From: Fimbriimonadia bacterium
GTDB taxonomy: Bacteria > Armatimonadota > Fimbriimonadia > Fimbriimonadales > JABRVX01
Direction of reading: 5' to 3'
DNA: 64,000 nucleotides
Assembly: GCA_041483895.1 (NCBI GenBank)
Contig: JBGPGO010000015.1
Location: 6,526 to 70,525 of the forward strand
How positions within the stretch are numbered: position 1 is the first letter of the stretch; every line of letters starts with the position of its first letter. The notes under the pieces are model-generated. The model was not told where the DNA came from and ran no database searches. It saw only the letters and a program-made list of their open reading frames with translations. Shown one piece after another: positions 1-64,000 of this stretch. The translations under genes were made by a program, and so were the position numbers.

Positions 1-1
1 G

Positions 2-211
2 GGCACCAATCTCCGCATCGGCGCAACGATGGCGCGGATCATCCAAGATTGCGCGCCGTGCCTGCACATGGCGGAAACAGTTGGAACATCCGACCCCTCC
101 GCGTGGGTCAAAGAGCTAATGGGCAGGCGCGGCATGTTCGTCACGATAACCACACCTGGGAGGATCTCCGTTGGAGACGATGTCGAAGTCATTGGAACCG
201 ATAGCGGCTGA
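2..211 (+). CDS. MOSC domain protein, C-terminal fragment (5' end outside window)
   Basis: Frame-2 reading frame is open from the window edge. The peptide ..LRIGATMARIIQDCAPCLHM..GMFVTITTPGRISVGDDVEV resembles the C-terminal part of MOSC domains, including the conserved Cys. Stop at 209-211. Confidence 0.55.
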   Translation, partial: GTNLRIGATMARIIQDCAPCLHMAETVGTSDPSAWVKELMGRRGMFVTITTPGRISVGDDVEVIGTDSG

Positions 212-539
212 TCCGCCCGCCAAGCCAGCCGCGAAGCCGGTCCGGGAACCCAAAGCCTCGGATGTCGGCACTTCCCTGCTTGGGTTGCTCTGCTTCTTTA
301 GCGGCGTCGGCCTCCTACTTTGGGTCTTCCTTGCCGGATACACCATGTACAACTCAACGCCGGAAGAACTGATCCGGGCGGGCGCCAGCGCCCTCGACGT
401 AACGGCCCTGATCCAGTCCGCCGGGTTTGCGATCATTCGGATTCTGCTTCTGTTCCTCATGGCCCTCGCCGGGTCGCTGCTGGCGGGGAAAGGGGTGCAG
501 CTTTACCACACGGCGCGGCACAAACCCGATCAACCCTGA
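180..539 (+). CDS. hypothetical small membrane protein
   Basis: ATG at 180 (the track starts at TTG 171). Two long hydrophobic segments (LLGLLCFFSGVGLLLWVFLAGY; FAIIRILLLFLMALAGSLLAG). No family recognised. Overlaps the MOSC ORF end. Confidence 0.4.
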   Translation: MSKSLEPIAADPPAKPAAKPVREPKASDVGTSLLGLLCFFSGVGLLLWVFLAGYTMYNSTPEELIRAGASALDVTALIQSAGFAIIRILLLFLMALAGSLLAGKGVQLYHTARHKPDQP

Positions 540-622
540 TTGGAGGGCGATGCTCCGTCATCGCCGTGCAGTTTCGGCTCCGATGGAACGGAGCCCTCCA
601 GCGCCTCCGGTACAATGAACGC

Positions 623-1804
623 ATGAGAGACGTTGTGATTTTGTCCGGCGCGCGGACGCCGATTGGGAGTTTTCTGGGCAGCTTGAGCACCGTCCCCGCT
701 CCGAAACTGGGCGCGACGGCGATCCGGGCCGCGTTGGGACGCGCGGGCGTAAAGCCGGAGCAGGTGGACGAGGTGTTCATGGGCTGCGTTCTGACCGCAG
801 GGATCGGCCAAGCTCCCGCCCGGCAGGCCTCGATCGGGGCGGGCATCCCGAACAGCGCTCCTTGCACCACGGTCAACAAAGTCTGCGGATCGGGCATGAA
901 AACCATCATACAAGGCGCGCAGGCGATTAAGTGCGGCGACGCGGACATCGTTGTCGCGGGCGGAATGGAGAGCATGTCGCTGACCCCGTACGCCCTTGAC
1001 AAGGCCCGAAACGGATATCGGATGGGCAACGCGACGATGATCGATCTGATGGTGCACGACGGACTTTGGGATCCGTACAACGATTTTCACATGGGCGCCG
1101 CCGCCGATCTGTGTGCGCGGGAATGCAACGTACCGCGCGAGGCGCAGGACGAATTTTCCATCGAGAGTTTCCGCCGCGCGCAATCGGCCATCGCCGAGGG
1201 CCGCTTTAAGGATGAGATCGCTTCCGTTGAGATTCCGCAGAAGAAGGGCGAGCCGGTGATTGTGGACACGGACGAGGGACCCGGAAAAGCGCAATTCGAC
1301 AAGATACCGACGTTGCGCCCGGCCTTCGATGCGAGCGGCTCCGTGACTGCCGGCAACGCGAGCTCCATCAACGACGGGGCGGCGGCGGTCGTGCTCGCCG
1401 GAGCGGACACGGCGGAGAAGTTGGGATTGCGGCCGGTGGCGCGCATCGCCGGGTATGGCGGGCACGCGCAGGCCCCCGAGTGGTTCACCACTGCACCAAT
1501 CGGCGCCATCGAAAATGCGCTCTCCCGCGCGGGCATGACCCTTTCTCAAATGGATCTGTTTGAAGTGAACGAGGCCTTCGCCGTGGTCGCTTTGGCCGTC
1601 GCCGGAAAACTGGGTATCGATCGCACGAAGCTGAACGTGAATGGTGGCGCGGTCGCTTTGGGACATCCGATTGGAGCGACCGGCACGCGATTGGTCGTAA
1701 CGCTGATGAACGCGCTAAAGCAGCGAAACGGAAAGTACGGAATCGCGACCCCATGCATCGGCGGAGGCGAGGCGCTTGCGGTGATCGTGGAGAATCTGTC
1801 GTAG
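623..1804 (+). CDS. acetyl-CoA C-acetyltransferase (thiolase II)
   Basis: Start moved from the track's 320 to ATG 623, because MRDVVILSGARTPIGSF is the canonical thiolase N-terminus. Active-site Cys context NKVCGSGMK; C-terminal GHPIGATG and CIGGGEA motifs. 393 aa. Confidence 0.93.
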   Translation: MRDVVILSGARTPIGSFLGSLSTVPAPKLGATAIRAALGRAGVKPEQVDEVFMGCVLTAGIGQAPARQASIGAGIPNSAPCTTVNKVCGSGMKTIIQGAQAIKCGDADIVVAGGMESMSLTPYALDKARNGYRMGNATMIDLMVHDGLWDPYNDFHMGAAADLCARECNVPREAQDEFSIESFRRAQSAIAEGRFKDEIASVEIPQKKGEPVIVDTDEGPGKAQFDKIPTLRPAFDASGSVTAGNASSINDGAAAVVLAGADTAEKLGLRPVARIAGYGGHAQAPEWFTTAPIGAIENALSRAGMTLSQMDLFEVNEAFAVVALAVAGKLGIDRTKLNVNGGAVALGHPIGATGTRLVVTLMNALKQRNGKYGIATPCIGGGEALAVIVENLS

Positions 1805-1813
1805 CCTTCTCGG

Positions 1814-3313
1814 ATGAACTCGGACAGCTTTTTGCAAGACATTGGGAACTATCCTTCGGCGCCTATGGGCGACGACGGAACGCCGTGCGATGTTCCGAAT
1901 GACTGCCCCTTGCCCGAAGTGTGCATCGCCAAACGAGGACCAGATGGCGCCATATGGGTCGGCGGCCTTCATGGTGTTGCGAGGTGCGGAAGTGGTGAGT
2001 GGCGTTGCTTCTGGGGACGCAGATGGCTGCCGGAAAATAATGTCACCGACATCCGACTTTTCAATCGCGATGCATTCCTACTAACCTCCGCTGGATGGTC
2101 GCGAATCGAACGGCGTGAAATGTCGCTCGCGGAGAAGGCGGCGCACTATCAGTCGCTGACGGAGGAACGGCACACGCGACGGGGATATGTGACGCGATGC
2201 ATCGTGCGGCCTGGCGAAGACCCGCCGTTTACGCACCGGTCGGTCGACAACGACGGTCTGTGGACAGCCATTTACTGCGTCGCGCAATGCTTTCGATTTG
2301 TTGTCACAGGTGACCCGGAGGCAAAGCGGCTTGCCGATGCCAGCCTTTGCGCCCTGCTCGAGTTGGAACGTGTGACCGGCATCCCCGGCTTCCCGGCGCG
2401 CAGCGTTGTGTTGCGCGATGAAACCGATGTCGTGCGAACGGAAGGCGAATGGCATCCTTCACCGGTCGAAACGGGAGCATCATGGAAAGGTGATACGTCT
2501 TCGGACGAGCTGAGCGGTCACTTTTTCGCATATCATATCTACCATCGGCTGATATCATCACATCCGGGGATGTCGGCGGCGGCACAGCGCATACTCGATC
2601 ACTTAATCAAGAATGATCTGCAACTGATCGACGCGGACGGTTTGCCGACGCGATGGGGCGATTTCAGCCCGGCGAGCCTTAATCATGATCCCGCGTGGCG
2701 ACAAGAAAAGGGTCTAAACTCCCTGTGCATACTATCATTTCTTCTTGTGGGCTATCAGTTATCCGGGCGAGAAGACTATCTTGCACTGTATCACTCGCTG
2801 ATTGATGAACACGGGTACGCGAGCAATTCTGTATGGCAAAAGATGCTGCCGCCGTATGAGGTGAATCACTCCGACGATCAGCTTGCGTTTCTTGCCTTCT
2901 ATTGTCTCTTGCACGGCCAGGACAATCCGCATCCCCAATTCGAGGCTGGATTGAGGAAAAGTTTTGAAGTCGAATTTGTTGAACGCTGTCCACTTTTCAA
3001 TCTTATTGCACTGACAGCGTTTCCGAATGAACAGGCGCTGCGTGATGCACGAAAAACATTGGAAGAATGGCCTTGGGATTTGCGCGATTGGTCGGTGCGC
3101 AACAGTCATCGCACAGATATCATCTATGACAAATCTCCCGACCGTTTTGGCAGACGTCAACTGGTATTGGTATTGTCGCCGATGGAGCGTCCCGTATATC
3201 GGTGGAACAGCAATCCATTTATCGCCGACGGCGGCGGAGACGGTTCGCTGGAAGAAGACGGTAGCGCGTGGCTGATAGCGTACTGGCTAGGCCGATACCA
3301 TGGTTTGCTTTAG
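1814..3313 (+). CDS. hypothetical protein (possible alpha/alpha-toroid hydrolase-like fold)
   Basis: 499-codon ORF with GC3-rich codons directly after the thiolase gene. Segments such as DNDGLWTAIYCVAQCF and LAFLAFYCLLHG look enzyme-like, but I cannot name a family. Confidence 0.6.
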   Translation: MNSDSFLQDIGNYPSAPMGDDGTPCDVPNDCPLPEVCIAKRGPDGAIWVGGLHGVARCGSGEWRCFWGRRWLPENNVTDIRLFNRDAFLLTSAGWSRIERREMSLAEKAAHYQSLTEERHTRRGYVTRCIVRPGEDPPFTHRSVDNDGLWTAIYCVAQCFRFVVTGDPEAKRLADASLCALLELERVTGIPGFPARSVVLRDETDVVRTEGEWHPSPVETGASWKGDTSSDELSGHFFAYHIYHRLISSHPGMSAAAQRILDHLIKNDLQLIDADGLPTRWGDFSPASLNHDPAWRQEKGLNSLCILSFLLVGYQLSGREDYLALYHSLIDEHGYASNSVWQKMLPPYEVNHSDDQLAFLAFYCLLHGQDNPHPQFEAGLRKSFEVEFVERCPLFNLIALTAFPNEQALRDARKTLEEWPWDLRDWSVRNSHRTDIIYDKSPDRFGRRQLVLVLSPMERPVYRWNSNPFIADGGGDGSLEEDGSAWLIAYWLGRYHGLL

Positions 3314-5202
3314 ACCTCTACACCCAAAATGCCGGCGTATTCCGCGGCCGCCTCCCAATCCGCCAACGCCCGCGCCACCCGTGCCTGCATCTCTTCGTGC
3401 CTTTGCGATAGTTCAATCACGTTATCTTGCGGCCCCGGCGACCAGAGACGGTCTTCCAGCTGCTTCATCGCCAACTCGGCATCGTGCACGGAAACGGTCG
3501 CATTCTCCAAAGCCTGCTTCGCCTTGATCCTCTCCTTCGATAGTTGGTGCGCGCTCAATTCCGCCGCCTTGGGTTGCACGGATGGAATGATTTTCGCGGG
3601 AACAGGAGCCTTTCGCACGCGATACTCATCGTAATTGCCCGAAAAATCTTTGATCGTCGAGTCTGATATCTCCACGGTTCGCGTTGTCACCACGGAGAGC
3701 AGAAACCGATCGTGCGACACGACGATGATGGTCCCGCAATACTCCTTGAGGCATCGTACCAGCGCCTCGCGCGATGCAATATCGAGGTGGTTCGTCGGCT
3801 CGTCGAGCACCAAGAGATTGGGATTGATGAGGAAAAGCTGCGCGAGAACGAGCTTGTTCTTCTCCCCGCCGGACAGCTTTCCAACAGGCTTGAAAACATC
3901 GTCCCCGGAGAAGAGAAATTTCCCTAAATGGTGGCGCGCCTCGGATGACGAAAGGCTGAAATTCTCGATAATATGATCGATGACGGTGGCGTCCGGGTCC
4001 AGATCGACATTGTCCTGCGCAAAATAGCCTGCCGTAACATTCGATCCTAACGACGCCTTGCCGGAGTTTGGCTCTTCCCTGCCCATCAAAATGCGAATCA
4101 GCGTTGATTTGCCGGAGCCGTTCCCGCCGATAATTCCCACGCGATCCCCAAGCCGGACGACGAGATCAACATTGGGAAACAGCTCACGCTCGCCATATCG
4201 CATTCCAACGCCTTCCCAAACCGCAACAACATCCCCGCTGCGCGCTACCTTCCCCATCTTCAGCCGCATCTTCTCCTGGCCTGGCGGGGGCTTCAACCCC
4301 TCCTTGACCAGCCGATTCATCATCTTCAGCCGTCCCCTCGCTTGGGCAGTCCGTTGGCTGCCCATGTGAATCCGCACGTACTCATCCAGCTTTTGGATCT
4401 CTGCCTGCCGCTGCTCGAACTCCTTTGCCTGCCGTTCTCGCCGCTCCTCCTTGAGTTGGGCAAATTTGGAATAGTTGCCGGCGTACAGGACAAGTGATTT
4501 CTCTTCAATTTCCGCGATATGGGTCGTCACTCGGTCGAGGAAGACTCTATCGTGCGAAACGACGACAATGGAGCCGCCGAATCCGGTCAAGAACTCTTCC
4601 AGCCACTCGATTGCCGCCAGGTCAAGGTGGTTGGTTGGCTCGTCCAAAAAGAGGAGGTCCGGACTGAGCAAGAGCATCTTCGCGAGTGCCAGTCTGGTCT
4701 TCTCGCCCCCGGACAGAATTGATCCAGTTTTGTCTAAGTCTTCATGTCTAAACCCTAACTTAACCAGCACCAGCGGCACGTCGCGAAGACTCTGGAATCC
4801 GCCCATATCATCAAACCGTTCATGCAGATCGCTGTATTCATCCAGCAGCTCCGCAGCTTGATGGCCACCGGAGTTGGACATCAAATCCTCGAGTTCGCGG
4901 AGCCTGGACTCCATTTTCAGTACCGGTTCGAAGGCGTGCTCGGCCTCTTGCATCACGGTTTTATCAGGGTCAACCGCATCTTCTTGCCGAAGATATCCGG
5001 TCCGAAGTCCCCGTGCGGTCGTTATCGATCCGCGTGTCGGCTCCAATTGCCCGGTCAGGACGCGCAAGATGCTGGTTTTCCCGCAACCATTGGGTCCAAT
5101 CAGTCCAATCCGTTGCCGTTTCTCAACTCGGAAATCGACATCGGCAAGGATTTCGTCGGGCCCATACCCGATGGAGATGCCGCCGGCGGCGAGGAGGCTC
5201 AT
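3310..5202 (-). CDS. ABC-F family ATPase (translation-factor type, no TM domain)
   Basis: Two ABC cassettes: Walker A GPNGCGKTS and GGNGSGKST; signatures LSGGEKTRLALA and LSGGEKNKLVLA. Charged inter-domain linker and a coiled C-terminal extension. 630 aa. Confidence 0.9.
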   Translation of the reverse strand: MSLLAAGGISIGYGPDEILADVDFRVEKRQRIGLIGPNGCGKTSILRVLTGQLEPTRGSITTARGLRTGYLRQEDAVDPDKTVMQEAEHAFEPVLKMESRLRELEDLMSNSGGHQAAELLDEYSDLHERFDDMGGFQSLRDVPLVLVKLGFRHEDLDKTGSILSGGEKTRLALAKMLLLSPDLLFLDEPTNHLDLAAIEWLEEFLTGFGGSIVVVSHDRVFLDRVTTHIAEIEEKSLVLYAGNYSKFAQLKEERRERQAKEFEQRQAEIQKLDEYVRIHMGSQRTAQARGRLKMMNRLVKEGLKPPPGQEKMRLKMGKVARSGDVVAVWEGVGMRYGERELFPNVDLVVRLGDRVGIIGGNGSGKSTLIRILMGREEPNSGKASLGSNVTAGYFAQDNVDLDPDATVIDHIIENFSLSSSEARHHLGKFLFSGDDVFKPVGKLSGGEKNKLVLAQLFLINPNLLVLDEPTNHLDIASREALVRCLKEYCGTIIVVSHDRFLLSVVTTRTVEISDSTIKDFSGNYDEYRVRKAPVPAKIIPSVQPKAAELSAHQLSKERIKAKQALENATVSVHDAELAMKQLEDRLWSPGPQDNVIELSQRHEEMQARVARALADWEAAAEYAGILGVEV

Positions 5203-5214
5203 TGCGTGGACAAG

Positions 5215-5904
5215 CTAGATCTGCCAACCATCTCGAACCAGCCTCGTGATCTCATTCGAGACGACCTCAAGAAACTCGTTCATCACAGATGCCGGTTGGG
5301 AATAATCGCCGCCGAACGAGCCGTCCCCCAGCTCGCCCCGATAGTGGCTGCTCGGAACGTATCGTGGGATATCAACAAACGGCTTCGTTCCATCCGGCTG
5401 CTCGATGTTCGTGAACGAGAAGTTCTCGCTCCAGTTGGCATGGGATTGCTTCGCCCCAATGCGATCGGCAAATTCGACCGCCACAGGCATCCGCCACCAG
5501 TCGACAGCCTGCAGATACAGATCGTGATGCCGCTCCGCCAATTCCTGGAGGCACTGGAGACCCGGAGTATTTCCCCCATGCCCGTTTAGTACAAGTATTC
5601 GCTTGAATCCTTGATCATAAAGGTTGCCAATCACCTCGCGCAACACGTCACACAGCGTCTCGAGGGAGATGCTGATCGTGCCAGGGTACGACGCAAACAC
5701 GTGCGAAACGCCGAAATTCAGCGGCGGCGCGATGAGGATGCTCTCGGCCCTTGCGGCACGTTCCGCAATCGCGAGCGGGACCTTGATATCCGTCATCAGG
5801 CTGAGGCCGCAGTGCTGCTCGCACGCGCCGATCGGCAGGATGAGCCGGTCATCCCGCTCCAAATAGCGTTCGATCTGCTGCCACGTCATGTCCGCAAAGT
5901 GCAT
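5215..5904 (-). CDS. creatininase-family amidohydrolase
   Basis: MTWQQIERYL..LILPIGACEQH..ILVLNGHGGN pattern typical of the creatininase family. 229 aa. Confidence 0.8.
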   Translation of the reverse strand: MHFADMTWQQIERYLERDDRLILPIGACEQHCGLSLMTDIKVPLAIAERAARAESILIAPPLNFGVSHVFASYPGTISISLETLCDVLREVIGNLYDQGFKRILVLNGHGGNTPGLQCLQELAERHHDLYLQAVDWWRMPVAVEFADRIGAKQSHANWSENFSFTNIEQPDGTKPFVDIPRYVPSSHYRGELGDGSFGGDYSQPASVMNEFLEVVSNEITRLVRDGWQI

Positions 5905-5936
5905 GAATTCCTCCGATTGCCGCCTGGAAGGCTGCG

Positions 5937-6440
5937 TTACGAAGCGATTGTTCGGATGGCTTGAAGAGCCGCGTCGTAGTTCGGTTCTTTCCCGACTTCG
6001 GGAACATACTCGACGTACTTAATCTCGCCCGCAGGATCCACCACGAAAACCGCGCGACTTTCCCATCGCATGTCCGGCATCAAAGTCCCATACGCCTTGC
6101 CGAAAGCCACGTCGAAATGGTCCGAAGCAGCCTGCATCGTCACATTATTGTCACCACAAAATCGAGCCTGCGCAACAGGCAGATCGACGCTGACCGTGAG
6201 AAACTTGACGTTGTCCGGCATTCGGGACATCTCATCGTTGAAGCGTTTGGTCTGCAATGCGCAGACCGAAGTGTCGAGCGAAGGAACGACGCTGAGAACC
6301 AGCACCTTCCCGGCGAAATCGCTCAATTTGACCTCGCCGCCTTTGGAGCGAAGGTTGAATCCCGGCGCCCGCTCCCCCACTTTCATCTCCGGACCGGACA
6401 ATTCGTGTTCTTTGCCGCCCATAATCGTTGTTCGAGCCAT
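5937..6440 (-). CDS. tpx: thiol peroxidase (atypical 2-Cys peroxiredoxin)
   Basis: SVVPSLDTSVCALQTKRFN peroxidatic-Cys motif. The 167-aa length and N-terminal pattern are typical of Tpx. Confidence 0.9.
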   Translation of the reverse strand: MARTTIMGGKEHELSGPEMKVGERAPGFNLRSKGGEVKLSDFAGKVLVLSVVPSLDTSVCALQTKRFNDEMSRMPDNVKFLTVSVDLPVAQARFCGDNNVTMQAASDHFDVAFGKAYGTLMPDMRWESRAVFVVDPAGEIKYVEYVPEVGKEPNYDAALQAIRTIAS

Positions 6441-6578
6441 TTTTGTCTCCTTTGACCGTCAATAGCCAAATCTTACCCGGCTAAGGGAGGCATAAGTGGA
6501 GGCAGACGCTCGCAAACCGGGACCAGGATATCCCTTGATCCCTCGGCAGGCCCGACGCAGACTGCTGGATAGCGGAAC

Positions 6579-7292
6579 CTACAGCTTTTTTATGCGGATA
6601 TTCCGGTACGTCACGAGATTGCCGTGATCTTGCAGGACGATATGGCCCTTCGTCATCTTGCCGTAATCGGGAGAGTCCTTGAACTTACTTGCGGCGACCT
6701 TGGCCTTCCAGTCGTCGCCTCCCAGTTCATATTCGACAATCTTCACGCCATTCAGCCAGTGCTCCACATGGTTACCCTTGCAAATAATCCGAACTTCGTT
6801 GAACTGATTCGCCGCCTTCACAACCTTCTTGGACGGCGCGTAAACGGCATAGGCGGACCCGGCGGACGTGAACGGGCTGTGTCCGTCGGGATGGCCGGCG
6901 TCGTCAAGAACCTGCATCTCCGGTCCTGTCTGCCACGGGGCATCATACTTTTCGGAAACGCGATACATAATGCCGCTGTTTCCGGCCGGCTCAATCTTCC
7001 ATTCCAGCCGAAGTTCGAAGTCGCCATATTCGTCGACCGTCATGATGTCTCCGCCTTCGCTGCCGGGGGTGTAGACCAGGTCGCCGTTCTTGACGCTCCA
7101 GCCCGTCGGCGCGTGGTCCATCTTGAATCCCCGCCATCCGGTGGTGGTCTTGCCGTCCAAGATCATCTTCCAACCCTCGGCGATTTCGGCCCTCGATAGC
7201 TGAAAGTGGTTCGCTTGAGGCTCTGGCTGCCCTGCGGGCGCCTGGCACCCCAGCAAGACAAAGGGTATGAGTAAGGTTAGAATTCCTGTCAT
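6579..7292 (-). CDS. DUF1080 (3-keto-disaccharide hydrolase-like) lipoprotein
   Basis: Lipoprotein-type signal LLIPFVLLGC. NSGIMYR and the C-terminal GHIVLQDHGNLVTYRNIRIKKL match the DUF1080 pattern. Confidence 0.8.
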   Translation of the reverse strand: MTGILTLLIPFVLLGCQAPAGQPEPQANHFQLSRAEIAEGWKMILDGKTTTGWRGFKMDHAPTGWSVKNGDLVYTPGSEGGDIMTVDEYGDFELRLEWKIEPAGNSGIMYRVSEKYDAPWQTGPEMQVLDDAGHPDGHSPFTSAGSAYAVYAPSKKVVKAANQFNEVRIICKGNHVEHWLNGVKIVEYELGGDDWKAKVAASKFKDSPDYGKMTKGHIVLQDHGNLVTYRNIRIKKL

Positions 7293-7379
7293 GGCTCTGA
7301 CTTCACCGTTTCCTCAAAAATTCCTTCACCCGTTTTAGACGGGATGGGCCACCGTCACGTTACTATTGTGCCTGGCGGG

Positions 7380-7385
7380 TATAAT
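7380..7385 (+). promoter_or_regulatory. candidate -10 box (TATAAT) for tRNA-Ala
   Basis: Perfect TATAAT 12 nt upstream of the tRNA 5' end. No convincing -35 box. Confidence 0.35.
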
Positions 7386-7397
7386 TTCGACCGTCGT

Positions 7398-7473
7398 GGG
7401 GGTGTAGCTCAGCTGGGAGAGCGCTGCAATCGCACTGCAGAGGTCGTGGGTTCGAATCCCATCATCTCCACCA
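7398..7473 (+). tRNA. tRNA-Ala (anticodon CGC)
   Basis: 76-nt cloverleaf. Acceptor GGGGGTG/CATCTCC with the G3:U70 Ala identity pair; D-arm GCTC-AGCTGGGA-GAGC; anticodon loop ATCGCAC; T-arm GTGGG-TTCGAAT-CCCAT; encoded CCA. Confidence 0.9.
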
Positions 7474-7491
7474 AACCAGTTTTGCGTTCAC

Positions 7492-7516
7492 AACCCGGGA
7501 AAAAAGCTTCGGGTTT
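7492..7516 (+). terminator. weak hairpin after tRNA-Ala
   Basis: AACCCG-N12-CGGGTT followed by TTTCG. Short stem and large loop. Confidence 0.3.
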
Positions 7517-7549
7517 CGAACTCTAGGCCTCTCTCCGATGTCAATGGGA

Positions 7550-8815
7550 TCACTGACCGAGCCAGGCGCGCACCAATCTGCTTTCCGCCGACCGAGAATA
7601 TGCCTCCGCCTCCGCGAGTCCAACCTGGGCCAGGGTCAATTGAGCTCTCGTGTCAAGAACCTCCGCAAGAATTGCCTTGCCCTCTTCATATCGGATCATC
7701 GCGATCCGATGCGCCTCAGCACTCGCCACGAATTCCGCCTGCGAGGCCTTCATGACCGATGGAACCGATTGCCAAACGCTCCATGCGGCGGATACCTCAG
7801 CTTCGATCTTCAGCCGCAGTTCCGCAAGTTCGGCCTCGGATCGCTTTGCCATCGCCGCACTCTGCGCGATCGCGGCCTTTCGCTCACCACCATCCACAAG
7901 CGGGAAGCTGAGGACGAGCCCGATTTTGGCAGAATCGTCGAAGGGCGCGCCGCTCGGACGCATCGATTCACCCATGGCCACCAGGCTGATTTCGGGCCGC
8001 GAACTCGCCCGCACCGCGTCGATACCATACAGACTTGATTGTCGTTCGTGCGCAAGTCCCTTTAGCTCCGGGCGGTTCTGAATCGCTTGGGACACAGCCA
8101 CATCGAGTGAGCCGGGAAGTGATATTTTTTCATCCCAGGCGCCGACAACGATTGGCACGGTCGCGGATTCGCCGACGGCCTCGTGGAGCATGGCGAGTGA
8201 GCTATCTCTGTCGGCGCTCGCCATGGCCAGCTCCTTCTCCATTCGGGCCACCTCTGCCTCAGCGCGGAGCAAAAACGCCTCGGGAAAACTGCCTGCCTCA
8301 ACCTTCGCGCGCGTCACTCGTGACAGCTCCTTTGCCGATGCAAGTGCGTCTTCTCGCGCCTTTACAACGTCCTGCTTTAGCAGCGCATCGGAAAACCCCA
8401 GGCGCACCCGCAATTCGACGTCCGCCCGTCCTGCGTCGAGGGAGAGGCGCGTCGCCGCAATGATTTCGTCATGCGACCGGCTGAGAAATCTATCTTTGCC
8501 AAAAGTGAACAGCCGCCACATCAACATGGCGTTCGCGACAGCGACATTGGAATTGGGGAGCATCGCGTAACTGGTCGGCATGCCGGTCGAGGAAAATATC
8601 ATGTTGCCGTTCCCCGTAACGCCGAAGCCGTTGAGCGACACCTGCGGATGGTAGGCTGACAATTCCATATTCTTTCTTGCTTGCGCCGCATCGATATCCG
8701 TTCGAAGCGCCGCCAATGCAGGGTGACGCTCACGAGCTTCTTGGAGCGCTTGCTGGAGCGAAAGCGGTTTGCCCTGCGCAAGAACGGCGATCGCAAAGAT
8801 GGCGCCTAGTATCAT
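7550..8815 (-). CDS. TolC-family outer membrane efflux protein
   Basis: 421 aa, signal-like MILGAIFAIAVLAQG, two-fold repeated coiled-coil/barrel pattern. Start overlaps the RND stop (ATGA). Confidence 0.85.
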   Translation of the reverse strand: MILGAIFAIAVLAQGKPLSLQQALQEARERHPALAALRTDIDAAQARKNMELSAYHPQVSLNGFGVTGNGNMIFSSTGMPTSYAMLPNSNVAVANAMLMWRLFTFGKDRFLSRSHDEIIAATRLSLDAGRADVELRVRLGFSDALLKQDVVKAREDALASAKELSRVTRAKVEAGSFPEAFLLRAEAEVARMEKELAMASADRDSSLAMLHEAVGESATVPIVVGAWDEKISLPGSLDVAVSQAIQNRPELKGLAHERQSSLYGIDAVRASSRPEISLVAMGESMRPSGAPFDDSAKIGLVLSFPLVDGGERKAAIAQSAAMAKRSEAELAELRLKIEAEVSAAWSVWQSVPSVMKASQAEFVASAEAHRIAMIRYEEGKAILAEVLDTRAQLTLAQVGLAEAEAYSRSAESRLVRAWLGQ

Positions 8816-11800
8816 GACTGTGTTCCCTCCTCAAGATCGACGGGTGGTAGTGATTTCGGGTCTACTCGGACAATATGGACCTGAATCCATCGGACCAGGT
8901 CATCCACAACAGTGTGCATGATGGGGATGTCAAGCAGTGATAGCACTGTGCCCACAAGCAGCCCGCCAATCACCACCGTTCCCAAAGGCTGGTACGCATC
9001 CAGGCCGGATTTCGGGAAGAAGGCGACCGGCGCCATCGTGAGAATGGTGATGAGCGAAGTCATCAATATCGGGCGCAATCGCTGCGGGCAGGCTTTGGCA
9101 ACCGCTTCGTTGCGTGGCAGACCCTCGTGGCGGTAATACAGGATCAAATCGATGAGCAGAATCGCCGTCACGATATCCATTCCGCTCAGCACGATAACGC
9201 CAAGAATCGAAACGGTGGAGAAGGCCTGATTCATCACCCAAAGCATGAAAAATACACCGCTCAACTCCAGTGGAAGGCTGAATAACATCTGCAGAGGCTG
9301 CAAGAATCCGCCGAACTGCGCCACTAAGATGAAATACATCAGGGCCAGCGCGATGAGGAGCCCAAACAACATGGTGCGAAAGCTCATCATCATCTGCGTC
9401 ATATCGCCGCGCGCCTCGATACCGTACCCCGGCGGAAAGTTGAGAGAGGCCATCGCGCGCATCTGCACATCCATCGTGAGGTCCATGCTCGGGCGGCCGT
9501 TCTTCCGATAGTATCCACCTACTGTGATCACGCGCCGCAGCTGATCGTGCTCAATCGCGCTCGGCGCCACACGCGGTTCCAACCGCACAAGTTCCAGAAG
9601 AGGTACCTGTTCCCCCGCCGATCCGGTCAAATACATTCCGTCCAGGTCGCGCAGGTTCATGCGCTGATCATCCTTATACCGGAGCAATACACCAAGCGCA
9701 CGGCGGTTTTCGGGCCGATAAAACTCCATCGCGAAGCCGCCCCGAAGGCTATAGTAGGCCTGCTCCGCAATTGCGGCCGGAGACAGACCATGACGGGACG
9801 CTTTCTCCTGATCCACCACGAGCGTATAGGTGGGCTTCGTCATCTCCCAAGTGAGGAACGGCTCGGCAATGTCCGGCTTGCCGGACTTCGGGTTGATTGA
9901 TTCGTGCTGGGCGATGTGCAGTACGTCCCGTCCCATCTGATCGAGAGTCCGTAGGTTGTCACCGTACACGATCAGGGAAACCGGCGAAAGAGACGTGGCC
10001 ATGAGGTCGCTTCCCATCTCCTTAATCTGAACCCTTCGCACGCCGGCGATCTCCTTTTCCGCGCGAGCCGAAACACGATCCATAATGCCCCAGATATCGC
10101 GTCGGCCCGTGTCTTTATCCGTAAAGGTCAGCATCGCGGAGGCTGAGTTCACCGCGTTCATCTGATAGCCGCTAAAATAGGCGCCACCCGTCGTCATGCC
10201 GGGGCCGCCTTCTTGACCGATCTCAATGCTGGCGTTGTCCAACCAGCCCTTCGAGCCCGCCTCCTCCATCAATATCCGCTCCAATTGACGAACCCCGCGC
10301 TCCGTCTTCGCGAACGACGCGCCTGGCTGCATCTCCATCTGCAAACTGGCCTGGCCCACGTCCGCCAGCGGCATCATCTCCGAGCCGATGAAATAGTAGA
10401 GTGTAAAGCCAAGTAACACGGTGATTCCGATGCGGACAAAATTGGCGAACCGGTGCATAAGCAGCCAACGGATCAGTCGCTCATACCCCCTCTCCAGGCG
10501 TTCAAGCCCACGCTCGAATGGGTGCAGGAAAATGCGGCTGAACCAGGTCTGCGAACGGTCTTCCGGCAGCGTCATGAAGCGGGAGCACAACACCGCCGTC
10601 AGTGTCATGGAGACGATGTAGCTGGCGATCACGCCGAAGATGATAGGAAAGCAGAGGCCGACGAACATCAGCTGCGTAATGCCCCCGCTTACCATAAGGG
10701 GGATCAGGGCGACGATCAAGACTACTGTGGCGGCGAGAACCGACCGGCGGACCTGACTGATCCCGTCTACGGTCGCCTGCCGCCGATCTTTGCCCATCCT
10801 GAGGTGCCGCTCGACCGAATGGATATCTATGATCGCGTCATCCACAAGCCGTCCGATAGCGACGAGAAGGCCGACCAGAGTGCTGCTGTTGAGGCTCATT
10901 CCAAGCGGGGCCATCGCGAGCAGCGCCATCGCCATCGATGTCGGGATCGCCGTAAGTGCAATCGCCGTGCCTCGCGGCTCCCCGAGGAAGAAGAGCACCG
11001 CCAAGCCGGTCAGGATCACCGCGATGAGCAGCTCTTCGCCCATGTTGTCAAACAGTTTGTTCACGAATCGCGCGTTGTTATAGGCGACCTTGAGCGATAT
11101 TCCGGGGTAGCGAGCCTCAAATTCTTTCGCCGTCTTCTCAACCGCCTCAATCGTTACAGGTGAGCTGGCATCGGGATTCTGCAGGACGTTGATTAGTATC
11201 CCTTCTTCGATCTTGCTCCCATGCAGATGGTGGTACGCCGAACGCTGCTCGATTGTCGTATCCCGCGCAGAGGCAACGTCGCCAATCCGAACCACTCGTC
11301 CCTTCACGTTCTTCACAGGATAGGCAGCCACGTCCGACGGGCTTCGCGGCAGCGTATCTACCCGAAAAATCGGCTCATCATTTTCATTCGTAACGAATCC
11401 CGCTGATCGGGCCACATTCGCCTGGTCCATGGCTGTTCGCAAGTCGAGGATGGACAGCCCATAGCTCTGGAGCTTGTCCCTGTCTGCCAGTATTTGCAAC
11501 TGCCGTCTATGGCCGCCGAAGGTGGAAACGGTGTAGACGTTGGGATGCGCGGCCTTGAAGCCGTTGAGCAGCTCGTTGTCCGCCAGATCGCGCAGCCGTG
11601 CCAAATCCCAACCCTGCTTCGCGTCGCCGGTGAGAGAAAAGGATAGCACGGGGAGATTGAGTGGATCGACGCGAAGAATCCAGCTTGGTTTGAGGTTCGC
11701 TCCCGTCGAGGGCAGGTCGGCCTGGACGATATTGAGAAGGCTTTGCGTCTCGGTTTGCGCCCGCAGCATATTAGCGCCGTAGGGAAACTCCAAGACCACC

Positions 11801-12099
11801 ATGCTGAACCCGTCCTGGCTAACGGAACGAATGTACCGGACGTTTTGGATGGTGACCATCCGCTGTTCGATGGGGCCGGAGAAATAGCGCTCCATCTCCT
11901 CGGCGGAAAAGCCGGGCATTTCGGTAACGATGCCAAGCAGCGGGCTCTCGACGTACGGCATGAGGCGGCGAGGCATGATCTTCCCAATCGCAATCCCTCC
12001 AAGGAGAATGAGGGCCAGATAAAATGCGATGACGGCCTGGGGATGATTGACCGACCATTCGATGATGCCAATGCGTTGGGGTTCTGCCTTGCCGCTCAA
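8812..12099 (-). CDS. RND efflux permease (AcrB/CusA/CzcA superfamily, probably heavy-metal type)
   Basis: 1095 aa with 12-TM architecture and two large periplasmic loops. The metal subtype is inferred only from neighbours (metal-binding adaptor, YHS protein). Confidence 0.92.
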   Translation of the reverse strand: MSGKAEPQRIGIIEWSVNHPQAVIAFYLALILLGGIAIGKIMPRRLMPYVESPLLGIVTEMPGFSAEEMERYFSGPIEQRMVTIQNVRYIRSVSQDGFSMVVLEFPYGANMLRAQTETQSLLNIVQADLPSTGANLKPSWILRVDPLNLPVLSFSLTGDAKQGWDLARLRDLADNELLNGFKAAHPNVYTVSTFGGHRRQLQILADRDKLQSYGLSILDLRTAMDQANVARSAGFVTNENDEPIFRVDTLPRSPSDVAAYPVKNVKGRVVRIGDVASARDTTIEQRSAYHHLHGSKIEEGILINVLQNPDASSPVTIEAVEKTAKEFEARYPGISLKVAYNNARFVNKLFDNMGEELLIAVILTGLAVLFFLGEPRGTAIALTAIPTSMAMALLAMAPLGMSLNSSTLVGLLVAIGRLVDDAIIDIHSVERHLRMGKDRRQATVDGISQVRRSVLAATVVLIVALIPLMVSGGITQLMFVGLCFPIIFGVIASYIVSMTLTAVLCSRFMTLPEDRSQTWFSRIFLHPFERGLERLERGYERLIRWLLMHRFANFVRIGITVLLGFTLYYFIGSEMMPLADVGQASLQMEMQPGASFAKTERGVRQLERILMEEAGSKGWLDNASIEIGQEGGPGMTTGGAYFSGYQMNAVNSASAMLTFTDKDTGRRDIWGIMDRVSARAEKEIAGVRRVQIKEMGSDLMATSLSPVSLIVYGDNLRTLDQMGRDVLHIAQHESINPKSGKPDIAEPFLTWEMTKPTYTLVVDQEKASRHGLSPAAIAEQAYYSLRGGFAMEFYRPENRRALGVLLRYKDDQRMNLRDLDGMYLTGSAGEQVPLLELVRLEPRVAPSAIEHDQLRRVITVGGYYRKNGRPSMDLTMDVQMRAMASLNFPPGYGIEARGDMTQMMMSFRTMLFGLLIALALMYFILVAQFGGFLQPLQMLFSLPLELSGVFFMLWVMNQAFSTVSILGVIVLSGMDIVTAILLIDLILYYRHEGLPRNEAVAKACPQRLRPILMTSLITILTMAPVAFFPKSGLDAYQPLGTVVIGGLLVGTVLSLLDIPIMHTVVDDLVRWIQVHIVRVDPKSLPPVDLEEGTQS

Positions 12100-13784
12100 T
12101 GATCCATGCCTTCCATCGATGGTGGCATGGACTGTTCTTTTTTAACCGGCCCAGGCGAGACCGGCGTGCCGGGTTGCAGGTTCGCGGATTCGGACACGAT
12201 CACGAGTTCATGCTCAGCGAGCCCATCCAAAACCGCGGTCCATGTCTCATTCGCAACACCGATCCGAACAGACCGCTTCTCGGCGACGTATTTGCCGAGT
12301 TTGGATCGCGGCACAAGCGGCATTTGGCATATCGGGCATTTGCCGGGTCCAGGTTTGCTCACCTGCGGATGCATGGTGCAGGTCCAGTCTGTTGACGTGT
12401 CGCCTGCCTTTCGATTGGCCATCAGCCACACGAATTTGGAACCGTTTGAATCCGTTTGGATTGCTTTCGTACGGACGGCAATTTCCCGGACTCCCCGTCC
12501 CAAATCGAAACTCATACGAGCGAACATTCCCGGCACAAGGCTTCCGTCTTTGTTAAGCGTCTTTGCTTCGACGCGGATCGTGCGGGTCTGCTCGTCGGCT
12601 GCCGGGAACACCGATGTGATCTGGGCCGGTTTCCGCCCGGTCTCGGTTACGACCTCCACACGGGTTCCAACGTTTATCTGGCCGGCCATGCTTTGTGGCA
12701 CGTTCGATTGGACTCGGACAATGCCGACGGTGTTGAGGCGCAAGATCGTTTGGCCCGCCATTACCGCCGTCCCCGGACTCACCACACGCTCGGCCACGAT
12801 AGCGTCGCTCATGGCACGCAGAATCCGGTATTCCGCCTGTATCTGCGCTCCCCGATTCGCGGCCTTGGCTGCCGCCGCTTCGAAGCCGGCAGCCTTTACG
12901 TCCGACTCGGCTGTCAAGAGATCGATTTGCACCTGATCCACGTCTGCCTGCGCGGCCTCTTTCGCGGCTTCGGTTTCTGTGAGCGAATACGCGGTGGCCA
13001 GGTACTTTCGATCGAGCGCGGCTGCTTCGGCCTGCACCGATCCGATACGGGCGGCGGCAGAGTCCTTTCGCGCCTTGGAGGCGTCGCGCTCTTTGATTGC
13101 GCTCTGGTATTCGTCGAGAGAGATCGCCTTCTGTTCGTAGAGCTTCTTCTCGCGCGCAAGGTTCTTCTGCGCGTAGTCCAGCTCCGCCGCCTTCTCGGCC
13201 GACTCCGCCTTCGCCATGTCGATCTCTTTGCGCTTCGCTTGGAGTTCGGCATTGGCGGTCTCGCGGTCTGCCTTGGCTCTCGATATGGCCGCGTCCGCAC
13301 CGCGGAGAGATGCCATCGCCTTCGCGAGCATCTTGTGATGGTGCGCAATCTCCTGCCTCGCTATGGCTATGCCTTCCGTTTTGGCAGCGGCTTGGTTACC
13401 GGTCGCCGCGGATTGCGCCGATAGTTCAGCGGCATCGAGACGCCCAACGATCTGACCCGCCTTAACTCGATCGCCTGGATAGACGGTCAGGTTCGCCACT
13501 CGGCCGGGAACTCGTGCGACGATCTCCTCCTCGGTCTCCGCGGCAACGGTCGCGGGGTAGAGCGCCTCGCTCACGACATCGCGCGTCTCCGCCACTTCCA
13601 CATCGACAGCCAGAACGCCAGGCGGCGGCTTCGTCGTGGTCATATCCATCGCCTGGGCCTCGACAATCGTCATCGAGCCGGGCGCCCGCTGCGTTTTCAC
13701 GATCCAACTGACGCCAAACATCGCAGCGGCCAACAAACCCAGCGTGATCCAATGCCGACGTACGAACAGTATCGCCTGCTTCAT
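12096..13784 (-). CDS. RND periplasmic adaptor (MFP) with long coiled coil and C-terminal CxxC metal-binding-like insert
   Basis: N-terminal TM anchor. Lipoyl/barrel motifs ARVPGRVANLTVYPGDRVKAGQIVGRLD and VVSPGTAVMAGQTILRL. About 200 aa of Ala/Lys/Glu-rich coiled coil. TCTMHPQVSKPGPGKCPICQMPLVP near the C-terminus. Confidence 0.88.
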   Translation of the reverse strand: MKQAILFVRRHWITLGLLAAAMFGVSWIVKTQRAPGSMTIVEAQAMDMTTTKPPPGVLAVDVEVAETRDVVSEALYPATVAAETEEEIVARVPGRVANLTVYPGDRVKAGQIVGRLDAAELSAQSAATGNQAAAKTEGIAIARQEIAHHHKMLAKAMASLRGADAAISRAKADRETANAELQAKRKEIDMAKAESAEKAAELDYAQKNLAREKKLYEQKAISLDEYQSAIKERDASKARKDSAAARIGSVQAEAAALDRKYLATAYSLTETEAAKEAAQADVDQVQIDLLTAESDVKAAGFEAAAAKAANRGAQIQAEYRILRAMSDAIVAERVVSPGTAVMAGQTILRLNTVGIVRVQSNVPQSMAGQINVGTRVEVVTETGRKPAQITSVFPAADEQTRTIRVEAKTLNKDGSLVPGMFARMSFDLGRGVREIAVRTKAIQTDSNGSKFVWLMANRKAGDTSTDWTCTMHPQVSKPGPGKCPICQMPLVPRSKLGKYVAEKRSVRIGVANETWTAVLDGLAEHELVIVSESANLQPGTPVSPGPVKKEQSMPPSMEGMDH

Positions 13785-13810
13785 GCCAACCTCCTTCCGA
13801 CCTCCCGGAC

Positions 13811-14113
13811 CTACTTCGTAGTTGCGTACTTAGCCGGGTCCGCGTCGAACTTCGGCTTGCATTCCGCGCAGCAGAAGTAGTAGCGTTTGCCCTTATAGTC
13901 AGAGTGCCCGGAGGCCACCTCTTTCGAGGCGATTGTGTTGCGTTGGACCGGGCAGAGGAGCTTGCCTTCCGCGTTTACATTGGCGACAGGCGCGGCATTC
14001 GACACCGTGGAGTTAGGCGGGGCATCAGACACAGTTGTCTTAGAGCAGGCGCCCAAAAGTAGACTCGCGATGAGCGCGACGAACAGTATGAACAGATTCT
14101 TTGTGCGAAACAT
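13811..14113 (-). CDS. YHS-domain lipoprotein
   Basis: Start moved to ATG 14113, with GGAGA 5 nt upstream. Lipoprotein signal MFRTKNLFILFVALIASLLLGAC. C-terminal YKGKRYYFCCAECKPKFDADPAKY fits the YHS pattern. Confidence 0.75.
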   Translation of the reverse strand: MFRTKNLFILFVALIASLLLGACSKTTVSDAPPNSTVSNAAPVANVNAEGKLLCPVQRNTIASKEVASGHSDYKGKRYYFCCAECKPKFDADPAKYATTK

Positions 14114-14153
14114 GATTTTCTCCTTGCTAATGATTGTTGGTTTTGTAACGAAG

Positions 14154-14576
14154 TCAACAATCAAGCAAAGGAGGAGCGCGGCTGTGCAGGCAGGTAAGGA
14201 AGAACTCTGAAGGTGGGCTGGAATCACCCGCGCATAGCGCAATACAAGTGTGCCGCTCGAGCTTGCCGAAGGTCGCGGCCTGAGAGCAGCAAGCCCAATC
14301 CGTGGAGATGCTCACGCTTCCGACGGAGGCGAGCGTGGCGGGAGCAAGTGTGCTCGTCCCCGCCGACAATTGGCAGCGGCAAGCGTCGGTATTGAAGTCG
14401 GAGAGGAACGTCGGCGATGAATGGGCGCAACAGGATTTCGCGCTTGGCGCCACTCGACAGCAGGGCATCTCGCACATCCTGCCACCGACGACATCGCTTA
14501 CCGCCTGGGTTATGGTGGACCCCAGCAGCATCACCATGATCGTCAAGATCGCGAGCCGGTTCTTACGCCTGATCAT
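14154..14576 (-). CDS. hypothetical secreted Cys-rich protein (first gene of the efflux operon)
   Basis: 140 aa, signal-like [20 protein letters not shown]. 13 Cys, including three CC pairs (MPCC, KSCC, WACC). GC3-rich codons. Same strand as the YHS gene and 40 nt upstream of it. Confidence 0.5.
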
Positions 14577-14709
14577 CAGCTCCTTGCTACGAGTTTACCC
14601 CATGATTCATTCCCGATTATCGGGAAAACTCATCCACCCCAGTATCCGTCCCCCGGCTGGCCAATCGGCTGCCGGGTACAATATCGGTCGAAATTCCCCC
14701 TCAAACCGC

Positions 14710-16392
14710 ATGGATCAACGCCCAACCGAGACAACACAGACCGACTTCATCCGCGAAGCAATTCGCCAAGACCTCCGCGATGGCAGGTTCGATCGTGTTC
14801 ACACGCGCTTCCCTCCGGAGCCGAACGCCTACCTCCACATCGGCCACGCCAAGGCAGTCTGGATCGACTACGGCATTGCCCAAGAGTTCGGCGGCCTGTT
14901 CACCCTTCGATTCGATGATACCAACCCGGTGAAGGAAGAACAAGAATTCGTGGACGCCATTATCGAGGATGTGCGCTGGCTGGGGGCGGATTGGGGAGAT
15001 CGGCTCCGCTTCGCGTCCGATTACTTTGACCAGATGTACGCCTGGGCCATCGATTTGATCACGAAGGGCAAGGCTTACGTCTGCGACCTGAGCGCGGAGG
15101 AGGTGAGCGCGACGCGCGGGACGCTCACCGGTCCCGGTAAGAACAGCCCCTATCGCGAACGCGCCGTCGAACAAAATCTCGATCTTTTCCGTCGCATGCG
15201 GGCAGGGGAATTCCCCGATGGCGCAAAAACCCTTCGCGCCAAAATCGACATGGCATCACCCAACATGAACATGCGCGACCCGGTTATGTATCGCATCCTG
15301 CACGCCGAACATCATCGCCAGGGCGACAAATGGTGCATCTATCCGATGTACGATTGGGCGCACGGATTGGAAGATTCAATCGAGGGCATCACCCACTCGC
15401 TCTGTTCGTTGGAATACGAGAATCACCGCCCGCTGTATGACTGGTTCCTGGATCAGTTGGAAATCTATCACCCGAGGCAAATTGAATTTGCGCGCCTCAA
15501 TCTGCCCTACACGGTGATGAGCAAGCGGCGGTTTATCGAGCTCGTGGGGGACGGACATGTGAACGGTTACGACGATCCTCGCATGCCTACCCTTGCGGGA
15601 TTGCGCAGGCGTGGGTATACACCAGAGGCGATCCGGGAGTTCTGCCGCCGCATCGGGATCGCCAAGACCGACAGCGTTGTGGATGTTGCATTTTTGGAAG
15701 ATTGCGTTCGCGAAGACCTGAACAAACGCGTGCCTCGTGTGATGGCCGTACTGGATCCCCTGCGAGTGGTTCTTGTCAACTATCCGGAGGGCCAATCCGA
15801 AGAGCTGGATGTGGTTAACAATCCCGAGGACCCCGCCGCAGGGACGCGAAAGGTCCCGTTCGGTCGGGAGCTGTTCATCGAGCGCGAGGACTTTCGCGAA
15901 GAACCACCGCCCAAATTCTTCCGCCTTGCTCCGGGCCGGGAGGTGCGGCTCCGCAATGCCTACCTGGTCACCTGCACGGAAGTCGTCAAGGACGCCGCCG
16001 GCAACATCATCGAGCTGCGTTGCACATACGATCCAGAGACCCGCGGCGGAGGCGCCCCGGACGGCCGAAAGGTAAAAGGAACCCTGCATTGGGTCGCCGC
16101 GAGCACAGCCCTAACCGCCGAGGTCCGCCTTTACGACCACCTGTTCACAAAACCGAACCCCGACGACACGGAAGAAAGACAAGACTATCTCGCGAACCTA
16201 AATCCCGCATCGCTAACGGTCGGAACCTGCCTTATCGAGCCGAGCGTCGCGGCCGCCCCCCCCGGCGCGCGGTACCAGTTCGAGCGAACGGGCTATTTCT
16301 GCGTTGATTTGGATTCAAGGTCGGAGACCCTGGTATTCAATAGGACGGTGGCATTGAGAAGTTCTTGGAAGAAAGCGGAAGCGTGTGGATAA
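14710..16392 (+). CDS. glnS: glutamine--tRNA ligase
   Basis: Start moved from the track's 14302 to ATG 14710 (560 aa). HIGH motif [23 protein letters not shown]-type VMSKRR. GlnRS-like throughout. Confidence 0.93.
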
Positions 16393-16456
16393 TGTCCAGT
16401 CGTTGAAGTGCGCAATTACGCTTACTTGCGTCATTGCCTAAGGGGAGTATCAGCTT

Positions 16457-17278
16457 GTGACCGACCATCCTGAAGGGTTATGGGATGATCTCAGCAAGAG
16501 ATTGCTGAGGCCTGCAGACGGCGCCGAAATGAATGCGCGTGCCGTGGTGACTGAGTTCTTTGCGGAGAGGAAGGATGAGGTTTTTTTCAGCCGACAAATC
16601 GAGGTCTTGCACGAGGATGACTTCTTCCATTGGGTAACGAATCGTGCCATAAGAGACCTTGTATCTCGGGGGTAAATACGAACAGAAACTCGCAAGCTTG
16701 AGACAGGTGGTCGAATAAATCTGCTCTGGCATAAGAGCTTACGATATGAAAAGCGACCCGCTCAACGTGTGCAAAAGTTGGTGGAGGAGTATGCAAGTCC
16801 CAACATAGGAATAGCGCTTGGCCTGCAAGGGGAGCTAATGGTCTTGGAAGGCCTCAGCAAATTGGAGTTTGTTGTTAAGGGAAGAGATTCGCGTTCTTTT
16901 GAAGGATTGACTTGGACAGAAAGTCAACACGACCTTGACTTCATCGTCATGCGGGACGGTGTGGGATACGGAGTTGAAGTGAAGAATACGCTTGGCTATA
17001 TGGATCATGAGGAGCTTAAAACCAAGCTTGAAATGTGTAAGTTCTTGGGATTGAGGCCATTGTTTGTTGTTCGGATGTTCCCGAGATCGTGGATTCACGA
17101 GGTGAACCAATCTGGCGGATTTGTTCTGGTATTGAAGTGGCAACTTTACCCATGGACGCATAGATCGCTTGCGGTAAGGGTGCGTACAGAGTTAGGACTT
17201 CCAGTTGATTGTCCTCGGTCCCTAGCGGATGGAACTATGCAGCGATTTGGCAATTGGCATGTAAAAACGGTGATTTAG
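16457..17278 (+). pseudogene. PD-(D/E)xK nuclease-like gene interrupted by one in-frame TAA
   Basis: ORFs 16457-16675 and 16769-17278 share a frame and are separated only by TAA at 16673-16675. The read-through peptide is continuous. The C-terminal half has HDLDFIV..GYGVEVKN. Line 16981-17040 hand-counts to 38% GC. Confidence 0.6.
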
Positions 17279-17429
17279 GGGAGGAATTCACGGAAGGGGG
17301 ATGCTTTTGAACCTGATTTGGAGCACCTCTATAAATACGTAGTTGCTAGTCGGTTTCCTGAAGGGTCTTTGTGCCGCTAGCCAATGAGCGTGGTATGGGT
17401 CGTAACGGTCCCCACATTTAGTATCCAGC

Positions 17430-17459
17430 TTGACCTTCTCTATTACCGAATGCTAAGAT
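17430..17459 (+). promoter_or_regulatory. candidate sigma-70 promoter for tRNA-Gln
   Basis: TTGACC, 18-nt spacer, TAAGAT, ending 10 nt before the tRNA 5' end. Confidence 0.4.
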
Positions 17460-17469
17460 CAGCGGCCTT

Positions 17470-17545
17470 TGCCGGATAGCTCAATTGGCAGAGCACCTGA
17501 CTCTGGATCAGGAGGTTCTAGGTTCGAGCCCTAGTCCGGCAGCCA
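17470..17545 (+). tRNA. tRNA-Gln (anticodon CTG)
   Basis: 76 nt. Acceptor TGCCGGA/TCCGGCA (U1:A72); anticodon loop CTCTGGA; T-arm CTAGG-TTCGAGC-CCTAG; discriminator G; encoded CCA. Confidence 0.9.
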
Positions 17546-17781
17546 ATAATGTGGCCCACCCGCCCGGACCTTCGGTTCCGCCTCCGGTCGGTTTCCGCGT
17601 CCGGTCCCCGCGCTTCGCTTGGGGCTGCGTCGCTTTGCGCCCAATCACGAAAAGGGCAAAGCCAGATGCGGCGGGCTACGACGCTCGCCGTCCATGGCTC
17701 GCTGTTCCGGGGAACACGCCTCCAACAATTCAACCTTGTCGGTCAAATTTGAATTTACGGCTTCGCCGAACCTGGATTAAC

Positions 17782-18300
17782 CTATGGCTTCGCCCAAAAC
17801 CCCGACGCTAGCAGGGCCCTACTGACACTGGCCGAAGTTGAATCTAGACCATTGGCCACTATGACATATTCTCCCGGTTGCAGCAATACTCCCGGACTCT
17901 GATTCAGTTGAGCAGAAACAGTAGGGTTGCTGCCGGTGAGTTGGTTTGCACCAGTGACCCATATTCGCAGTTCCCCTGAATCGGTGTCCCGCCGATAAAT
18001 CGTGTAGAACTTGTCGGACCCGGCCAAGGGGCTGATCCCGTGAACGGCGACAAGCACGGGCAGCCGATTCTTCGAATCAGGCGTGATCAGCAGACGCCAG
18101 CCGGAGACGTTACTCCCCGGATCGGTAAACCAATCGGCGGCATTGGCAGAATAGCTCCAAAAGTCCGACTGGTGCGGTAAACCCGGAACCGCGTAGAACG
18201 TTGCACCCTGCGCCACAGCGGGACGGGTCAGCAACACCCCCACTGAAACGCCGAATAAGAACAAAGCCGACACAAAAAGAAACAATGCGTTGCGTTGCAT
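17782..18300 (-). CDS. secreted protein of unknown family, paralog 1 (C-terminal SGFWAKP)
   Basis: 172 aa. Signal peptide MQRNALFLFVSALFLFGVSVGVLLTRPAVAQ. Shares conserved blocks with the next gene (RLPVLVA.HG, QLNQSPGVLLQPGEY, SGFWAKP). Confidence 0.7.
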   Translation of the reverse strand: MQRNALFLFVSALFLFGVSVGVLLTRPAVAQGATFYAVPGLPHQSDFWSYSANAADWFTDPGSNVSGWRLLITPDSKNRLPVLVAVHGISPLAGSDKFYTIYRRDTDSGELRIWVTGANQLTGSNPTVSAQLNQSPGVLLQPGEYVIVANGLDSTSASVSRALLASGFWAKP

Positions 18301-18410
18301 ACGAACACCTCCGTATGCTAATTCCTGCTATTTATGGAAAGTCCTGTTTGTCCCCAACAAAATCCACAATCCGATTCGGAGATTCCCCGCACCCGCACAG
18401 TTGCATTAAC

Positions 18411-18887
18411 TTACGGTTTCGCCCAAAAACCGGACAGCAGCAGGTACCGGAATGACGAATTAACGCCGTCTGGCACCCTAATGAAATACTCTCCCGGTTG
18501 CAGCAATACTCCTGGACTCTGATTGAGCTGTCCAGAATCATAGCCAGTGCCGAGACCGATATTTGTGGTAGCACCGTGTGTCCAATCCCTGTACTGCCCC
18601 GATTGATACACTTTGATCTCGTAGTAGCCGTGAATGGCAACCAACACAGGTAAACGATCCTTTGAGTCAGGTGCGATTACAAGCTTCCAGAACGACTGCC
18701 CTGTATTGGGATCGACGTACCAATCACTCGAATTTGCCGAATAACTCCACATATCCGATTGTCGCGGGAAACCCGGATAAGCGTAGAATGTAGCCTGCGC
18801 CGCTGCTGGACGAGTCAACAACACCCCCACCGAAACACCGAACAAGAACAGAGCCGAGACAAAGAGAAACAATGCGTTGCGTTGCAT
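18411..18887 (-). CDS. secreted protein of unknown family, paralog 2 (C-terminal SGFWAKP)
   Basis: Start moved to ATG 18887, where MQRNALF... aligns with paralog 1. 158 aa. The first 28 aa are identical to paralog 1. Confidence 0.7.
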   Translation of the reverse strand: MQRNALFLFVSALFLFGVSVGVLLTRPAAAQATFYAYPGFPRQSDMWSYSANSSDWYVDPNTGQSFWKLVIAPDSKDRLPVLVAIHGYYEIKVYQSGQYRDWTHGATTNIGLGTGYDSGQLNQSPGVLLQPGEYFIRVPDGVNSSFRYLLLSGFWAKP

Positions 18888-18976
18888 AATAGAATTACCT
18901 CCTACACAAGCATTGTCCCTCGGAAACGGTAATCCTGCAACTTTGCCAGAAAACTCGCTCACCGACCTCGGACACC

Positions 18977-19186
18977 TTAGGCGCTCTTCAGGTCCACTGT
19001 CACGGTCTCAAACTGCTTGCCCTCAACCGACTCCCGGACCGCCTCAACATACAACTCGATGGCCTCGGGGATATTGTTCAATGCTTCTTCCCGAGTCTCG
19101 CCTTGGGAAACACAGCCAGGAAGAACAGGCACCAAAACCGAATAGCCGCCTTCGTTTTCGGGAATGAGTTGGACTGTATACGTCAC
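18977..19186 (-). CDS. HicB-like (UPF0150) antitoxin-family protein
   Basis: 69 aa. YSVLVPVLPGCVSQGETREEALNNIPEAIELYVE matches the HicB N-terminal domain pattern. No HicA-like ORF is adjacent. Confidence 0.7.
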   Translation of the reverse strand: MTYTVQLIPENEGGYSVLVPVLPGCVSQGETREEALNNIPEAIELYVEAVRESVEGKQFETVTVDLKSA

Positions 19187-19193
19187 GGGGATA

Positions 19194-19592
19194 TTATAAC
19201 TCTTTCCGCTTGCGCCAAATCATTGCGTCGAGGCTCCAATCTCCACCGCCTTGCGCCGCCAAGAATAGGAAGATGAAACAGAGCAACACGGCGGGTTCGC
19301 CGTGGTTTTGGATGGGCCACGCCCCGTTGGGTTGGTGAAACTGGAAATAGGCCACGGCCATCTCGCCGGATAGGATGAAAGCGACCGGCCGAGTGAAGAG
19401 CCCCAGCATGATCAGCGCGCCGCCAAAGAACTCGAGCGTCCCGCCGATCCAGACCTGCGTTGTCATGACAGCGCCGGGCGGCATCCCACCGAACCAGTGG
19501 AATAACATCATGCCGCCGACCTGCACGAACAACAGCCCAGCAACGACGCGAAGCAAGAAGTGCGTGACCTGTACGGCCCGTTCCTTGTTCAT
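19194..19592 (-). CDS. DoxX-family membrane protein
   Basis: 132 aa, four hydrophobic helices. LLRVVAGLLFVQ.G..K-type N-terminus and GGGDWSLD near the C-terminus. Confidence 0.8.
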   Translation of the reverse strand: MNKERAVQVTHFLLRVVAGLLFVQVGGMMLFHWFGGMPPGAVMTTQVWIGGTLEFFGGALIMLGLFTRPVAFILSGEMAVAYFQFHQPNGAWPIQNHGEPAVLLCFIFLFLAAQGGGDWSLDAMIWRKRKEL

Positions 19593-20077
19593 CGACTGCC
19601 TCCCACGAGTTCGGCGAGACGATCCAGCATTTCGATCCAGCTCGGATAAGCCCCCGTTCGCTTCGCAACCGACTCCAAAACCGTCTGATGCAGAGTGACC
19701 TTTGTCTTCCCATCATCCTCCGCGAAAGTTACTGTCACCGTCGTCTCACTCGGCCACTCAGGATCCATGCCGGCATCCACTGGCTCTATCAAATTGCCGT
19801 TCTCATCCGATATGGCAAGTGTGTACACGATCCGCTCCGGCGCAACGATTTCGCGATAGACGCCCTTGCACCAACAGTCATGATGATTGGGATTCTGGAT
19901 GCAGTGGTGAAAGACGCCACCTTCGCGCACATCGATCATTTTGATCTGGATTGTGCAACCCCTCGGAGCATACCATCGCTCGAGCTGCTCGGGATCGGTC
20001 CATGCATTGAACACGAGTTCCCTCGGGGCATCAAAGATTCGCGTGATGAGAACTTCTCGATCAGTTGCAACGCTCAT
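19589..20077 (-). CDS. SRPBCC/Aha1-domain protein
   Basis: ITRIFDAPRELVFNAWTDPEQLERWYAP is the typical AHSA1/SRPBCC N-terminus. 4-nt overlaps with both neighbouring genes. Confidence 0.85.
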   Translation of the reverse strand: MSVATDREVLITRIFDAPRELVFNAWTDPEQLERWYAPRGCTIQIKMIDVREGGVFHHCIQNPNHHDCWCKGVYREIVAPERIVYTLAISDENGNLIEPVDAGMDPEWPSETTVTVTFAEDDGKTKVTLHQTVLESVAKRTGAYPSWIEMLDRLAELVGGSR

Positions 20078-20439
20078 TTCAACATCCTTTCTTCGTTCTC
20101 CTTGATCCTCGCCTTGATCAGCTTCTTCACGAGCGCGACGGGGAGCGGTTTGCCGGGCAAAAAGTGGATAGTTGCCTTGGCAGTCTCATACGATTTGAGT
20201 TCGTCCTGGAATGCATCCATTGTCCTTGTGCCCATAACAAAGAAACTGCAGTGATTCTTGAAGGCAGCAAAGCCCACAAGCAGCCCATGATATTTGTACG
20301 CCGGAATCTGGTAGCTGATGACCTCGACAGCCTTTGGTGCGACGGATTTGATCGTCTTCCGGAGGTCTTCCAACGACCTCCGCGCATCTTCCGGCACCGA
20401 CGCAAGGTAGGAGTCTACATCTCTCGCCGCGGTTCTCAT
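20074..20439 (-). CDS. DUF1801 (YdhG-like) protein
   Basis: DVDSYLASVPEDARRSLEDLRKTIKSVAP...ISYQIPAYKYHG pattern. 121 aa. Confidence 0.8.
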   Translation of the reverse strand: MRTAARDVDSYLASVPEDARRSLEDLRKTIKSVAPKAVEVISYQIPAYKYHGLLVGFAAFKNHCSFFVMGTRTMDAFQDELKSYETAKATIHFLPGKPLPVALVKKLIKARIKENEERMLK

Positions 20440-20933
20440 GCCAACTCACCGAGAAGCTGCTCGAGTCGGTCATAGGCCTCGCCCGCACCTTTCTCCATCC
20501 CGGACTGGAACGCCGCGTTGCGACCCGCCTTTGATGGGAACCACATCGTTGACGTAAGCCTCGTCTTGCCATCGATCTCGTCAAAAACGGTCGTTACTAC
20601 CGCCTCCTCATTCGACCACGGCTCCACGTCAAAGATCTGCGTGCGAACCACCCGCGAAGGGGGGCTCACTTCACGATACACTCCCTTGAACGGAAAGTCC
20701 TGGCCCTCAATTCGGTTGACGAGCCGATACGCGCCACCAACCCGCAGATCGATCGTGCAATGAGGCGCGGTGTAGTCTTTCGGTCCCCACCATCGCTTGA
20801 AATGCTCGGGTTCGGTCCACGCTTTCCATATCACATCCGGCGGCGCATCGAAGACGCGCGTGATGACAAGCTCTCTGTCCGCATTGGTTTCGCTCATGTT
20901 GCTACTCCTCCTATCCTTCTTGTCAATTCCCAA
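20436..20933 (-). CDS. SRPBCC/Aha1-domain protein (second copy)
   Basis: ITRVFDAPPDVIWKAWTEPEHFKRWWGP. An alternative start at MSETNADREL (20897) is possible. Confidence 0.85.
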   Translation of the reverse strand: MGIDKKDRRSSNMSETNADRELVITRVFDAPPDVIWKAWTEPEHFKRWWGPKDYTAPHCTIDLRVGGAYRLVNRIEGQDFPFKGVYREVSPPSRVVRTQIFDVEPWSNEEAVVTTVFDEIDGKTRLTSTMWFPSKAGRNAAFQSGMEKGAGEAYDRLEQLLGELA

Positions 20934-20957
20934 GTTGTCCTGCGTGTAACATCCAGA

Positions 20958-21308
20958 TCACGCTTTGCGACTACGCCGCTTCTCCTTTTTCTGCAGCTCC
21001 TGCAGATAGTCGTCCAGCCGATCGAAGCTTTCCTCCCAGAACCGGCGATAGTGCTCGACCCAGTCCGCAACCTCTCTCAGCCGTCCCGCCTTCAATCGGC
21101 AGGGCCGCCATTGGGCCTCCCGGCTGCGTGCGATGAGCCCCGCCCTTTCCAAGACTTTCAGGTGCTTGGAAATCGCCGGCAGGGTCATATCGAACGGCTT
21201 TGCCAACTCTGTCACAGAGGCATCTCCCGACGCCAGCCGCGCCAGGATCGCCCTGCGGGTGGGGTCGGATAAGGCTGAAAAGGTTGTTGTCAGATGATCT
21301 GCCAGCAT
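20958..21308 (-). CDS. ArsR/SmtB-family transcriptional regulator
   Basis: FSALSDPTRRAILARL and the HTH VTELAKPFDMTLPAISKHLKVLERAGLI. 116 aa. First gene of the SRPBCC/DUF1801/DoxX operon. Confidence 0.88.
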   Translation of the reverse strand: MLADHLTTTFSALSDPTRRAILARLASGDASVTELAKPFDMTLPAISKHLKVLERAGLIARSREAQWRPCRLKAGRLREVADWVEHYRRFWEESFDRLDDYLQELQKKEKRRSRKA

Positions 21309-21317
21309 TCTTGTTTC

Positions 21318-21372
21318 ACCATTCGGTTAGATAACCGTTTGGTATAATACCACAGAATTTTTGGGATGTCAA
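21318..21372 (-). promoter_or_regulatory. sigma-70-type promoter plus palindromic operator of the ArsR operon
   Basis: On the minus strand: TTGACA (21367-21372), 17-nt spacer, TATTAT (21344-21349). Directly after it lies the 12-2-12 inverted repeat ACCATTCGGTTA-GA-TAACCGTTTGGT (21318-21343), 9 nt before the ATG. Confidence 0.55.
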
Positions 21373-21401
21373 GGAGTTTTTTGAAAAAATGTTTGTTCCC
21401 G

Positions 21402-21959
21402 TTACCGATCCCTAACGGACTGCAACCGGTGGACAAATTCATCGCTTCCTTTGATGGCAGCGAGCTCAATTGAATGCTGCTCCATATAATCCCAATCCAA
21501 ATTCGGTCCCTGACGACGCACGATCCCATTGACATCCACCCAATCCTGATCTCGTCCGGCAAACGCCTTCATCAATATCAGATCTTCTGCCGAGACCACC
21601 GTGAGCTTGATCCCATCCCCATACTCAACGGAAATCCGCCGCTCTATTACCAATTCCTCATATGGAAACCCAGCCAATGCGACATCGATGGCGATGCCAT
21701 CTTCACTTTCCAAGAGCAGCACTCGAGCTTCACGAGCAAAGTCGCGTGCATCGGAAATCCGTGATTTGAACGCCCCAAGCAACTCGACGACGTAATCATC
21801 TTCGCCGCCCAGCGAGGTGAAAAGTGTTACATCTACGTCCAACGTTGAGCGAATCTCACCCCATGCAAGATTTGCAATTCCTCCGATAAATGCAAACTTC
21901 CACTGACGTGCCGTGAAATAGTCCTCAACCTTGACTGCCACGGCCAGAATGTCATGCAT
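21402..21959 (-). CDS. minimal nucleotidyltransferase-fold protein (TA-toxin-like)
   Basis: FIGGIANLAWGEIRSTLDVDV fits the G[GS]-x(9-13)-D-x-D motif of the pol-beta NTase superfamily. 185 aa. Its start overlaps the upstream ORF's stop by 8 nt (AATGCATGA). Confidence 0.7.
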   Translation of the reverse strand: MHDILAVAVKVEDYFTARQWKFAFIGGIANLAWGEIRSTLDVDVTLFTSLGGEDDYVVELLGAFKSRISDARDFAREARVLLLESEDGIAIDVALAGFPYEELVIERRISVEYGDGIKLTVVSAEDLILMKAFAGRDQDWVDVNGIVRRQGPNLDWDYMEQHSIELAAIKGSDEFVHRLQSVRDR

Positions 21960-22251
21960 TACGTGCCTTCAAAAAGGCTCGGTACCACTCGATAAGGCCT
22001 GTTGTCGTTCGAGGGGGGAGATTCTTTCTCAAGAATGATGTATCTGGTAGTTGCCATACCGCCACGGCGGTCACAACCTCCCGCAGCTCGCACGTTTGCA
22101 AGGCTTTCACGCGGGCAAAGCCAAAACCTGCGCCGAGCATCAGTTTGGGGTCTGGTTTCACAAACTCATTGTACTCGATGGGTCGCTTATCCGTACGTCG
22201 GCTTCTGCGGCCAGCCAGGCGGCGAATCCTCAAAATCCTCTTGCCTGCCAT
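21952..22251 (-). CDS. small hypothetical protein, possible partner of the nucleotidyltransferase
   Basis: Translationally coupled to the NTase gene. The start is uncertain: 22251 overlaps the DUF899 remnant, and ATG 22140 would give 62 aa. No family recognised. Confidence 0.4.
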
Positions 22252-22664
22252 ACGGCGTCAAATCGAGCAAGCTGTAGGAATCGGTAGCGCATTCCACTCC
22301 GCGTGCAAATGTAGAATACGTATGATAAACGTCGTCGCCCATCCGAAAAAACACGCCCAGGGCGTGGTCTTCGCCAGTCACTTGGCCTACTCCACGCTTG
22401 GCCCCAAGTTCCGGAACAGCTCATGATATCGGATGACCCCCTCTCGCTTCTTGAGGCAGCCGTGTAATAATTCTCGAATCATAAACACTTCTTCCGGCAC
22501 GTTGAATTCCGATCGGATCCCGATCGTTGCTTACGGCACAAATCCAAACCGAGCATAGAATCTGGCGTGACCGAGTACAACGACCGCGTCGAACCCGCCG
22601 GCAAGGCACGCCCAGAAACGCCTGCCTCAGACCGGCTGGCTCGGCGTTGCCTTTCCACCGGCAT
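22187..22664 (-). pseudogene. decayed DUF899 (thioredoxin-like) gene remnant
   Basis: The 64-aa ORF 22187-22381 ([34 protein letters not shown]) matches only the C-terminal end of roughly 230-aa DUF899 proteins. Upstream frames show only weak, broken resemblance, so the upper boundary is approximate. Confidence 0.5.
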
Positions 22665-22852
22665 ATTTTTGGAACTCAGGTAACCTAGTGATTGTCTCTG
22701 ATTGGGTATTACCGGAGGTCGCTTTCGGTTGCATAATTTTGGTCTGTAGCTTGCACTTACTCTCAGGAATCGCTGGAGTTCTCGTCAGGATGCGAGTGGC
22801 GGCCGCCACAGCAGTGCAAGCACTGACCCTGAAAGATGAGGAGACTCGATCC

Positions 22853-24730
22853 ATGAACCAATCACGGTTAGCACTTTCTGTGGCGGTTGTGATCGCCATC
22901 AATACGTCCGTTCTTGCCCAGACCTGGCAACGCGTCACCATCGGCGGACCCCCCGGAGCCGGGATGGCGCTGCTAATGACCGACGGAACCGTTATCATTC
23001 ACAATGCGGATGCACGAGAATGGTATAAGCTCACACCAAATAACGTAGGAAGCTACGTCAACGGCACCTGGTCGCAGATCGCCAGCTTCCCCCCAGCCTA
23101 CGGTCCGCTCTACTACGGTGGTGCGGTCCTTGCGGACGGCAGGGCCGTTATCACGGGTGGTGAGTATAACTTCGGCTCTGCCGTATGGACGAATCAGAGC
23201 GCTTGGTACAACCCCGTGACCAACGTCTGGACTATGATTGCTCCGCCGGCCGGCTGGGCCAACATCGGGGACGCGCAATGCTGCGTCATGCCCGACGGGA
23301 AATTCATGCTGGCGCAGATTCTCGACGCACGCATGGCCATTCTCAATCCGGCCACGATGACCTTTTCCCCCGTCACGAGCATCGGTCATGCGGACCGATT
23401 CGATGAAGAAGGTTGGACCCTGCTCCCGGACGGCACGATCTTTACCGTTGACGCAATCGCAGCGCCCCGCGCCGAGCGGTACATCCCATCAACCGGCAAC
23501 TGGATCTTTGCCGGCAATACCCCCGCAACCCTTGTCGATGCGGGATCCCAAGAGATCGGTCCCTCCGTTCTGCTTCCCAGCGGCAGGGTGTTCAATATGG
23601 GAGCGACAATGAGCACAGCCACGTGGACGCCTGGCGCCGGCCTCATGGACCCGGGTTCCTGGGTTGCGGGGCCTAACTTCCCCATAGTTGGCGGCCAACT
23701 TGTGATGGCTGACGCTCCCGCATGCCTCTTGCCCAGCGGAAACGTGCTCCTGGGCGCAAGTCCCGGCGTGTTTGCCACCCCCACATGGTTCTATGAGTAC
23801 AATGGCACGAGCTTTATCAATAGTCCGGAAACGCCGAATTCCGGCGGCAATCCCTGCTATGTGGGCAACATGCTGATGCTTCCCACCGGGCAAGTGCTCT
23901 ATACGGACTTCAGCAACGACATCGAGATCTACACACCGACCGGATCCCCGAACAACGCCTGGCGGCCAACGATCACGAATTGCCCCTCCACTTTGAACCC
24001 TGGGCAGACATTCCTGATTACCGGCACACAGTTCAATGGGGTATCGCAATGCAGCGCGTACGGCGACGATTCGACTAACGCCACAAACTATCCGATTGTT
24101 CGCGTTACAAACACGGCAAGCGGTCACGTCTTTTATTGCAAGACGTCCAACCACAGCACGATGGCGGTAGCGACCGGTGCAACGCCGGTATCGACGACCG
24201 TTTTGATCCCCGCAGGCATCGAAACGGGACCCTCCAATCTCGTTGTCGTTGCCAACGGTATCGCTTCCACGAATTGCCCGGTCGATATTGAAAGGCCCGC
24301 GTCGCTGAGCGGCCATGTCGATCTGGAACTGCTGTCCGTAAGTCCGCTCAACCAGCCGGTCGTGATTGAGTTCCGGCCTCCCGGCAATCCGGTTCCCGTC
24401 GCGACGTACAATGTCACCTTGAACGCATTAGGAAACTATAGTGTTGCCAGCGTTCTCAATGGAACCTACGACATCGCCGCGAAGGGGACAAATTGGCTCC
24501 GCCAGAAGCTCGGTTCTGTAGTGGTCAATGGCGCGACGGGCGCCAACTTCTCGCTGACGAACGGAGACGGCGAAGTCAACAACGCCGTTGATCTCGGCGA
24601 TCTGAACCGCTGCCTAGTAGACTTCGCCACCGTTGGAGTTGACCCGGCCGACCTCGATAAGGACCTGGTTGTTGGGGTTCCAGATCTCAACATTGTGCTC
24701 ACCAACTTTGCCATCGTTGGCGACGCCTAA
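22853..24730 (+). CDS. secreted Kelch/galactose-oxidase-like beta-propeller protein with C-terminal dockerin-like repeats
   Basis: Start moved to ATG 22853 (GAGGAG upstream; signal MNQSRLALSVAVVIAINTSVLAQ). Repeated Kelch-like blades (GGAVLADGRAVITGG, CVMPDGKFML, LLPDGTIF, LLPSGRVF, LLPSGNVL, MLPTGQVL). Then an E-set-like domain. Tail DGEVNNAVDLGDLN...DLDKDLVVGVPDLN. Confidence 0.8.
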   Translation: MNQSRLALSVAVVIAINTSVLAQTWQRVTIGGPPGAGMALLMTDGTVIIHNADAREWYKLTPNNVGSYVNGTWSQIASFPPAYGPLYYGGAVLADGRAVITGGEYNFGSAVWTNQSAWYNPVTNVWTMIAPPAGWANIGDAQCCVMPDGKFMLAQILDARMAILNPATMTFSPVTSIGHADRFDEEGWTLLPDGTIFTVDAIAAPRAERYIPSTGNWIFAGNTPATLVDAGSQEIGPSVLLPSGRVFNMGATMSTATWTPGAGLMDPGSWVAGPNFPIVGGQLVMADAPACLLPSGNVLLGASPGVFATPTWFYEYNGTSFINSPETPNSGGNPCYVGNMLMLPTGQVLYTDFSNDIEIYTPTGSPNNAWRPTITNCPSTLNPGQTFLITGTQFNGVSQCSAYGDDSTNATNYPIVRVTNTASGHVFYCKTSNHSTMAVATGATPVSTTVLIPAGIETGPSNLVVVANGIASTNCPVDIERPASLSGHVDLELLSVSPLNQPVVIEFRPPGNPVPVATYNVTLNALGNYSVASVLNGTYDIAAKGTNWLRQKLGSVVVNGATGANFSLTNGDGEVNNAVDLGDLNRCLVDFATVGVDPADLDKDLVVGVPDLNIVLTNFAIVGDA

Positions 24731-24837
24731 TCCAATCCGCCCGTTCCATGACAGGGTCCCGTTCACCTCAGGGTGATTGGGACCCTTTCTCATTGCTCCA
24801 CGGCAGGAATCTCTCCGCCGCCGATGTACTGATCGGC

Positions 24838-25896
24838 ATGAGAACACTCGTCGCGCTTTTATCATCGCTCATTTTCCTTACCGTTTCCTTCGCGCAGGTC
24901 CCACAGGACCTCGCCGACAAGAAAGACTTCAAGGCTTTCAAGGTTTCTAGCGCAGACCCAACAGGCAAGAACGCGGATGCGCGTGGAATCGCTCCCGGCG
25001 CCACCTTGACCGTCGCGGACATCAAGGGAAGCGGCCGGTTTACACACCTTTGGATGACGATCTCCGCGCAATCCACCGATCATCTGCGCGAGCTGGTCAT
25101 CCGGATGACGTGGGATGACGCTGCGACGCCCGCCGTCGAATGCCCGATCGGCGATCTGTTCGCCCAAGGACCGGGCAAGTATGTCGAGTACCACAGCGCG
25201 CCTGTCTCCGTCGGCGGTCAGCAGGCCCTCAACTGCTACTGGCCCATGCCGTTTAAAAAGCATGCCGTCATAACGGTAACTAATGAGGGTGACAAGCCGG
25301 TCGGCGCGTACTATTACAACTTCGATTACCGTTTGGACAACAAGCCCCAAAAGGACGCCCGCTACTTCCACACGCAATATCGAAACTACTTCCCTGCCCC
25401 AAAAGGCACGCCTCTCACGATCTGCGAGGTCAAGGGCGCCGGCCATTTTGTTGGAACGGTTGTGACCGTCTTGGCGAACAGCGACGGATGGTGGGGCGAA
25501 GGGGATGACAACTTTTATGTGGACGGCCACACGAAACCGGATATCAGCGGCACGGGCAGCGAGGACTATTTCTGCGGCGCGTGGGATTTTGGGCACACCT
25601 TCCAAACACCCTACTTTGGCGTCACTTTCTACGACAATCCGGAAAAGGGCGGCGAAAGGCGAGGCATTCAAAACACAGTGTATCGCTGGCACATCGAAGA
25701 CCCGGTGACGTTTACGAAGTCCCTGCTGTTCACGCTGGAGCACGGCCGTGGCGGCTGGGACGAGGACCGTGCGCCGCTCCGAAACAATTACACCACAGTC
25801 GGACTCTATTACGTAGACCATCCCGAAGGCGACGCCACCCGCATCCCGCCATATAAGGACCGCGTCCCGAAACTACTTCCGCTGCCGGGAGGCTAG
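24838..25896 (+). CDS. DUF2961 / GH172-family glycoside hydrolase
   Basis: Start moved to ATG 24838 (signal MRTLVALLSSLIFLTVSFAQ). LNCYWPMPF and WWGEGDDNFYVDG...SGTGSEDYFCGAWDF are DUF2961 hallmarks. Confidence 0.85.
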   Translation: MRTLVALLSSLIFLTVSFAQVPQDLADKKDFKAFKVSSADPTGKNADARGIAPGATLTVADIKGSGRFTHLWMTISAQSTDHLRELVIRMTWDDAATPAVECPIGDLFAQGPGKYVEYHSAPVSVGGQQALNCYWPMPFKKHAVITVTNEGDKPVGAYYYNFDYRLDNKPQKDARYFHTQYRNYFPAPKGTPLTICEVKGAGHFVGTVVTVLANSDGWWGEGDDNFYVDGHTKPDISGTGSEDYFCGAWDFGHTFQTPYFGVTFYDNPEKGGERRGIQNTVYRWHIEDPVTFTKSLLFTLEHGRGGWDEDRAPLRNNYTTVGLYYVDHPEGDATRIPPYKDRVPKLLPLPGG

Positions 25897-25905
25897 CGCG
25901 AGCAG

Positions 25906-26454
25906 ATGCCAGCGAATACTTTCGACATCATCCTCTGCGACATGCAGCTCCACCTCGTGAGAGCCTGGACAACCGCGTTCGCGAGCCATGACATCGAGAT
26001 TATCCACGGTGACATTTTGGATGTTGAGGCCGATGCCTATGTCTCTCCCGCTAATGGCTTCGGAATCATGGACGGCGGCATCGACGCTGCCCTCAGCGCC
26101 CGCTTCCCCGGCGTCCAGCGCCGGGTCCAAGCCGCCATCTACGAAATCGGACCTCATCTCCCGGTCGGCAGAGCAGTCATCGTCGAAACGGAAGACCCAT
26201 TCGTTCCCTATCTCGTCAGCGCGCCGACGATGCTCTATCCGTCCCATGTCGGCCACACAAGAAATGCCGAAATTGCAATGTCGGCACTGCTCCACGCGAT
26301 CGAGGAATTCAACGCCACCAACCACTTGATCGCCTCCGTCGTCATCCCCGGCTTGGCGACAGGTGTCGGCGGCATGCACCCCGAACGCGCTGCACAGCAA
26401 ATGGCTAGCGCTTACATCGAATGGACACACGGGCTCTCATCCACAGAGATATAG
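25906..26454 (+). CDS. macro-domain protein (ADP-ribose binding/hydrolase type)
   Basis: ILDVEADAYVSPANGFGIMDGGIDAAL and later PGLATGVGG resemble the macro-domain nucleotide-binding loops. 182 aa. Confidence 0.65.
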   Translation: MPANTFDIILCDMQLHLVRAWTTAFASHDIEIIHGDILDVEADAYVSPANGFGIMDGGIDAALSARFPGVQRRVQAAIYEIGPHLPVGRAVIVETEDPFVPYLVSAPTMLYPSHVGHTRNAEIAMSALLHAIEEFNATNHLIASVVIPGLATGVGGMHPERAAQQMASAYIEWTHGLSSTEI

Positions 26455-26503
26455 GAATCAGCTTACGAGCAGAATGCGCCCTAATACGTCCCAACGGTGC
26501 CCC

Positions 26504-27826
26504 TTACCCAGGAACTTCACCCGATTGGCCGGCGCGCCATGTGATGCGAATGAGAGACCAGCGCCAAAACAGTGCCCCAGCCAACAATAAGACGGCCACG
26601 CCGGCAAGCCCGAGAGTCTTGCGTCGGTCCAGACTCGCCGCCTGCATGGCTTTTGCGGAGCGAAGGCTCTTGGCAATCTGCTCACGCGCCGGCTGAATCT
26701 TTCCAGAGATATCGTTGACGGACAGACCGTGCAGGATGACTCGAGCCTCGAGCAATGTCGTGTTGATGGCAGGCACGTCCGCCTGAATATCCGCCACATC
26801 CATGCCTTCTGCTTCCGCCAATGAAGTCTGCGCAGCGGCAGCATCCATTTCTAGCTTCGCGACCGTCAGCATATTGTGAATCTGCTTGCCGACCGTTTCG
26901 CCCTTGTCCCCCTCGCTATGGCAATTACCACAGCCGTGTTCGCCGGAGTCGACCAACATGGCGTCCGTAGGCGGGGAAATCCCGTGGTTGCCATGGCAGT
27001 CGATACATTTCGGACCTCCGGAATCCGCTATGGCCTGCCAATGTGGTCCCTGCTTTAGATACTTCTCTTGTTCCGGATGGCAGCTTCCGCAGACGTCCGC
27101 GACCTCGGTCCGTCCAGGGGGTGTCGCTCCATGGGCGCTGTGGCAACTGGCACAATTCGGCGCCGCACGGTCGCCCTTTTGAAGCAGCGCAAGACCGTGG
27201 ACGCTCTTCGTGTAATCCGCCAGTTGCGTCGTCGGAATCTTGTATTGGGCCATTCGGGTCTTGTCCGCATGGCATTTGCCACAGGTCTTGGGTACGTTGC
27301 TGATATACACGGCGGAATTTGGATCGTTTTTCGATAACGTCGCATGAGCGCCGTGGCAATCCACGCATGTGGCAACGTTCTGATCGCCTTGCGCCAGCTT
27401 CTTCCCGTGCACGCTCTGCTGGTACTGTTGGAACTGGCTGGTCGGAAGCCGGAAGGGACGCATGCGAACTACGTCCGAATGGCATTTCGCGCACAACTTA
27501 GGGATGTCGGCCTTTGCCGGTGCGCCGATATATCCTTTCGCGGTATCCATTGAGGCCTCGCCGTCGGGATTCATTGGGTCGCCGCCGTGGCAATCCTGAC
27601 ATTCAACACCGTTTCGGGCGTGGATGCTCGTCAGCCATTCCTTTGAGGATTTCGAAACGTCTGGATCCTCGTCGTTTTGATGACACGTCACGCATTGGTT
27701 GGGTTTTGGACTGGCGAGACCAGGACGCCCAATCGCGATTCCAACCGCAACCAGGCCGGCAACGCCAAGAAGCCACGCGCTGATAATTCCAATTCCGGGT
27801 TTTCGAGTTGCATGTCTTTCTTTCAT
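26504..27826 (-). CDS. membrane-anchored nonahaem c-type cytochrome
   Basis: Nine CxxCH motifs: CVTCH, CQDCH, CAKCH, CVDCH, CGKCH, CASCH, CGSCH, CIDCH, CGNCH. N- and C-terminal TM helices. Start set, by ORF-track arithmetic, to the ATG that overlaps the cyt b stop (ATGA). Confidence 0.85.
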   Translation of the reverse strand: MKERHATRKPGIGIISAWLLGVAGLVAVGIAIGRPGLASPKPNQCVTCHQNDEDPDVSKSSKEWLTSIHARNGVECQDCHGGDPMNPDGEASMDTAKGYIGAPAKADIPKLCAKCHSDVVRMRPFRLPTSQFQQYQQSVHGKKLAQGDQNVATCVDCHGAHATLSKNDPNSAVYISNVPKTCGKCHADKTRMAQYKIPTTQLADYTKSVHGLALLQKGDRAAPNCASCHSAHGATPPGRTEVADVCGSCHPEQEKYLKQGPHWQAIADSGGPKCIDCHGNHGISPPTDAMLVDSGEHGCGNCHSEGDKGETVGKQIHNMLTVAKLEMDAAAAQTSLAEAEGMDVADIQADVPAINTTLLEARVILHGLSVNDISGKIQPAREQIAKSLRSAKAMQAASLDRRKTLGLAGVAVLLLAGALFWRWSLIRITWRAGQSGEVPG

Positions 27827-28968
27827 TTGGAGTGATGCCCCCATATCCCAAGGCCGATTACCGCGATGACCGCGACCGCGCCCGTCGTCAGCCATCCACG
27901 CCGCAAGTAAATCTGCCGCCCGGGCTTGCGATCGAGGAAGGGTAGGAAGAGAAACCCAAGAGCGGCGAGCCCTATCAGAAGTACTGATATCGTTTTACCC
28001 GTCCCGAAAAAGTCTCCAAGCACGGGAACGCTCTTTAATGAAGTCGTGCTTGGGAACAACTTGAGAAGCTGATACGACGGAAGAAAGTACCATTCGGGTT
28101 TGATATGTTGCGGTGTGGTTGTGGGGTCGGCTTTGGCTTCCAAGTGAGGCGGCATGAAAGCAACAAGGAGGAACAGGACGCCAAGCACAAAGCAGAAACC
28201 GATCCCCTCCCGCAGAACATGATTCGGGAAAAAGGGCTCGCGACCGGAAACATCGTCCTTGTCATGACTCCCTGCATCTTCGTCCGGCTCCAATGGAGAT
28301 TCCGTCATACCGAGCTTTCGCTCGACCAGAAAGTGTACGCCAAGAAGAAGCACCGCTAGGAGCGGCAGTATCAACGTGTGCGCAGTGTAGAAACGGGCCA
28401 GGGTCTCTCCTGTCGTCGCTTCGCCGCCTCGCATCACGACGAGCAGCCAATGGCCAATGTACGGAACCGCATCCGTCAATTCCGTTCCCACGGTGGTCGC
28501 CCAGTAAGCAATCTGGTCCCAGGGTAAGAGGTATCCGGTAAAGCCAAAACCGAGGGCCGCGAACAGCAGCAAGGCGCCGGTGATCCAGTTCATTTCGCGA
28601 GGCCGCTTGTATGCTCCGTAGATGAACACGCGAACCATATGGGCGAACAGAACGATCAGCATGGCCGTAGCGCCCCAAGCGTGAAGACCCCGAATCAACC
28701 ATCCGTAGGAAGTCACATTCGTAACGTATCGTACACTCTCATAGGCGGTGCCGGGGCTCGGTCGGTAATACAGCGCAAGCAGAATGCCGGTCACAACCTG
28801 CATCCCAAACAGGAGGAACGTGAGTCCGCCGAGGGTATGGGACCAATTGACGGATTTCGGCATCGGATACTTCAGAACCCCAGTTATGCCGAGCCGAGCA
28901 TCAAACCAGCCGTAAATGCGCTGCGGCAAACGTGGTCGAGGCTCCAAGCTTGTTCCGTTTATCGCCAT
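27823..28968 (-). CDS. cytochrome b (fused b6 + subunit IV type) of a bc-type complex
   Basis: Start moved to ATG 28968, 3 nt after the Rieske stop. LFGMQVVTGILLALYYRP, LHAWGATAMLIVLFAHM, and the PEWYFLP Qo-site motif. Confidence 0.88.
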   Translation of the reverse strand: MAINGTSLEPRPRLPQRIYGWFDARLGITGVLKYPMPKSVNWSHTLGGLTFLLFGMQVVTGILLALYYRPSPGTAYESVRYVTNVTSYGWLIRGLHAWGATAMLIVLFAHMVRVFIYGAYKRPREMNWITGALLLFAALGFGFTGYLLPWDQIAYWATTVGTELTDAVPYIGHWLLVVMRGGEATTGETLARFYTAHTLILPLLAVLLLGVHFLVERKLGMTESPLEPDEDAGSHDKDDVSGREPFFPNHVLREGIGFCFVLGVLFLLVAFMPPHLEAKADPTTTPQHIKPEWYFLPSYQLLKLFPSTTSLKSVPVLGDFFGTGKTISVLLIGLAALGFLFLPFLDRKPGRQIYLRRGWLTTGAVAVIAVIGLGIWGHHSK

Positions 28969-28970
28969 TT

Positions 28971-29450
28971 CTAGCCTTTCAAGTAGATTTTGCCGCCCTT
29001 CACGATTGTGGCAGCGGCAACGAGCGGTGACGGAGCAGGACCGGAGATGACATTCCCATTCGCATCGAACTGCGCTCCATGGCAAGGGCATTTAAAATAG
29101 CGAGAGCCTTCGATCCACTCAACGATGCAGCCGGCATGGGTGCACTTTGCATTAAATGACTTGAACCCGTCATCTACGTGCAGCACCCAATACGTCACTC
29201 CGTCGGCGAAGAATTTGGTGCCCTTTCCGATGGCCAGGTTCGCGACGGGACCGACCTCAATCTCATCGCCGGCGCCTTGGACCCCTCGGCGAGGAGGATA
29301 AATGAAACGAACGAAAGCGTTGACGACACCGGCGCCAAGAACGACGAGCGCGCCGAGCAAGGAGATGTTTGCAAGAGCTTCACGCCTCCCGATTGTTTTT
29401 GAGGCCTTTTGGCCACTACCATCATCCATTACCACTGTACATCCTCCCAT
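28971..29450 (-). CDS. Rieske 2Fe-2S subunit
   Basis: CTHAGC...CPCHGAQF cluster-binding boxes with an N-terminal TM anchor. The start is ambiguous: ATG 29450, GTG 29435 or ATG 29429. Confidence 0.85.
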   Translation of the reverse strand: MGGCTVVMDDGSGQKASKTIGRREALANISLLGALVVLGAGVVNAFVRFIYPPRRGVQGAGDEIEVGPVANLAIGKGTKFFADGVTYWVLHVDDGFKSFNAKCTHAGCIVEWIEGSRYFKCPCHGAQFDANGNVISGPAPSPLVAAATIVKGGKIYLKG

Positions 29451-29829
29451 TCACCCGTTTTGCGCGAAGCCACTCATGAGCCGCCCCGACTTCAAACTCG
29501 TAGTCGGGGCCCGGTTGACCGTGACTCGGACCGTTTCCTGAATTCGCAGGTTCGATTGGATGTCCTTCCGGCACACGCCATTTGCCTGGCTGCTGGGTTC
29601 AAAAAACGGCCCATTTTGAGAAGACCATTACAGGCTTGCCGGAATCCTATCACAATCAGTTAGCCCTCCGCTGTCGCGAAAAAAAAGGACAGACGGAGAG
29701 CGAATTGTTACCGGACTGTACTTCAAAGCGGTTCTGGCTCAGACTTTGAGAAGACCTGTGCCCACCGACCAAGAATCCCACTCACCAGCGAATCGGAGGC
29801 GCTGAAGGCGGCGCGGGGTCAATCAGCCT

Positions 29830-30900
29830 TCACTTGCCCTTCGTCGGCAGCTCGCGTTGGTCGGCGTCGTGTTCGATATCATTCAGAATGGACGTAAGGT
29901 CTGCTTTGTGTTCCGGATCGGACGCATGATCAATCAAGTATCGTATTGCGGCAGTGTGCGTCAGCTTCAATGAGGTGGCAGGATCAGCCTTCACATCCGG
30001 CTGTACTCCCACGCCTTCCCAATTGGTGTGCGAATACGGGTTCACCGCCCGGCCACTGGGGATAAAGCATGCGAAGTGGTCCCCCAATCGCACCATGCCA
30101 CCGGGATTCGCCCCACCCCAAGTCGGCTCCCCGATGATCGTTCCGCGCTTGAGCTGCTGAAAATTGTACGCGCACTCCTCCGCGCCGGACCCGGTCCGCT
30201 TGCTTGTTAGAACATAGACGGGCAGGTCGGGAAATCGCGGTCCATCCACTTTCGCAAGCGTCCAAAATTCCGTCTTCGTAATCTTATCTTTGTTGCGGAA
30301 CTCGATCGTGTTCAGAAGTACCGGTTTGGCGCCAAAGAAGTGGCTGCAGAACAGTTTCACACCTTCCGGATCACCGCCACCATTGGTCCGCAGATCGATG
30401 ATCATGGCGTCCGCGTTCGCGAGAAACTCCATGGCCGCAACGACCGGCCGAGCCATGTCTTGCGGCGGGGCGAATCCATTGAACTTGATATATCCGACAT
30501 TTCCACGCAATCGCTCGATCCGTTCGAAATTCGCATTCACAAATCTGGTCTCATCCTGATATCGCTTGAGCTCGTCTTTGGACGGCTCCCTCGCACTTCT
30601 TCGCTCCGGCAGCTTTTGCTCACTGTACCGGAATCGAAGATGCGCATCCGTCACCTGTTCCTTGAGAATCTCATTGACCCGCATGGCAAACTTCACCGGA
30701 TCGTTGATGCTCGCGCATTCATCGGCCTTGATCCAGTCCTCCATCTTTGACTCGATCTTCTTCGCGGCGTCCATGTCGATATACAGATCGTTCATCTGAT
30801 GAATCATCTCATGGATCGTATCGGTCTTAACCTGTTGGGTCAGCTGGAAGGGCGCGGCCTGTTGTAGCAGCAAGGCTCCCAACAAAACGATGATATTCAT
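29830..30900 (-). CDS. S41-family peptidase (secreted)
   Basis: Signal MNIIVLLGALLLQQA. IIDLRTNGGGD and VYVLTSKRTGSGAEECAYNFQQLKRGTIIGEPTWGG are typical S41 motifs. Confidence 0.85.
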   Translation of the reverse strand: MNIIVLLGALLLQQAAPFQLTQQVKTDTIHEMIHQMNDLYIDMDAAKKIESKMEDWIKADECASINDPVKFAMRVNEILKEQVTDAHLRFRYSEQKLPERRSAREPSKDELKRYQDETRFVNANFERIERLRGNVGYIKFNGFAPPQDMARPVVAAMEFLANADAMIIDLRTNGGGDPEGVKLFCSHFFGAKPVLLNTIEFRNKDKITKTEFWTLAKVDGPRFPDLPVYVLTSKRTGSGAEECAYNFQQLKRGTIIGEPTWGGANPGGMVRLGDHFACFIPSGRAVNPYSHTNWEGVGVQPDVKADPATSLKLTHTAAIRYLIDHASDPEHKADLTSILNDIEHDADQRELPTKGK

Positions 30901-31544
30901 GCTCTAGCTCCTCTGGTGTGATTTGTCGCGCCGAGCAGCAGCAGCGCGATCATGTGATCGAGCCCGCGCGCGATGGTCTCGGGAGATCCCAATTCTCGAA
31001 CGCTCAGGCTATAGGGTAGAAATGCGTTGGTCGCGAGCAGAAATGTCTCGGCGGTTTTCTGCGGGTCGAATCGGGAGAACTCGCCGGTCCCCATGCCCGC
31101 TCGCAACATGCCGGCCACTAAATCTCGTTCCACGTCGAAAAACCGGACCCGCAGCTCCATGTACGCCGGCCGAACCACGGCAAACAGATCGTCGAGGCTG
31201 TGCGCATAGTCCTGCACCTGCTCGACACGCGCCAGGACCCGGCGGCGCAGCATCTCCCGCAGCCGCTCCGAAACCGATGCCCTGCCCGCCGCAATCGCGC
31301 GCATCTCCGCATGGGCCTGCTCCACCACCCGGCTGATTGAGGAAAGGCCGAGGTCCTCTTTGCCGGAGAAGTAGACGTAGATTGTCCGCTTGCTGACTCC
31401 GGCCTCCTTCGCCACATCGTCCATCGTCATCTTTTGGAACCCGTACCGGGCCATCAGCCGATTCGCGGCATCGAGGATCGCGTCGCTGGTATTCGTCTGT
31501 TTTGGCGTTGCGGTGGTCATACGGTTCATATTACGCAACTGCAC
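30897..31544 (-). CDS. TetR/AcrR-family transcriptional regulator
   Basis: N-terminal HTH FQKMTMDDVAKEAGVSKRTIYVYFSGKEDL. The stop overlaps the S41 start. Confidence 0.85.
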   Translation of the reverse strand: MQLRNMNRMTTATPKQTNTSDAILDAANRLMARYGFQKMTMDDVAKEAGVSKRTIYVYFSGKEDLGLSSISRVVEQAHAEMRAIAAGRASVSERLREMLRRRVLARVEQVQDYAHSLDDLFAVVRPAYMELRVRFFDVERDLVAGMLRAGMGTGEFSRFDPQKTAETFLLATNAFLPYSLSVRELGSPETIARGLDHMIALLLLGATNHTRGARA

Positions 31545-31624
31545 GAACTAAGTGTTTCATGCAATTTGAATTCGGGACTTTCGGCCCGGCCCGATTCGGC
31601 CTGAGAAGGCAGTAGAATCCCCCC

Positions 31625-32101
31625 GTGAACCCAGTCGATCCCCGTGTCCGCATCGGCCACGTCCATCTGAAGGTCGCCGACCTCGATCGAGCGATTGCTT
31701 TCTACTCCGGGGTGCTTGGCTTCGAGTTGAGGCAGCGGATGGGAAGCCAGGCCGCATTCCTTGCCGCAGGCGATTATCACCACCACATCGGCCTGAATAC
31801 TTGGGAGAGCAAAGGCGGTTCCCCGCCACCGCCGGCTAGCACGGGTCTCTACCACATTGCCATCCTCTACCCAACCCGCGCCGCATTGGCCGACGCGCTT
31901 CGCAGGCTCACTGGCGCCGGCATTCGGCTGGAAGGCGCGACCGACCACGGCGTCAGCGAAGCCCTCTACCTGACCGATCCCGATGGCAACGGCCTGGAAC
32001 TCTATTGGGACAAGCCGAAGGAACAGTGGCCGTTGGACGCGAATGGGGAGATAGCGATGGTGAGCGAGCCGCTGAATTTGGAGGACCTCCTTCGGCAATG
32101 A
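31625..32101 (+). CDS. VOC (glyoxalase/dioxygenase) family protein
   Basis: GTG start. IGHVHLKVADLDRAIAFYSGVLGF plus a second module, HIAILYP...SEALYLTDPDGNGLELY. Confidence 0.8.
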   Translation: MNPVDPRVRIGHVHLKVADLDRAIAFYSGVLGFELRQRMGSQAAFLAAGDYHHHIGLNTWESKGGSPPPPASTGLYHIAILYPTRAALADALRRLTGAGIRLEGATDHGVSEALYLTDPDGNGLELYWDKPKEQWPLDANGEIAMVSEPLNLEDLLRQ

Positions 32102-33504
32102 TCTTGAAACGTTTCTACGACGACAAATTGGCGCAGGCAAGCTTCCTGATCGGCTGCGGCAAGTCTGGCGAGGCCTGTATCATCGATCCGAATCGGGATA
32201 TCGAACAATACATCGAGGCCGCCGCAAGCGAAGGGCTGAAGATCAAGGCAGTGACGGAAACGCACATCCACGCGGACTTTGTCTCCGGCAGCAGAGAGCT
32301 GGCCGAAAAGACCGGCGCGCGTCTCTATCTCAGCGACGAAGGGGACGCGGATTGGAAATATGGATTTGCCAATCAGCCCAACGTAACCCTTGTCCTAGAC
32401 GGCGACAGAATCAGGATCGGTAATGTCCGGCTCGATGTGATCAAGACCCCCGGTCACACACCGGAGCACATCAGCTTCCTCCTCACCGATGAAGCATCTT
32501 CCCCTCAGCCGCTCGGCGCGTTCACCGGCGACTTCATTTTCGTCGGCGACGTCGGCCGCCCGGACCTCCTCGAGCGCGCCGCGGGATTTGAAGGCACGAT
32601 GGAAAAGGGGGCACGCATCCTGTATAAATCGCTGACAGATTTCAAGAAAATGCCGGACACGCTGATCCTATGGCCCTCCCACGGATCCGGCAGCGCCTGC
32701 GGCAAGAATCTCGGAGGCGTCCCGATCAGCACATTGGGTTACGAGAAAAACGCGAACTGGGCATTCCGCGCACCCGACGAACAGACCTTCACCGCCACGG
32801 TCCTGCAAGGCCAGCCCGATCCGCCCGCCTATTTCAAGCACATGAAGCGCATCAACCGGGACGGCCCTCCCATTCTCGGCCCATTCCGAATGCCGCGCAG
32901 CTTGGAAGCCGACCAAATCATAGCGCTGTTGGGAGGCGGAGCAACCGTGATCGATATCCGCCCAACCGAAGAGGTCGCCTCCGGATTCATCCCCGGCACT
33001 ATAACCATTGCGCTCGGCAAATCCTTCCCCAACTGGGCCGGATGGCTAACCCCCTACGATCAACCAGTCTATCTGCTTGGCAGCAAGGAGGCAGTTGAAG
33101 AGGCGGCAAAAGATCTTCGCAAAATCGGCCTCGACAATATCGGCGGCTGGTTTGGGCAAGACGCCCTTGCCCATTGCCAACAGCACGGAAAGATAGAGAC
33201 AATCGGCCAAATCTCTGCGACCGACGCTGCGTCCAGAAGCGATGCCGCAATTCTCGACGTCCGCAGCGCCTCAGAATACAGCGAAGGACACATTCCCGAA
33301 GCGATAAACATCCCTCTCGGCCACCTGCAATCCCGGATCGCCGAAGTTCCCAATGGCCGCCACCTAATCGTTCATTGCCAAGGCGGCACCCGCTCCCCAA
33401 TCGCTGCCAGCCTGCTGGCGAAACTCGGGAGGCCGGGCGCAATCAACATGACGGACGGGTTCATGGACTGGGAGAGCCGCGGACTGCCGATCGAGCGCAC
33501 GTAG
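32098..33504 (+). CDS. MBL-fold hydrolase (persulfide-dioxygenase-like) fused to two rhodanese domains
   Basis: Start moved to ATG 32098 (ATGA overlap with the VOC stop). TETHIHADFVSG, TPGHTPEH, then two rhodanese-like modules. The last has the active-site loop VHCQGGTRS. Confidence 0.85.
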   Translation: MILKRFYDDKLAQASFLIGCGKSGEACIIDPNRDIEQYIEAAASEGLKIKAVTETHIHADFVSGSRELAEKTGARLYLSDEGDADWKYGFANQPNVTLVLDGDRIRIGNVRLDVIKTPGHTPEHISFLLTDEASSPQPLGAFTGDFIFVGDVGRPDLLERAAGFEGTMEKGARILYKSLTDFKKMPDTLILWPSHGSGSACGKNLGGVPISTLGYEKNANWAFRAPDEQTFTATVLQGQPDPPAYFKHMKRINRDGPPILGPFRMPRSLEADQIIALLGGGATVIDIRPTEEVASGFIPGTITIALGKSFPNWAGWLTPYDQPVYLLGSKEAVEEAAKDLRKIGLDNIGGWFGQDALAHCQQHGKIETIGQISATDAASRSDAAILDVRSASEYSEGHIPEAINIPLGHLQSRIAEVPNGRHLIVHCQGGTRSPIAASLLAKLGRPGAINMTDGFMDWESRGLPIERT

Positions 33505-33526
33505 TCGAATGCGGCTGTCAAGAACG

Positions 33527-34183
33527 TCATTTGGTTTCATGTTTCTTTCCTAACTGAAACGTATAGGAGAGGTCCACAAATAGCCCGTCTCCCGCAGATC
33601 GTTCGTTCGGTACCATTTCACCAATCGCCAACGCGGCACTGTCGCTCATGTTCCACTGAATTCCGACGGTGGTGAAATTGTCGTTCCCCGTTATCGTATC
33701 CACCTGCAGTACGAGATTGTTGTGCGTTGCATACTCCAAACCGAACATAGCCGAGTCCGAATCACCCCGCGTCCAACCGATGTGGAGCCGCACAGGACGA
33801 ATGTTCAGCGATGCAGCAGCATAGGGCTGTTCTCCGAACGACCGCACACCCACGTTCTCGTACCCGATCGCCGCCGAATAGAAGCCATTCTGAATGATCG
33901 ATAGACTGATATTGGGGGATCCTGCCGCTGTTCCCGTCGTCAGGAAATCCGCGCCGATGGTCAGCCTGTTCGTCAAGCCAAACCGCAGCCCCAAGATGGC
34001 GAATGTATCGGCGGAATTCAACACTCGGGCGCCATTCAGTTGGTAGTCCGCCGCTATCAGTCCCGGAGGAAGCACATCGCCGGACGGGATGGAGAACAGG
34101 CCTTGTCCGAACACCGAACTGCCGATCGAAGCCAACAAGACAACCCCGAGCCCCTTGTTCAAATTACTTCCTCCATCCTTCAC
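33527..34183 (-). CDS. hypothetical protein, possibly an outer-membrane beta-barrel
   Basis: Signal-like LGVVLLASIGSSVFGQ. Alternating hydrophobic pattern and an aromatic-rich C-terminal strand (VDLSYTFQL). Confidence 0.5.
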   Translation of the reverse strand: MKDGGSNLNKGLGVVLLASIGSSVFGQGLFSIPSGDVLPPGLIAADYQLNGARVLNSADTFAILGLRFGLTNRLTIGADFLTTGTAAGSPNISLSIIQNGFYSAAIGYENVGVRSFGEQPYAAASLNIRPVRLHIGWTRGDSDSAMFGLEYATHNNLVLQVDTITGNDNFTTVGIQWNMSDSAALAIGEMVPNERSAGDGLFVDLSYTFQLGKKHETK

Positions 34184-34223
34184 ACCTGCATGCCATTCAC
34201 GTTTGCGCTCGGCAACGCATCTC

Positions 34224-36770
34224 TTAGCGAAAGCCGAAGGTCTGAAATTTCCAGGGCTTCAAATCGAACGTCATCACGCCTTCCTTCAGCAGTGCACCTT
34301 TCGATGGGTTCCCAAGAAGATCGGTAGCCGTTGCGCCTTTCACGGCAAATCCGAACTTAACGCGGGCCGCGCCTTCCTTGCCGTCCGTCTCCACCAACCG
34401 CATCTCAAATCCCAAGGCAGTCTTTCGAAGTTCGCTCAATTGCACATTGCCGGGTTCCACCGAAACGAAGCTGCGCGCTGTCGGCAGCGTTCCGTTTGCC
34501 GGCTTGCCCACATGAACGATCAGCTTTTGCGTAAAGTCATTCGCCGCGCGAAGCCGATCGGCGTTCGTGATCGCGGCGTGCGGCAGCAGCGCGTGCCGAT
34601 ATTCCGCATAGCGCGGCCAACCGTAATCCCCCGTGAAGCGCGATTCCCATTCGCGCATGATCAGGTTGGAAACCACTCCCTTCTCATCGATCTTAAACCA
34701 TTGAGTCCCCTCGTGCAGCACCAGAAGCCCCGAATCCTTCCCCTCCAAATCCGCGAACGTCAGGGCATGAAACTCCTTGTGAATCGTAGGCTCGACAGCC
34801 ATAGCATAGTCACGCAATACGGTTGTCGGCTGGAAGTTCGGCATGAAATCAAGATAGTATCCTCCGACGATATCCGGCGGCGAATCGTCCGGCTTGGGCG
34901 GCATCATCGGTAGCAGTCGCGTGACAACTTCGGCATAGGGCTTGCCTGCGGCCAGCGTCACCTGAGTCTCATAGGTGGTGTTATCCCAAACATGATGCGC
35001 CTTGAGAGTCGCGAAAACCGGACCCTTCTTCACCCAGGTTAGCACTGCCCTGGTTTTGTTCCCATCATAATCCGCAGCGATGTTCGGACGAAGTGGGAAC
35101 GACTGATTCGGTTTGGCGCGATAGATCGGAAACATATCGCCGTCCTGCGCGATCATCTCTTTTCCAAGCCGCTTGTCAAATAAGCTCCGTATCGCCCCGA
35201 TCTGCGGATCAATCTGTATCCAGATGTACTCATTCTCCATCGTCAAATTCTTTTCGTCGATTTGCAGCAGCGAGGTCGCGATTTCCGGAGAGAACACCAG
35301 ATAGTATGTCGAATATCCAACGCTTGGAGCGGAAGCGTTGAATGCCACATTGACCATCTCCAACTTCCCGTCTTTATCCCGTTGCGATCCGACTATCTGC
35401 GACGGTATGTCCCGGCCATTTTGATCAACCACGGACACATCGTTTACCTTCGCGGGAAGCGGATACAATCGCCCGGTTTCAACCACATCATTGCGGTCCC
35501 ACGGCGAGGGATTGAATACAGTAATCGCAAGCCGACCTTCGCCCGATGATTTCACCCGCCCAGCCAGGAAACTGGTCGCAGATTCCAAGACTGACGTTGC
35601 CGTCCCTTCCGCCGAATCGGCCAAGTTGTAACCCAGCGCCCCCCATGTAAAATTATGTTTGTCCTCGATTCGATCCAACGGCGCCATCCGGTCCTGCTGC
35701 CACCGGGAATACTCGCACAGCCCAACATCATGACTCTGCGACGCGAGAAGATCCTTCCAAGCCTCATCCAGTTCCTTCCAATGGGACGGAAACCCCATCG
35801 AAGACGCGATGGCATCGAAGCGTTCCGCAGCCAGCAGTTCCCCTTCCACTTTGCGTTGAAAAATCCGCACTTGGTCTCCGCCCAGTCCCCACGTCAGAGA
35901 CTTCGACCAGTCATCCATCCCAAACTTGCGTGTCTCCGTAGGATGGCCATACTTGTCCATATACTCTTTCAGCGTCACGTACTCCACAGGCGCCTGCTTC
36001 GAAATGTTCTTGTAATAGTCTGCCTGCCACGTATACGCCGGCGTCTCGTGCGGTTCCCAGCCAAACTCCTCCCACACCATCAGCAACGGCTTGCCGAGCT
36101 TGTCGAGATTCTTGTAGCCATCCGATGCGGAAAGCTGCTTCCAATCCAGCCCCGCGCGGAACAGTGCGTTCTTCGGCGTCGTCGGTATGGTTGAACCATC
36201 TTTCCCTTTCCAATTCAGCGAATTTAATTCTACCGTCGGCACGCCCGCCCGGCCCCACGTATCCACCTGCGCCAAACTCGCATATTTGTAGCCGGCGCTG
36301 ATCAAAATCTGCGGCAATTGTGGGTGGCTGAACTCCTCCTCTTCCAAGAAAGTGGTCATGTCGTAACCCAACGCCTGCTTAATGGCCACCCGCCCCATCA
36401 CCACCTGGCGAATATTCGATTCCCCACTAAACGTCGTCGCCATCGGCTGGCCATACGACCCCCCAATCAGTTCCAACTTCCCAGCGGCCAAATACTTCTT
36501 GAGCCGATCGGTGACTTCCGGGAAATGCTTCACCATCAGCTCGTACGCCCGCGCGTCCAGATTGATACAGGTCTTCACCCCCGCCCGGTCATACATCTCC
36601 ATCGCGTCCGTCACCGACAGCACATTGGATTCTAATCCCAACTGCCAACCGATACCGGTGTAGCTCCAATGGTTGCAAACCGTTACGCACAGTCCATCGC
36701 CCGGCTTATCCTGCTGGGCCGCCGGACCGACGAGCATCGCCAAGACCGGAAAAAGATATCGAAATTCCAT
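34224..36770 (-). CDS. secreted glycoside hydrolase-like protein (GH38-type N-terminal domain suspected)
   Basis: Start moved to ATG 36770 (signal MEFRYLFPVLAMLVGPAAQQ). The track's extension to 37193 overlaps the divergent GT gene. KLELIGGSYGQPMATTFSGESNIRQVVMG resembles the GH38 N-domain. Confidence 0.7.
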   Translation of the reverse strand: MEFRYLFPVLAMLVGPAAQQDKPGDGLCVTVCNHWSYTGIGWQLGLESNVLSVTDAMEMYDRAGVKTCINLDARAYELMVKHFPEVTDRLKKYLAAGKLELIGGSYGQPMATTFSGESNIRQVVMGRVAIKQALGYDMTTFLEEEEFSHPQLPQILISAGYKYASLAQVDTWGRAGVPTVELNSLNWKGKDGSTIPTTPKNALFRAGLDWKQLSASDGYKNLDKLGKPLLMVWEEFGWEPHETPAYTWQADYYKNISKQAPVEYVTLKEYMDKYGHPTETRKFGMDDWSKSLTWGLGGDQVRIFQRKVEGELLAAERFDAIASSMGFPSHWKELDEAWKDLLASQSHDVGLCEYSRWQQDRMAPLDRIEDKHNFTWGALGYNLADSAEGTATSVLESATSFLAGRVKSSGEGRLAITVFNPSPWDRNDVVETGRLYPLPAKVNDVSVVDQNGRDIPSQIVGSQRDKDGKLEMVNVAFNASAPSVGYSTYYLVFSPEIATSLLQIDEKNLTMENEYIWIQIDPQIGAIRSLFDKRLGKEMIAQDGDMFPIYRAKPNQSFPLRPNIAADYDGNKTRAVLTWVKKGPVFATLKAHHVWDNTTYETQVTLAAGKPYAEVVTRLLPMMPPKPDDSPPDIVGGYYLDFMPNFQPTTVLRDYAMAVEPTIHKEFHALTFADLEGKDSGLLVLHEGTQWFKIDEKGVVSNLIMREWESRFTGDYGWPRYAEYRHALLPHAAITNADRLRAANDFTQKLIVHVGKPANGTLPTARSFVSVEPGNVQLSELRKTALGFEMRLVETDGKEGAARVKFGFAVKGATATDLLGNPSKGALLKEGVMTFDLKPWKFQTFGFR

Positions 36771-36833
36771 ATCCCGAATTCTACCTGTAGCTTCGGCGCA
36801 GGAAACCCTGTGTCCCGTCGCGAACGAACACGC

Positions 36834-38000
36834 ATGTTGCCGCCCGACAAGTTGTCCTTTGTGGTAGACGTAGCCCATTGGAATCCGCCGCTTCCGACAA
36901 ACCCGAAGCATTTCACGTGGAACCTTGCTAGGCTGGGATACAAAGTTCTGGCAACGCTTTGGCAGGGTCCGCTTCCCGCCGCCAAGCGCTTCAACCCCTT
37001 CTGCTGGACCAACCAAGAACCGGAGGAGATGGAACCAAATCTCTGGCTCCTGCGTTATCAGTGGCCAATGTTGGAAAGGACCGCCTGGGGCGCGCGAATC
37101 AACAGCGGCGTCTACCGCCGAACCATTGAGAAGTCCGTTGCCGCGCTGGGCTTTGCAAACCAAACCTATTTTCTGCAGTTCACGCCGACCCACTTCGAAG
37201 CGGCGCTAGAAGCAAGCAAAACCTTCCCACTCATCTATCGCCCCATCGATGACTCCTCCATGGCCCCCATCTACCAGTCTCGGATCGATTATTGGCTTGC
37301 CGGCGAGAAGAAGATGCTCGAGCGCGCCGCGCTCATCGCCCCGCTCGGCAGGAAGGTCTACGACGCTCTGCAGGGCAAATACCCGCACGTGCGGCGAATA
37401 TCCACAGGAGTGGATTTCGCACTGTTCTCGGCGAAGCAGCCGGAACCGCAGGACATAAGTGAAATCCCCCATCCTCGCTTCGGATTCTGCGGCGCAATCG
37501 ATCGATATAAGATTGATTTCCGGTTGGTAGAGCGTTTGGCCGAACTCCGTCCCGATTGGAGTTGGGTGTATGTTGGCGCGATTGGAATGCAAGACGGCAC
37601 CACATTCGAATCCCTCCCCCATCGTCCAAACCTACACTATCTCGGAGCCAAGCCGCAGTCGGAGATTCCGGCCTATCTCCAACATTTCGACGTCGGAACC
37701 ATGCCGATGAACATCAACGACTACACGACAGGCATCAACCCATTGAAGCTGTATGAGAACTACGCCACCGGACTGCCCCTAGTGACAACGCCACTGCCAT
37801 TTGCTGTGGATGAGCCGACGGTGTATGTCGCCGAAAGCCCGGAACTGTTCATCACGCAGTGTGAAAAAGCGCTCGCGGACCGCCCGGAACAGTCACCCAA
37901 GCTGATTGAGTTGGCGCAAGCGAACGACTGGCGTCAGAGAGCTATCGAACTGCTGGAATTCATCGCGGAAACCGCGGAAGAGCGTAGCCAAGATACATAG
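36834..38000 (+). CDS. glycosyltransferase (GT-B, GT1/GT4-like)
   Basis: Start set at ATG 36834. The C-terminal half (FGFCGAIDRYKIDF...YLGAKPQSEIPAYLQHFDVGTMP...NPLKLYENYATGLPLVTTPL) is typical of the GT-B fold. Confidence 0.7.
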   Translation: MLPPDKLSFVVDVAHWNPPLPTNPKHFTWNLARLGYKVLATLWQGPLPAAKRFNPFCWTNQEPEEMEPNLWLLRYQWPMLERTAWGARINSGVYRRTIEKSVAALGFANQTYFLQFTPTHFEAALEASKTFPLIYRPIDDSSMAPIYQSRIDYWLAGEKKMLERAALIAPLGRKVYDALQGKYPHVRRISTGVDFALFSAKQPEPQDISEIPHPRFGFCGAIDRYKIDFRLVERLAELRPDWSWVYVGAIGMQDGTTFESLPHRPNLHYLGAKPQSEIPAYLQHFDVGTMPMNINDYTTGINPLKLYENYATGLPLVTTPLPFAVDEPTVYVAESPELFITQCEKALADRPEQSPKLIELAQANDWRQRAIELLEFIAETAEERSQDT

Positions 38001-38959
38001 GATTTGAGTCCGCGTTCCAACGGATATCCTGGACGGTAACCATACATCTCTTGCGCCTTCGAAATATCGGCCAGCGTTGTAGAAACATCGCCCAATTGCA
38101 ATGGCTGTTCGTCGAAGACTGGCGTCACTCCCATCTCAGCTCCAAGCAGCCTGATCAACTGATCGAGACTTGTCAATTTTCCGGCGCCAAGATTTATGAT
38201 CTGGTAACCAGCCGGCCGCTGCGCAATTCGAATGACACCATCGATGATATCATCGCAATACGTAAAGTCCCGTTGCATGGAACCATCCCCAAACATCGGC
38301 ACCGGCCTTCCCGCGCCGATCAAACGGGCAAACCTGGCGATCGCCATATCGGGTCGCTGTCGAGGACCGTAGGCGGTAAAGAAGCGAAGGCAGGAGGTTG
38401 GTAGGCTGTACAAAGCGTTCCAAGTTGCGCACAGCAGCTCGCCGGCCCGCTTCGTCGCGGCATACGGCGATATCGGCCGGTCCACATTGTTAGTTTCGCG
38501 GAACGGCACATCCACCCGATCTCCGTACACGCTGGAGCTGCTCGCGAAAACGAAGTGCCGTGCATTAATTCTTGTTGCAAGCTGCAGCATGTTTGCGGTT
38601 CCGGTAACGTTGACGTCGCAGTACTCGGAAGGTCTCTCGATGCTGGAACGGACCCCGGCATAGCCGGCCAGATGGGCAACGATATCGACCGGCATGGCGA
38701 ACACCGCTGCCATCGCATCCTGATTTCGGATGTCGGCCTCAATGAACGAAATGCGCTTCGCAAAGCAAGCCAGATTGGATCGCTTGATCCCAGGATCGTA
38801 AAATGGATCGAAGTTGTCGACGCCGATAACCGCGGCGCCCTCGTCCAAGAGCCGCTCGCACAAATGCGAGCCGAGGAACCCCGCCGCGCCGGTGACAAGC
38901 ACCGACGCTCCCTTCAGCGATATCGTCGCAGCGACTTCCATAGTGCATTCCCTATACAA
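37934..38959 (-). CDS. NAD-dependent sugar-nucleotide epimerase/dehydratase (extended SDR)
   Basis: VLVTGAAGFLGSHL Rossmann motif and the catalytic YAATK. Resembles UDP-glucuronate 4-epimerase. An alternative start at 38941 is possible. Confidence 0.88.
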   Translation of the reverse strand: MYRECTMEVAATISLKGASVLVTGAAGFLGSHLCERLLDEGAAVIGVDNFDPFYDPGIKRSNLACFAKRISFIEADIRNQDAMAAVFAMPVDIVAHLAGYAGVRSSIERPSEYCDVNVTGTANMLQLATRINARHFVFASSSSVYGDRVDVPFRETNNVDRPISPYAATKRAGELLCATWNALYSLPTSCLRFFTAYGPRQRPDMAIARFARLIGAGRPVPMFGDGSMQRDFTYCDDIIDGVIRIAQRPAGYQIINLGAGKLTSLDQLIRLLGAEMGVTPVFDEQPLQLGDVSTTLADISKAQEMYGYRPGYPLERGLKSYVSWLRSSAVSAMNSSSSIAL

Positions 38960-39122
38960 ATAGCAAACGATTAGCCAAATACTTCGCCTTTGTACCTACC
39001 ATCGCAATTATACACGACGAAATGGCGGAACAAGCTCCATTTCCCACGGATTTAGCTTACACCCCATCCGATGTCAGTGGCAGGGTATAGGCGGTGCGCA
39101 AAGAACTTTCGCCGTTACCGGT

Positions 39123-41633
39123 ATGCACGACCCAACCCTGATCGCCATACAACAAATCACAAAATTCTACGGCGGCGTGACCGCCTTGGGCGCCGTCTCC
39201 TTCGAAATCGCCAAAGGCGAGGTCCATGCCCTCTGTGGGGAAAACGGAGCCGGAAAATCGACGCTGAACAAGATACTCTCCGGGTCCCTCTTGCCCGACA
39301 GCGGGGAGATAACGGTGGAAAATCGCCCATTGCCAATGGGCAGCGTCCAGGCGTGCCAGGATAGGGGCATCAGCATCGTTCACCAGGAATCCACCGCATT
39401 CCTTCATCTCAACGCGATAGACAATATCTTTGTGGGCCGCGAGCTGACCGCGCCGGGGTGGGGGTTCTTCCGCAAGCTCTCCCTCCCCTTTGCGAGGAAC
39501 GAGCAAGGGGGAGGGGTGGGGTGGGGGTTCTTCCTCGATCGGCGGCAAATGGAACGAAAGACCCGCGAACTGATGCTGCGTCTCGGAGAAAGCCTCCCCA
39601 TCGACGTCCCCCTCCTCAACCTCACGACGGCGCAGCGTCAGATGGTCTCCATCGCCCGCGCGTTGGCTCGCGACTGCCGCCTGCTCATCATGGATGAACC
39701 GACCTCCTCCCTTTCCGCCAAGGAATCGGCGGCGCTCTTCCGCATCGTGCGTCAGCTAAGGTCCGAGGGCGTGAGCATCTTGTGGGTGACCCACCGCCTA
39801 GACGAGGTTTTCGAGCTGGCGGACCGAGTGACGGTTCTTCGAGACGGGAAATATGTCGGAACTCGGTCCATCGGCGAACTGGACCGAGCAGAGCTGATCC
39901 GGATGATGGTGGGTAGGGAGATGGCGACCATCACTGCTAGAGAATCCAACCCCGCCGAGATCGCGCTCACCGTAAAAGGGTTGAGCGGCCCGGCCTTCCA
40001 AGACGTTAACCTGACGGTGCGCGCTGGAGAGATCGTGGCGCTGGCGGGACTGGTAGGCGCCGGGCGCAGCGAGCTGGCCCGCGCGATCGCCGGCATCGAT
40101 TCCTATGACGCAGGAACGATCGAGGCCGAAGGGCGCGCGATATCCTACGTCCCGGAAGACCGGCAACACCAGGGCCTCGCGCTCCCCATGTCGATACGCG
40201 AGAACCTAACTCTGAGCGTTTTGCCTCGCATCGCCCCGCGGCATCTCCTCATTCGCGCAAGAGAGAATCAGGTCGCGCAACAGTATATGCAGGAGCTCGA
40301 CATACGCGCCGATTCGACTGCCCGCCCGGTCGAATCACTCTCAGGAGGCAACCAACAAAAGGTGCTCCTCGGCAAGTGGCTTGCCACCGATCCGCAAATC
40401 CTCATTCTCGACGAACCTACCCGTGGAATCGATGTCGGCGCGAAGGCAGAAATCCACCGTCACATTCGCGCGCTGGCCGACCGGGGCGTCGCTATTCTGC
40501 TTATCTCGTCGGAAATGCCGGAGGTGCTCGATCTCGCCGACCGCATCATCGTCCTCCGCGAGGGCCAAGTCGCCGGGGAGCTTTCCCGCAGCGAGGCAAC
40601 GCAGGAGAAACTTCTCGCTCTCTCCCTCCCCGACGAATCGGCGGAACAGAAAGCCGTCCAATCCAAAGAACCAATAGTCGACCGGTTGGCGCGGCAACGA
40701 GAGATCGGCGTCGGCGCCCTGGTGGCCCTCACGCTGATCGTCGTTTCCCTCGTCAACCCTCGCTTCCTTTCCATCGAAAACCTCCGCGATCTTCTCATCA
40801 ACGCGGCCCCAATCGCAATCGCCGCATGCGGAATGACGCTCGTAATCCTCGCCCGAGAAATCGATATCAGCATCGGCTCGCTGATGGGACTCAGCGCGGC
40901 GATTATGGGCATCATCGCCTCGCCGACGCGCATGGGCGGATCGGTGCCGCTCAGCATCGCGCTCGCGCTAGCCACCGGCCTGTCTATCGGCCTCCTCAAC
41001 GGAGCGCTGGTCGCCGTGGGCCGCGTTCCTTCCATCATCGTAACGCTCGGCATGCTGACTATCCTTCGCGGCGGTACTGATCTGCTGATGCGCGGGCAAT
41101 GGATCACCGACATCCCGCCCGGGCTTCGCGTGCTCGGAACGGGCTCCGTTCTGGGCGTGCCGATCAGCCTTTGGACCGCCGCGATCTGCCTGATATGCAC
41201 GGGATGGCTGCTCGCCCGCACCGCGCTCGGCCGCAGGATTGTCGCGCTCGGTTCCAACCCCCAGGCGGCTGTCTACGCGGGCATCTCCCCTACCCGAATC
41301 CGTCTGTTTGTATTTGCGTGCAGCGGTCTGCTAACGGCGATCGCGACGCTCGTTAGCGTTACGCGCCTATCCACCATCGAATCCGGAATCGGCGTCGGAT
41401 TTGAGCTGCTGGTCGTAACTTGCGTCGTGGTCGGCGGCACCTCGATTCGCGGCGGCCAAGGCAGCGTGCTCGGCTCCTTCTTCGGCACGTTGCTGCTCGG
41501 CAGCGTGGCGACCATGCTGATCTTCCTACGCCTGGGCGAGATGTCCACATACTGGGAAAGGGCGATCCAGGGAGCGTTTATCTTGGCGGCGGTGATGATG
41601 GACAACCTCGCGCGGCGGCGGGCGAAATCGTGA
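39123..41633 (+). CDS. sugar ABC transporter, fused ATPase (two NBDs) + permease
   Basis: Single 836-aa ORF. NBD1: GENGAGKST. NBD2: LSGGNQQKVLLGKWL, ILDEPTRGIDVGAK. Then an RbsC/AraH-like TM domain (GMTLVILAREIDISIGS...). Confidence 0.88.
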   Translation: MHDPTLIAIQQITKFYGGVTALGAVSFEIAKGEVHALCGENGAGKSTLNKILSGSLLPDSGEITVENRPLPMGSVQACQDRGISIVHQESTAFLHLNAIDNIFVGRELTAPGWGFFRKLSLPFARNEQGGGVGWGFFLDRRQMERKTRELMLRLGESLPIDVPLLNLTTAQRQMVSIARALARDCRLLIMDEPTSSLSAKESAALFRIVRQLRSEGVSILWVTHRLDEVFELADRVTVLRDGKYVGTRSIGELDRAELIRMMVGREMATITARESNPAEIALTVKGLSGPAFQDVNLTVRAGEIVALAGLVGAGRSELARAIAGIDSYDAGTIEAEGRAISYVPEDRQHQGLALPMSIRENLTLSVLPRIAPRHLLIRARENQVAQQYMQELDIRADSTARPVESLSGGNQQKVLLGKWLATDPQILILDEPTRGIDVGAKAEIHRHIRALADRGVAILLISSEMPEVLDLADRIIVLREGQVAGELSRSEATQEKLLALSLPDESAEQKAVQSKEPIVDRLARQREIGVGALVALTLIVVSLVNPRFLSIENLRDLLINAAPIAIAACGMTLVILAREIDISIGSLMGLSAAIMGIIASPTRMGGSVPLSIALALATGLSIGLLNGALVAVGRVPSIIVTLGMLTILRGGTDLLMRGQWITDIPPGLRVLGTGSVLGVPISLWTAAICLICTGWLLARTALGRRIVALGSNPQAAVYAGISPTRIRLFVFACSGLLTAIATLVSVTRLSTIESGIGVGFELLVVTCVVVGGTSIRGGQGSVLGSFFGTLLLGSVATMLIFLRLGEMSTYWERAIQGAFILAAVMMDNLARRRAKS
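39455..39534 (+). repeat. GC-rich hairpin repeat element lying in frame inside the ABC ATPase gene
   Basis: The 17-bp direct repeat GGGGTGGGGGTTCTTCC occurs at 39455-39471 and 39518-39534, exactly 63 bp (21 codons) apart. Between the copies is the hairpin CCCTCCCCTTTGC-N9-GCAAGGGGGAGGG. The G-rich arm plus TGGGGGTTCTTC recurs at 45935-45977 on the opposite strand. Confidence 0.75.
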
Positions 41634-42538
41634 AAGTTCGTCAGGAGATACTCTTAGGATTGCTTCTGGTCCTGCTAATGATAGTCGCTTGGCGCGTCGA
41701 CCCGGCGTTCGTTTCTTGGGAAGCGCAATCCCTGCTGGCATCCCACCTGTGGGAAACCGCCATCATGGCGGTCCCGATGACTCTAGTCATTCTGATCGGC
41801 GGCATCGATCTTTCGGTAGGGGCCATCCTCGCCGTGTCGGCTGTCGCGCTCGGATTGGCCTTCCAGCACGGACTGCCCCCGTACGCCGCCGCCATTCTCT
41901 CCGTGATCATCGGCGCCTTCCTTGGGCTCGCGAACGGCTGGCTCATCACGGGGCTCCGCGCGCAACCGCTCATCATCACCCTGGCGACATTGGCTGCCTA
42001 TCGGGGCATCGCGGAAGGCATCAGTCTCGCAAAGCCCAACTCCGGGTTCCCAGCGACATTTCTTGCGTTCGGATCGAGTTCCTTCGCCGCCATCGCGTTC
42101 GTCGTTCTGGCCGGAACCGCCGCCTTTATCCTGGCAAAAACCCCAACAGGACGCGCCATCTATGTCATGGGCCACAACGAAACGGTAGCGCGCTTCTCCC
42201 GCCTTCCCGTAGACCGAATCAAGCTCATTCTCTATGGATCCAGCGGAGCAGCGGCCGGGTTGGCCGGCGCGATCATGGTTGCCCGCCGCAACACCGCCAA
42301 AGCGGACCTGGGAGCCGGGATCGAGCTGGATGTGATCACCGCCGTCGTGCTCGGCGGCGTCAGCATCAACGGCGGAAAGGGCGGCATTTTCGGCCTGGTT
42401 CTCGGCCTATTCTTGGTCCATGAGACCCGCGAATTTGTGAGCTGGCGATGGCAGAAGGACGAGGTGGTCCTCATCGTCATCGGCCTCCTTCTCATCCTTT
42501 CCGTACTGTTGCAACGGTCGAAAACCGAGGACGGGTAG
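41630..42538 (+). CDS. sugar ABC transporter permease (RbsC/AraH family)
   Basis: GTG 41630 overlaps the upstream stop (GTGA). 302 aa, multi-TM, GGIDLSVGAILAV motif. Confidence 0.85.
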   Translation: MKVRQEILLGLLLVLLMIVAWRVDPAFVSWEAQSLLASHLWETAIMAVPMTLVILIGGIDLSVGAILAVSAVALGLAFQHGLPPYAAAILSVIIGAFLGLANGWLITGLRAQPLIITLATLAAYRGIAEGISLAKPNSGFPATFLAFGSSSFAAIAFVVLAGTAAFILAKTPTGRAIYVMGHNETVARFSRLPVDRIKLILYGSSGAAAGLAGAIMVARRNTAKADLGAGIELDVITAVVLGGVSINGGKGGIFGLVLGLFLVHETREFVSWRWQKDEVVLIVIGLLLILSVLLQRSKTEDG

Positions 42539-42548
42539 TATAGGTTCC

Positions 42549-43553
42549 ATGAAACGTTGTTGCGCACTGATTCTGCTGATCGCCCTGATCGGCTGTGGTC
42601 CCAAATCGGAAGACAAGGCGTCGTCCGACGGCGGCAAGAAGATTGTCATCGCCCTGCTGCCCAAAAAGAAGGGTGTTCCCTACTTTACCAGTTGCGACAA
42701 AGGCGCTGAGGAGGCCGCAAAGGAGCTGGGCGACGTGGAGCTGATCTACGACGGCCCGACGGACGGTTCACCAGAAAAGGCGGCCTCGATGATCGAGCAG
42801 TGGACCCTTAAGAAGGTAGACGTGATCGCGGTCTCGCCAAACGACGCCAGCGTGGTCGGTCCGGCAATGAAGGCGGCCCGCGCGAAGGGCATCCACGTTA
42901 TCACTTGGGACGCCGACGCGGCGCGGGATACGAGAGAAATGATGGTCAACCAAGGCACCGCCAAAGAGATCGGATACAAGCTGGTAGACGTGATGGCCCA
43001 AGACCTGGGTGGGGACGGGGCCTCCGGAGATGTGGCAATCGTCACGGCGGCAATTACCGCGCCAAACCAGACCGAATGGATCAAGTACATGAAGGAGCGA
43101 TTGCCAAACTATCCCGGGCTGAAGCTGGTCGATGTCAAGGCCTCGAACGAGGATCAGAAGCTCGCCTTTACCGTCACGCAGGACCTGATGAAGGCCTACC
43201 CAAACATCAAAGGGATTTTCGCCATCAGCTCCACGGCGTTCCCCGGCGCGGCGGAAGCCATCAAGCAGAGCGGGATGAGCGGCAAAGTGATGGTCACCGG
43301 CCTATCCACACCAAATGACATGCGCCAAGCGGTGAAGGACGGAACTGTCAAGTCGGTCGTGCTATGGAAGACCGAGGACCTCGGTTATCTGACCGTCATG
43401 GTAGCCCATGCGCTGGCAAAAGGCGATCTGACGCCCGAAGCCACAACATTCCACGCAGGCCGCCTGGGCGACCGGAAAATCGAGGGAGACAACGTTCTGC
43501 TGGGGGACCTGTTGGTGTTCACGAAGGACAATATAGACAACTATAAGTTCTGA
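42549..43553 (+). CDS. periplasmic sugar-binding lipoprotein (RbsB/RhaS/LsrB-like)
   Basis: Lipoprotein signal LILLIALIGC. KKIVIALLPKKKGVPYF, VDVIAVSPND and ITWDAD fit the type I periplasmic binding fold. Confidence 0.88.
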   Translation: MKRCCALILLIALIGCGPKSEDKASSDGGKKIVIALLPKKKGVPYFTSCDKGAEEAAKELGDVELIYDGPTDGSPEKAASMIEQWTLKKVDVIAVSPNDASVVGPAMKAARAKGIHVITWDADAARDTREMMVNQGTAKEIGYKLVDVMAQDLGGDGASGDVAIVTAAITAPNQTEWIKYMKERLPNYPGLKLVDVKASNEDQKLAFTVTQDLMKAYPNIKGIFAISSTAFPGAAEAIKQSGMSGKVMVTGLSTPNDMRQAVKDGTVKSVVLWKTEDLGYLTVMVAHALAKGDLTPEATTFHAGRLGDRKIEGDNVLLGDLLVFTKDNIDNYKF

Positions 43554-43580
43554 TCGAGCTTTTCCGCAATTATAAGAAAA

Positions 43581-43605
43581 CGAGGGGCACCTAACGTGCC
43601 CCTCG
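43581..43605. terminator. bidirectional hairpin between convergent genes
   Basis: CGAGGGGCAC-CTAAC-GTGCCCCTCG (10-bp perfect stem). The left flank is AAGAAAA, which gives a T-tract for the minus-strand PEP-CTERM transcript. Confidence 0.6.
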
Positions 43606-43633
43606 CTTGCATTCAACTGTCTTTCTCGAGTAC

Positions 43634-44374
43634 TTACTTCCGTCGTCGGCGAAGGCCGAAGAACCCAGCAAGCCCCATCCCGATCGCCGCAAACGTACTT
43701 GGCTCGGGAGACATGTAGATGTCGGCATCGAAGTTGGCGACCGGCGCGCCACCGAAGAAGTAGTAGCCCGGAAACCCGCCGCCGTTCAGGTCGTACCAAT
43801 AGTCATGGCTAAAGCCCGTAATCGGAAAGTCCGCCAAGATCCAGCCGGCGGTTGTGCTGCCACCTATTGACCAATCGAGGCACATCCATATATCAGAACC
43901 GGCGGCGAATTCGAAGCCGGTAAGATCTACGGTTATGTTCCACAAACCCGCACCGGGCAGCCCAATGCCGTAGGCAGCGAGCAACGGATTGCCGCCTCCG
44001 GGAGGTGCATCGCCGCCGCCAACGTTGTCGAAGAAGCCGACTGCAACGGCCTTCGTGCCGACACCAGTGAGCGGATCGCCCGGATCATAGTAGCTGAAGC
44101 GGAAGCCGTTCACCGAGCCGCCGGTCGTCATGTGAAGATCATCGCAAACGACCGACGAGAACGGAGTTCCGAAGCTATTTGCCGGGAAGTAGAATGTAGG
44201 AAAAGCGCCCGTCGAATAGGCTGTAACCGGTCCTAATTCCTGCGACGCGCCGCCCGACACGGAATAGTGATATTGCTGCTGAACGCCGCTTACGGTCCCA
44301 GGACCGCCGGCATTCGTTTGCCCAAAGCCAAACGCCGCAGCGGCGACGGCCAAGAGCGAGAGAGAAATGCGCAT
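43634..44374 (-). CDS. PEP-CTERM sorting-domain protein
   Basis: Start moved to ATG 44374 (AAGGAGA 7 nt upstream; signal MRISLSLLAVAAAAFGFGQ). C-terminal PEPSTFAAIGMGLAGFFGLRRRRK. Confidence 0.8.
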   Translation of the reverse strand: MRISLSLLAVAAAAFGFGQTNAGGPGTVSGVQQQYHYSVSGGASQELGPVTAYSTGAFPTFYFPANSFGTPFSSVVCDDLHMTTGGSVNGFRFSYYDPGDPLTGVGTKAVAVGFFDNVGGGDAPPGGGNPLLAAYGIGLPGAGLWNITVDLTGFEFAAGSDIWMCLDWSIGGSTTAGWILADFPITGFSHDYWYDLNGGGFPGYYFFGGAPVANFDADIYMSPEPSTFAAIGMGLAGFFGLRRRRK

Positions 44375-44683
44375 TACGTATCTCCTTTTGTCCGCATATC
44401 TCATCCAGCGTGAGAATCAAGTAAGCCATCCAGCGAACTAGGAGAACATGAAAAGCGATTGGATTGTACAGTAGATTTATCCGTATGGCAAGGACTTTAT
44501 TAAGATTTTCTTATGTTTGTAGGCTAGCTCTCAAATTTCGCCCGTACTTCAGCCCTCAATGGGGACAGCATGACATCGCCAGCCGCCCTCGGGAACAATC
44601 TTGGCCATCCCCCTTGGCCGTGACGGAGGGAACCTGCGGCCACGCATAGAATTCTGGATGAAAACAGCGCAGGTGGCAAACGA

Positions 44684-45784
44684 ATGAATGCGATGATTGT
44701 TGCGCTCGGGGTCGCCGCGATGGCGAACGCGAACGGAGGGGAGCTTTGGGGAATTATGCCTGACGGAAAGCTTGCTCACATGTACTCTTTGGACAACGGA
44801 ACCGGTTTGCGAGCGAAGATCACAGACTATGGCGCCACGCTCGTAAGCCTGGAATCAAAAGACCGGGCGGGCACATTCACCGATATCGTTCTCGGCTTCA
44901 ACGAGCTGGACCAGTATCGGAAGGATTCGCCCTATTTCGGCGCCATCGTCGGCCGGTACGGGAACCGGATCGCTCATGGAAGGTTCCGATTGGACGGCAA
45001 GGAGTACAAGCTCGCCACAAACAACAACCCCGGCGAAATCCCGTGCAGCCTGCACGGCGGCAACATCGGCTTCGACAAGGTTCTCTGGACCGCAAAAGAG
45101 ATTGGCAAAAACGCCCTGCAGCTGACATACGTGAGCAAGGATGGCGAGGAGGGCTATCCGGGCACGCTGAAAGTTACGGTCACCTACACACTGACACCTG
45201 CGAATGCCCTTCGCATCGAGTACAAAGCGACCGCAGATAGGGCCACGCCGATCAACCTCACTCATCACAGCTACTTCAACCTGAAGGGAGAAGGCGACGG
45301 CGACATTCTCGACCATGAGCTGATGCTGAACGCCAAGAAGATGACGCCGATAGACATTGGGTTGATCCCAACCGGAAGCATCACTTCGGTCAAGGGTACA
45401 CCGTTCGACTTCACATCGCCGCACCGGATTGGTGAACGCGTGGAAGCCAAGAACAAGCAGATTGAATATGGCAAGGGCTATGACCACAATTGGGTGATCA
45501 ATGGCGCGCCGGGCAAGATTCGTTTGGCCGCGAGGGCAAGCGAACCCAATTCCGGCCGCGTCATGGAAGTCTGGACCGACCAACCGGGCATCCAGTTCTA
45601 TTGCGGCAACTTCTTGGACGGCAAGATCGGCAAATCCGCCAAGCCCTATCCGTTCCGCAGCGGCTTCTGCCTGGAGACCCAGCACTATCCCGATTCGCCC
45701 AACCACAAGAACTTTCCGTCAACGATTCTGCGTCCGGGAAAGACCTACCACACCGTTACAGAGTATCGATTTTCTGCGAAATAA
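44684..45784 (+). CDS. galM: aldose 1-epimerase (galactose mutarotase)
   Basis: GAIVGRYGNRIAHGRFRLDGKEYKL..NN....LHGG..GFDKVLW and NLTHHSYFNL motifs. Signal-like N-terminus. Confidence 0.9.
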   Translation: MNAMIVALGVAAMANANGGELWGIMPDGKLAHMYSLDNGTGLRAKITDYGATLVSLESKDRAGTFTDIVLGFNELDQYRKDSPYFGAIVGRYGNRIAHGRFRLDGKEYKLATNNNPGEIPCSLHGGNIGFDKVLWTAKEIGKNALQLTYVSKDGEEGYPGTLKVTVTYTLTPANALRIEYKATADRATPINLTHHSYFNLKGEGDGDILDHELMLNAKKMTPIDIGLIPTGSITSVKGTPFDFTSPHRIGERVEAKNKQIEYGKGYDHNWVINGAPGKIRLAARASEPNSGRVMEVWTDQPGIQFYCGNFLDGKIGKSAKPYPFRSGFCLETQHYPDSPNHKNFPSTILRPGKTYHTVTEYRFSAK

Positions 45785-45934
45785 TCGATCGCTATCGGAA
45801 TCGGCCCTCTTCCCCCTTCGGCAATCCCGGCGGATGGCGTTCTTGTTGGGGCGGGCCGCCCTTTGGGGGAGGAGCATCCTTTACGCCGGGATTCGGCTCG
45901 CCACAGCCCATCAGGAAGGTGAGGAAGAAGAGTA

Positions 45935-45984
45935 GAAGAACCCCCACCCTCACCCTCCCCCGCAAGCGGGGGAGGGGATATTTT
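45935..45984 (+). terminator. rho-independent terminator-like hairpin; second copy of the GC-rich repeat
   Basis: CCCTCCCCCG-CAAG-CGGGGGAGGG (45953-45976), followed by GATATTTTAATAAT. It is preceded by GAAGAACCCCCACCCTCA, the reverse complement of the motif at 39518-39534. Confidence 0.6.
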
Positions 45985-46021
45985 AATAATGACGATCGCA
46001 TCGTCAAGCGCCTCGAGTACC

Positions 46022-46846
46022 TCACGTCCTCCCCCAAAACTTGCCCCACGGCAAATGGCCCTTCGTCTCCAGCCATGTGCAGTACGAATCCCACGTCGGC
46101 GCCTCGTTCCAATCCACGAAATCGGCCCGCTTGATCTTCCCAGCGCTGCCATCCGCGCGCGCGACAGGGATCGAATCGCCCGCGTAGGAAAAGCGCGTGT
46201 CCCAGATCAGGTTGTACCAACTCCACGTGCCGGCAGTCTTGGACGGATCGAGCCAGTTGGATTGATAGGCGCGAATGTAGTACCAACCCACGTTCGTGCC
46301 GCCCCAAATGGTGGGAACGAACGCCACCCGTTGGGATATATCCTCCAGCTTGCTCAGCTTGCGACCATAGATAAACCGCCAATTTCCGCCCCGGCACCCG
46401 CCGTCCGTAACCCAAGATCCGGCGAAACCTGAATCGTTGATCGCGAAGGTCGTGATCTGCGACCAGTGGTAACTGCCATACGTGTCCTGTTTCAGCACCA
46501 ACCGCGTCGGGTCCCAGAAAATGTCGCGGCTCTTGGCATACGGGGTGAGCAACTCGGACCAGATCGGATGCTGGAACCAATTCGTGTCCGTGATCACGAT
46601 GCCGTCGTTGTTGTCACCGGCGTATAGATGGTTGGCCAACCCTACTTGCTTGATCTGTGCCAGAGCCGCTGTCGTCCGCCCGCTCTTCCGCGCCATCCCA
46701 AAGACGGGAAAAAGGATCGCCGCCAACAGCGCGATAATGCCGATCACCACTAACAGTTCGATGAGAGTGAAGCCTTTGCGGCGTTGGTTTACCGCGATAC
46801 TATGCCGCCACATATCGTTGGTGTCTTTTGCCATATCAATGATCAT
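46022..46846 (-). CDS. prepilin-type N-terminal methylation domain protein (DUF1559-like)
   Basis: RKGFTLIELLVVIGIIALLAAILFPVF, followed by a DUF1559-type region (..NHLYAGDNNDG..). Confidence 0.85.
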   Translation of the reverse strand: MIIDMAKDTNDMWRHSIAVNQRRKGFTLIELLVVIGIIALLAAILFPVFGMARKSGRTTAALAQIKQVGLANHLYAGDNNDGIVITDTNWFQHPIWSELLTPYAKSRDIFWDPTRLVLKQDTYGSYHWSQITTFAINDSGFAGSWVTDGGCRGGNWRFIYGRKLSKLEDISQRVAFVPTIWGGTNVGWYYIRAYQSNWLDPSKTAGTWSWYNLIWDTRFSYAGDSIPVARADGSAGKIKRADFVDWNEAPTWDSYCTWLETKGHLPWGKFWGRT

Positions 46847-46856
46847 CCATGAATTT

Positions 46857-47477
46857 TCACCTTTTCAGTTCCGAACTGAACCGGCGTTCCATCCATTCTG
46901 TAAGGCGAAGTATTGCCCGTATCTCTTCGAGAGAACCGCCGAAATCGTGATCCGTATGGACATGGAAAACCCTTTTCCCATAGCGCAGATTGTCGAGGGC
47001 GTTGAGAATTGAGCCGGGAAATTTGAAATCGACACACATGTCACCATCTTCCTTTGGCCCAACAAATATAAGATCGTATGGTTGCGCCTCTCCAGGTCTG
47101 AGCGTGTAACTGGGTTGAATGGATCCTCCCTTTGCCAATTGAGCCTGGGCAGCAGCAGAGAACTGCAGAACGATTCCGTTCTGGCAACCAGGAATCACCT
47201 CTTCCGGTCGGAATGTGAAAGGGACCCGCGTCGCGTTATTTGCGACCATTACTTTAATCAGATAATAGGCAGTGCCTTCCGCAGGTGTGAGCGCTCCCAT
47301 GTGATCCGTCTGAACCGCCTGGATCACCGTGTAGTCAACATCACCGAAGCGCAAGAAGCTTCCTGCGGGGACGCTCGCTGTCCGCTTCGAAAGCCCACAA
47401 TAGACGATCCAACCGCTGAGAATAACAAGGGCGCAAGTCGCAAACGCCGCGAACCAGTTTCGGCTATGTCTCCTCAT
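46857..47477 (-). CDS. hypothetical membrane-anchored protein
   Basis: N-terminal TM helix FAAFATCALVILSGWIVY, then a beta-rich domain. Sits 10 nt upstream of the pilin-like gene on the same strand. Confidence 0.6.
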   Translation of the reverse strand: MRRHSRNWFAAFATCALVILSGWIVYCGLSKRTASVPAGSFLRFGDVDYTVIQAVQTDHMGALTPAEGTAYYLIKVMVANNATRVPFTFRPEEVIPGCQNGIVLQFSAAAQAQLAKGGSIQPSYTLRPGEAQPYDLIFVGPKEDGDMCVDFKFPGSILNALDNLRYGKRVFHVHTDHDFGGSLEEIRAILRLTEWMERRFSSELKR

Positions 47478-47519
47478 AACATCAAATATCGGCCGGAAAA
47501 GCGCAGTTTGTTCCCAATG

Positions 47520-50500
47520 TCATTCAAATTGGACCGTCAGCGCCTGCCCGGCGTCAATCCGCCGCCCTCCCTGTAAATCCAAAACGATGCGATTTCCTTC
47601 CTGAGTATGTGTGAACGGGAGAGCGAGTTTATCCAAACTGACGGTAATCTGCTTCGGCGCGCCGGCAACCTCTAACGCAACAGTATTGACGTGGAGGCTG
47701 CCATGCCGGACAAGTATTTTCGCGTGCATCTTTTTCCCTGTCCTCTGTTGGCCAAAAGTCCCCCATCCTTCCGCTGCCGTGAAAGGCGCCCTAAAATTAT
47801 TCGGCGTCATGCGCGGAGCGAATTCGATATGACCCTTGGGGCCGTCATACTCAAACCCGCAGGCGCCCAGGAAAACACCATACGATGCCATCGCGCGCGC
47901 ATAGTGGTCGCTGCATTCAATTTCGTTGTATGGGTTGCGCCGTTCGCCGGAATAGCGATCGTGAATCGTGCGAGTAATAGTAAGTCCGTCCTGGACCAAC
48001 CCCTCATACATCATGTTCGCCGCGACCTGATACTCGAATCCGGTCATGCACTCATTGAAGTAGCCGACGACAAAATTGGCCGGGTCCGTTCCGCCTGCCT
48101 TGTCTCCGCCACCATGCGGGAAGGTGGTCATCAGCAGGCCCGGTTCGCCCGGGAGCGCGTACCAACGCCCGCCTTTGATCGGACTCTTATCCCGATAATT
48201 CCCGACGTCGGGCGCGTAATTATATCGATAAAGAGATTCCAGGGCTTTTTTGCAGTGCTCGACAGGAAAGACACGCGGAAGCCCCAATTGCCAAACCCAG
48301 CTTTGTCCGAAAACCTGATCGATATGGCAGCCCGTGTTGGTATTAATATGTTCCGGGTGATTTGGATCCGGTTTCTGGATGTAGTACTCTCCGTTCCAGA
48401 GCGTTTCATCGATCCCCTTCTTTCCTCGCTCGGCGATCTCCCTGCAGTTCTTCACAAAGTCCGCGTCTCCCACGTCGCGGGCCATCGCCTCGCCTGCCAG
48501 CAACACCGCGACATACATACCGCTGATCCACGCGATCCGTCCGGTCCACACGGCATCCAGAGTATTCGGCTGATCCCCTTCCAAAATGCCATCAGAATTG
48601 CCGTCTTCATGTATCAGATATTCAATGGATTTTCTGATCTTTGTCCAATTGCGCCGCAAGAACTTATCGTCCGCAGACATAAGATGTTCCCGATAGGCGC
48701 GCAGGATCGTACCGCACTGCCCATCGGTCGCGGGCGCATCCCATGCCTCCGCGCGGTGCCCGATGAGTCCAGTATCGGGATGGAATGCTATTCCATAATC
48801 CACCCTCTCGCGCGTATCACGTTCCAACTCCGGAAAGATCCGACCGACCGCCTGTGCATACTGCCATACGTGAGTGCATGTGCCTGCGCAACAGTATATG
48901 CCTTCGAATCCATAGAACCGTCCGTCATCAAAACGATTGCAGGTGGCGGATGCCAGAATGGACGTGTTGGCAAACGTACGATCCAGGAACCAATATGGCA
49001 GCGTGGAGTCATACCATGTATCGGTCCACTTCTTGGTGTCGCCTGCCAGCCGATCCATGTTCCTAATCACATATCGAGCGACATCCAATGCTGATTTGAA
49101 TTTGACGGAATAATATCGCTTGAAGATATCATGCCTCTGTAGCTCGTGGAACAACGGTCGCAGCGGATTCGGGAAGTACCATGTGACAACAAAAGTGACA
49201 GTATGCGTCGCACCGGGTTGCAGCTTAATCCGCTGTCCAACGGTATCCGCCATCTTGGCAGGAAACGGCAGGTCCGGAACGTGCTGCACCCAGCGATACG
49301 CCTCCGCCAGATCATCGCCCTCGGGATTGCACGGGCTGTCCCAACAGTCACCGTTTTCCATCATGGCCAGTCCCATCGATCCAAAATCCGATTCCTCTTC
49401 CAGCGCGATGGCCGGCCGGCGAGGATTATCGCTGAAAAAGATATCATCGAGCCCAATCTGCCCCCAGCCGCCCGTCTCCTGATCCAACACTTGCAGCACG
49501 CCGCTCTTTCCCATCCATTCGCGAACGTCCCACGACACGGGCCGCATCTCGTTAGAATTCCGTCCGGTCTCGGTTTTCACCACTTTTTCGTCAACGAGCA
49601 AATTGATGCAGGTCTTGCCGGGATGATTTCCGCCGCCTAACAAAAAGGTAATGAAATTGCGCTCGATGGTGAACGGGCGACTCGTCAGGCTCCCAAGATG
49701 CGTATCGGCCTTCACCACATCCTCGCCATGCCGCGTGTTGTGGGTGTTGACAACCCACTTCCCTTTCCCATGCACGTCGCCCTGATATTCCGGCATCTTG
49801 GCGATCTCCACCGGCCCGGTCCCAAACGCGCTTCCTTCCACCGTCCAACCTTCGTAGGTCTCCTTCTCAAAATCCTCGAACAATACATCCGGCCGATCCG
49901 GTTCCTTCTCCGGCGAGGACTTCGCGGTCAAGTGCGCGCACCGAAATCCAGGTTCGTAAACCATCGCGTCATTCAATAACCCCGATCGCGTCTTGCGGCT
50001 ATTCAGACAAACGGCGTTCTCCATATAGCCGAACAGGTCCATGTCCACCATCTCTTTCGACCGGTTCTTGACGGTGTAGGACATGACGGTCGCGGGCAAG
50101 CCCGAATCGTCGGCGTTGAGCGGGATAAAAGGCGAGAATGCGGTCAACGAGACCTCGACGGGGCACTCCGCGTCGGCATACGTGACTGAAGCCATTGGGT
50201 AGCGCCCAACGAAGCGAACATCCTTGAATCCCCGCGCGTCCAAATGCCGATACACCCGCGCGCCGGCCTTCTCATACGTAATCCCAAACCCGTTCTTAAA
50301 AGGCGACGTGGGCTTCATCGGGTTCTTGTAGTTGAAACCGACGGTTATTGGCCCGATGTTGGAAGGCGCCGGCTGGTTGAACACATCCCAGAGCCATAGC
50401 CGCCCGTCGCCGCTGAAATAGAGTTGTCCTGTGCAGATGCCGCCAATGGGCATTCCTATCCGCTGCAGCGCCTCGCCGGTATAGGCGGTCGGCGCGCCGC

Positions 50501-50681
50501 GTTCGTACAAGGACTTGATCCATGCCGGGGAAAGCTTCTTATCGGCGGGGACCAGAACTGTGGGCTGCTGGCCGAGAATCGGCAAAAGGTTGAAGCTGCC
50601 CTTGGGGATGGCCAGTCCAGCGGCCCCAAGAGCGGTGAGCGACAAAAACTCTCGCCTAGATACTTCGTTGTCTTTTTTCAT
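47520..50681 (-). CDS. GH116-family glycoside hydrolase (GBA2-type beta-glucosidase-like) with inserted lectin-like domain
   Basis: Start moved to ATG 50681, giving the Tat-type signal MKKDNEVSRREFLSLTALGAAGLA. IGMPIGGICTGQLYFSGDGRLWLWDVFN (GH116 N-domain) and FEGIYCCAGTCTHVWQYAQ (catalytic domain). Confidence 0.85.
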   Translation of the reverse strand: MKKDNEVSRREFLSLTALGAAGLAIPKGSFNLLPILGQQPTVLVPADKKLSPAWIKSLYERGAPTAYTGEALQRIGMPIGGICTGQLYFSGDGRLWLWDVFNQPAPSNIGPITVGFNYKNPMKPTSPFKNGFGITYEKAGARVYRHLDARGFKDVRFVGRYPMASVTYADAECPVEVSLTAFSPFIPLNADDSGLPATVMSYTVKNRSKEMVDMDLFGYMENAVCLNSRKTRSGLLNDAMVYEPGFRCAHLTAKSSPEKEPDRPDVLFEDFEKETYEGWTVEGSAFGTGPVEIAKMPEYQGDVHGKGKWVVNTHNTRHGEDVVKADTHLGSLTSRPFTIERNFITFLLGGGNHPGKTCINLLVDEKVVKTETGRNSNEMRPVSWDVREWMGKSGVLQVLDQETGGWGQIGLDDIFFSDNPRRPAIALEEESDFGSMGLAMMENGDCWDSPCNPEGDDLAEAYRWVQHVPDLPFPAKMADTVGQRIKLQPGATHTVTFVVTWYFPNPLRPLFHELQRHDIFKRYYSVKFKSALDVARYVIRNMDRLAGDTKKWTDTWYDSTLPYWFLDRTFANTSILASATCNRFDDGRFYGFEGIYCCAGTCTHVWQYAQAVGRIFPELERDTRERVDYGIAFHPDTGLIGHRAEAWDAPATDGQCGTILRAYREHLMSADDKFLRRNWTKIRKSIEYLIHEDGNSDGILEGDQPNTLDAVWTGRIAWISGMYVAVLLAGEAMARDVGDADFVKNCREIAERGKKGIDETLWNGEYYIQKPDPNHPEHINTNTGCHIDQVFGQSWVWQLGLPRVFPVEHCKKALESLYRYNYAPDVGNYRDKSPIKGGRWYALPGEPGLLMTTFPHGGGDKAGGTDPANFVVGYFNECMTGFEYQVAANMMYEGLVQDGLTITRTIHDRYSGERRNPYNEIECSDHYARAMASYGVFLGACGFEYDGPKGHIEFAPRMTPNNFRAPFTAAEGWGTFGQQRTGKKMHAKILVRHGSLHVNTVALEVAGAPKQITVSLDKLALPFTHTQEGNRIVLDLQGGRRIDAGQALTVQFE

Positions 50682-50762
50682 GGCTTGCCAATTGGTTCGA
50701 GCGAAAGCCGATAGGTTCCTGCCTCCCCAGCCGGTATAATTCCCGACCGTTAGGAGGCGGTA

Positions 50763-52676
50763 ATGCGACAACTCTTTATCCTTGTATGCATGGTCGGAAC
50801 AATGGCTTACTCACACATCAAACTCCCCGCAATCTTCGGCAACAACATGGTGCTCCAGCAAAAGGCCGTGGTCCCGATCTGGGGCACGAACCATCCCGGC
50901 GAGGAGGTCGTTGTGCACGGAAGCTGGGACAACAAGAAGGTTCGCGTGGTGGCGGGCCAAGACGGCAAATGGAAGCTGAAGATCCAAACGCCGGCGGCGG
51001 GCGGCCCATACGAGCTGACCGTCGATGGCGCTGATCCGGAAGATAAGACCGTGCTGCATAACGTGCTGATCGGCGAGGTGTGGGTCTGCAGCGGCCAGTC
51101 GAATATGGAGTTCTCCATGAACCAAACCGACCACGCCGCGGAGGACATCGCCGCTGCAAAGTATCCCAACATTCGCCTCTTTACCGTCCAGAAAAACATG
51201 TCACCAACCCCGCAAGCGGATTGCGTCGGCTCCTGGCAGCCCTGCTCCCCAGAAACCGTCCCCGGATTTTCCGCCGTCGCCTATTTCTTCGGCAAGAAGC
51301 TGCACCAAGAGATGAACGTCCCCATCGGCCTCATCCATACATCTTGGGGCGGTACCGAGGCCGAGCTGTGGACCAGCGAGGCGAAGCTAAAGACCCTTCC
51401 CGACTTCCGCAATGCCCTGGCCAAAACCGGCGACGCCCAGCGCAAATACGAATCGGATATGAAGCAATGGCAAGAAAGTATCCATCATGCCGACGCGGGT
51501 TGGGACAAATGGAACAAGCCGAACGCGGATGACATCGACTGGAAAGCCGCCAAAGTTCCGGCCCAATGGGAGCAGACGGACCTTCCCAATTTCGATGGCA
51601 TCGCCTGGTACCGAGCCACGTTCGCCGCGCCCGAAAGCTGGGCGGGCAAAGCCGTCACCCTGTCGCTTGGCCCCATCGACGATGAGGACATCACATGGGT
51701 GAACGGACGTCAGGTCGGCGCGAACAACAATTTCCAGACCGTGCGCCAGTATGTCATCCCCGCCGGCGTCGTAAAGGCCGGACTCAACAGCGTTGCGGTC
51801 CGCGTGACCGATACCGGCGGCGCGGGCGGCATCTATGGTCTGCCGGAACAGATCTATGCCGAAATGGACAGCCGGCGTGTTGCGCTGACCGATTGGAAAA
51901 TCAAGGTCGGCGCGGACAAGAAAGACCTGCCGCCCCTGCCGCAAGTGAGTGTGCGGCCCAATTCGCTCCTCTACAACGGCATGATCGCGCCGATTTTGCC
52001 CTATGGAATCCGCGGCGCGATCTGGTACCAGGGCGAGTCCAACGTCGGCCGGGCCTATCAATATCGAACGCTCTTCCCCGCCATGATTGAAAACTGGCGC
52101 GAAGATTGGGGCGAAGGCGCCTTCCCGTTCTATTTCGTCCAGATCGCGCCGTTTGCCTATGGCGCTAACGACATGAGCGCGGAGCTTCGCGAAGCGCAGC
52201 TCCTGACGCTGAAACTGGCGAATACCGGCATGGCGGTTATCTCCGACGTGACGGGAAACGTGCAGGACATCCACCCGAAGGACAAGCGCGACGTGGGCGC
52301 GCGGCTGGCCCTTTGGGCGCTCGCTCAGACGTATGGAAAGAAAGGATTCGAGTATTCCGGTCCGCTGTACAAATCGTACAAGGTGGACGGCAATCGGATC
52401 ATTGTCACCTTCGATCACGCCGTAGGGCTTATGGCAAAGGGCGGCGCGCCGACTGGCTTCACCATCGCCGGGTCAGACAAGAAATTCGTCCCCGCACAGG
52501 CGGAAATTCATGGCGACACGGTCATCGTCACTTCTCCCAATGTGCCAAACGCCGCGGCCGTCCGCTTTAGCTGGTCCGACGCCGGGGTCCACAACCTGTG
52601 CAACGCCGCCGGCCTCCCCGCCTCCCCATTCCGAACCGACACCTGGCCGGGCTTGACGGATGGGGTGAAGTGGTGA
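50763..52676 (+). CDS. sialate O-acetylesterase-family carbohydrate esterase
   Basis: IGEVWVCSGQSNMEFSM nucleophile motif, a central galactose-binding-like insert, AIWYQGESN. 637 aa. Confidence 0.88.
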   Translation: MRQLFILVCMVGTMAYSHIKLPAIFGNNMVLQQKAVVPIWGTNHPGEEVVVHGSWDNKKVRVVAGQDGKWKLKIQTPAAGGPYELTVDGADPEDKTVLHNVLIGEVWVCSGQSNMEFSMNQTDHAAEDIAAAKYPNIRLFTVQKNMSPTPQADCVGSWQPCSPETVPGFSAVAYFFGKKLHQEMNVPIGLIHTSWGGTEAELWTSEAKLKTLPDFRNALAKTGDAQRKYESDMKQWQESIHHADAGWDKWNKPNADDIDWKAAKVPAQWEQTDLPNFDGIAWYRATFAAPESWAGKAVTLSLGPIDDEDITWVNGRQVGANNNFQTVRQYVIPAGVVKAGLNSVAVRVTDTGGAGGIYGLPEQIYAEMDSRRVALTDWKIKVGADKKDLPPLPQVSVRPNSLLYNGMIAPILPYGIRGAIWYQGESNVGRAYQYRTLFPAMIENWREDWGEGAFPFYFVQIAPFAYGANDMSAELREAQLLTLKLANTGMAVISDVTGNVQDIHPKDKRDVGARLALWALAQTYGKKGFEYSGPLYKSYKVDGNRIIVTFDHAVGLMAKGGAPTGFTIAGSDKKFVPAQAEIHGDTVIVTSPNVPNAAAVRFSWSDAGVHNLCNAAGLPASPFRTDTWPGLTDGVKW

Positions 52677-52693
52677 GACTTAGGATACAATGA

Positions 52694-52981
52694 TTGATGA
52701 TGGAAATCAAAGTTTCGTACGATATCGAGCAGATCATAGCGGAAAAGGTGAACTCCGGTGAGTTTGAAACTCCGGAACAGGTTGTAGAGCGGGCGGTGCG
52801 GTTGCTTCATGAGCGGGACCGGGAAATGAAGAAAGAGCTTGAAGCACTCCTGCGGGAAATCCAAAAGGGCGTTGATGACATTGAATCCGGACACGGAATC
52901 GAACTAACGGACGAGGTCTTTGAAGAAATCGTCCAAGAGGCGCGTGCGGAGTTGGTAGCCGAAAACCGTGAGTCAGCATAG
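52694..52981 (+). CDS. parD: ParD-family type II antitoxin
   Basis: 95 aa. VNSGEFETPEQVVERAVRLLHERD...IQKGVDDIESG pattern. Sits 3 nt upstream of the ParE-like gene. Confidence 0.8.
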   Translation: MMMEIKVSYDIEQIIAEKVNSGEFETPEQVVERAVRLLHERDREMKKELEALLREIQKGVDDIESGHGIELTDEVFEEIVQEARAELVAENRESA

Positions 52982-52984
52982 GTT

Positions 52985-53293
52985 GTGGTCGCGAAAAAAC
53001 TGATCATCAGCCGTGATGCTCGGCGAGATTTGCTAGAGATTTACAAGTATCTTGAGATTAAGAGTGGAAATCCTTCGTCCGCATTTCGGGCGCTCCGGGC
53101 GATCTATCGGGAATTGCAGCGTGTGGGCCGTTCGCCGGGTGTTGGCCATATCCGAGAAGATTTGACGAAGAAGCCTTGGAGGTTTTGGAGCAAATTCAGT
53201 TATCTGATTGCGTACGAAGAGCAGGAAGCGAGCGTAACTGTCTTTCGCGTCCTTCACGCGGCGCGTGACCTACGCCGGTGGCTCGAGGGTTAA
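52985..53293 (+). CDS. parE: ParE/RelE-family type II toxin
   Basis: GTG start, 102 aa. ISRDARRDLLEIYKYL...YLIAYEEQEASVTVFRVLHAARDL is typical of ParE. Confidence 0.8.
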   Translation: MVAKKLIISRDARRDLLEIYKYLEIKSGNPSSAFRALRAIYRELQRVGRSPGVGHIREDLTKKPWRFWSKFSYLIAYEEQEASVTVFRVLHAARDLRRWLEG

Positions 53294-53302
53294 GGATTTC
53301 TT

Positions 53303-53325
53303 CCTTCACAGTCGCACTGTGAAGG
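53303..53325. repeat. 23-bp palindromic repeat, copy A
   Basis: CCTTCACAGT-CGC-ACTGTGAAGG, 10 nt after the parE stop. Confidence 0.85.
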
Positions 53326-53415
53326 GAGCACTTTCCGTAGCCGTGGGTCGAGTTGGCAGTCGCTTTCAGCTGCCCATAGCCAAGACCCACGGTGACCGTG
53401 CTGCAGCGAGGGCCT

Positions 53416-55290
53416 CTATTCTAAGAAATACCGCACGTTTGTGACCACGACGTTGCGTCTTCCTCCAAGCGCAAACTTCAGTTGAAATGCTAAGTTCTCT
53501 TGGAGGAAGCGGTGATACCATTTCGAGGGCACCGCCTCAGGAACAATCACGGTGACGGTCTCGTCGGGAAACTCCGCCCGCATTTGGTCCACGTATTCGA
53601 GGATCGGATCGATCAGTGATCGATAGGGCGAATCAAGGATGATGAGCGGCACTCCTGAAGCGAACAGATCCCACTCCTCCTTGATCTCAGGAACGGTCTT
53701 CGCATTGATCGAAACGTGGATCGCTCGGACCTCGTTGGTATGGAGACTGACGGCATAATCCAAGGCTTTTAGAACACCGCGGTGGATTCGCGGTACAAGA
53801 ACTAGGACAGAGTTGGTTGTTGCGATTCTCGAGGGTTGAAGATCGGCCCCAAGTTGCGTGGCAATGAAGTCGTAGCGGCCCTTAATTAGCCGAAAGCCGA
53901 CATAGAAGGCCAGCGTCAACACCGCGATCAGCCACGCGCCTTCGGAGAATTTCGTAACAAGAAGAACGATCGTCACGATCCCTGTGATGAGACCGCCAAC
54001 GGTGTTAATTATCATACTAAAGCCGTGACCAGGCTCCCCGATCTTTCTCCAATGCGCCACCATGCCGGCTTGCGATAACGTAAATGCGGTAAACACCCCA
54101 ACCGCATAAAGTGGCAGCAGCTGATCCAGCTCACCATGGTATACCCAGACAAGAACTGCCGAAGCCAGCGCAAGAAGTAGGATTCCGTTTTGGAACACCA
54201 GCCGGTCACCCTGCCGGGCCAGCGAGCGCGGCAAGTAACCGTCGCGCGACAACAGGCTCGATAACCTCGGAAAATCCATGAAGCTTGTATTCGCCGCCAG
54301 AATCAAGATTGCGGCCGTCGCGAACTGAACAAAATAAAAGAGTCCGCTGCCATGCCCAAAAGTCCAAGCCCCAATCTGAGCGACGAGCGTGGAATATGCG
54401 GGATTCTTCGTTGCATACAGCTCGATGTGAGGCAAATGCAATGCGATATAGCCAAGACCCAAGAACAATACCGTCAAAATGGAAGCCATAATCAGAAGCG
54501 TGCGGGAGGCATTTCGAGCTTCCGGAGGCCGAAAGGCGGGAACACCATTGCTCACAGCTTCTATCCCCGTCAACGCGGTGCAGCCGGCCGCGAAGGAGCG
54601 CAAAATGATGAACAGCAAAGGAAAACTGGCCTCACTCCCAATTGCGCCGGGCTCCGCGACGATCGTCTGTGCTCCGCCGGGCGTGTGCGCAGCTTTATAA
54701 ACTCCAAAGGCCAAGAGCAGCAGCATCGCGACCAAGAACCCGTATGTCGGCAACGAAAACAGCGCTCCGGATTCTCGAACCCCCCGCAAATTCCCGAATG
54801 CGATCACGGCGATACACATAACGCTGATTGGCACGAGTAAGTGATGGAGCGCCGGGTACGCCGACACGATCGCCGCGACGCCGGCCGCAACCGACACCGA
54901 CACCGTCAACACATAGTCGATCATCAGCGCGGCGCCGGCGATCAGACCCGGCGTTTCTCCCAAATTGCTGCTTGCAACAATGTAAGAGCCGCCGCCGCCT
55001 GGATAGGCATAGATCGTTTGCTTGTAAGACCATGCCACGATCCCGATCAATAGAGCGATGGATAGGGACAGCCAAAACTGCAACCCGGCAAGGCTCGCCG
55101 ATGAGAGAACAAGGACGCTCAGGATCGCCTCGTTCGCGTAGGCGCTGGACGAGAGATTGTCGGAAGCGAATACCGGCAGGCCGGTCAGGATGCCGAGACG
55201 TTCGTGGTGGGCTTCGGCCGTGGGAATGGGCGCGCCAAAGAGGATACGCTTGAGTTGCCGAAAGGGAGAAACGCGGACCTCCACACCCAT
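53416..55290 (-). CDS. APC-superfamily permease with C-terminal cytoplasmic domain
   Basis: LKRILFGAPIPTAEAHHERLGILTGLPVFASDNLSSSAYANEAIL N-terminus, about 12 TM helices, then a roughly 170-aa soluble tail. 624 aa. Confidence 0.85.
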   Translation of the reverse strand: MGVEVRVSPFRQLKRILFGAPIPTAEAHHERLGILTGLPVFASDNLSSSAYANEAILSVLVLSSASLAGLQFWLSLSIALLIGIVAWSYKQTIYAYPGGGGSYIVASSNLGETPGLIAGAALMIDYVLTVSVSVAAGVAAIVSAYPALHHLLVPISVMCIAVIAFGNLRGVRESGALFSLPTYGFLVAMLLLLAFGVYKAAHTPGGAQTIVAEPGAIGSEASFPLLFIILRSFAAGCTALTGIEAVSNGVPAFRPPEARNASRTLLIMASILTVLFLGLGYIALHLPHIELYATKNPAYSTLVAQIGAWTFGHGSGLFYFVQFATAAILILAANTSFMDFPRLSSLLSRDGYLPRSLARQGDRLVFQNGILLLALASAVLVWVYHGELDQLLPLYAVGVFTAFTLSQAGMVAHWRKIGEPGHGFSMIINTVGGLITGIVTIVLLVTKFSEGAWLIAVLTLAFYVGFRLIKGRYDFIATQLGADLQPSRIATTNSVLVLVPRIHRGVLKALDYAVSLHTNEVRAIHVSINAKTVPEIKEEWDLFASGVPLIILDSPYRSLIDPILEYVDQMRAEFPDETVTVIVPEAVPSKWYHRFLQENLAFQLKFALGGRRNVVVTNVRYFLE

Positions 55291-55582
55291 GAAACAACCC
55301 CTTCCGTTACCTAGATGGTGTGCCGGCGCTTGACTGCGGTAAGGCAGTTCGAACGCCTTTGTTGGTTGTCAGCCGTTGGGCCGCGACCAGAAAAGTATCG
55401 GAAGCATCGTACCAGCCACCCGAGCCGGCATTGGGCGATCTTTATGAAATCTTAATGCCCTATGCGGAGCGCCGGCACGGGGAGCGCTGGCATCCTGCCG
55501 GCATTGATCTCCCTGCACAATCCCCAATGTGAAGGACTTCGCAGCAGGTTGCCGGCGTGGGTCCCGACGAAGGGTCCAAATA

Positions 55583-55605
55583 CCTTCACAGTCGCACTGT
55601 GAAGG
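55583..55605. repeat. 23-bp palindromic repeat, copy B
   Basis: Sequence identical to copy A (CCTTCACAGTCGCACTGTGAAGG), 7 nt after the stop of gene 55612-56382. An extra half-site TGTGAAGG lies at 55528-55535. Confidence 0.85.
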
Positions 55606-55611
55606 CATTCC

Positions 55612-56382
55612 CTACCCCAACGGCTCATCCGAAACGATCAAGAAGTCGTACTTCGTACGAAGCATATCGGCCTCGCCGTCGAGTACACGTTTCACTGCCC
55701 AACCGGTAACGAAGTTCAGCGCCCCATTCTTGTCAATCGCCGGGCCCCACTCGTGCCCGACCCATTTCAGGCCCTTGTCCCGAATAGCTATCTCGCCGAT
55801 CAGCGCGCCCATTCCGGCAATCAAGAAGTCACGCATGCCCGAAGGCTCCTTCTTGATCCGCTTGGCCATACCGTCCAAAGCATCGATGGAGATGGGCCGA
55901 TAATCGACCAGTACACCATATCGATCCTTGGCATATTCGATGAACAGCTCGGCCTGGAATGCCATCCAGTCTGGGAGTGGGGCGCCGGGATTGGTGATGG
56001 TGGAATAATATTGTAACTGAAGGCACTCCTCCATCCCGCCATGCAGCCGGGTCGCCGCTGAGGTGATAGGTTCGAGAGAAGCGGAACCTCGTCCCTCTTC
56101 CGATCGAACTTCGTGCTCGCCGACCCAGCCCCAGCCGTGGGTGTGCACATAAATCTCGCCATGAATCTGCCCAAGCGTGCCGATCATGGCGTGTCTCGGA
56201 TCGTCTGGTAATTCGCCCCCCGTTCCCAAGACATCGTCGATCTTCTTAATAGACGCAGGACTCAGGTCCAACGGGACCTTGTACTGCTCCTTTGCGTAGG
56301 CGATGTTGAACAGCACCGGGTCCTCCGGCATCTTCGCACCCTGCCCATTGCCTCCAAACAACCGCTGCAACTTGTCCCACAT
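55612..56382 (-). CDS. hypothetical protein with internal two-fold duplication
   Basis: 256 aa, no signal peptide. The two halves align by eye: YKVPLDLSPASIKKIDDVLG...IGTLGQIHGEIYVHTHGWGWVGEHE versus YGVLVDYRPISIDALDGMAK...IAGMGALIGEIAIRDKGLKWVGHEW. Confidence 0.65.
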   Translation of the reverse strand: MWDKLQRLFGGNGQGAKMPEDPVLFNIAYAKEQYKVPLDLSPASIKKIDDVLGTGGELPDDPRHAMIGTLGQIHGEIYVHTHGWGWVGEHEVRSEEGRGSASLEPITSAATRLHGGMEECLQLQYYSTITNPGAPLPDWMAFQAELFIEYAKDRYGVLVDYRPISIDALDGMAKRIKKEPSGMRDFLIAGMGALIGEIAIRDKGLKWVGHEWGPAIDKNGALNFVTGWAVKRVLDGEADMLRTKYDFLIVSDEPLG

Positions 56383-56410
56383 AGGCTGCTTATACCCTGG
56401 AATTGTTTTC

Positions 56411-56433
56411 CATTCACAGTCGCACTGTGAAGG
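56411..56433. repeat. palindromic repeat, copy C (outer arm degenerate)
   Basis: CATTCACAGTCGCACTGTGAAGG, 29 nt upstream of the start of gene 55612-56382. Confidence 0.8.
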
Positions 56434-56830
56434 GCGATCGCGCTATCTTTTCGCGCGACGGAGGGCGGTGCGGAGGGCGCGGATTTCGTCCCGGAAGGCG
56501 CGGGATTGCTCACCGCGGATGTCTAGGTTCTCCAATACCTCCTCGCAAGCGTCCCGCAGATCGCCTGCTGCCGAATAACCTCGCCAACCTCTCCGTGGCC
56601 TCGACGCTCCCCTGGTCCACCACCTCGCATATCCCCGGGATGACAAACGTTCCATTCGCCAACTTCTCGGCCGCCGGCCAACTCGACGCAAGAAGAAAGA
56701 TATATGTTTGCTTGAACGCATATCTCATTTCTGCGATCAAATTCAAAGGTGGATTTTGTGAGCTATCCTGCCACCAATTTAGAACCACTTGTTAACTCTT
56801 TTTTCGATATAGAGTAAAAAACACGTAAGT

Positions 56831-56862
56831 ATACCAGTACAACAATCGAATAGTACTGGTAT
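56831..56862. promoter_or_regulatory. 10-bp inverted repeat upstream of the GHKL gene (candidate operator)
   Basis: ATACCAGTAC-N12-GTACTGGTAT in an AT-rich stretch 139 nt upstream of ATG 57001. Its function is only inferred. Confidence 0.35.
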
Positions 56863-57000
56863 TATTCTGAGAAGCCCATTTCTAGGGCAAACTGAAGAGA
56901 GGAAACCCCGGCGCTGGGCGCCAGGGCTCCTCAGGTTTTGAAAGAACAACTCATTATACAGCCTGAGAGCTCGTCCAGTGCCGGGTAAGCAATAAAAATC

Positions 57001-59202
57001 ATGTTAGAGACGAAACAAGAAAACAACACAGAAGTTATCCGGTCGGGTCAGGTGGGAAGGAATAGGGACGACATGACAACAGGCAGGATTGCAGCACCAG
57101 TAGGTTCGATTTGGGCGTACCCGCGAAAGAGCGCCTTTCGAAAATTAGCGGATCAATTCCAATTGAGAACTGGGATTACAGAATTGGTCGATAACGTCGT
57201 GGACAATTTCCATCGGTGCAGCCAGTTCGGCAATCATTCGCCCTCAGAGCTGCGAATTGATATTCGCATCTCGCCAGAGCGGGTCGAAATATTCGACAAC
57301 TCAGGTGGCGTGCAGCCAGAAGAGCTTGGGAACCTTGTGACGCTGGGCGCGGCAAGCGAAACGCCGAACCGCATTGGAGTTTGGAGTATGGGCTTTAAGA
57401 TGGCCACGCTCGGAATCGGCTGGACCACAGAGGTCACTTCGACTCCATACAACGGCGCCGACTACTATATCGACGTGCCAGATTCGAAAACGAAGCGGGG
57501 GATTCCGTCAGTTCGGATCGCTCTCAACCGGACTTGGTGGTTGGATGAGAAGGACTGGGAAGTACCCATCGGCCTGCCTTCTGACCCACCTTCGCGCGGC
57601 GTAACGAGGATTGAAATCACTGAACTGCGGGAAGACTTGGATCCAGTAACTATTGACGCCCTAGTGGAGGAAGTTACCAGTGATCTCGGAAGCTACTTTG
57701 GCGACATCGCTGCAGCGCAGGCTACTCCCTTTCGGATATTTGTGAATGATATTGAGGTGAAGTTCACAGAGCGCCTTTCTGGTGCAGCCATCCGCGGGAC
57801 GTTTGCTTCCGGTTCCGAATGGGGTCCAGGACGACATGTGTTTAGCTTCGTAAAGCGCGGTGATGATGGCCGTTCGCGGACTCTGGATATGGAGGTTATT
57901 GCAGGCATTCAGCCGACTGCGACGGCAGAAAACCACGGCGCATTTCTATTCGGAGATCCGGGAGCGGGTCCGAGATATTTCGTCCGGCTTGACGACCTTC
58001 GGAGGCACGGATTTACTGATCGCGTCACCTCCCAGGAGTTTCGCCGGGTAAGGCTACTGGTGACTTTCAAAGGTGACGCCGATTTGATACCTTGGACGAA
58101 TCCAATCAAGAATGGGTATCGGGAAGACCATCCATTGAGAAGGCAGGTTCAAGACGCATTGCGGCAGGTGATTGCACCGCTGGAAGACCTTTGCCGAGAG
58201 CACTACGAATTCGATACGCTCCCATTCTCTTCAACCTGGGACGATCTCAGCCTCGTCGATCGGGTAAGCCGGATCGTCAGGCCGCTAGCTCTAAGTGAAG
58301 ATGACGCGAACGACCCAGATTTGAACCAAGGGTTGATTGACGTCATCGCACGCAATTGGATGTCCGACGGCGATTGGCAATCACCATTGTGGGATCACCA
58401 AGTTGACAAGTTGCCGCCAACCAAACGGCCTTTCTGGGATGGAGATTCTGCGAATGAAGCGAAGCTCAAACGGGCCAATCGCAACAAGATTCTCCGAAGG
58501 AACTCGGGCCTCAATCAATACAGGTTGCTTTTAGCCTGGTTCAATGGCGACGATTTGCTTCCCGTCGAAAAAGAACTGATCTCCGGCCAAATGCAACCAT
58601 GGTCGAATCTGGGTCAAATGGAAGAAGAAAGGCAGGGTGGGGACATAGCTGCCTCCACTTCCCAAGGAGCAAGACCAAGGGAGGAGCTTGCAGAACCTGC
58701 CCCAACGCAACCTACTGAAATGCAACAGTCGGTCATTCAGGTGTGCGCGCCCATGCCCGAGAAGCTCGTTTATGAGGTCGAACAACTGACTAGTTCAGTA
58801 AACAGAGCAGAGGCAGTGCGCGTTGCGTTGGCGGCGTTCGTGCTTTGGCACAGGGAGCGGGCTGGAAACAGCCAGACGCCGGTCGAGTTGCCGCAGGATC
58901 CCCTCAGAACCCGCAGGGGAAGGCCGCGAAAGTCTCTGGACGAATTCGACCAGCCGTCTCATACACCTGGATCGCCCTTGGCGGCGCAAAATGACATCAG
59001 CCCGGAGGAGATAGGGGCGAACTTGCAACTATTAACTCCGCGTGAGCGCGAGGTGCTGAAGTTGCGCATGGGGATCAACGACCGTCGAAAACGAACGTTG
59101 AAGGAAGTCGGGTACGAACTAAAAATAACCCCCGAGCGCGTCCGCCAAATTGAGCTCCGCGCGTTGAGAAATCTGCGCGCCCGTTTGACGCCGGAGAACT
59201 GA
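57001..59202 (+). CDS. GHKL (MORC/paraMORC-like) ATPase fused to an RHH-like segment, an AT-hook and a sigma-70 region-4 HTH
   Basis: Uninterrupted 733-codon ORF. Bergerat-fold motifs occur in order: ITELVDNVVDN (N-box), IFDNSGGV (G1), IGVWSMGFKMATLG (G2). C-terminus: VIQVCAPMPEKLVYEVEQLTSSVNRAEAVRVALAAFVLW, RTRRGRPRKS, LTPREREVLKLRMGINDRRKRTLKEVGYELKITPERVRQIELRALRNLR. Confidence 0.8.
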   Translation: MLETKQENNTEVIRSGQVGRNRDDMTTGRIAAPVGSIWAYPRKSAFRKLADQFQLRTGITELVDNVVDNFHRCSQFGNHSPSELRIDIRISPERVEIFDNSGGVQPEELGNLVTLGAASETPNRIGVWSMGFKMATLGIGWTTEVTSTPYNGADYYIDVPDSKTKRGIPSVRIALNRTWWLDEKDWEVPIGLPSDPPSRGVTRIEITELREDLDPVTIDALVEEVTSDLGSYFGDIAAAQATPFRIFVNDIEVKFTERLSGAAIRGTFASGSEWGPGRHVFSFVKRGDDGRSRTLDMEVIAGIQPTATAENHGAFLFGDPGAGPRYFVRLDDLRRHGFTDRVTSQEFRRVRLLVTFKGDADLIPWTNPIKNGYREDHPLRRQVQDALRQVIAPLEDLCREHYEFDTLPFSSTWDDLSLVDRVSRIVRPLALSEDDANDPDLNQGLIDVIARNWMSDGDWQSPLWDHQVDKLPPTKRPFWDGDSANEAKLKRANRNKILRRNSGLNQYRLLLAWFNGDDLLPVEKELISGQMQPWSNLGQMEEERQGGDIAASTSQGARPREELAEPAPTQPTEMQQSVIQVCAPMPEKLVYEVEQLTSSVNRAEAVRVALAAFVLWHRERAGNSQTPVELPQDPLRTRRGRPRKSLDEFDQPSHTPGSPLAAQNDISPEEIGANLQLLTPREREVLKLRMGINDRRKRTLKEVGYELKITPERVRQIELRALRNLRARLTPEN

Positions 59203-59232
59203 TAAGCGAATATCAATAGGTTCGTTATTAAC

Positions 59233-59269
59233 GTCGCGGCAACAGGATGCAATGACTTGTTGCCGCGAC
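59233..59269. terminator. bidirectional hairpin between the GHKL gene and the restriction endonuclease gene
   Basis: GTCGCGGCAACA-N13-TGTTGCCGCGAC (12-bp perfect stem), lying between stops 59202 (+) and 59282 (-). No strong T-tract. Confidence 0.55.
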
Positions 59270-59281
59270 CTAACGTCCCAG

Positions 59282-59893
59282 CTATACCTCGACACCAATC
59301 AACACTAACGGCACGGCTGGCACACCGCGGCCCTGTCGGACGACGTTGTAAAGCTCGCCCTCATAGTAGGCAATGCCGGAGCTCATTTGCTTCGAGAGAG
59401 ACTTCATTGGAACCAATTCGATTCCCACATCGACCTGGTCGCCAACGTAGAACGCGAGGTGCTTAACGAAAATGTCATACGCCACGAACGAGTACTTGCC
59501 GAATTGGACTTCTAGGGCGACGCGATCTCTTACGAAATCAGTTTGGTTATAGCTAAAGATCGGTTCGTAGCCAGCCGCCTCAATTTCGGCCTTTTGCTCC
59601 TCAGCGCTCATAGTCATAGTCTTTCTGATCAGCCTTTGGTCTCTTGTAACCCAATAGTTAACACGGCTTTCGGACCATCCGCGCACTCTCAGCAATTCGG
59701 CAAATGCCTTATTGAGGTCGATAGGCGAAAACAGTTTACGGCCGGGCATTGTCTTTTCTTTGGAAATTTTCGTCCGACACTTGTCTGCGTCAACGAGGTC
59801 GATGACATCTCTGATCTCTTGATAAAGGGCCGGTTTATGGACCATGAGAAATTCGACCCCGTTGAGGTGGGAATAGACCTCGGCGATCTTCAA
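59282..59893 (-). CDS. type II restriction endonuclease, BglII/BstYI-like
   Basis: 203 aa. DFVRDRVALEVQFGKYSF matches the BglII catalytic stretch (D..EVQF), recalled from memory. SSGIAYYEGELYNV and VPLVLIGV resemble the BglII C-terminal blocks. ATGA-coupled to the upstream methyltransferase. Confidence 0.7.
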   Translation of the reverse strand: MKIAEVYSHLNGVEFLMVHKPALYQEIRDVIDLVDADKCRTKISKEKTMPGRKLFSPIDLNKAFAELLRVRGWSESRVNYWVTRDQRLIRKTMTMSAEEQKAEIEAAGYEPIFSYNQTDFVRDRVALEVQFGKYSFVAYDIFVKHLAFYVGDQVDVGIELVPMKSLSKQMSSGIAYYEGELYNVVRQGRGVPAVPLVLIGVEV

Positions 59894-60840
59894 TCCGCAG
59901 CCTCTGGGCTAAGTCCAAATGCGGTTTGGCCATTCGTCTCCCACGGGTTTCTCGCCAGTTTGCTATTCGAGCCAGTAGGATCGTAAACCGGTCTACCCAT
60001 TGGACGAGTCCGAAGGTTTCCTGCCAACTCCAAGTTGATTCGCTCCCTAGCGATCTCTATGTACTTAGAATGGATCTCACTTCCGGCCCCCAGACGTCCG
60101 TGCCGCACTGCGGCAATTATGCTCGTACCTGTCCCAAGGAACGGATCGTATACCCAATCGTCCTCATTCGTCATAGAGAGGACAAGCCGCTCGATAAGCT
60201 CCACCGGAAATTGGCACGGATGCACCGTTTTCTCAACATGATTGTTCTTGACGTTCGGGATTACCCAAAGGTCGCCAGGGTTCTTACCGAGCGGGTTTCC
60301 GGAGTATTCACCTGCACGGGGTCCCTTAAAATGCTTCTTGCCGGGGTACTTCTGGGGTACACGGACGCCATCCAAATTGAACACGTAATTGTCCGACTTC
60401 GTGAACCAGATTATCGTTTCATACCTACCGGAAAACCTTTTACTGCAATGAAGCCCATGTTCGAAGTGCCAGATGATTCGATTACGCATCTTCAGTCCAA
60501 GATCGGCGAAAATCGGATAGAGGATGGTGTCGAGTGGAATGATTTGTCTACCGTCAACGTAGTTGCCCACTTGCCAGCAGATGCTTCCAGTTGATTTCAA
60601 CGCGCGGACGCACTCGCGAATCACAGCCGCCTGTTGCTCGACGTACTGATCCAATTTGAGCCTCTTCTCGTATTCCTTGCCGAGGTTGTAAGGCGGTGAG
60701 GTCACGACGAGTTGCAACGTCCCGTTTGGCACGGTCTTAAGAAACTGGAGACAGTCGCCATCGTTCACAATGATTCGTGCGTCCAGCGCAAACCTTGTCG
60801 CAATTCGAGTCCTTTTGCTTCCAATTAGGGCCATTGTCAT
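59890..60840 (-). CDS. DNA methyltransferase, beta-class N4-cytosine/N6-adenine (SPPY)
   Basis: Start set at ATG 60840 (AAGGGAG 12 nt upstream). Motif IV (LVVTSPPYNLGKEY) precedes motif I (DPFLGTGTSIIAA), which defines the beta permutation. Confidence 0.85.
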   Translation of the reverse strand: MTMALIGSKRTRIATRFALDARIIVNDGDCLQFLKTVPNGTLQLVVTSPPYNLGKEYEKRLKLDQYVEQQAAVIRECVRALKSTGSICWQVGNYVDGRQIIPLDTILYPIFADLGLKMRNRIIWHFEHGLHCSKRFSGRYETIIWFTKSDNYVFNLDGVRVPQKYPGKKHFKGPRAGEYSGNPLGKNPGDLWVIPNVKNNHVEKTVHPCQFPVELIERLVLSMTNEDDWVYDPFLGTGTSIIAAVRHGRLGAGSEIHSKYIEIARERINLELAGNLRTRPMGRPVYDPTGSNSKLARNPWETNGQTAFGLSPEAAD

Positions 60841-60985
60841 GTGCAATTTTACTCCCTTCACGCATCTTCCTGTGTGGGGTGTGGAAAAGTCCTGTGACAC
60901 ATGACTCGCGCCGAAGTTCGTTTTGTGACAAAAAAGTCGTCGCCGCAGCCGTTGGGGTTGGTTCTCGGAGATTGGAATTGCCGGT

Positions 60986-61004
60986 CGGGGCTGCGGCTAC
61001 GGGT
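60986..61004. repeat. 19-bp direct repeat, left copy (overlaps the Dam-like MTase stop)
   Basis: CGGGGCTGCGGCTACGGGT, identical to 61970-61988. Confidence 0.85.
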
Positions 61005-61821
61005 TTAGCGTCGCCAGCATCTCGTCAGCGGGGAGGCGTTCCTGGCAGGATATCCGGCGGGGGGCGGAGAGGATTTGGATGTCGAAGCCGAGGGAGGCGT
61101 AGAGGTCGAGGATGCGTTCGGTGGCCTGGTTGGACGCGACGACCGGGCCGGGGTGGCGGGAGAGCCAATGGGCCAGGCGGACCTGGTCGTCCCAGGTGAA
61201 GTCGTCCTTTGAGTACTTGGTGAACTCCACATCGTAGGGAGGGTCGGCATAGATCAAGTCGTTCGGCGACGGGGATAGGTCTTCGAAGTCGCGGCACAGG
61301 AGTTCATAGTCCTGAAGAACCTCTTTGTACTCTCGGAAATCGCGCGTGTAGGTGATTGTCTTGTATTGCCCGAACGGCACATTGAAATGGCCACTGTTGT
61401 TGAAGCGGCAGAGGCCGTTGTAGCCCGTGCGGTTGAGGTAATAGAACAGAGTCGCGGCCTCTTTTGTCGCCGCCTTGCCGGCCGCGATCAGCTCGTTGAA
61501 TCGCTCGCGATTTTCGTAATAGGTCTCGGAATCGTTAAGGAGCTCCACTGATGGACGGTGGCCGTTCGAACTTGCCGCCGTGGGCATGCGCAGCCCGCGC
61601 TGCAACCAGGTGTAGAAGTTGATGAGATGGGCGTTGCGGTCGGCCAGCAGCGCCCGTTCCGGCTGCAAACCGAGTGCCACCGCCATCCCCCCAACAAATG
61701 GCTCAACTAGCCGACGGTGTCTGTGGGGTTCATACAGTTCGCGCAAGATCGGAACAAGCCACCGCTTTCCGCCCGCCCATTTTAGGGGGGGATCGAGGGT
61801 TGGTTGGGTTAGGGTGGGCAT
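60997..61821 (-). CDS. Dam-like (D12 class, alpha-type) N6-adenine DNA methyltransferase
   Basis: Start set at ATG 61821 (274 aa). PLKWAGGKRWLVP, EPFVGGMAVAL (motif I), then YADPPY (motif IV). Confidence 0.85.
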   Translation of the reverse strand: MPTLTQPTLDPPLKWAGGKRWLVPILRELYEPHRHRRLVEPFVGGMAVALGLQPERALLADRNAHLINFYTWLQRGLRMPTAASSNGHRPSVELLNDSETYYENRERFNELIAAGKAATKEAATLFYYLNRTGYNGLCRFNNSGHFNVPFGQYKTITYTRDFREYKEVLQDYELLCRDFEDLSPSPNDLIYADPPYDVEFTKYSKDDFTWDDQVRLAHWLSRHPGPVVASNQATERILDLYASLGFDIQILSAPRRISCQERLPADEMLATLNP

Positions 61822-61969
61822 TGCGCCTATTCTACACCGGCGGATGCGGATGGTGTTTGGGTCTAGGTTGGTTGAAGTTGGGGAGTTATCGGTACCAGTG
61901 GACCCAAACACATCCAAAAGGGACGGCAGGGACTTGAGGGACCTCAGCCAATTGCGCACGATCGGCATG

Positions 61970-61988
61970 CGGGGCTGCGGCTACGGGT
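61970..61988. repeat. 19-bp direct repeat, right copy
   Basis: CGGGGCTGCGGCTACGGGT, 984 bp from the left copy. Located 149 nt upstream of the MTase start and 15 nt before the fucosidase ATG. Confidence 0.85.
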
Positions 61989-62002
61989 GTACAATTTAGA
62001 AA

Positions 62003-64000
62003 ATGTTCCCCCTGATCATCCTCATGCTCACCCAAATCCCTCCGAAAACCCTCCCCCCGGTGCCGAGCGCAAGGCAGCTCGCCTGGCACCAGATGGAGTT
62101 CTACGCCTTTGTCCACTTCGGCATGAACACCTTCACCGACCGGGAGTGGGGCCAAGGGACCGAGCCCGAGAGCCTGTTCAACCCCAGTCACCTCGACTGC
62201 CGCCAGTGGGTCCGCGCCTTCAAGGCCGCCGGGATGAAGGGCGTCATCATCACCGCCAAACACCACGACGGATTCTGCCTCTGGCCCTCCAAATACACCG
62301 AGCATTCCGTGAAGAACAGCCCTTGGAAGGGGGACGTGTTGCGCGAGCTGTCCGACGCCTGCAAGGAGTACGGTCTGAAGTTGGGCGTCTACGTCTCGCC
62401 CTGGGACCGCAACCAACCCGTCTATGGCGATTCGCCCAAATACAACGAATATTTTAGGAACCAGCTTCGCGAAGTGCTGACCCACTACGGCCCCATCTTC
62501 GAGGTCTGGTTCGACGGCGCGAACGGCGAGGGACCGAACGGCAAGCGCCAAGTATACGACTGGCCCGGCTACATAAAAGTGGTGCGCGAGTGCCAGCCGA
62601 ACGCCGTCATCTTTAGCGACGCGGGGCCGGACGTGCGGTGGGTCGGCAACGAGGACGGCTACGCGGCCGCCACTAATTGGTGCATGCTCAATCGCGACCA
62701 GTTCTATCCCGGCGGGCCGGGGTCGGAGCAGTTGCCGATGGGTCACGAGGACGGGACGCATTGGGTGCCAGCGGAGTGCGATGTCTCCATCCGCCCAGGC
62801 TGGTTTTATCACGCCGGCGAGGACGCGCGGGTGAAGACGGTGCCGGAGCTTCTGGACATCTACTATGCGTCGGTCGGGCAGAACGGCTCTTTTTTGCTCA
62901 ATGTTCCGGCGGATAAACGTGGGCTGATTGCCGACGTGGATGTCGCGCGATTGGCGGCTTTCCGGCATGCGCTGGATGAGACGTTCAAGACCGATTTGGC
63001 GCGCGGGGCAAAGGCGACGGCAAGCAGTGCGCGGAAGGGCTTCCCCGCTTCCAATGCGACCGATCAGTCCGATCAGTCCTATTGGGCCGCAAAGGACGGT
63101 GTCACCGAAGCAACGCTTACTCTGGATATGCGGAAACCGCAGACATTCAACCGCATCGTCCTGCAGGAATCCATCGCGCTGGGCCAGCGGGTGAAGTCGT
63201 TTACCATCGAATACTACAAGGGCGGAAAATGGCAGACGCTGGCGGATGGCACGACGATAGGCCACAAGCGCATCTTCCGCACCAAAACAACTACGGCGCA
63301 GAAGGTGCGGCTGGTCATCCACGACGCCCGCGCCTGTCCGACCATCTCCACCTTTGCACTCTATGCCGCCCCGCCGACCGTTGATATCGAGGGCACAACG
63401 GATTTCATCGATTCGACCATGGTGACGCTCCTGTCCGACTTCCCCGGCGCAACGATTTTCTACTCGGCCGATGGATCGGATGCAACCAAGGGGTCAGTGA
63501 AATACACCGGTCCGTTTCGACTGACGAAATCAGGGACCGTAAGGGTGGTGGTGTACTACCACAATGTCGGCAGCCTTTCGACGGCGATGCAGAAATTCAC
63601 ACGATACGAGAAGGCCGACCTGCGCCCAGCCATCGTCTTCGTCCGCGCGCCGGATGAGGGCTTGCGCTACGCCTATTACGAGGGCGGCTGGCAGCACCTG
63701 GGCGACATGACAAAACACACACCGGTTCTGGTAAAGACCACGCCGGATTTCAGCATAAGGGTCCGGAAGCGGGACGAGAACTTTGGCCTGCGCTTCACCG
63801 GCTTTATCAACGTCCCGACCGACGGCATCTACACGTTCTACACCGCGAGCGACGACGGCAGTCGGCTGTCAATCGGCGACAAACTGGTGGTGGATAACGA
63901 CGGTCTGCATGGGATGGTGGAGAAGTCCGGCGTCATCGGCCTGCGCGCGGGTTTCCATCCGATAACGGTGGACTATTTCAACCTGAGCGGCGGCCTGGGG
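62003..64000 (+). CDS. GH29 alpha-L-fucosidase with F5/8 type C and PA14-like C-terminal domains (3' end outside window)
   Basis: Absent from the supplied track. My own translation from ATG 62003 gives 666 codons with no stop up to the window end. AWHQMEFYAFVHFGMNTF, ITAKHHDGFCLWPS, EVWFDGANGEG (GH29). KATASS..NATD..YWAA (discoidin-like). GLRFTGFINVPTDGIYTFYTASDDGSRLSIG (PA14-like). Confidence 0.9.
   Translation, partial: MFPLIILMLTQIPPKTLPPVPSARQLAWHQMEFYAFVHFGMNTFTDREWGQGTEPESLFNPSHLDCRQWVRAFKAAGMKGVIITAKHHDGFCLWPSKYTEHSVKNSPWKGDVLRELSDACKEYGLKLGVYVSPWDRNQPVYGDSPKYNEYFRNQLREVLTHYGPIFEVWFDGANGEGPNGKRQVYDWPGYIKVVRECQPNAVIFSDAGPDVRWVGNEDGYAAATNWCMLNRDQFYPGGPGSEQLPMGHEDGTHWVPAECDVSIRPGWFYHAGEDARVKTVPELLDIYYASVGQNGSFLLNVPADKRGLIADVDVARLAAFRHALDETFKTDLARGAKATASSARKGFPASNATDQSDQSYWAAKDGVTEATLTLDMRKPQTFNRIVLQESIALGQRVKSFTIEYYKGGKWQTLADGTTIGHKRIFRTKTTTAQKVRLVIHDARACPTISTFALYAAPPTVDIEGTTDFIDSTMVTLLSDFPGATIFYSADGSDATKGSVKYTGPFRLTKSGTVRVVVYYHNVGSLSTAMQKFTRYEKADLRPAIVFVRAPDEGLRYAYYEGGWQHLGDMTKHTPVLVKTTPDFSIRVRKRDENFGLRFTGFINVPTDGIYTFYTASDDGSRLSIGDKLVVDNDGLHGMVEKSGVIGLRAGFHPITVDYFNLSGGLG

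Follow-up and report, generated by a model that had tools for sequence, protein, structure and literature searches.

A probable intrastrand triplex motif repeat, read in frame, in an NBD1 loop of a fused ABC protein

The gene for an 836-aa fused ABC protein, located in a 64,000-nucleotide stretch of Fimbriimonadia DNA (the whole stretch analysed, hereafter the window), carries 21 codons that are missing from all aligned homologues. This insert is probably one copy of an intrastrand triplex motif of the BoxC/PIT/TM_ECO class, accompanied by an extra copy of the 3' tail of the motif, which came to lie in a loop of NBD1, presumably through an event provoked by its own structure. An earlier note on the window had suspected a small mobile or recombinogenic repeat of MITE or REP type at this position, or alternatively a slippage duplication. 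A dispersed GC-rich repeat copy is indeed found inside the gene, but the generic MITE/REP assignment gives way to the intrastrand triplex class, which fits the sequence better.

The 21-codon insert and its host gene

The host protein combines two ATPase domains with a permease (Pfam: two ABC_tran domains and BPD_transp_2), a fused layout that is common to more than 100 of its best homologues. The gene is part of a sugar-uptake operon (Table 1). The best named relatives stem from Armatimonadota, Fimbriimonadaceae, Planctomycetota and Sumerlaeota and display 52–59% identity. No close relative with an empty site was present among the homologues, the nearest of which have 58% identity or less.

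We aligned residues 1–260 of the 119 best homologues. Every homologue that aligns across the region shows a 22-column gap exactly at the insert, in line with the shorter stretch that the earlier note had given for related ATPases. The site is a length-variable loop of NBD1, flanked by the conserved GRE motif on one side and by the helix preceding the signature motif on the other; the GRE-LDR loop differs among homologues by about 5–8 residues. Upstream, the conserved GRE-coding sequence adjoins the insert region, and the native coding sequence (LDRR...) restarts at 39534/5. The net gain amounts to 63 nt, a multiple of three as noted before, and the ORF runs stop-free across the insert, translating as ...GRELTAPGWGFFRKLSLPFARNEQGGGVGWGFFLDRRQMERKTRELMLRLG... 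in this part. Since no in-frame stop codon is present, the insert is translated, yielding a stretch rich in Gly, Trp, Phe and Pro.

At the DNA level, the segment shows an exact 17-nt direct repeat, GGGGTGGGGGTTCTTCC, with a start-to-start distance of 63 nt, as had been described. When up to 3 mismatches were allowed, this sequence had 3 matches in the window versus 0.25 expected, and none of 100 shuffles gave 3. The two copies bracket a hairpin of 13 nt per arm with a 9-nt loop; its stem was correctly recognized before and comprises 12 Watson-Crick pairs and one G-T pair. The 5' repeat copy is not preceded by a hairpin of its own. The internal hairpin was the only inverted repeat in 39300–39700, and terminal inverted repeats were not found in this interval. 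TRF reported a GGGGT micro-repeat at 39508-26 and called no 63-nt period at the insert. Rfam searches of 39300–39700 (by E-value) and of the whole window returned tRNAs and sub-threshold noise only, and scans of 18 related loci at the gathering threshold yielded no family covering the module.

Table 1. Coordinates of the insert, its parts and the surrounding genes in the window
Feature	Position	Strand	Remarks
Gene for 836-aa fused ABC protein	39123-41633	+	NBD1-NBD2 ATPase and BPD_transp_2 permease; sugar-uptake operon
5' copy of GGGGTGGGGGTTCTTCC	39455-39471	+	Encodes G112-W-G-F-F116; holds second copy of third-strand block GGGTGGGGG
21 extra codons	39471-39533	+	R117-F137 RKLSLPFARNEQGGGVGWGFF, equivalently G112-V132; missing from all aligned homologues
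Spacer GCAAGCTCT	39472-39480	+	Separates 5' repeat copy from hairpin
C-rich hairpin arm CCCTCCCCTTTGC	39481-39493	+	Inverted repeat; Y/R hairpin module
Pyrimidine domain of triplex motif CCCTCCCCT	39481-39489	+	Inside C-rich arm
Hairpin loop GAGGAACGA	39494-39502	+	9 nt
G-rich hairpin arm GCAAGGGGGAGGG	39503-39515	+	Purine domain GGGGGAGGG at 39507-39515
Loop 2 (GTG) and reverse-Hoogsteen (third-strand) domain GGGTGGGGG	39516-39527	+	Third strand at 39519-39527
3' copy of GGGGTGGGGGTTCTTCC	39518-39534	+	Encodes G133-W-G-F-F137
Second permease gene			Operon, downstream
Peripla_BP_4 binding protein gene	42549-43553		Operon, downstream
Aldose 1-epimerase gene	44684-45784		Operon, downstream
Second module copy	45935-45976	-	Gap between two convergent genes

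The triplex motif module and its distribution

The core of the module reads CCCTCCCC(T) - loop - GGGGGAGGG - GTG - GGGTGGGGG. This is the block order of a class II triplex motif, with pyrimidine, purine and mirror block following each other on one strand. GGGTGGGGG is the mirror of GGGGGAGGG with T opposite A, and both copies in the window reach 9 of 9 permitted triads, where the class (G.G:C, T.A:T or A.A:T) tolerates up to one mismatch in 9. The second loop also has the 3 nt typical of the class (GTG in the genic copy, TGA in the intergenic one). Judged by its base order, the module could accommodate the mirror block as a third strand in the hairpin groove, using G.G:C and T.A:T triads. A G-quadruplex is an equally possible fold of the G-blocks.

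What had been noted as a G-rich arm plus TGGGGGTTC, recurring at an intergenic site, is the purine arm plus its mirror-image third strand. We could trace this recurrence to the minus strand, where the second copy reads CCCTCCCCC-GCTTGC-GGGGGAGGG-TGA-GGGTGGGGG-TTCTTC and is identical to the genic copy at 24 of 27 positions over GGGGGAGGG-NNN-GGGTGGGGGTTCTTC. Its blocks stand in the same order, with a loop 1 of 6 nt. On the plus strand, where it follows the aldose epimerase gene, the hairpin of this copy also scores as terminator-like. A GTAG at 45932-35 adjoins it and may be there by chance.

The further copies that the earlier note expected of such an element exist not only in the window: a pattern scan with GGAGGGNNNGGGTGGGGGTTC matched at least 117 genome loci elsewhere. 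Among the matches listed, the taxa include Proteobacteria, Chloroflexi, Planctomycetota, Armatimonadota and others, and nearly all of these matches are preceded by the complementary C-rich arm, which is not part of the pattern. Of the 536 Y/R hairpins among the matches listed, 218 have 8 or all 9 of the mirror triads, mostly after a 3-nt loop. Triad scores are bimodal across the family, with a peak at 8–9. In the high-scoring modules loop 2 measures 3 nt in 159 cases out of 218; across the family it is mostly TTG, TTA, TCG, CCG or CTG. The third block covaries with the purine arm, for example in the pairs GGGGGAAGG/GGATGGGGG and GGGAGAGGG/GGGTGAGGG. For 96 modules outside the scan selection, the mean triad score with the own partner was 8.21 versus 6.86 ± 0.11 with permuted partners, and the maximum of 2000 permutations (7.34) stayed below the own-partner mean.

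Local tandem copies of the module are common (loci L055, L085, L103, L166, L169, L178 and L184). Inverted module doublets are often present in other genomes, but there are none in the window. In some lineages, for example in copies from Desulfobacterales and Tepidisphaeraceae, the module resides inside longer units with terminal inverted repeats. Relatives of class I, with the order tail - purine - pyrimidine, exist in metagenomes. A metagenome query with the tail-spacer-hairpin junction of the genic copy, TTCTTCCGCAAGCTCTCCCTCC, gave 0 matches and hence no donor or sister copy. IMG/VR viral contigs contained only 14 module matches, with no sign of phage carriage, and a literature search by string (GGGTGGGGGTTC and similar) resulted in chance matches only, to primers of eukaryotic studies.

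The host gene is not the only one to harbor an in-frame copy. In AceE (L106), the module is read through in frame and accounts for about 12 extra residues compared with E. coli E1. An integrase (L228) is read through likewise, MutS has an in-frame module directly before domain V, and others lie in a PurL-like AIRS_C domain, an MrpA/NuoL-like protein and an HNH/MrfA protein. The genic modules use several frames and both orientations. What these data show is that triplex-motif modules arrive de novo at new sites, and that they can land within essential domains and persist there as translated loops. Translated in-frame insertion of a repeat had previously been emblematic of the Rickettsia palindromic elements. 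BoxC/PIT/TM repeats have so far been seen as an intergenic oddity of enterobacteria and some other groups, with a purely statistical link to genome instability.

Known repeat classes and the origin of the insert

In E. coli, the G/C-rich class II intrastrand triplex motif repeats called TM_ECO are the same as the BoxC or PIT element (Holder et al. 2015, PMC4666352, which also serves here as the source for previous studies from Maher's group and for the first description of BoxC). Their consensus is CCCTCNCCC-N3-6-GGGNGAGGG-N3-GGGNGAGGG, with TTA and CCG as loop-2 types. TM_ECO oligonucleotides formed a stable triplex in vitro, as seen by CD and NMR, but no stable triplex was detected in vivo in E. 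coli. The TM loci are hypervariable there, polymerase halts before the motif, and in strain MG1655 the repeats are 'always located intergenically' (PMC4666352).

The family described here shares with TM_ECO three 9-nt blocks that follow one another on a single strand (pyrimidine, purine, mirror purine/T), a 3-nt loop 2 of the YYR type and a pyrimidine arm that is almost identical in sequence (CCCTCNCCC with N = C). The two families are multi-copy, occur as singles and inverted pairs, and are linked with local rearrangement and tandem copies. The literal consensus, however, is not present in the window: in both copies the third block has G instead of A at position 6, being GGGTGGGGG rather than GGGNGAGGG, and this exchange compensates for a G replacing A at position 4 of the purine arm. 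The window copies are therefore a variant and not the E. coli family itself. In the genic copy the hairpin is also longer, with 13 bp and a 9-nt loop, and loop 1 comprises 17 nt (4 extra base pairs plus the 9-nt loop) versus 3–6 in the consensus. Further differences are the occurrence of the module beyond Proteobacteria, in Chloroflexi, Planctomycetota, Armatimonadota and others, and the intragenic, translated position of the genic copy with its extra 5' tail copy, whereas the copy at 45935-76 is intergenic like those of E. coli.

In its behavior, the genic copy recalls the Rickettsia palindromic elements (RPEs), which are about 150 bp long, restricted to Rickettsia and encode a conserved peptide, according to the summary of work from 2000 and 2002 in PMC10969869. 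As portrayed in that summary, RPEs are likewise short palindromic repeats that sit in frame in unrelated housekeeping genes and are translated, apparently compatible with fold and function. The analogy concerns behavior only, since size, sequence and taxon differ: the module has about 45–63 nt, is G/C-rich and crosses phyla, and the RPEs of that summary are without a triplex-type three-block architecture. A quadruplex repeat from Xanthomonas and Nostoc is outlined in PMC4692102.

We consider it unlikely that the insert is a non-autonomous transposon, of either the MITE or the REP/REPIN type, which was placed by a transposase and whose 17-nt repeat is the target-site duplication. The 46 nt between the perfect direct repeats are foreign, as this explanation would have it. 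REPs and REPINs, mobilized by RAYT/TnpA_REP, are also short GC-rich hairpins that are mostly extragenic and often form inverted doublets like those of the module. MITEs share with it the small, non-coding, multi-copy nature and the occasional in-frame fusion, and the units of Desulfobacterales and Tepidisphaeraceae provide an example with terminal inverted repeats. The window copies, in contrast, have no such termini, which speaks against membership in the MITEs, and a conserved GTAG/CGTC tag is missing from the ends of the genic copy. REP families are lineage-specific and the module is nearly identical across phyla; it also possesses a third, mirror-repeat block that distinguishes it from REPs. 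In the E. coli study, association with mobile elements was not found (PMC4666352).

The flanks of other modules argue in the same direction. A flanking copy of the third-strand block is missing in 185 of the 205 perfect modules, and 17 of the remaining 20 are plain tandem arrays, which argues against a target-site duplication common to the whole family. The longest flanking repeats of other modules measure 4–9 nt, which is the background level, and 17 bp exceeds the usual target duplications. Moreover, the 17-nt repeat holds the conserved third-strand block of the family and thus cannot be an ordinary target sequence. A flanking repeat like the one in the window is found in only 3 of 205 modules; this atypical feature suggests template switching provoked by the structure, or else a partial tandem copy, and not classical transposition.

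For the origin that we favor, the structure-provoked insertion of a triplex motif copy, the following course may be envisaged. A polymerase would stall at the hairpin, triplex or G4, and template switching or break repair would then copy from another, probably tandem, copy of the module. No dedicated transposase would take part in what would be an error of replication or repair, the 17-nt direct repeat would be the footprint of the copying event, and the repeat pair bracketing the hairpin would expose the insert to precise deletion through slippage. The sequence TTCTTC..CGCAAG is also found 3' of the tail in two Mesorhizobium copies (L055 and L065), and for this reason the spacer at 39472–39480 looks element-derived. 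Two other arrangements were tried and rejected. A simple tandem duplication would require the sequence before the first and after the second repeat to continue the unit, which it does not, and a class I triplex including the 5' tail copy would have the wrong block order (tail - pyrimidine - purine).

It is very improbable that the insert is skipped rather than expressed, with the ancestral protein being restored either because ribosomes bypass the segment between the identical 17-nt sites or because it is often excised precisely. Identical repeats do bracket a strong hairpin/G4, a layout that recalls gene 60 of phage T4 and the byp elements of mitochondria, and direct repeats around palindromes are classical hotspots of precise deletion. 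However, bypass is unnecessary because no stop follows a take-off codon and the reading frame stays open through the insert, and the other genic copies do not have such repeats.

An assembly or binning artefact, in which the repeat induced a chimera in this metagenome-assembled genome, has an even smaller probability. Only one NCBI contig, 93 kb in length, is known to encode the protein, and the repeat family is multi-copy, but the shared repeat comprises only 17 nt, less than the k-mers commonly used by assemblers. The insert is also exactly in frame and stop-free, and analogous in-frame copies exist in independent assemblies as well as in complete genomes. Equally negligible is the idea that the loop is a lineage-specific extension, in which native sequence was duplicated locally or copied by slippage, and resembles other loci by coincidence: despite the variable loop length and the slippage-prone G-runs with their GGGGT micro-repeat, it is effectively refuted by the family evidence, as the 46 nt are owned by the family and not copied from neighboring gene sequence, 24 of 27 positions recur in the intergenic copy, and the full three-block module occurs in at least 117 unrelated loci.

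Consequences for the protein and its mRNA

An AlphaFold2 model of the host protein had a mean pLDDT of 90.6. Residues 111–140 reached 63/54/71, compared with 91–97 on either side. Walker A, Q88, D191-E192 (the aspartate of Walker B, followed by the catalytic glutamate) and H224 are in invariant columns of the alignment, with the host protein included. According to this model, the protein would tolerate the insert as a disordered surface loop. Among the consequences proposed earlier, the added surface loop is thus favored, since confidence is lost at these residues only and the catalytic motifs are kept; inactivation of the NBD finds no support.

A far-reaching interpretation would be that triplex-motif repeats are a cross-phylum, translated form of 'selfish' DNA that colonizes loops of core proteins and, in the present gene, acts as a reversible switch of 21 codons. 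We regard this as distinctly unlikely. If it were true, the insert would disappear through replication slippage, or ribosomes would skip it by passing from one matching site to the other, and the population would alternate between two versions or two amounts of the transporter. Comparisons of filled and empty sites in conserved proteins could reveal how the modules insert.

For the mRNA, ViennaRNA with G4 energies gave -98.8 versus -58.0 kcal/mol. The mRNA is predicted to be unable to form a purine-motif triplex but able to form the hairpin or a four-tetrad G-quadruplex, each of which might slow translation. Stalling of transcription or translation at the insert, another suggestion of the earlier note, is possible in view of the very strong G-quadruplex predicted in the mRNA. 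The gene is therefore a natural test case for bacterial translation of an mRNA with a very strong G-quadruplex or hairpin. Module inserts also explain odd Gly/Trp/Pro-rich loops in predicted proteins of metagenome-assembled genomes, which should be taken neither for functional motifs nor for frameshift errors.

An in-frame insert in the first ATPase domain

The insert in the first ATPase domain (NBD1) of the transporter is real. As the earlier note had read, two copies of the 17-nt sequence GGGGTGGGGGTTCTTCC, spaced by 63 nt, enclose a hairpin. Its arms measure 13 nt and include one G-T pair, and its loop is 9 nt long. The frame that the note had taken to be open does continue without a stop, giving the peptide ...GRELTAPGWGFF-RKLSLPFARNEQGGGVGWGFF-LDRRQMERK.... 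A pattern search with GGGGTGGGGGTTCTTCC gave three matches in the window, where 0.25 were expected and none of the shuffles reached three. With up to three mismatches allowed, the sole extra match in the 64 kb was the recurrence that the earlier note had seen; it lies on the minus strand. It belongs to an intergenic three-block module, CCCTCCCCC-GCTTGC-GGGGGAGGG-TGA-GGGTGGGGG-TTCTTC.

Features in the window and at other loci carrying the module
Feature	Position	Strand	Method or remark
Host ORF	39123-41633	+	836-aa fusion of two-NBD sugar-type ABC ATPase and BPD_transp_2 permease (Pfam)
5' copy of 17-nt repeat	39455-39471	+	pattern search
Hairpin arms	39481-93, 39503-15	+	inverted-repeat search
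3' copy of 17-nt repeat	39518-39534	+	pattern search
Extra match to 17-nt repeat	45934-45950	-	within intergenic module
Intergenic module hairpin followed by GATATTTTAA	45953-45985	+	intrinsic-terminator-like score; directly after aldose 1-epimerase gene
Sigma-70-like promoter match	46007-45980	-	
Protein with prepilin-type N-terminal methylation motif	46022-46846	-	adjoins intergenic module
tRNA-Ala(CGC) and tRNA-Gln(CTG) genes	7398-7473; 17470-17545		
In-frame module, tyrosine-integrase-like gene	L228:1379-1438		protein assigned by motifs
Long head-to-tail arrays of complete modules	L166:3006-3155, L169:6532-6597, L178:7354-7419, L184:13374-13439, L183, L195		metagenome contigs; period 42 nt (14 codons), unit CTCCCTCCCCTGGTACGGGGGAGGGCCGGGGTGGGGGTTCTG and variants

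The host operon serves sugar uptake and, besides the fusion, codes for another permease, a Peripla_BP_4 binding protein and an aldose 1-epimerase. The fused layout recurs in more than 100 homologues of 800–900 aa; the fusions of two NBDs with a permease come mostly from Armatimonadota- or Planctomycetota-type MAGs. The nearest other protein among 5.8 billion searched is only 57–58% identical, so that no close relative shows the empty site. The alignment covered residues 1–260 of the host protein and its 119 best homologues. All homologues that align across the region have a 22-column gap at the extra residues, which bears out the shorter stretch that the earlier note had given for related ATPases. 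The insertion point lies after the conserved (F/V)GRE motif and before the helix (L/I)DRxxM...LG. Between homologues, too, the length of this loop differs by a few residues, and the site is therefore permissive.

A repeat family related to intrastrand triplex motifs

Further copies are widespread in other genomes: a scan for GGAGGGNNNGGGTGGGGGTTC in one genome per species returned at least 117 loci. According to their record titles, the matches listed stem from Alpha-, Beta-, Gamma- and Deltaproteobacteria, Chloroflexi/Anaerolineae, Tepidisphaeraceae/Phycisphaerales, Armatimonadota, Bacteroidetes and others, and single genomes among them often carry several copies. Nearly all matches are preceded, at a distance of a few bases, by the complementary arm (C/T)TCCCTCCCCC, which was absent from the search pattern; the unit is therefore a hairpin plus a G-rich tail. 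Single modules occur alongside inverted doublets (tail to tail, 27–61 nt apart), fully palindromic forms and direct tandem arrays. A search of Rfam found no family matching them.

In its three-block order and 3-nt second loop, the window module resembles TM_ECO, a G/C-rich 'intrastrand triplex motif' formerly called BoxC and then PIT element, with the pattern 5'-CCCTCNCCC N3-6 GGGNGAGGG N3 GGGNGAGGG-3' and TTA or CCG as loop 2 (Holder et al. 2015, PMC4666352). Across 262 proteobacterial genomes, TM_ECO was counted 3610 times. Its single-stranded DNA folds into a class II purine-motif triplex of very high stability (CD, NMR; Tm 70–82 °C), and polymerase stops directly before the motif (PMC4666352). 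Its copies in E. coli MG1655 are 'always located intergenically'; the motif marks hypervariable loci and is not associated with known mobile elements (PMC4666352).

The third block of the window module, GGGTGGGGG, is the mirror of the purine arm GGGGGAGGG, with T facing A. It deviates from the E. coli consensus only at position 6, where G stands for A, and the partner in the purine arm is also G instead of A, so that a G.G:C triad replaces A.A:T. We tested the mirror rule on sequences outside the scan selection. The fetched loci contained 536 pyrimidine/purine hairpins, and their triad scores were bimodal, with a background at 4–5 and a second peak at 8–9 (218 hairpins, most of which have a 3-nt loop). 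The third block covaries with the purine arm (GGGGGAAGG/GGATGGGGG, GGGAGAGGG/GGGTGAGGG, GGAGAGGGG/GGGGTGAGG). For 96 unselected hairpins with a G-rich 9-mer after them, the mean score was 8.21 with their own partner and 6.86 ± 0.11 with permuted partners (maximum 7.34 in 2000 permutations), a result to be taken as support and not as a formal probability, because copies within one genome are related. Loop 2 is mostly TTG, TTA, TCG, CCG or CTG, in agreement with the E. coli types. On the strength of the block order and the mirror rule, we class the element as a probable variant of the triplex-motif class (BoxC/PIT/TM-type) outside the E. coli family proper. Its intragenic and translated location, the co-varying G-for-A variant and the occurrence outside Proteobacteria are new compared with published triplex motifs.

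Two further repeat families display class I block order (third strand, purine, pyrimidine; for example GGGGTGGGGGTTCTTGGGGAGGGG-loop-CCCCTCCCC), at L118, L125, L129, L136, L140, L146, L151, L173, L174, L177, L222, L226, L230 and L235, and also at L141, L152, L171, L175, L180, L223 and L234. Both have conserved flanks of tens of bases each, which suggests longer elements or RNAs around a triplex core. At Desulfobacterales (L005, L030, L043, L046, L050) and Tepidisphaeraceae loci (L004, L053, L071, L110), the core lies centrally in larger units whose terminal inverted repeats are lineage-specific (TATACTGC...GGGCATAATC / GATTATGCCC...GCAGTATA; GGCCATGATTTTTTGC / GCAAAAATCTTTGGCC). The units are MITE-like shells with a shared triplex core.

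Modules in other genes and the mode of insertion

In the first scan, 27 of 125 modules lay in a stop-free frame that stays open for at least 80 codons on both sides; in GC-rich DNA, many such frames may be spurious. For several, the gene is demonstrably real and reads through the module in frame: pyruvate dehydrogenase E1 (AceE; ~12 extra residues compared with the E. coli enzyme; L106), a PurL-like protein (L027; insert within the AIRS_C domain, peptide SLPLAGGGPGWGF, in the same frame as SLPF...GGGVGWGF of the window), an MrpA/NuoL-like antiporter subunit (L109; opposite orientation), MutS (L063; immediately before domain V), an HNH/MrfA-type protein (L077) and the tyrosine-integrase-like protein of L228. 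A homologous fused ABC ATPase-permease from a Tepidisphaeraceae MAG (L037) carries an inverted doublet of the module, PSSCTQGEGRGGGS ... PDPHPTPPPEYKGRE, in the ATPase-permease linker (residues ~505–580 of an 887-aa stop-to-stop open frame); stop-free intergenic repeats might have helped to join the two genes. Genic modules are found in both orientations and in more than one reading frame. Their in-frame entry into genes is reminiscent of Rickettsia palindromic elements (PMC10969869), but unlike these, the module is a repeat of another kind and is spread across phyla.

The 17-nt repeat includes the conserved third block of the family plus TTCTTCC and is therefore not an ordinary target sequence duplicated by chance. 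The 9-nt spacer 3' of its 5' copy looks element-derived as well, since the tail of Mesorhizobium copies is likewise followed by TTCTTC..CGCAAG. In ~150 modules, the longest flanking repeat was at background (4–9 nt), except in the window copy and in two true tandem arrays. Among 205 perfect modules, a sample enriched in upstream third-block layouts because the second scan selected them, 185 had no upstream third-block copy, 17 had one within a tandem array and three a lone one (window, L228 and L147). The in-frame insertion in L228 shares the unusual layout of the window copy (third-strand block, TTCTTCT, hairpin, third-strand block); the direct repeat in L228 is 12 nt long, with 48 nt between its copies' starts. 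TRF called no 63-nt tandem at the genic copy, the flanks of which do not extend the 63-nt unit, and the tail-spacer-hairpin junction had no match in metagenomes.

We infer that one of two routes best explains the tail-spacer-hairpin-tail layout. Repair or template switching could have copied a piece of a tandem or dimeric donor, or the tail could have been duplicated by a microhomology-driven process upon insertion. Either route fits the polymerase stop and the instability documented at such motifs, which fit a transposase-mediated insertion less well. The small in-frame repeat proposed in the earlier note holds as a triplex-motif repeat. Its MITE version is unsupported: the 17-nt repeat includes the element's own third block, of which 185 of the 205 modules lack an upstream copy. 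A simple slippage duplication is likewise unsupported. Direct repeats flanking palindromes are generally prone to slippage loss, so precise loss of the 63 nt should be comparatively frequent.

Protein and mRNA

The AlphaFold2 model of the host protein (53 aligned sequences) had a mean pLDDT of 90.6 and a pTM of 0.85. The pLDDT dropped only at residues 111–140 (63, 54 and 71 per ten-residue block; neighbours 91–97). Walker A, the Q-loop glutamine, the Walker B aspartate and catalytic glutamate (D191-E192) and the H-loop histidine are invariant alignment columns, host included. The simplest reading of the model would be a floppy loop, in line with the surface loop envisaged before, added to the helical subdomain of the ATPase, in the region that is structurally diverse among ABC ATPases.

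The sense strand of the host gene is the G-rich strand of the module. Purine-motif triplexes do not form in RNA (PMC4666352), so a hairpin or G-quadruplex would be the relevant mRNA structure and might slow translation. ViennaRNA with G4 energies predicted a four-tetrad quadruplex in GGGGGAGGGGUGGGGUGGGGG, with an MFE of −98.8 kcal/mol versus −58.0 for the hairpin-only fold.

What the first reader, a model, noticed from the sequence alone, without database searches (positions are those of the whole stretch)
56690..60950. Low-GC module: the GHKL-sigma4 gene and a BglII-like R-M pair appear to have been acquired together
Seen: from about 56.69 to about 60.95 kb the sequence is visibly more A/T-rich. 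Hand counts give 47% GC for 57001-57060 and 52% for 59401-59460, against 57-65% in lines counted from flanking genes. The patch contains exactly three genes: the GHKL-sigma4 ORF (+) and the ATGA-coupled methyltransferase-endonuclease pair (-). The two transcription units are convergent, separated by 79 bp, and share one 12-bp-stem hairpin. Inference: shared composition and tight packing suggest one horizontally acquired three-gene unit rather than chance neighbours. That would make the ATPase a candidate accessory component of the R-M system, for example licensing, regulating or extending restriction.
Basis: partly seen in the sequence, partly recalled or inferred. Interest (0 to 1): 0.75.

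Follow-up and report, generated by a model that had tools for sequence, protein, structure and literature searches.

The report
MORC-like ATPase beside a BstYI restriction system
A rare, uncharacterised MORC-like ATPase with fused DNA-binding domains sits next to an ordinary BstYI-type restriction-modification pair and a Dam methylase; the three genes were probably not acquired as one block, but every relative of the ATPase whose surroundings could be read also lies beside DNA-modification genes, so a role tied to DNA marking or restriction is likely.

Summary
The observation largely holds. Window 56690-60950 has 52.1% GC against 57.1% overall and is the lowest 4.26-kb stretch. It holds a 733-aa GHKL-RHH-sigma4 gene (+) convergent on a methyltransferase-endonuclease pair (-), with a 79-bp gap and a 12-14-bp hairpin.

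Corrections:
- The gene overlap is TTGA, not ATGA.
- The GC dip is two blocks, split by a host-like 0.5 kb (the RHH-sigma4 codons).
- The endonuclease is a BstYI (RGATCY) orthologue.
- A Dam-like methylase lies next door.

Acquisition as one three-gene unit is not supported. The two units share no special k-mer signature. The closest BstYI pairs travel alone, including on small plasmids. RGATCY is depleted across the window (O/E 0.58), which suggests long exposure.

The functional idea gains support from elsewhere. The ATPase core belongs to a rare MORC-like GHKL-RHH family (144 representatives among 1.8 billion). It is absent from PADLOC and from the phage collections searched. All nine loci with enough flanking sequence carry DNA-modification genes within about 6 kb. 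These are Dam/N6_N4 methylases with DpnII, AlwI or BstYI, or the DpdA/DpdB 7-deazaguanine machinery. Relatives usually add a small sigma4-like HTH gene and a RusA-like nuclease; the window protein has the HTH fused and no nuclease.

Verdict: a new variant of the paraMORC-in-R-M theme, moderately interesting.

The parts
56722..57000 (.). AT-rich divergent intergenic region upstream of the ATPase gene (GC 41.5% measured over 56690-57000). It contains a unique inverted repeat, ATACCAGTAC-N12-GTACTGGTAT, at 56831-56862 (candidate operator; inference). It also contains a strongly structured leader at about 56907-56985.
   Evidence: the inverted repeat is unique in the window; leader fold -52.7 kcal/mol, z -4.2; no Rfam match.
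57001..59202 (+). 733-aa GHKL-RHH-sigma4 protein. Domains: MORC-like Bergerat ATPase (aa ~31-250, nt 57091-57750); S5/transducer-like domain with the invariant Lys370 (aa ~251-400, nt 57751-58200); helical domain (aa 401-517); disordered linker; ribbon-helix-helix-like element (aa ~580-627, nt 58738-58881); sigma-70 region 4 HTH (aa 668-733, nt 59002-59199).
   Evidence: Pfam Sigma70_r4 48.7 bits (cut-off 24.1); HATPase_c_3 only 18.1 bits (cut-off 25); invariant E61/N65/D68, IGVWxxGxK and K370. AF2 pLDDT about 90 for aa 30-500. Foldseek hits to Hsp90/TRAP1 N+M and MORC4; family profile against MORC4 E 1.3e-8; exhaustive phmmer found 144 relatives, 7 below 1e-30.
59233..59269 (.). Bidirectional hairpin in the 79-bp convergent gap, with stem GTCGCGGCAACA / TGTTGCCGCGAC. 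There is no U-run on either strand, so it is not a canonical intrinsic terminator.
   Evidence: z -5.2 on + and -4.1 on -; no terminator-like pattern found.
59282..59893 (-). Type IIP restriction endonuclease, an orthologue of BstYI (203 aa; predicted site RGATCY). TTG start overlaps the MTase TGA stop (TTGA).
   Evidence: Pfam Endonuc-BglII E 1.5e-32. PADLOC REase_II E 7.7e-97, full length. PDB 1sdo BstYI E 9.4e-93 over residues 1-201, with the TDF...EVQ active-site stretch conserved; more than 8000 homologues, 75-80% identical across many phyla..
59890..60900 (-). Cognate beta-class N6_N4 DNA methyltransferase. Motif order is SPPY (motif IV) then DPFLGTGTS (motif I). It is probably an N4-cytosine enzyme, as in the BamHI/BglII systems (inference from motif and family knowledge). 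The likely true start is the ATG at 60840 (316 aa), preceded by GGGAG.
   Evidence: N6_N4_Mtase E 2.2e-49. MTase_II E 7.6e-84.. Homologous pairs have 317-324-aa MTases.
60997..61968 (-). Dam-family (D12 class) N6-adenine MTase. The likely start is Met50 at 61821. Composition is host-like (GC 60%, GC3 0.77). It is not part of the low-GC patch, but it matches the family-level pattern of Dam-like MTases next to GHKL-RHH genes.
   Evidence: MethyltransfD12 E 5.8e-45. TIGR00571 dam 194 bits against a cut-off of 114.85.. Relatives in L002, L005 and L006 also have D12 MTases.
60986..61007 (.). Left copy of a 22-nt direct repeat, CGGGGCTGCGGCTACGGGT(T/G)TA. The right copy is at 61970-61991. Together they bracket the longest Dam ORF (60997-61968), overlapping its stop codon on the left and starting 2 nt beyond its ATG on the right. 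This suggests the Dam gene is itself an inserted or duplicated cassette.
   Evidence: 2 exact 19-mers; 0.01 expected by chance.

Best explanation
The patch is a small composite islet of DNA-marking and restriction genes, lying between a native 92-aa gene and an alpha-L-fucosidase gene. It is not a single co-acquired operon.

Shown:
1. The MTase-REase pair is a self-sufficient, widely mobile BstYI-type (RGATCY) Type IIP R-M system.
2. The 733-aa protein is an outlying member (about 30% identity) of a rare MORC-like GHKL ATPase family. The family's conserved core is a Bergerat ATPase, an S5-like transducer domain with a conserved lysine, a helical domain and a C-terminal ribbon-helix-helix.
3. 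In all nine loci that could be judged, a family member lies within about 6 kb of DNA-modification genes. These are Dam/N6_N4 methylases with DpnII, AlwI or BstYI enzymes, or DpdA/DpdB 7-deazaguanine modification genes.
4. Relatives usually carry a small upstream protein with a sigma4-like HTH (5 loci). Many also carry a downstream RusA-like nuclease (4 loci) or an HNH nuclease (1 locus).

Inferred mechanism: like MutL, MORC and the paraMORC ATPases, the protein dimerises on ATP binding into a DNA clamp. It is tethered to DNA by the RHH and HTH elements. It couples the modification state of DNA, set by the neighbouring modification module, to a nuclease. In relatives that nuclease would be the RusA-like or HNH partner.

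In the window protein the HTH is fused, as a near-canonical sigma-70 region 4, and no dedicated nuclease is present. It therefore most likely acts either with the adjacent R.BstYI-type enzyme and the Dam/m4C marks, or as an ATP-dependent DNA-binding regulator of that islet. The ATPase gene and the R-M pair arrived separately.
For: - Identity of the R-M pair.
- Its autonomy and mobility: more than 8000 homologues, 75-80% identical in Syntrophales, Terriglobia, Nitrospirota, Armatimonadetes and others; five contigs with only the M-R pair; 4.9-kb and 20.8-kb plasmids.
- ATPase family and motifs.
- Neighbourhoods:
  - L002: GHKL, RusA-like, D12 MTase, N6_N4 MTase.
  - L005: HTH, GHKL, RusA-like, N6_N4 MTase, D12 MTase, DpnII.
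  - L006: AlwI, two D12 MTases, then HTH, GHKL, RusA-like; also SIR2 and AIPR.
  - L020: QueC, DpdA-like TGT/DUF5591, DpdH-like, HTH, GHKL, HNH.
  - L021: DpdA-like gene divergent and adjacent.
  - L023: DpdA and a ParB-like DpdB, convergent, 37 bp away.
  - L024: GHKL, RusA-like, OGG-like, DpdA, DpdB, GCHY-1, QueE, QueC, QueD.
  - L042: HTH, GHKL, then a Vut_1-family transporter at the contig end. Vut_1 is linked to preQ0 salvage from my own knowledge only.
- The sigma4-like HTH of the small upstream proteins: (HTH_38 27.1 bits, HTH_23 25.1 bits, Sigma70_r4_2 E 2e-5).
- Not a phage family.
- Not in PADLOC.
- Separate arrival.
- Precedent for GHKL+S5 ATPases in R-M operons: PMC2292703. Precedent for a GHKL-controlled nuclease that defends against phage (paraMORC3/Shedu VcSduA): PMC12137116.
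Against: - The window protein is only about 30% identical to its nearest relatives. It lacks both accessory genes (small HTH, RusA-like), so its function may have diverged.
- It is a singleton architecture. No other GHKL-RHH-sigma4 protein was found in 5.8 billion clusters. An independent sample confirms only its first 351 residues.
- The G2 box has Ser in place of a nearly invariant Gly.
- The association rests on nine loci, many on short metagenomic contigs. No matched control was run for defence-island clustering.
- More distant NTase-fused archaeal members (L034/L035) show no DNA-modification neighbours.
- No shared operator was found between the ATPase promoter and the R-M promoter.
- No experiment or interaction prediction links the ATPase to R.BstYI, the MTases or RNA polymerase.
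Confidence: 0.5

Rival explanations
1. Chance neighbours. The ATPase gene, the BstYI-type R-M pair and the Dam gene are functionally independent cargo that accumulated at one permissive site (a defence or 'junk' islet). The ATPase has a role unrelated to the R-M system.
For: - The compositional blocks are different, and there is no shared k-mer signature.
- The R-M pair is autonomous elsewhere.
- The Dam gene is separately bracketed by its own 22-nt direct repeat and has host-like composition.
- The units are transcribed convergently, so they are not an operon.
- Defence genes are known to cluster without working together (general knowledge).
Against: All nine informative loci of this rare family have DNA-modification genes within about 6 kb. 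Several are directly adjacent: 22 bp in L002, 37 bp in L023, 79 bp in the window. The modification chemistries differ between loci. That pattern is hard to obtain from generic island clustering alone.
Confidence: 0.3
2. Controller-like regulator. The GHKL-RHH-sigma4 protein is a transcription factor. It binds promoter DNA (a -35-like element through sigma4, an operator through the RHH) or the RNA polymerase beta-flap. It sets the timing or level of expression of the neighbouring modification and restriction genes, as C proteins do in the BglII and BamHI systems.
For: - It has two DNA-binding modules.
- NCBIfam names MzaA, a defence-associated protein with a C-terminal sigma4.
- Relatives encode a separate sigma4-like HTH protein.
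- There is a unique inverted repeat in its own promoter region.
- No nuclease partner is present in the window.
Against: - A 500-residue MORC-like ATPase with conserved catalytic residues is not needed for a simple controller.
- Relatives carry dedicated nucleases (RusA-like, HNH).
- The inverted repeat is not repeated near the R-M or Dam promoters.
- The closest BstYI-type pairs function without any such protein.
Confidence: 0.12
3. One reading: the three genes form one unit acquired in a single transfer, and the ATPase licenses or extends BstYI-type restriction.
For: - The three genes lie in the lowest-GC 4.26-kb stretch of the window.
- All three have GC3 of 0.59-0.62, against 0.69 +/- 0.055 for the window's long genes.
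- They are tightly packed and share a hairpin.
Against: - No BstYI/BglII-family gene was found in any locus with a relative of the ATPase.
- No GHKL gene was found next to the closest BstYI pairs or plasmid copies.
- A host-like segment separates the two low-GC blocks.
- The k-mer correlation between the units equals the null.
- RGATCY is depleted across the window (O/E 0.58). That implies long exposure to this specificity, whereas the ATPase gene still carries 3 RGATCY sites in 2.2 kb (a weak point).
Confidence: 0.07

Closest known systems
Prokaryotic MORC / paraMORC1-5 GHKL+S5 ATPases of restriction-modification operons (Iyer, Abhiman & Aravind 2008, PMC2292703)
   Same: - N-terminal Bergerat ATPase with intact motifs, plus an S5-like domain with a conserved lysine.
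- The closest solved sequences by profile are MORC4, MORC3 and MORC2.
- Sporadic, rare distribution.
- Neighbourhoods contain DNA methylases, type II endonucleases, AIPR and HNH genes.
   Different: - No superfamily-II helicase partner was seen.
- The C-terminus is an RHH (plus sigma4 here), not the RecB-like nuclease, TIR or HxH extensions described for paraMORC3-5.
- Partners are a RusA-like nuclease and a small sigma4-like HTH protein.
- The family is associated with DpdA/DpdB 7-deazaguanine modification, which that paper does not describe.
- Assignment to a specific paraMORC family could not be tested, because no reference sequences were available.
MutL-MutH-Dam (methyl-directed mismatch repair)
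   Same: A GHKL+transducer ATPase lies next to Dam-type GATC methylases and GATC-family type II endonuclease folds (DpnII, AlwI, BstYI). The logic would be an ATPase coupling an epigenetic mark to a nuclease.
   Different: - There is no significant sequence match to MutL (E 0.28).
- No MutL C-terminal dimerisation/endonuclease domain is present.
- No MutS partner is present.
- The resemblance is by analogy only.
BstYI R-M system (PDB 1SDO/1VRR/2P0J; BglII/BstYI family, PF09195)
   Same: - The REase has the same length (203 aa) and aligns end to end (E 9e-93).
- The TDF...EVQ catalytic stretch is conserved.
- It is coupled to a beta-class SPPY methyltransferase by a 4-nt overlap, as in the homologous pairs.
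   Different: Nothing unusual was found in the pair itself. Its specificity (RGATCY) and the methylated base are predicted, not measured.
MzaA of the MZA anti-phage system (NCBIfam NF041931; PADLOC PDLC02203)
   Same: A roughly 700-aa defence-associated protein that ends in a sigma-70 region 4 domain. According to my own recollection of Payne et al. 2021, the MZA system also contains a MutL-like GHKL protein (MzaB).
   Different: - Only the last 60 residues match (52 bits against a cut-off of 800).
- The N-terminal 640 residues do not match MzaA or MzaB.
GHKL-nuclease Shedu (paraMORC3 / VcSduA; PMC12137116)
   Same: A GHKL ATPase proposed to gate a nuclease in anti-phage defence. Both ATPase and nuclease are needed for defence in VcSduA.
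   Different: There the nuclease (DUF4263) is fused. Here it is absent in the window and is a separate RusA-like or HNH gene in relatives. No PADLOC Shedu model matched.

Membership tests
BglII/BstYI family type II restriction endonuclease | Full-length match to the family profile above the curated cut-off | tested here: met
   Pfam PF09195 113 bits against a cut-off of 26, profile positions 1-163 of 163. PADLOC REase_II E 7.7e-97.
BglII/BstYI family type II restriction endonuclease | Orthology to BstYI: same length, end-to-end alignment, conserved catalytic stretch | tested here: met
   PDB 1sdo_A, 203 aa, E 9.4e-93, residues 1-201 against 1-201. QTDFV.DRVA.EVQFGKYSF is conserved.
BglII/BstYI family type II restriction endonuclease | Cleavage of RGATCY, protected by the cognate methylase | not testable with these tools
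   Indirect only. All four RGATCY hexamers are depleted in the window (36 observed, 61.6 expected), whereas other NGATCN hexamers are not.
Beta-class N6_N4 DNA methyltransferase (cognate Type II MTase) | Family profile above cut-off; motif IV (S/D)PPY lies N-terminal to motif I FxGxG; translationally coupled to the REase | tested here: met
   PF01555 168.8 bits against a cut-off of 26.7. SPPY is followed by DPFLGTGTS in the sequence. TTGA overlap. The methylated base (m4C or m6A) was not tested.
Dam family (D12 class) adenine methyltransferase | TIGR00571 and PF02086 above cut-off; DPPY motif | tested here: met
   TIGR00571 194.2 bits against 114.85. PF02086 154.4 bits against 22. ADPPYD is present. 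GATC specificity was not tested.
GHKL (Bergerat-fold) ATPase, MORC-like | Motifs I-IV (ExxxNxxD, DxGxG, GxxGxG, G.T) and the ATP-lid fold | tested here: met
   E61/N65/D68, FDNSGGV and IGVWSMGFK (Ser replaces the second Gly of the G2 box). Family profile against MORC4 E 1.3e-8, MORC3 E 1.8e-7. Foldseek probability 1.0 to Hsp90/TRAP1 and MORC4. Pfam HATPase_c_3 on the single sequence is below cut-off (18.1 against 25).
GHKL (Bergerat-fold) ATPase, MORC-like | S5/transducer domain supplying a conserved lysine to the ATP site | tested here: inconclusive
paraMORC ATPases of R-M systems (Iyer et al. 2008) | Conserved neighbourhood with DNA methylases and endonucleases | tested here: met
   All nine informative loci (and the window).
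paraMORC ATPases of R-M systems (Iyer et al. 2008) | Association with superfamily-II helicases; family-specific C-terminal extensions (RecB-like nuclease, TIR, HxH) | tested here: not met
   No helicase was found in the neighbourhoods examined. The C-terminus is an RHH, with or without sigma4 or a nucleotidyltransferase.
Sigma-70 family RNA polymerase sigma factor | Region 4 (-35 binding HTH) | tested here: met
   PF04545 48.7 bits against a cut-off of 24.1, aa 675-727.
Sigma-70 family RNA polymerase sigma factor | Region 2 (-10 recognition, core binding), without which a protein is not a sigma factor | tested here: not met
   No Sigma70_r2 or r3 hit. All NCBIfam sigma models match only about 60 C-terminal residues and fall far below their cut-offs.
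MzaA (MZA anti-phage system) | Full-length match to NF041931 / PDLC02203 | tested here: not met
   52 bits against a cut-off of 800. Only profile positions 645-704 of 726 match.

The most novel reading that the evidence does not exclude
The GHKL-RHH ATPase, its sigma4-like HTH (separate or fused) and a RusA-like or HNH nuclease form a previously undescribed, portable 'mark-reading' restriction or effector module. This module plugs into chemically different DNA-modification modules: Dam m6A, m4C-type methylation, and DpdA/DpdB 7-deazaguanine. The window protein would be a derived form. It has captured a near-canonical sigma-70 region 4 and lost its own nuclease, so that it either borrows the adjacent BstYI-type enzyme or targets promoter -35 elements or the RNA polymerase beta-flap.
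Probability: 0.25. Interest if true: 0.8.

Novelty: new variant of a known kind. Interest (0 to 1): 0.55.

Why it matters
If the family-level link holds, this would be a MORC-like ATPase module that accompanies several unrelated DNA-marking chemistries, including the 7-deazaguanine (Dpd) systems whose restriction side is still poorly understood.

It would add a compact, testable example to the long-standing but largely untested proposal that prokaryotic MORC/paraMORC ATPases couple epigenetic marks to nucleases. That proposal is the evolutionary root suggested for eukaryotic MORC chromatin silencers.

The window itself offers an unusual natural fusion, a GHKL ATPase joined to sigma-70 region 4. 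This fusion could show how such ATPases are targeted to DNA or to RNA polymerase.

The R-M pair itself is ordinary.

Tried and rejected
- **Word-index protein search.** The full protein returned only sigma factors, through the sigma4 words. I redid the search exhaustively with residues 1-625.
- **Profile search through the word index.** It recovered few members, so it was of little use.
- **Genome-contig scans.** The single-protein scan found nothing. Alignment A1 was too diverse to derive search patterns. The closer alignment A2 gave only 2 genome loci.
- **Phage origin of the family.** Rejected: there was no match in 50,697 phage records. IMG/VR gave only short ATPase-domain matches.
- **orf478 (61886-63322, -) as a possible endonuclease partner of Dam.** Rejected as a shadow ORF. 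The real gene is a + strand GH29 alpha-L-fucosidase starting at 62003.
- **Related genomes with or without the islet.** The only related contigs (L001, L036) are the same population at 99.4-100% identity with the same arrangement. They are uninformative on this question.
- **Organism name.** Cluster look-ups did not recover it.
- **Shared operator between the ATPase and R-M promoters.** None was found.
- **hhalign of the small upstream HTH proteins against the window sigma4.** Not significant. Only the weak Pfam hits support their sigma4-like nature.
- **Other negatives.** No Rfam family. No tRNA near the islet. No canonical terminators.
- **Literature searches.** The search for Mza returned noise. 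The search for dpdB, HATPase and resolvase found nothing relevant.
- **Hairpin with T-run after the Dam stop (60939-61000).** The fold is not significant (z -0.84), so I do not claim it as a terminator.


Full report
**1. What is at the coordinates**

The region holds three genes:
- a 733-aa ORF on the + strand, 57001-59202;
- a 203-aa ORF on the - strand, 59282-59893;
- a 336-aa ORF on the - strand, 59890-60900, whose likely true start is the ATG at 60840.

Pfam, PADLOC and NCBIfam identify them as follows.
- The 203-aa protein is a BglII/BstYI-family endonuclease (PF09195 E 1.5e-32; PADLOC REase_II E 7.7e-97).
- The 336-aa protein is an N6_N4 methyltransferase (E 2.2e-49).
- The 733-aa protein has a C-terminal sigma-70 region 4 (48.7 bits, above cut-off) and a weak HATPase_c_3 match (18.1 bits, below cut-off).

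The endonuclease aligns end to end with crystallised BstYI (1sdo, 203 aa, E 9.4e-93). It is therefore a BstYI (RGATCY) orthologue rather than 'BglII-like' in a loose sense.

The methylase has the beta-class motif order, SPPY followed by FxGxG. From knowledge of the BamHI/BglII systems this suggests N4-cytosine methylation, but I did not test that.

Beyond it is a + strand GH29 alpha-L-fucosidase starting at 62003. The 478-aa ORF listed on the - strand there is only its shadow.

**2. The compositional observation**

The dip is real.
- GC is 52.1% against 57.1% for the window. This is lower than every other 4261-bp sliding window.
- The tetranucleotide correlation with the rest of the window is among the ten lowest of 121 windows.

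The dip is modest, and it is not one block.
- 58.6-59.2 kb returns to 58-60% GC.
- Within the ATPase gene, GC3 rises from 0.56 to 0.71 around codon 580-605, the RHH-sigma4 part (permutation p = 0.03).

Against 31 long genes of the window:

| Gene | GC z | GC3 z | Codon-usage z |
|---|---|---|---|
| ATPase | -1.4 | -1.9 | -2.25 (lowest in the window) |
| REase | -3.1 | -1.2 | -0.7 |
| MTase | -2.6 | -1.7 | -1.4 |
| Dam | +1.1 | +1.5 | +0.8 |

The REase's low GC partly reflects codon position 2. The Dam gene is host-like on every measure.

The tetranucleotide signatures of the ATPase gene and the R-M pair correlate at 0.62. That is the same as random adjacent segment pairs (0.61 +/- 0.11). Composition therefore shows atypical DNA, but gives no evidence that the two units share an origin.

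**3. Anatomy details**

- The convergent gap is 79 bp. It holds a 12-14-bp hairpin at 59233-59269 (z -5.2 on +, -4.1 on -). There is no U-run on either side, and the terminator scan found nothing.
- The M/R overlap is TTGA (TTG start over the TGA stop), not ATGA. The closest homologous pairs have the same 4-nt overlap.
- Upstream of the ATPase gene is an AT-rich divergent region (41.5% GC). It has a unique inverted repeat, ATACCAGTAC-N12-GTACTGGTAT (56831-56862), and a strongly folded leader (z -4.2). No Rfam family matches.

**4. Is the R-M pair tied to the ATPase?**

The REase has more than 8000 homologues. The best are 75-80% identical and come from very different phyla.

For the closest cluster (80% identity), five contigs show only the MTase-REase pair. 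Their neighbours are HicAB, a SLFN/AlbA gene and tRNA-synthetase-like genes. No GHKL gene and no Dam are present.

Plasmid copies, on a 4.9-kb MOBQ plasmid and a 20.8-kb Sphingobium plasmid, likewise carry the enzyme without any such ATPase. On the Sphingobium plasmid the MTase-REase pair is annotated with the same 4-nt overlap. On the 4.9-kb plasmid only the REase is listed, and the MTase may cross the record origin. The pair is an autonomous mobile unit.

In the window, all four RGATCY hexamers are depleted (36 observed, 61.6 expected, O/E 0.58). Other NGATCN hexamers and GATC itself are not depleted. This points to long exposure of this genome to that specificity, not to a fresh arrival.

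**5. What the ATPase is**

A word-index search found no full-length relative. An exhaustive phmmer search with residues 1-625 against 1.84 billion representatives found 144 relatives. Seven are below 1e-30, at about 30% identity and covering residues 25-540.

The alignment shows:
- invariant E61, N65 and D68 (Bergerat motif I);
- the DxGxG and IGVWxxGxK boxes, with the window protein carrying Ser at one nearly invariant Gly;
- an invariant Lys370 in a second domain;
- a C-terminal strand-helix-helix (RHH-like) element shared by the family.

C-terminal extras differ between members: sigma-70 region 4 in the window protein only, and an MNT-type nucleotidyltransferase in an archaeal branch.

Structure and profile evidence:
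- AlphaFold2 with this alignment gives pLDDT of about 90 for residues 30-500.
- Foldseek aligns that part to the Hsp90/TRAP1 N+M domains and to MORC4.
- A family profile hits MORC4, MORC3 and MORC2 (E 1e-8 to 1e-5), then Topo VI-B. It does not hit MutL.

The sigma4 segment aligns over 49 residues to the E. coli sigma70 region 4 sequence, which I supplied from memory. It differs at one position of the recognition helix (TPERVRQIE against TRERIRQIE). Regions 2 and 3 are absent, so the protein is not a sigma factor.

No PADLOC model matches the core of the window protein. The same holds for the three relatives tested and for two RusA-like and one small-HTH partner from L005/L024. The MzaA match covers only the sigma4 tail (52 bits against a cut-off of 800).

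**6. Neighbourhoods of the family**

This is the main new result.

| Locus | Neighbours in order |
|---|---|
| L002 (Eubacteriales MAG) | GHKL, RusA-like, D12 MTase, N6_N4 MTase |
| L005 | small HTH, GHKL, RusA-like, N6_N4 MTase, D12 MTase, DpnII endonuclease |
| L006 | SIR2, AIPR/Mrr, AlwI endonuclease, two D12 MTases; divergent from small HTH, GHKL, RusA-like |
| L020 | QueC, HTH, DpdA-like TGT/DUF5591, DpdH-like ATPase, small HTH, GHKL, HNH |
| L021 | DpdA-like gene, divergent and adjacent |
| L023 | DpdA-like and ParB-like (DpdB) genes, convergent, 37 bp away |
| L024 | GHKL, RusA-like, OGG-like glycosylase, DpdA, DpdB, GCHY-1, QueE, QueC, QueD, AIPR |
| L042 | small HTH, GHKL, then a Vut_1-family transporter at the contig end |

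That Vut_1 proteins salvage preQ0 is my own knowledge, not a tool result.

With the window, that makes nine informative loci out of nine with DNA-modification genes within about 6 kb. Two further contigs were too short to judge.

The recurrent accessory genes are:
- a small upstream protein ending in a sigma4-like HTH, in five loci (weak Pfam HTH_38, HTH_23 and Sigma70_r4_2 hits);
- a RusA-like nuclease immediately downstream, in four loci (PF05866 above cut-off in three).

The family is not found in phage records or in IMG/VR.

The more distant NTase-fused archaeal branch shows no such neighbours.

**7. Interpretation**

It fails the co-occurrence test in both directions. It also conflicts with the RGATCY depletion.

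The functional suggestion, that the ATPase has to do with restriction-modification, gains real support from the family's neighbourhoods. That support ties the ATPase to DNA modification in general rather than to BstYI-type enzymes.

This fits the picture drawn by Iyer, Abhiman and Aravind (PMC2292703), who found MORC and paraMORC GHKL+S5 ATPases embedded in R-M operons. They proposed that these ATPases loop or clamp DNA and couple marks to nucleases, by analogy with MutL-MutH-Dam. It also fits the experimentally validated GHKL-nuclease Shedu variant VcSduA (PMC12137116).

My best-supported mechanism is inference, not demonstration:
- The protein is an ATP-driven dimeric DNA clamp, anchored by its RHH and HTH elements.
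- In relatives, it hands DNA of the 'wrong' modification state to a RusA-like or HNH nuclease.
- The window protein has the HTH fused and no nuclease. It works either with the neighbouring BstYI-type enzyme and the Dam/m4C marks, or as a regulator of the islet.

I put 0.5 on a functional tie to DNA modification or restriction, 0.3 on chance neighbours, about 0.1 on a pure regulator, and under 0.1 on the original three-gene-unit model.

**8. Novelty and limits**

The R-M pair and the Dam gene are ordinary.

The GHKL-RHH family appears undescribed in the libraries I could search: PADLOC 2023, Pfam (weak hit only), NCBIfam, and the paper searches. Its links to RusA-like nucleases and to 7-deazaguanine systems, and the singleton sigma4 fusion, also appear undescribed. 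In kind, though, it is a new variant of the paraMORC-in-R-M theme.

Limits:
- There are nine loci, mostly short metagenomic contigs.
- There is no matched control for defence-island clustering.
- The window protein is an outlier of the family.
- Its C-terminal fusion is confirmed in one assembly only. An independent sample covers the first 351 residues.
- No sister genome was available to test presence or absence.

Noticed in passing
window 60986-61007 and 61970-61991: A 22-nt direct repeat, CGGGGCTGCGGCTACGGGT(T/G)TA, brackets the longest Dam-like ORF (60997-61968). The left copy overlaps its stop codon and the right copy starts 2 nt beyond its ATG. The 19-nt core is exact, with 0.01 expected by chance. 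The Dam gene has host-like composition. The repeat may mark an insertion or duplication event that placed Dam next to the R-M pair.
   Followed up: partly
window 53305-53323, 55585-55603, 56413-56431: The palindrome TTCACAGTCGCACTGTGAA occurs three times (0.01 expected). Each copy lies just downstream of a minus-strand gene: the permease, orf256 and a 92-aa ORF at 56443-56721. It looks like a REP-like or terminator-like element shared by the native genes on the left flank of the islet.
   Followed up: partly
window 61886-63322 (-) and 62003-64000 (+): The 478-aa minus-strand ORF (GC1 0.81) is a shadow ORF. The real gene is a + strand multi-domain alpha-L-fucosidase (Alpha_L_fucos, F5/8 type C, PA14). 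It starts at 62003 and runs off the window end.
   Followed up: yes
window ~15000-22000: A second compositionally atypical region, as deviant in tetranucleotide usage as the patch studied (correlation 0.70-0.77). It lies just after tRNA-Gln (17470-17545). It has several small ORFs of 47-52% GC with no Pfam match, and an AbiEii/DUF6036-like nucleotidyltransferase toxin gene at 21402-21959. It is probably another small island.
   Followed up: partly
window 57001-59202, codons ~580-733 (nt 58738-59199): There is a compositional break inside the gene. The RHH-linker-sigma4 part has host-like GC3 (0.69-0.71), while the ATPase core has 0.56 (change-point p = 0.03). This is consistent with a foreign ATPase core fused to a locally derived sigma-factor fragment, but the signal is modest.
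   Followed up: partly
window 56907-56985 (+): The 5' leader of the ATPase gene folds into a long GC-rich hairpin (-52.7 kcal/mol for 56860-57003, z -4.2). It has no Rfam match. Its function is unknown.
   Followed up: no
L024 12613-13302; L020 12076-12495; L034/L035: - In L024, an OGG-like DNA glycosylase gene (PF21790) sits between the GHKL/RusA-like pair and the Dpd genes.
- In L020, an HNH_2 nuclease replaces the RusA-like gene.
- In the archaeal branch (L034/L035), the ATPase is fused to an MNT-type nucleotidyltransferase and followed by a DUF8154 gene, without modification genes nearby.
   Followed up: no
L001 and L036 (JGI samples 3300052990 and 3300052992): Contigs from two other metagenome samples are 99.4-100% identical to window 53220-58055. 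They show the same orf92/ATPase arrangement, so the organism and this junction recur in independent samples.
   Followed up: yes

Follow-up and report, generated by a model that had tools for sequence, protein, structure and literature searches.

The window, a stretch of 64,000 nucleotides from the genome of a Fimbriimonadia bacterium, encodes a protein in which a MORC-like GHKL ATPase and a sigma-70 region 4 tail are joined in one chain. The gene is a single open frame (57001-59202, + strand) running from ATG to stop without an internal stop; the earlier description of an uninterrupted 733-codon ORF was borne out when the ORF and its translation were checked. As the alignments of homologues start at about residue 25-35, Met25 is an equally plausible start. 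The core of the protein defines an uncurated family of phages and of defence or DNA-modification neighbourhoods, which swaps its C-terminal module, whereas the sigma fusion is known from one sequence in one assembly. The reading that we prefer, with a probability of about 0.42, is that of a MORC-type clamp that would be dimerised by a ribbon-helix-helix (RHH) element, aimed at promoter-like DNA by its sigma-4 and AT-hook elements, and used as an accessory of a restriction-modification (R-M) island. The features on which this reading is based are listed in Table 1.

Table 1 Features of the GHKL-sigma4 gene and of its surroundings, with positions in the window
Feature	Position	Strand	Evidence
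Perfect inverted repeat ATACCAGTAC-N12-GTACTGGTAT (10-N12-10), candidate operator	56831..56862	.	AT-rich, ~140 nt upstream of ATG
Whole ORF, 733 codons + stop; alternative start Met25 at nt 57073	57001..59202	+	ORF, homologue alignments
GHKL (Bergerat) ATP-binding domain, residues ~35-240	57103..57720	+	Motifs, family profile, model
S5-like transducer (middle) domain, residues ~241-375	57721..58125	+	Model secondary structure, Foldseek, conservation
Family-specific helical domain, residues ~376-525	58126..58575	+	Family alignment, model
Predicted disordered acidic/polar linker, residues 526-577	58576..58731	+	pLDDT, unaligned in homologues
RHH-like segment, residues 578-621	58732..58863	+	Family conservation, model, sub-threshold profile matches
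AT-hook-like motif RTRRGRPRKS, residues 636-645	58906..58935	+	Sequence pattern only
Sigma-70 region 4 (4.1 + 4.2 HTH), residues ~660-727	58978..59181	+	Pfam match 675-727, NCBIfam, PDB chains
Hairpin between the GHKL-sigma4 ORF and the REase gene	59233..59269	.	MFE -32.6 kcal/mol, z -4.8
BstYI-homologous type IIP restriction endonuclease (REase), 203 aa	59282..59893	-	PDB 1sdo, E 9.4e-93
N6_N4-class DNA methyltransferase; stop overlaps REase start	59890..60900	-	Profile matches
Dam-type (D12 class) N6-adenine methyltransferase, within a 22-nt direct repeat pair	60997..61968	-	Profile matches

A GHKL ATPase of the MORC/paraMORC type, including an S5-like transducer, makes up the first ~500 residues, as indicated by profiles, Foldseek and invariant motifs. 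The three Bergerat motifs that the earlier note had described are present in canonical order, with one deviation. Motif I (E-x3-N-x2-D) corresponds to E61-LVD-N65-VV-D68 and provides the catalytic glutamate and the Mg-binding asparagine; in the local family alignment, D64 and N65 are found in 120/120 sequences and D68 in 119/120. Motif II (D-x-G-x-G), D99-NSGG103, is also kept in the family. The deviation is located in motif III, the ATP lid I125-GVWSMGFK133 (G126-V-W-S129-M-G131), where a serine occupies position 129, which is a glycine in 117 of 122 relatives; the ATPase activity may therefore be impaired. All other catalytic and structural invariants (E61, D64, N65, D68, G126, G131, K133, P364, W365 and K370) are kept. 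The S5-like domain, located C-terminal to the GHKL domain as in MORCs and paraMORCs, carries the invariant I363-P-W365 and the conserved lysine of these proteins, Lys370, which is K in 123/123 relatives. It is followed by a helical domain with conserved W413 and W464-D465, which belongs to no known family and showed no Pfam match in any family member scanned.

The assignment of the N-terminus to the MORC/paraMORC type, already made from the motifs, is supported both by the family profile and by the structural model. On the window protein alone, Pfam HATPase_c_3 scores 18.1 bits, under its 25-bit cut-off, which is passed by homologues. Compared with PDB sequences, the family profile matches MORC4, MORC3, TopoVI-B and MORC2 at E 5e-9 to 5e-5 (MORC4, 4.9e-9), with a weak second stretch aligning to the middle domain of MORC3, whereas the matches to HtpG (E 0.04) and MutL (E 0.27) are insignificant. 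The alignment-based AF2 model (pLDDT 75, pTM 0.71) retrieves the N and M domains of Hsp90/TRAP1 in Foldseek at E 6e-13 (6.4e-13), and Hsp90-like and RIIA proteins in a viral library. These matches are those of a generic GHKL+S5 architecture (TM about 0.38), and they support, together with the profile searches, a GHKL fold for this segment.

The linker that follows has a pLDDT below 50 throughout and is variable and unaligned in family alignment A1. The segment at residues 578-621 then exhibits a strand-helix-helix pattern that is conserved across the family, and two helices are modelled in it with block-mean pLDDT values of about 80-88. Profile matches of individual members are all sub-threshold here, several of them being to RHH-type families: VapB_antitoxin in 4 of 16 (best 0.013), Rv0623-like (0.004), Arc (0.0045), BrnA (0.16) and PSK_trans_fac. 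A profile search of PDB sequences gave nothing relevant. The RHH proposed by the earlier note is thus weakly supported, by the conserved pattern and the modelled helices but by no significant profile match, and the segment may tentatively be regarded as an RHH-like, presumed dimerisation or DNA-binding element. It is not an added element, as had been supposed, because the family normally ends right after it.

The last ~110 residues, which comprise the AT-hook-like motif RGRPRK and sigma-70 region 4, are unique to the window protein. Pfam Sigma70_r4 (PF04545) matches residues 675-727 at E 5.2e-13 (48.7 bits against a cut-off of 24.1 bits), the matches in PDB comprise SigA chains at E 2e-12 (2.3e-12), with sigma-4 chains such as 1ku7 among the hits, and NCBIfam RpoD models match with a best E of 2.8e-16. 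A true region 4 at the C-terminus is thereby confirmed, but its description as nearly identical, residue for residue, to E. coli RpoD region 4.2 was overstated, as 26 of 49 positions (53%) agree with the E. coli sequence on which that description was based. The BLASTP identity to known RpoD proteins, at 44-54%, points to a long independent history in which the fold-defining residues were kept. Judged from its sequence, the window protein is not a sigma factor: no Sigma70_r2 or Sigma70_r3 match was found at E<=1, residues ~660-730 are all that any NCBIfam sigma model covers, each staying far under its cut-off, and the lack of region 2 excludes binding to core RNA polymerase (RNAP) as a sigma.

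The residues E-R-x-R-Q of the recognition helix are kept in the tail. In contrast, the TRER of sigma is replaced by TPER, with a proline at the position equivalent to R584 of sigma-70, and the specificity for the -35 element may therefore differ or be weak. Furthermore, the tail stops 7-8 residues past the recognition helix and does not contain the C-terminal helix 'HPxRSxxLxxFL', which is present in 9/9 primary sigmas aligned, and the phenylalanine of the sigma 'LRFG' motif is a methionine. The sigma segment around E. coli L607 contributes to flap-tip binding. Isolated sigma-4 binds -35 DNA, as in the complex of Taq sigma-A region 4 with -35 DNA. The missing helix and the change to TPER make the suggested docking on RNAP or its beta-flap less likely and favour a plain DNA-binding role. 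As regards the AT-hook, the sequence RTRRGRPRKS is indeed present, but no Pfam AT_hook match was reported at E<=1; the core [RK]GRP[RK] occurs once, and when the protein is shuffled it arises in 0.5% of cases. This basic motif stands where sigma has its acidic region 3.2, a position into which collinear alignments of the tail with SigA extend, although the resemblance to region 3.2 does not reach significance when taken alone (z <= 1.4).

In order to delineate the family, 1.84 billion cluster representatives were searched exhaustively with HMMER, which yielded 144 representatives including the window protein, that is, at least 144 clusters at 50% identity from phages, haloarchaea, Bacteroidota, Armatimonadota and others. 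The sigma tail is present in 0/143 of the other representatives, which supports the claim that the fusion had gone unrecognised; among about 15 billion proteins it is a singleton. Neither the tail nor a BstYI-type R-M neighbour is conserved in any homologue. Beyond HATPase_c_3, no family-specific Pfam, NCBIfam or PADLOC match was found. The C-termini of the family consist of RHH alone, RHH followed by NTP_transf_2 (nucleotidyltransferase), a HEPN-like end or NOV_C. The HEPN-like end, with an Rx4H motif, is found in Bacteroidota and Armatimonadota relatives (20-27% identity to the window protein), in which Pfam did not confirm HEPN at E<=0.01.

The six closest relatives (about 30% identity) are encoded on phage-like contigs, where they are flanked by early genes and a RusA-like gene or have a portal gene nearby; the RusA-like gene is directly downstream in three of the six. 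No relative was found in 50,697 deposited phage genomes. In four of these six loci, a separate small HTH protein is encoded directly upstream, which suggests that the core works with an HTH partner. This HTH protein showed no hmmsearch match to the sigma tail and aligned to it in hhalign at E 0.055 with a probability of about 1%. The linkage to R-M genes proposed for the family is absent from these six phage-borne homologues, but it holds for the wider family, with R-M or DNA-modification type neighbourhoods at L035, L036, L037, L038 and Dnd loci. At L038, a gene for RE_AlwI and a double D12 methylase are divergent from the GHKL gene, with which they share a 515-bp control region; L037 is an operon of GHKL, SNF2 helicase and N6_Mtase genes; and a Halorhabdus plasmid carries a GHKL gene followed by a Dam methylase gene. 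Members with a HEPN-like end are neighboured by DndB and DndE (4 neighbour proteins each), Mrr, ResIII and AbiC, a Rhizobium plasmid copy lies inside a defence island, and one family copy is located near CBASS. These neighbourhoods agree with those described by Iyer et al. 2008 (PMC2292703) and Anantharaman et al. 2013 (PMC3710099).

In the window, the presence of an R-M system next to the GHKL-sigma4 gene is confirmed, with a BstYI-like REase and two methylases. The GHKL-sigma4 gene is convergent with this operon and is not co-transcribed with the R-M genes. The strong hairpin between them (repeat arms of 12 nt, folded stem of 14 bp, no U-run) looks like a bidirectional terminator, and the terminator scan called none at this position. 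The upstream inverted repeat, a candidate operator, has exact copies only at this place in the window, and none upstream of the methylase or REase genes. The R-M operon contains no HTH_3-type C gene as a type II controller. The window protein was itself considered as the C protein and rejected, given its 733 aa, the lack of an HTH_3 match and an inverted repeat found only upstream of its own gene. GC3 is lower in the GHKL part (0.57), in the REase gene (0.62) and in the N6_N4 methylase gene (0.59) than in host genes (0.65-0.76), which points to a foreign origin. A neighbouring small gene looks frameshifted, and the island thus shows some decay.

Based on these observations, we infer the dimerisation, the clamping, the DNA target and the role in defence as follows. 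The linker between the N-terminal domain and the RHH gives the protein a MutL-like layout, which is the basis of the clamp model. The RHH would join two chains at their C-terminal end, and, by analogy with MutL, Hsp90 and MORC, ATP binding would dimerise the N-terminal GHKL domains, closing a ring that can trap DNA. The tail, in which region 4 is preceded by the basic RGRPRK, probably derives from the C-terminal end of a primary sigma; two such tails per dimer could load the clamp preferentially at -35-like hexamers beside AT-rich DNA, i.e., at promoter-like DNA. The RHH, the tail or both may also autoregulate the gene through the upstream inverted repeat. The protein would probably act as an accessory to the BstYI-type R-M island, itself acquired by horizontal transfer; it would occlude or mark promoters on incoming elements, or serve the conflict system through some other manipulation of DNA. 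As the sigma fusion is a singleton, selection for it cannot be shown. We give little credence to a bolder version, in which the clamp with its captured sigma-4/AT-hook would load on promoters of unmodified incoming DNA and silence their transcription, and in which the GHKL-S5-RHH family would represent a novel class of DNA-clamping accessories of modification-based immunity that is also found in phages.

A more modest function would be that of a regulator, in which the RHH and the sigma-4 HTH repress the protein's own promoter or time the BstYI-like R-M system in place of the missing C protein, while the ATPase has a separate role. The RHH domains of TA antitoxins and of many plasmid and phage proteins are autorepressors, the perfect repeat lies in an AT-rich upstream region, and the shared control region at L038 would suit such a role. 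Nevertheless, we consider it unlikely, as the repeat is found upstream of the GHKL gene and not of the R-M genes, and the R-M operon is convergent with the GHKL gene and set apart by a hairpin; moreover, relatives retain the RHH in phage contexts without R-M genes, and the second and third DNA-binding elements would be left unexplained. The fusion could also be an accident or an artefact, in which a recent deletion or rearrangement, or an assembly or sequencing error, placed the 3' end of a sigma gene behind a GHKL-RHH gene of phage origin, with a tail that has no selected function. Its singleton status, the usual end of the family just past the RHH, the deviations at conserved sites (G129S, TRER to TPER, the truncated sigma C-terminus) and the decay of the island are consistent with this, as is the GC3, which in the tail comes nearer to the values of host genes than in the GHKL part (0.64 vs 0.57, a small sample). 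However, 733 codons are open and the other catalytic and structural invariants are all kept, a sigma-4 HTH so divergent from any known RpoD is no fresh fragment, and an AT-hook-like motif at the junction is unlikely to arise by chance, which makes such an origin rather improbable.

The possibility that the tail mimics sigma, binding the beta-flap of core RNAP or competing with sigma and so bringing the ATPase to transcription complexes to sense or block transcription, for instance transcription redirected by a phage, appears quite improbable. The tail is nearest to primary (group 1) sigmas, its alignments are collinear into the position of region 3.2, and MzaA of the Mza defence system offers a precedent of a sigma-70-family protein alongside MzaB, a GHKL protein. 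In contrast, the loss of the C-terminal helix and of the 'LRFG' phenylalanine, the non-significant similarity to region 3.2 and the lack of region 2 all argue against it, and a basic motif in place of acidic region 3.2 is in keeping with binding to DNA and not with a place in the RNA-exit channel. We also regard it as very improbable that this is a GHKL protein of phage origin with a counter-defence or chaperone-like role, similar to RIIA or Hsp90, residing in a decayed mobile element and functionally unlinked to R-M. The phage-like contigs of the closest homologues and the best fold matches point in this direction, but the fold matches are generic, the profile is nearer to MORC/TopoVI-B than to HtpG (5e-9 vs 0.04), deposited phage genomes contained no relatives, and more distant members reside in bacterial or archaeal defence or R-M neighbourhoods.

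To our knowledge, GHKL/MORC ATPases recur in bacterial R-M and defence loci with almost none having a demonstrated mechanism, and the only known job of sigma region 4 is to read the -35 promoter element. The sigma-4 graft and the two other DNA-binding elements are thus an explicit hint at what the preferred clamp would target. If the tail is functional, this can be tested in a tractable way, as a single polypeptide is involved for which point mutants are defined and the DNA target can be predicted. The question to be tested is then if transcription or promoter DNA is what MORC-like proteins of bacteria act on, in the way that chromatin is for eukaryotic MORCs; were the silencing version true, it would provide a prokaryotic counterpart of MORC-mediated silencing alongside a restriction system. 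The analysis also delineates a family with modular C-termini for which no curated model exists.

With regard to known systems, the window protein resembles the paraMORC and prokaryotic MORC GHKL-S5 ATPases (PMC2292703) in its order of a HATPase_c_3-type GHKL domain and an S5-like domain with conserved lysine, and in its ATP motifs, intact except for G129S. The variable C-terminal effector or adaptor domains and the recurrent linkage to methylase, REase and SF2 helicase genes are also shared. Judged by the textual description of paraMORC1-5 in PMC2292703, the window protein could be assigned to none of these five families, and a term search of that paper did not find the helical domain, the RHH-like C-terminus or the sigma-4 tail. 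Fusions of paraMORC with HEPN (Ymh) in R-M neighbourhoods were described by Anantharaman et al. 2013 (PMC3710099), and the Bacteroidota and Armatimonadota relatives with an Rx4H HEPN-like end beside Dnd, Mrr, ResIII and Abi genes are similar to these; the window protein, in contrast, carries RHH, AT-hook and sigma-4, a DNA-binding rather than an RNase end. With RpoD/SigA, it shares the region 4.1/4.2 HTH with its E-R-x-R-Q, but not regions 1, 2 and 3, the C-terminal helix, R584 or the acidic character of region 3.2. The module order of MutL and Hsp90, with GHKL+S5, a predicted disordered linker and a C-terminal dimeriser, is also found here, except that the dimeriser would be an RHH of ~45 residues, that there is no endonuclease motif, and that neither MutL nor HtpG is significantly similar in sequence.

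The Mza anti-phage system likewise comprises a sigma-70 region-4-bearing protein and, in MzaB, a MutL-like GHKL ATPase in a defence context; these are separate proteins of a five-gene system, whereas the window protein is one chain. The window tail matches MzaA through region 4 (PADLOC, E 5e-11; NCBIfam NF041931, E 5e-14). An identity as MzaA was rejected, as the window protein scores 52 bits where the cut-off is 800 bits, the match is confined to region 4 and no Mza partner genes lie nearby; in the window, no MzaC-E genes were found near the gene, and the MzaB model did not match the window GHKL domain and matched one relative only, faintly (E 0.0035). We know of no bacterial MORC member with demonstrated silencing activity. 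The eukaryotic MORC chromatin silencers are the closest solved relatives by profile, and they resemble the window protein in concept, as a GHKL clamp combined with a nucleic-acid or chromatin reader module. In these silencers, the reader part consists of a CW zinc finger and a coiled coil, in place of which the window protein exhibits RHH, AT-hook and sigma-4.

The gene at 57001-59202 (+) consists of one open reading frame (ORF) with 733 codons from ATG to stop, and all the motifs that the earlier note had read in its product, namely GHKL motifs I to III, a strand-helix-helix, an AT-hook-like stretch and a helix-turn-helix (HTH) resembling sigma region 4.2, are present in it. As the alignments of homologues start only at residues 25-35, the protein may in fact begin at Met25 (nt 57073). 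The window protein is a paraMORC-type conflict ATPase with a new C-terminal module, and its family is without a curated model.

Positions of motifs, genes and DNA elements in the window and in loci of homologues (L0xx)
Feature	Located in	Position	Sequence or remark
GHKL motif I	window protein	residues 61-69	ELVDNVVDN
GHKL motif II	window protein	residues 99-103	DNSGG
GHKL motif III	window protein	residues 125-133	IGVWSMGFK
Strand-helix-helix-like segment	window protein	residues 578-621	
AT-hook-like motif	window protein	residues 636-645	RTRRGRPRKS
Sigma region 4.2-like HTH	window protein	residues 709-726	
Hairpin upstream of GHKL gene	L002	861-893	upstream small gene is the HTH gene
Hairpin upstream of GHKL gene	L004	7862-7904	
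Hairpin upstream of GHKL gene	L005	7844-7877	upstream small gene is the HTH gene
DUF8154 gene after haloarchaeal GHKL-RHH-nucleotidyltransferase gene	L006	5220-5735	
DUF8154 gene after haloarchaeal GHKL-RHH-nucleotidyltransferase gene	L023	9069-9602	
DUF8154 gene after haloarchaeal GHKL-RHH-nucleotidyltransferase gene	L024	2656-3189	
Truncated GHKL homologue	L007	8061-9653	Eubacteriales MAG
ParD-like and ParE pair	window	52694-53293	
256-aa orphan	window	55612-56382 (-)	
Overlapping 92-codon ORFs	window	56510-56788 (-), 56443-56721 (-)	different frames
D12 Dam-type methylase, N6_N4 methylase and REase genes	window	59282-61968 (-)	in this order
Dam-type ORF	window	60997-61968 (-)	
22-nt direct repeat	window	60986-61007, 61970-61991	CGGGGCTGCGGCTACGGGT(T/G)TA
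478-codon antisense ORF	window	61886-63322 (-)	
Fucosidase-like ORF	window	61999-64000 (+)	

With regard to the N-terminal 500 residues or so, the window protein alone remains under the Pfam cut-offs (HATPase_c_3, E 0.003; HATPase_c, E 0.01), and most of the homologues scanned pass that of HATPase_c_3. HMMER, run exhaustively on 1.84 billion cluster representatives with residues 1-625 as the query, returned 144 proteins at E<=1e-3, seven of them, including the query, at E<=1e-30, and the top matches are about 30% identical across residues ~25-500. The residues invariant in an 18-sequence alignment include E61, D64, N65, D68, G126, W128, G131 and K133 as well as W179, W186, I363-P364-W365, K370 and W413. 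In a 125-sequence alignment, position 370 is a lysine in 123/123 sequences, and the window protein departs from the alignment only at residue 129, a serine in place of the glycine of 117 of 122 sequences. The family profile matches MORC4 (4.9e-9), MORC3 (1e-6), TopoVI-B (2e-5) and MORC2 (5e-5), whereas its matches to HtpG (0.04) and MutL (0.27) are far weaker.

The single-sequence AlphaFold model was of no use (pLDDT 35), whereas the alignment-based one reached a pLDDT of 75 and a pTM of 0.71, with residues 526-577 disordered. Foldseek aligned the latter with the N and M domains of Hsp90/TRAP1 in the PDB (6e-13, ~450 columns, TM ~0.38) and with Hsp90-like, RIIA and topoisomerase II ATPase modules in BFVD. 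Taken together, the profile and model results show a GHKL domain with an S5-like transducer behind it, and the module is, judged from its sequence, MORC/paraMORC-like. The family profile, the Foldseek matches and the invariant motifs thereby bear out the proposed GHKL ATPase of MORC/paraMORC type. PADLOC, PHROGs and NCBIfam lack a model of the ATPase core, for which the first two gave just phrog_20521 (unknown function) and faint matches to MzaB and TmtA.

The ribbon-helix-helix (RHH)-like segment is, in the alignments, the usual C-terminus of the family, and the closest homologues (P0013-P0019) stop 5-15 residues beyond it. It shows the pattern x-V-S-x-R-L-P, a helix, G-x-x and then an E-A-V-x-x-A-V helix, which is conserved in the family and resembles the RHH proposed in the earlier note. 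Individual members gave only sub-threshold matches, several of them to the RHH-type families VapB, Arc, Rv0623-like and BrnA, and a PDB profile search returned nothing relevant. The assignment is probable, not proven.

Beyond the RHH-like segment, the tail of ~110 residues contains a part that is securely homologous to sigma-70 region 4. Pfam Sigma70_r4 matches residues 675-727 (E 5.2e-13, 48.7 bits against a cut-off of 24.1), the NCBIfam RpoD, RpoS and SigA models all match residues ~660-730 only, and the tail has matches to over 60 sigma chains in the PDB (top E 2.3e-12). As real RpoD proteins show 44-54% identity, the earlier wording of a match nearly residue for residue was too strong. The protein has no sigma region 2 or 3 and is thus not a sigma factor. 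Alignment to nine primary sigmas shows that E-R-x-R-Q of the recognition helix is retained in the tail, which reads TPER for TRER and LRMG for LRFG and ends 7-8 residues past this helix, so that the 'HPxRSxxLxxFL' terminal helix, present in 9/9 primary sigmas, is missing. The contacts between sigma region 4 and the beta-flap involve the region of L607 in E. coli, and the missing helix speaks against docking on the flap in the canonical manner. There is one AT-hook-like core, [RK]GRP[RK], in the protein, and it is seen in 0.5% of shuffles; the Pfam AT_hook model reported no match. HMMER alignments of the tail to sigmas run on collinearly into the position of region 3.2. Derivation of the AT-hook from the acidic region 3.2 finger is not claimed, the linker alone having no significant similarity (z <= 1.4).

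Conservation of the tail among homologues is not observed: phmmer with residues 561-733 against the 144 representatives, the homologues taken from genomes and the partner proteins encoded upstream matched solely the window protein and bona fide sigmas. The 90% cluster of the window protein consists of that protein alone, which comes from a single NCBI contig of 93 kb, and a full-protein homologue search returned only itself and RpoD proteins, the latter matched through region 4.

The closest group of homologues comes from phage-like contigs. Immediately downstream of the GHKL gene is a RusA-like gene in L001, L004 and L007, 7-deazaguanine genes (TGT/DpdA, QueC, QueE, FolE) are near it in L003 and L004, L022 has a portal gene, and a homologous gene for a ~92-residue HTH_23/HTH_38 protein is directly upstream of it in four loci. 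The tail was considered as a stand-in for this HTH partner; hhalign placed the HTHs in register, but with an E of 0.055 and a probability of ~1%, and hmmsearch gave no match, so that the correspondence is kept only as an analogy. A GC-rich hairpin with arms of 13-16 bp separates the small upstream gene from the GHKL gene in three phage-like loci, which suggests a separately controlled, moron-like GHKL unit. The closest genome-borne homologue (L007) starts inside motif I, with in-frame stop codons upstream; as its N-terminus is truncated yet the RusA-like gene is retained directly downstream, the gene probably belongs to a prophage in decay. A tblastn search of INPHARED phage genomes found no relative, and IMG/VR scans with A1 and A6, two alignments of family members, gave nothing beyond distant GHKL fragments. 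A homologue search with A1 gave almost no matches, its sensitivity being limited by word pre-filtering.

Other members bear out in part the suggested linkage to restriction-modification (R-M). The RHH-type member P0021 is encoded by the first gene of an operon that also specifies a SNF2 helicase and an HsdM-like N6 methylase, the gene of P0023 and those of RE_AlwI and a double D12 methylase are divergently oriented, and the GHKL copy of a Halorhabdus plasmid is followed by a Dam methylase. In Bacteroidota and Armatimonadota members (~530 aa), an Rx4H HEPN-like end replaces the RHH, an assignment based on this motif, as Pfam did not confirm HEPN in these C-termini. Their neighbours include DndB and DndE (four proteins each), DndD-like ATPases, Mrr, ResIII, AbiC, RelA_SpoT and Schlafen. 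In contrast to these loci, the closest group is in phage-like contigs. At several Bacteroidota loci (L009-L018), the HEPN-like proteins adjoin dndB/C/D/E-like genes and may be a restriction or abortive partner, not described before, of phosphorothioation modules. A haloarchaeal subgroup exhibits an RHH and then an NTP_transf_2 (MNT-type) nucleotidyltransferase; a DUF8154 gene is always next, at or overlapping the stop, and may encode a cognate (HEPN-like?) partner of the MNT-type domain. One copy of this subgroup is near CBASS. A Rhizobium plasmid carries a split GHKL copy within a defence island, and one member carries NOV_C. R-M neighbourhoods like those of this family have been described for paraMORCs (PMC2292703), and described paraMORC-HEPN fusions (PMC3710099) match the architecture of the HEPN-like members. 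Searches of the literature on Mza and on bacterial MORC defence mechanisms yielded nothing of use.

The layout, in which a disordered linker joins a GHKL and S5 N-terminal module to a small, presumably obligate-dimer domain, would parallel MutL and Hsp90. ATP-driven N-terminal dimerisation atop a constitutive C-terminal dimer would then form a ring able to entrap DNA. In the window protein, with two sigma-4/AT-hook tails on each dimer, loading would be biased towards -35-like hexamers with AT-rich flanks. Because of the genomic contexts of the family, the most likely role (probability about 0.4) would be that of an accessory of DNA-modification-based immunity acting on promoter-like DNA. That the protein is merely an auto- or R-M regulator appears unlikely, and we regard the fusion being an unselected chimera or artefact as equally unlikely. 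A sigma mimic docking on RNAP through the tail is less probable still, region 4 being securely recognised but the terminal helix lacking, and a phage counter-defence or chaperone relic, despite the phage-like contigs of the closest group, is the least probable. The observation in the earlier note is confirmed, and its interpretation is supported in part. The architecture is unusual and hints at a mechanism, yet the fusion is a single case and its function is one that we infer.

In the window, the GHKL-sigma4 gene is part of an insert at 52.7-62.0 kb that has carbohydrate-active enzyme genes on both sides: upstream, a GH116 gene and one for a sialate esterase, and downstream, a fucosidase-like ORF. 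The insert comprises a ParDE toxin-antitoxin pair, genes for a permease and for a 256-aa orphan, the GHKL-sigma4 gene, and genes for a restriction endonuclease (REase), an N6_N4 methylase and a Dam-type methylase. The adjacent R-M system seen earlier is real: the REase, convergent with the GHKL-sigma4 gene, is a BstYI homologue (PDB 1sdo, E 9.4e-93), it is accompanied by methylases, and its start overlaps the stop of the N6_N4 methylase. GC3 is 0.57 in the GHKL part, 0.62 in the REase and 0.59 in the N6_N4 methylase, all below that of host genes (0.65-0.76), and is host-like (0.76) in the Dam-type gene. A strong hairpin (14-bp stem, z -4.8) lies between the convergent genes, and a perfect inverted repeat (10-N12-10), with exact copies only there in the window, ~140 nt upstream of the GHKL-sigma4 ATG. 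Promoter and terminator consensus scans gave background level only, and Rfam had no match on 56.3-62.1 kb. The host belongs to the Verrucomicrobiota, and its aldose epimerase is 61-63% identical to Opitutus and Lacunisphaera enzymes.

The order of the methylase and REase genes mirrors that of two-methylase DpnII/MboI-type GATC cassettes, from which the window differs in that the nuclease is a BstYI (RGATCY) homologue. GATC-related or D12 methylases are also beside other family members (AlwI system in L038, the P0023 locus; Dam in L036, the Halorhabdus locus). The two copies of a 22-nt direct repeat (21/22 bases identical) flank exactly the Dam-type ORF, one over the stop codon and the other just 5' of the ATG, and the arrangement resembles the junction of an inserted cassette or of a duplication. 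The ParD-like (weak) and ParE (E 1.8e-12) pair sits where the insert, lower in GC, begins on the left. The sequence of the 256-aa orphan looks like two internal repeats; Pfam, NCBIfam, PADLOC and PHROGs gave no match, and its 90% cluster holds one 248-aa relative from a JGI metagenome. The two overlapping ORFs in the intergenic DNA upstream of the GHKL gene, neither with a Pfam match, jointly read like one small frameshifted gene. The antisense ORF, with no Pfam match, is probably spurious, and the long ORF running past the window end is alpha-L-fucosidase-like by reading its translation ('HHDGFCLWPSKY').
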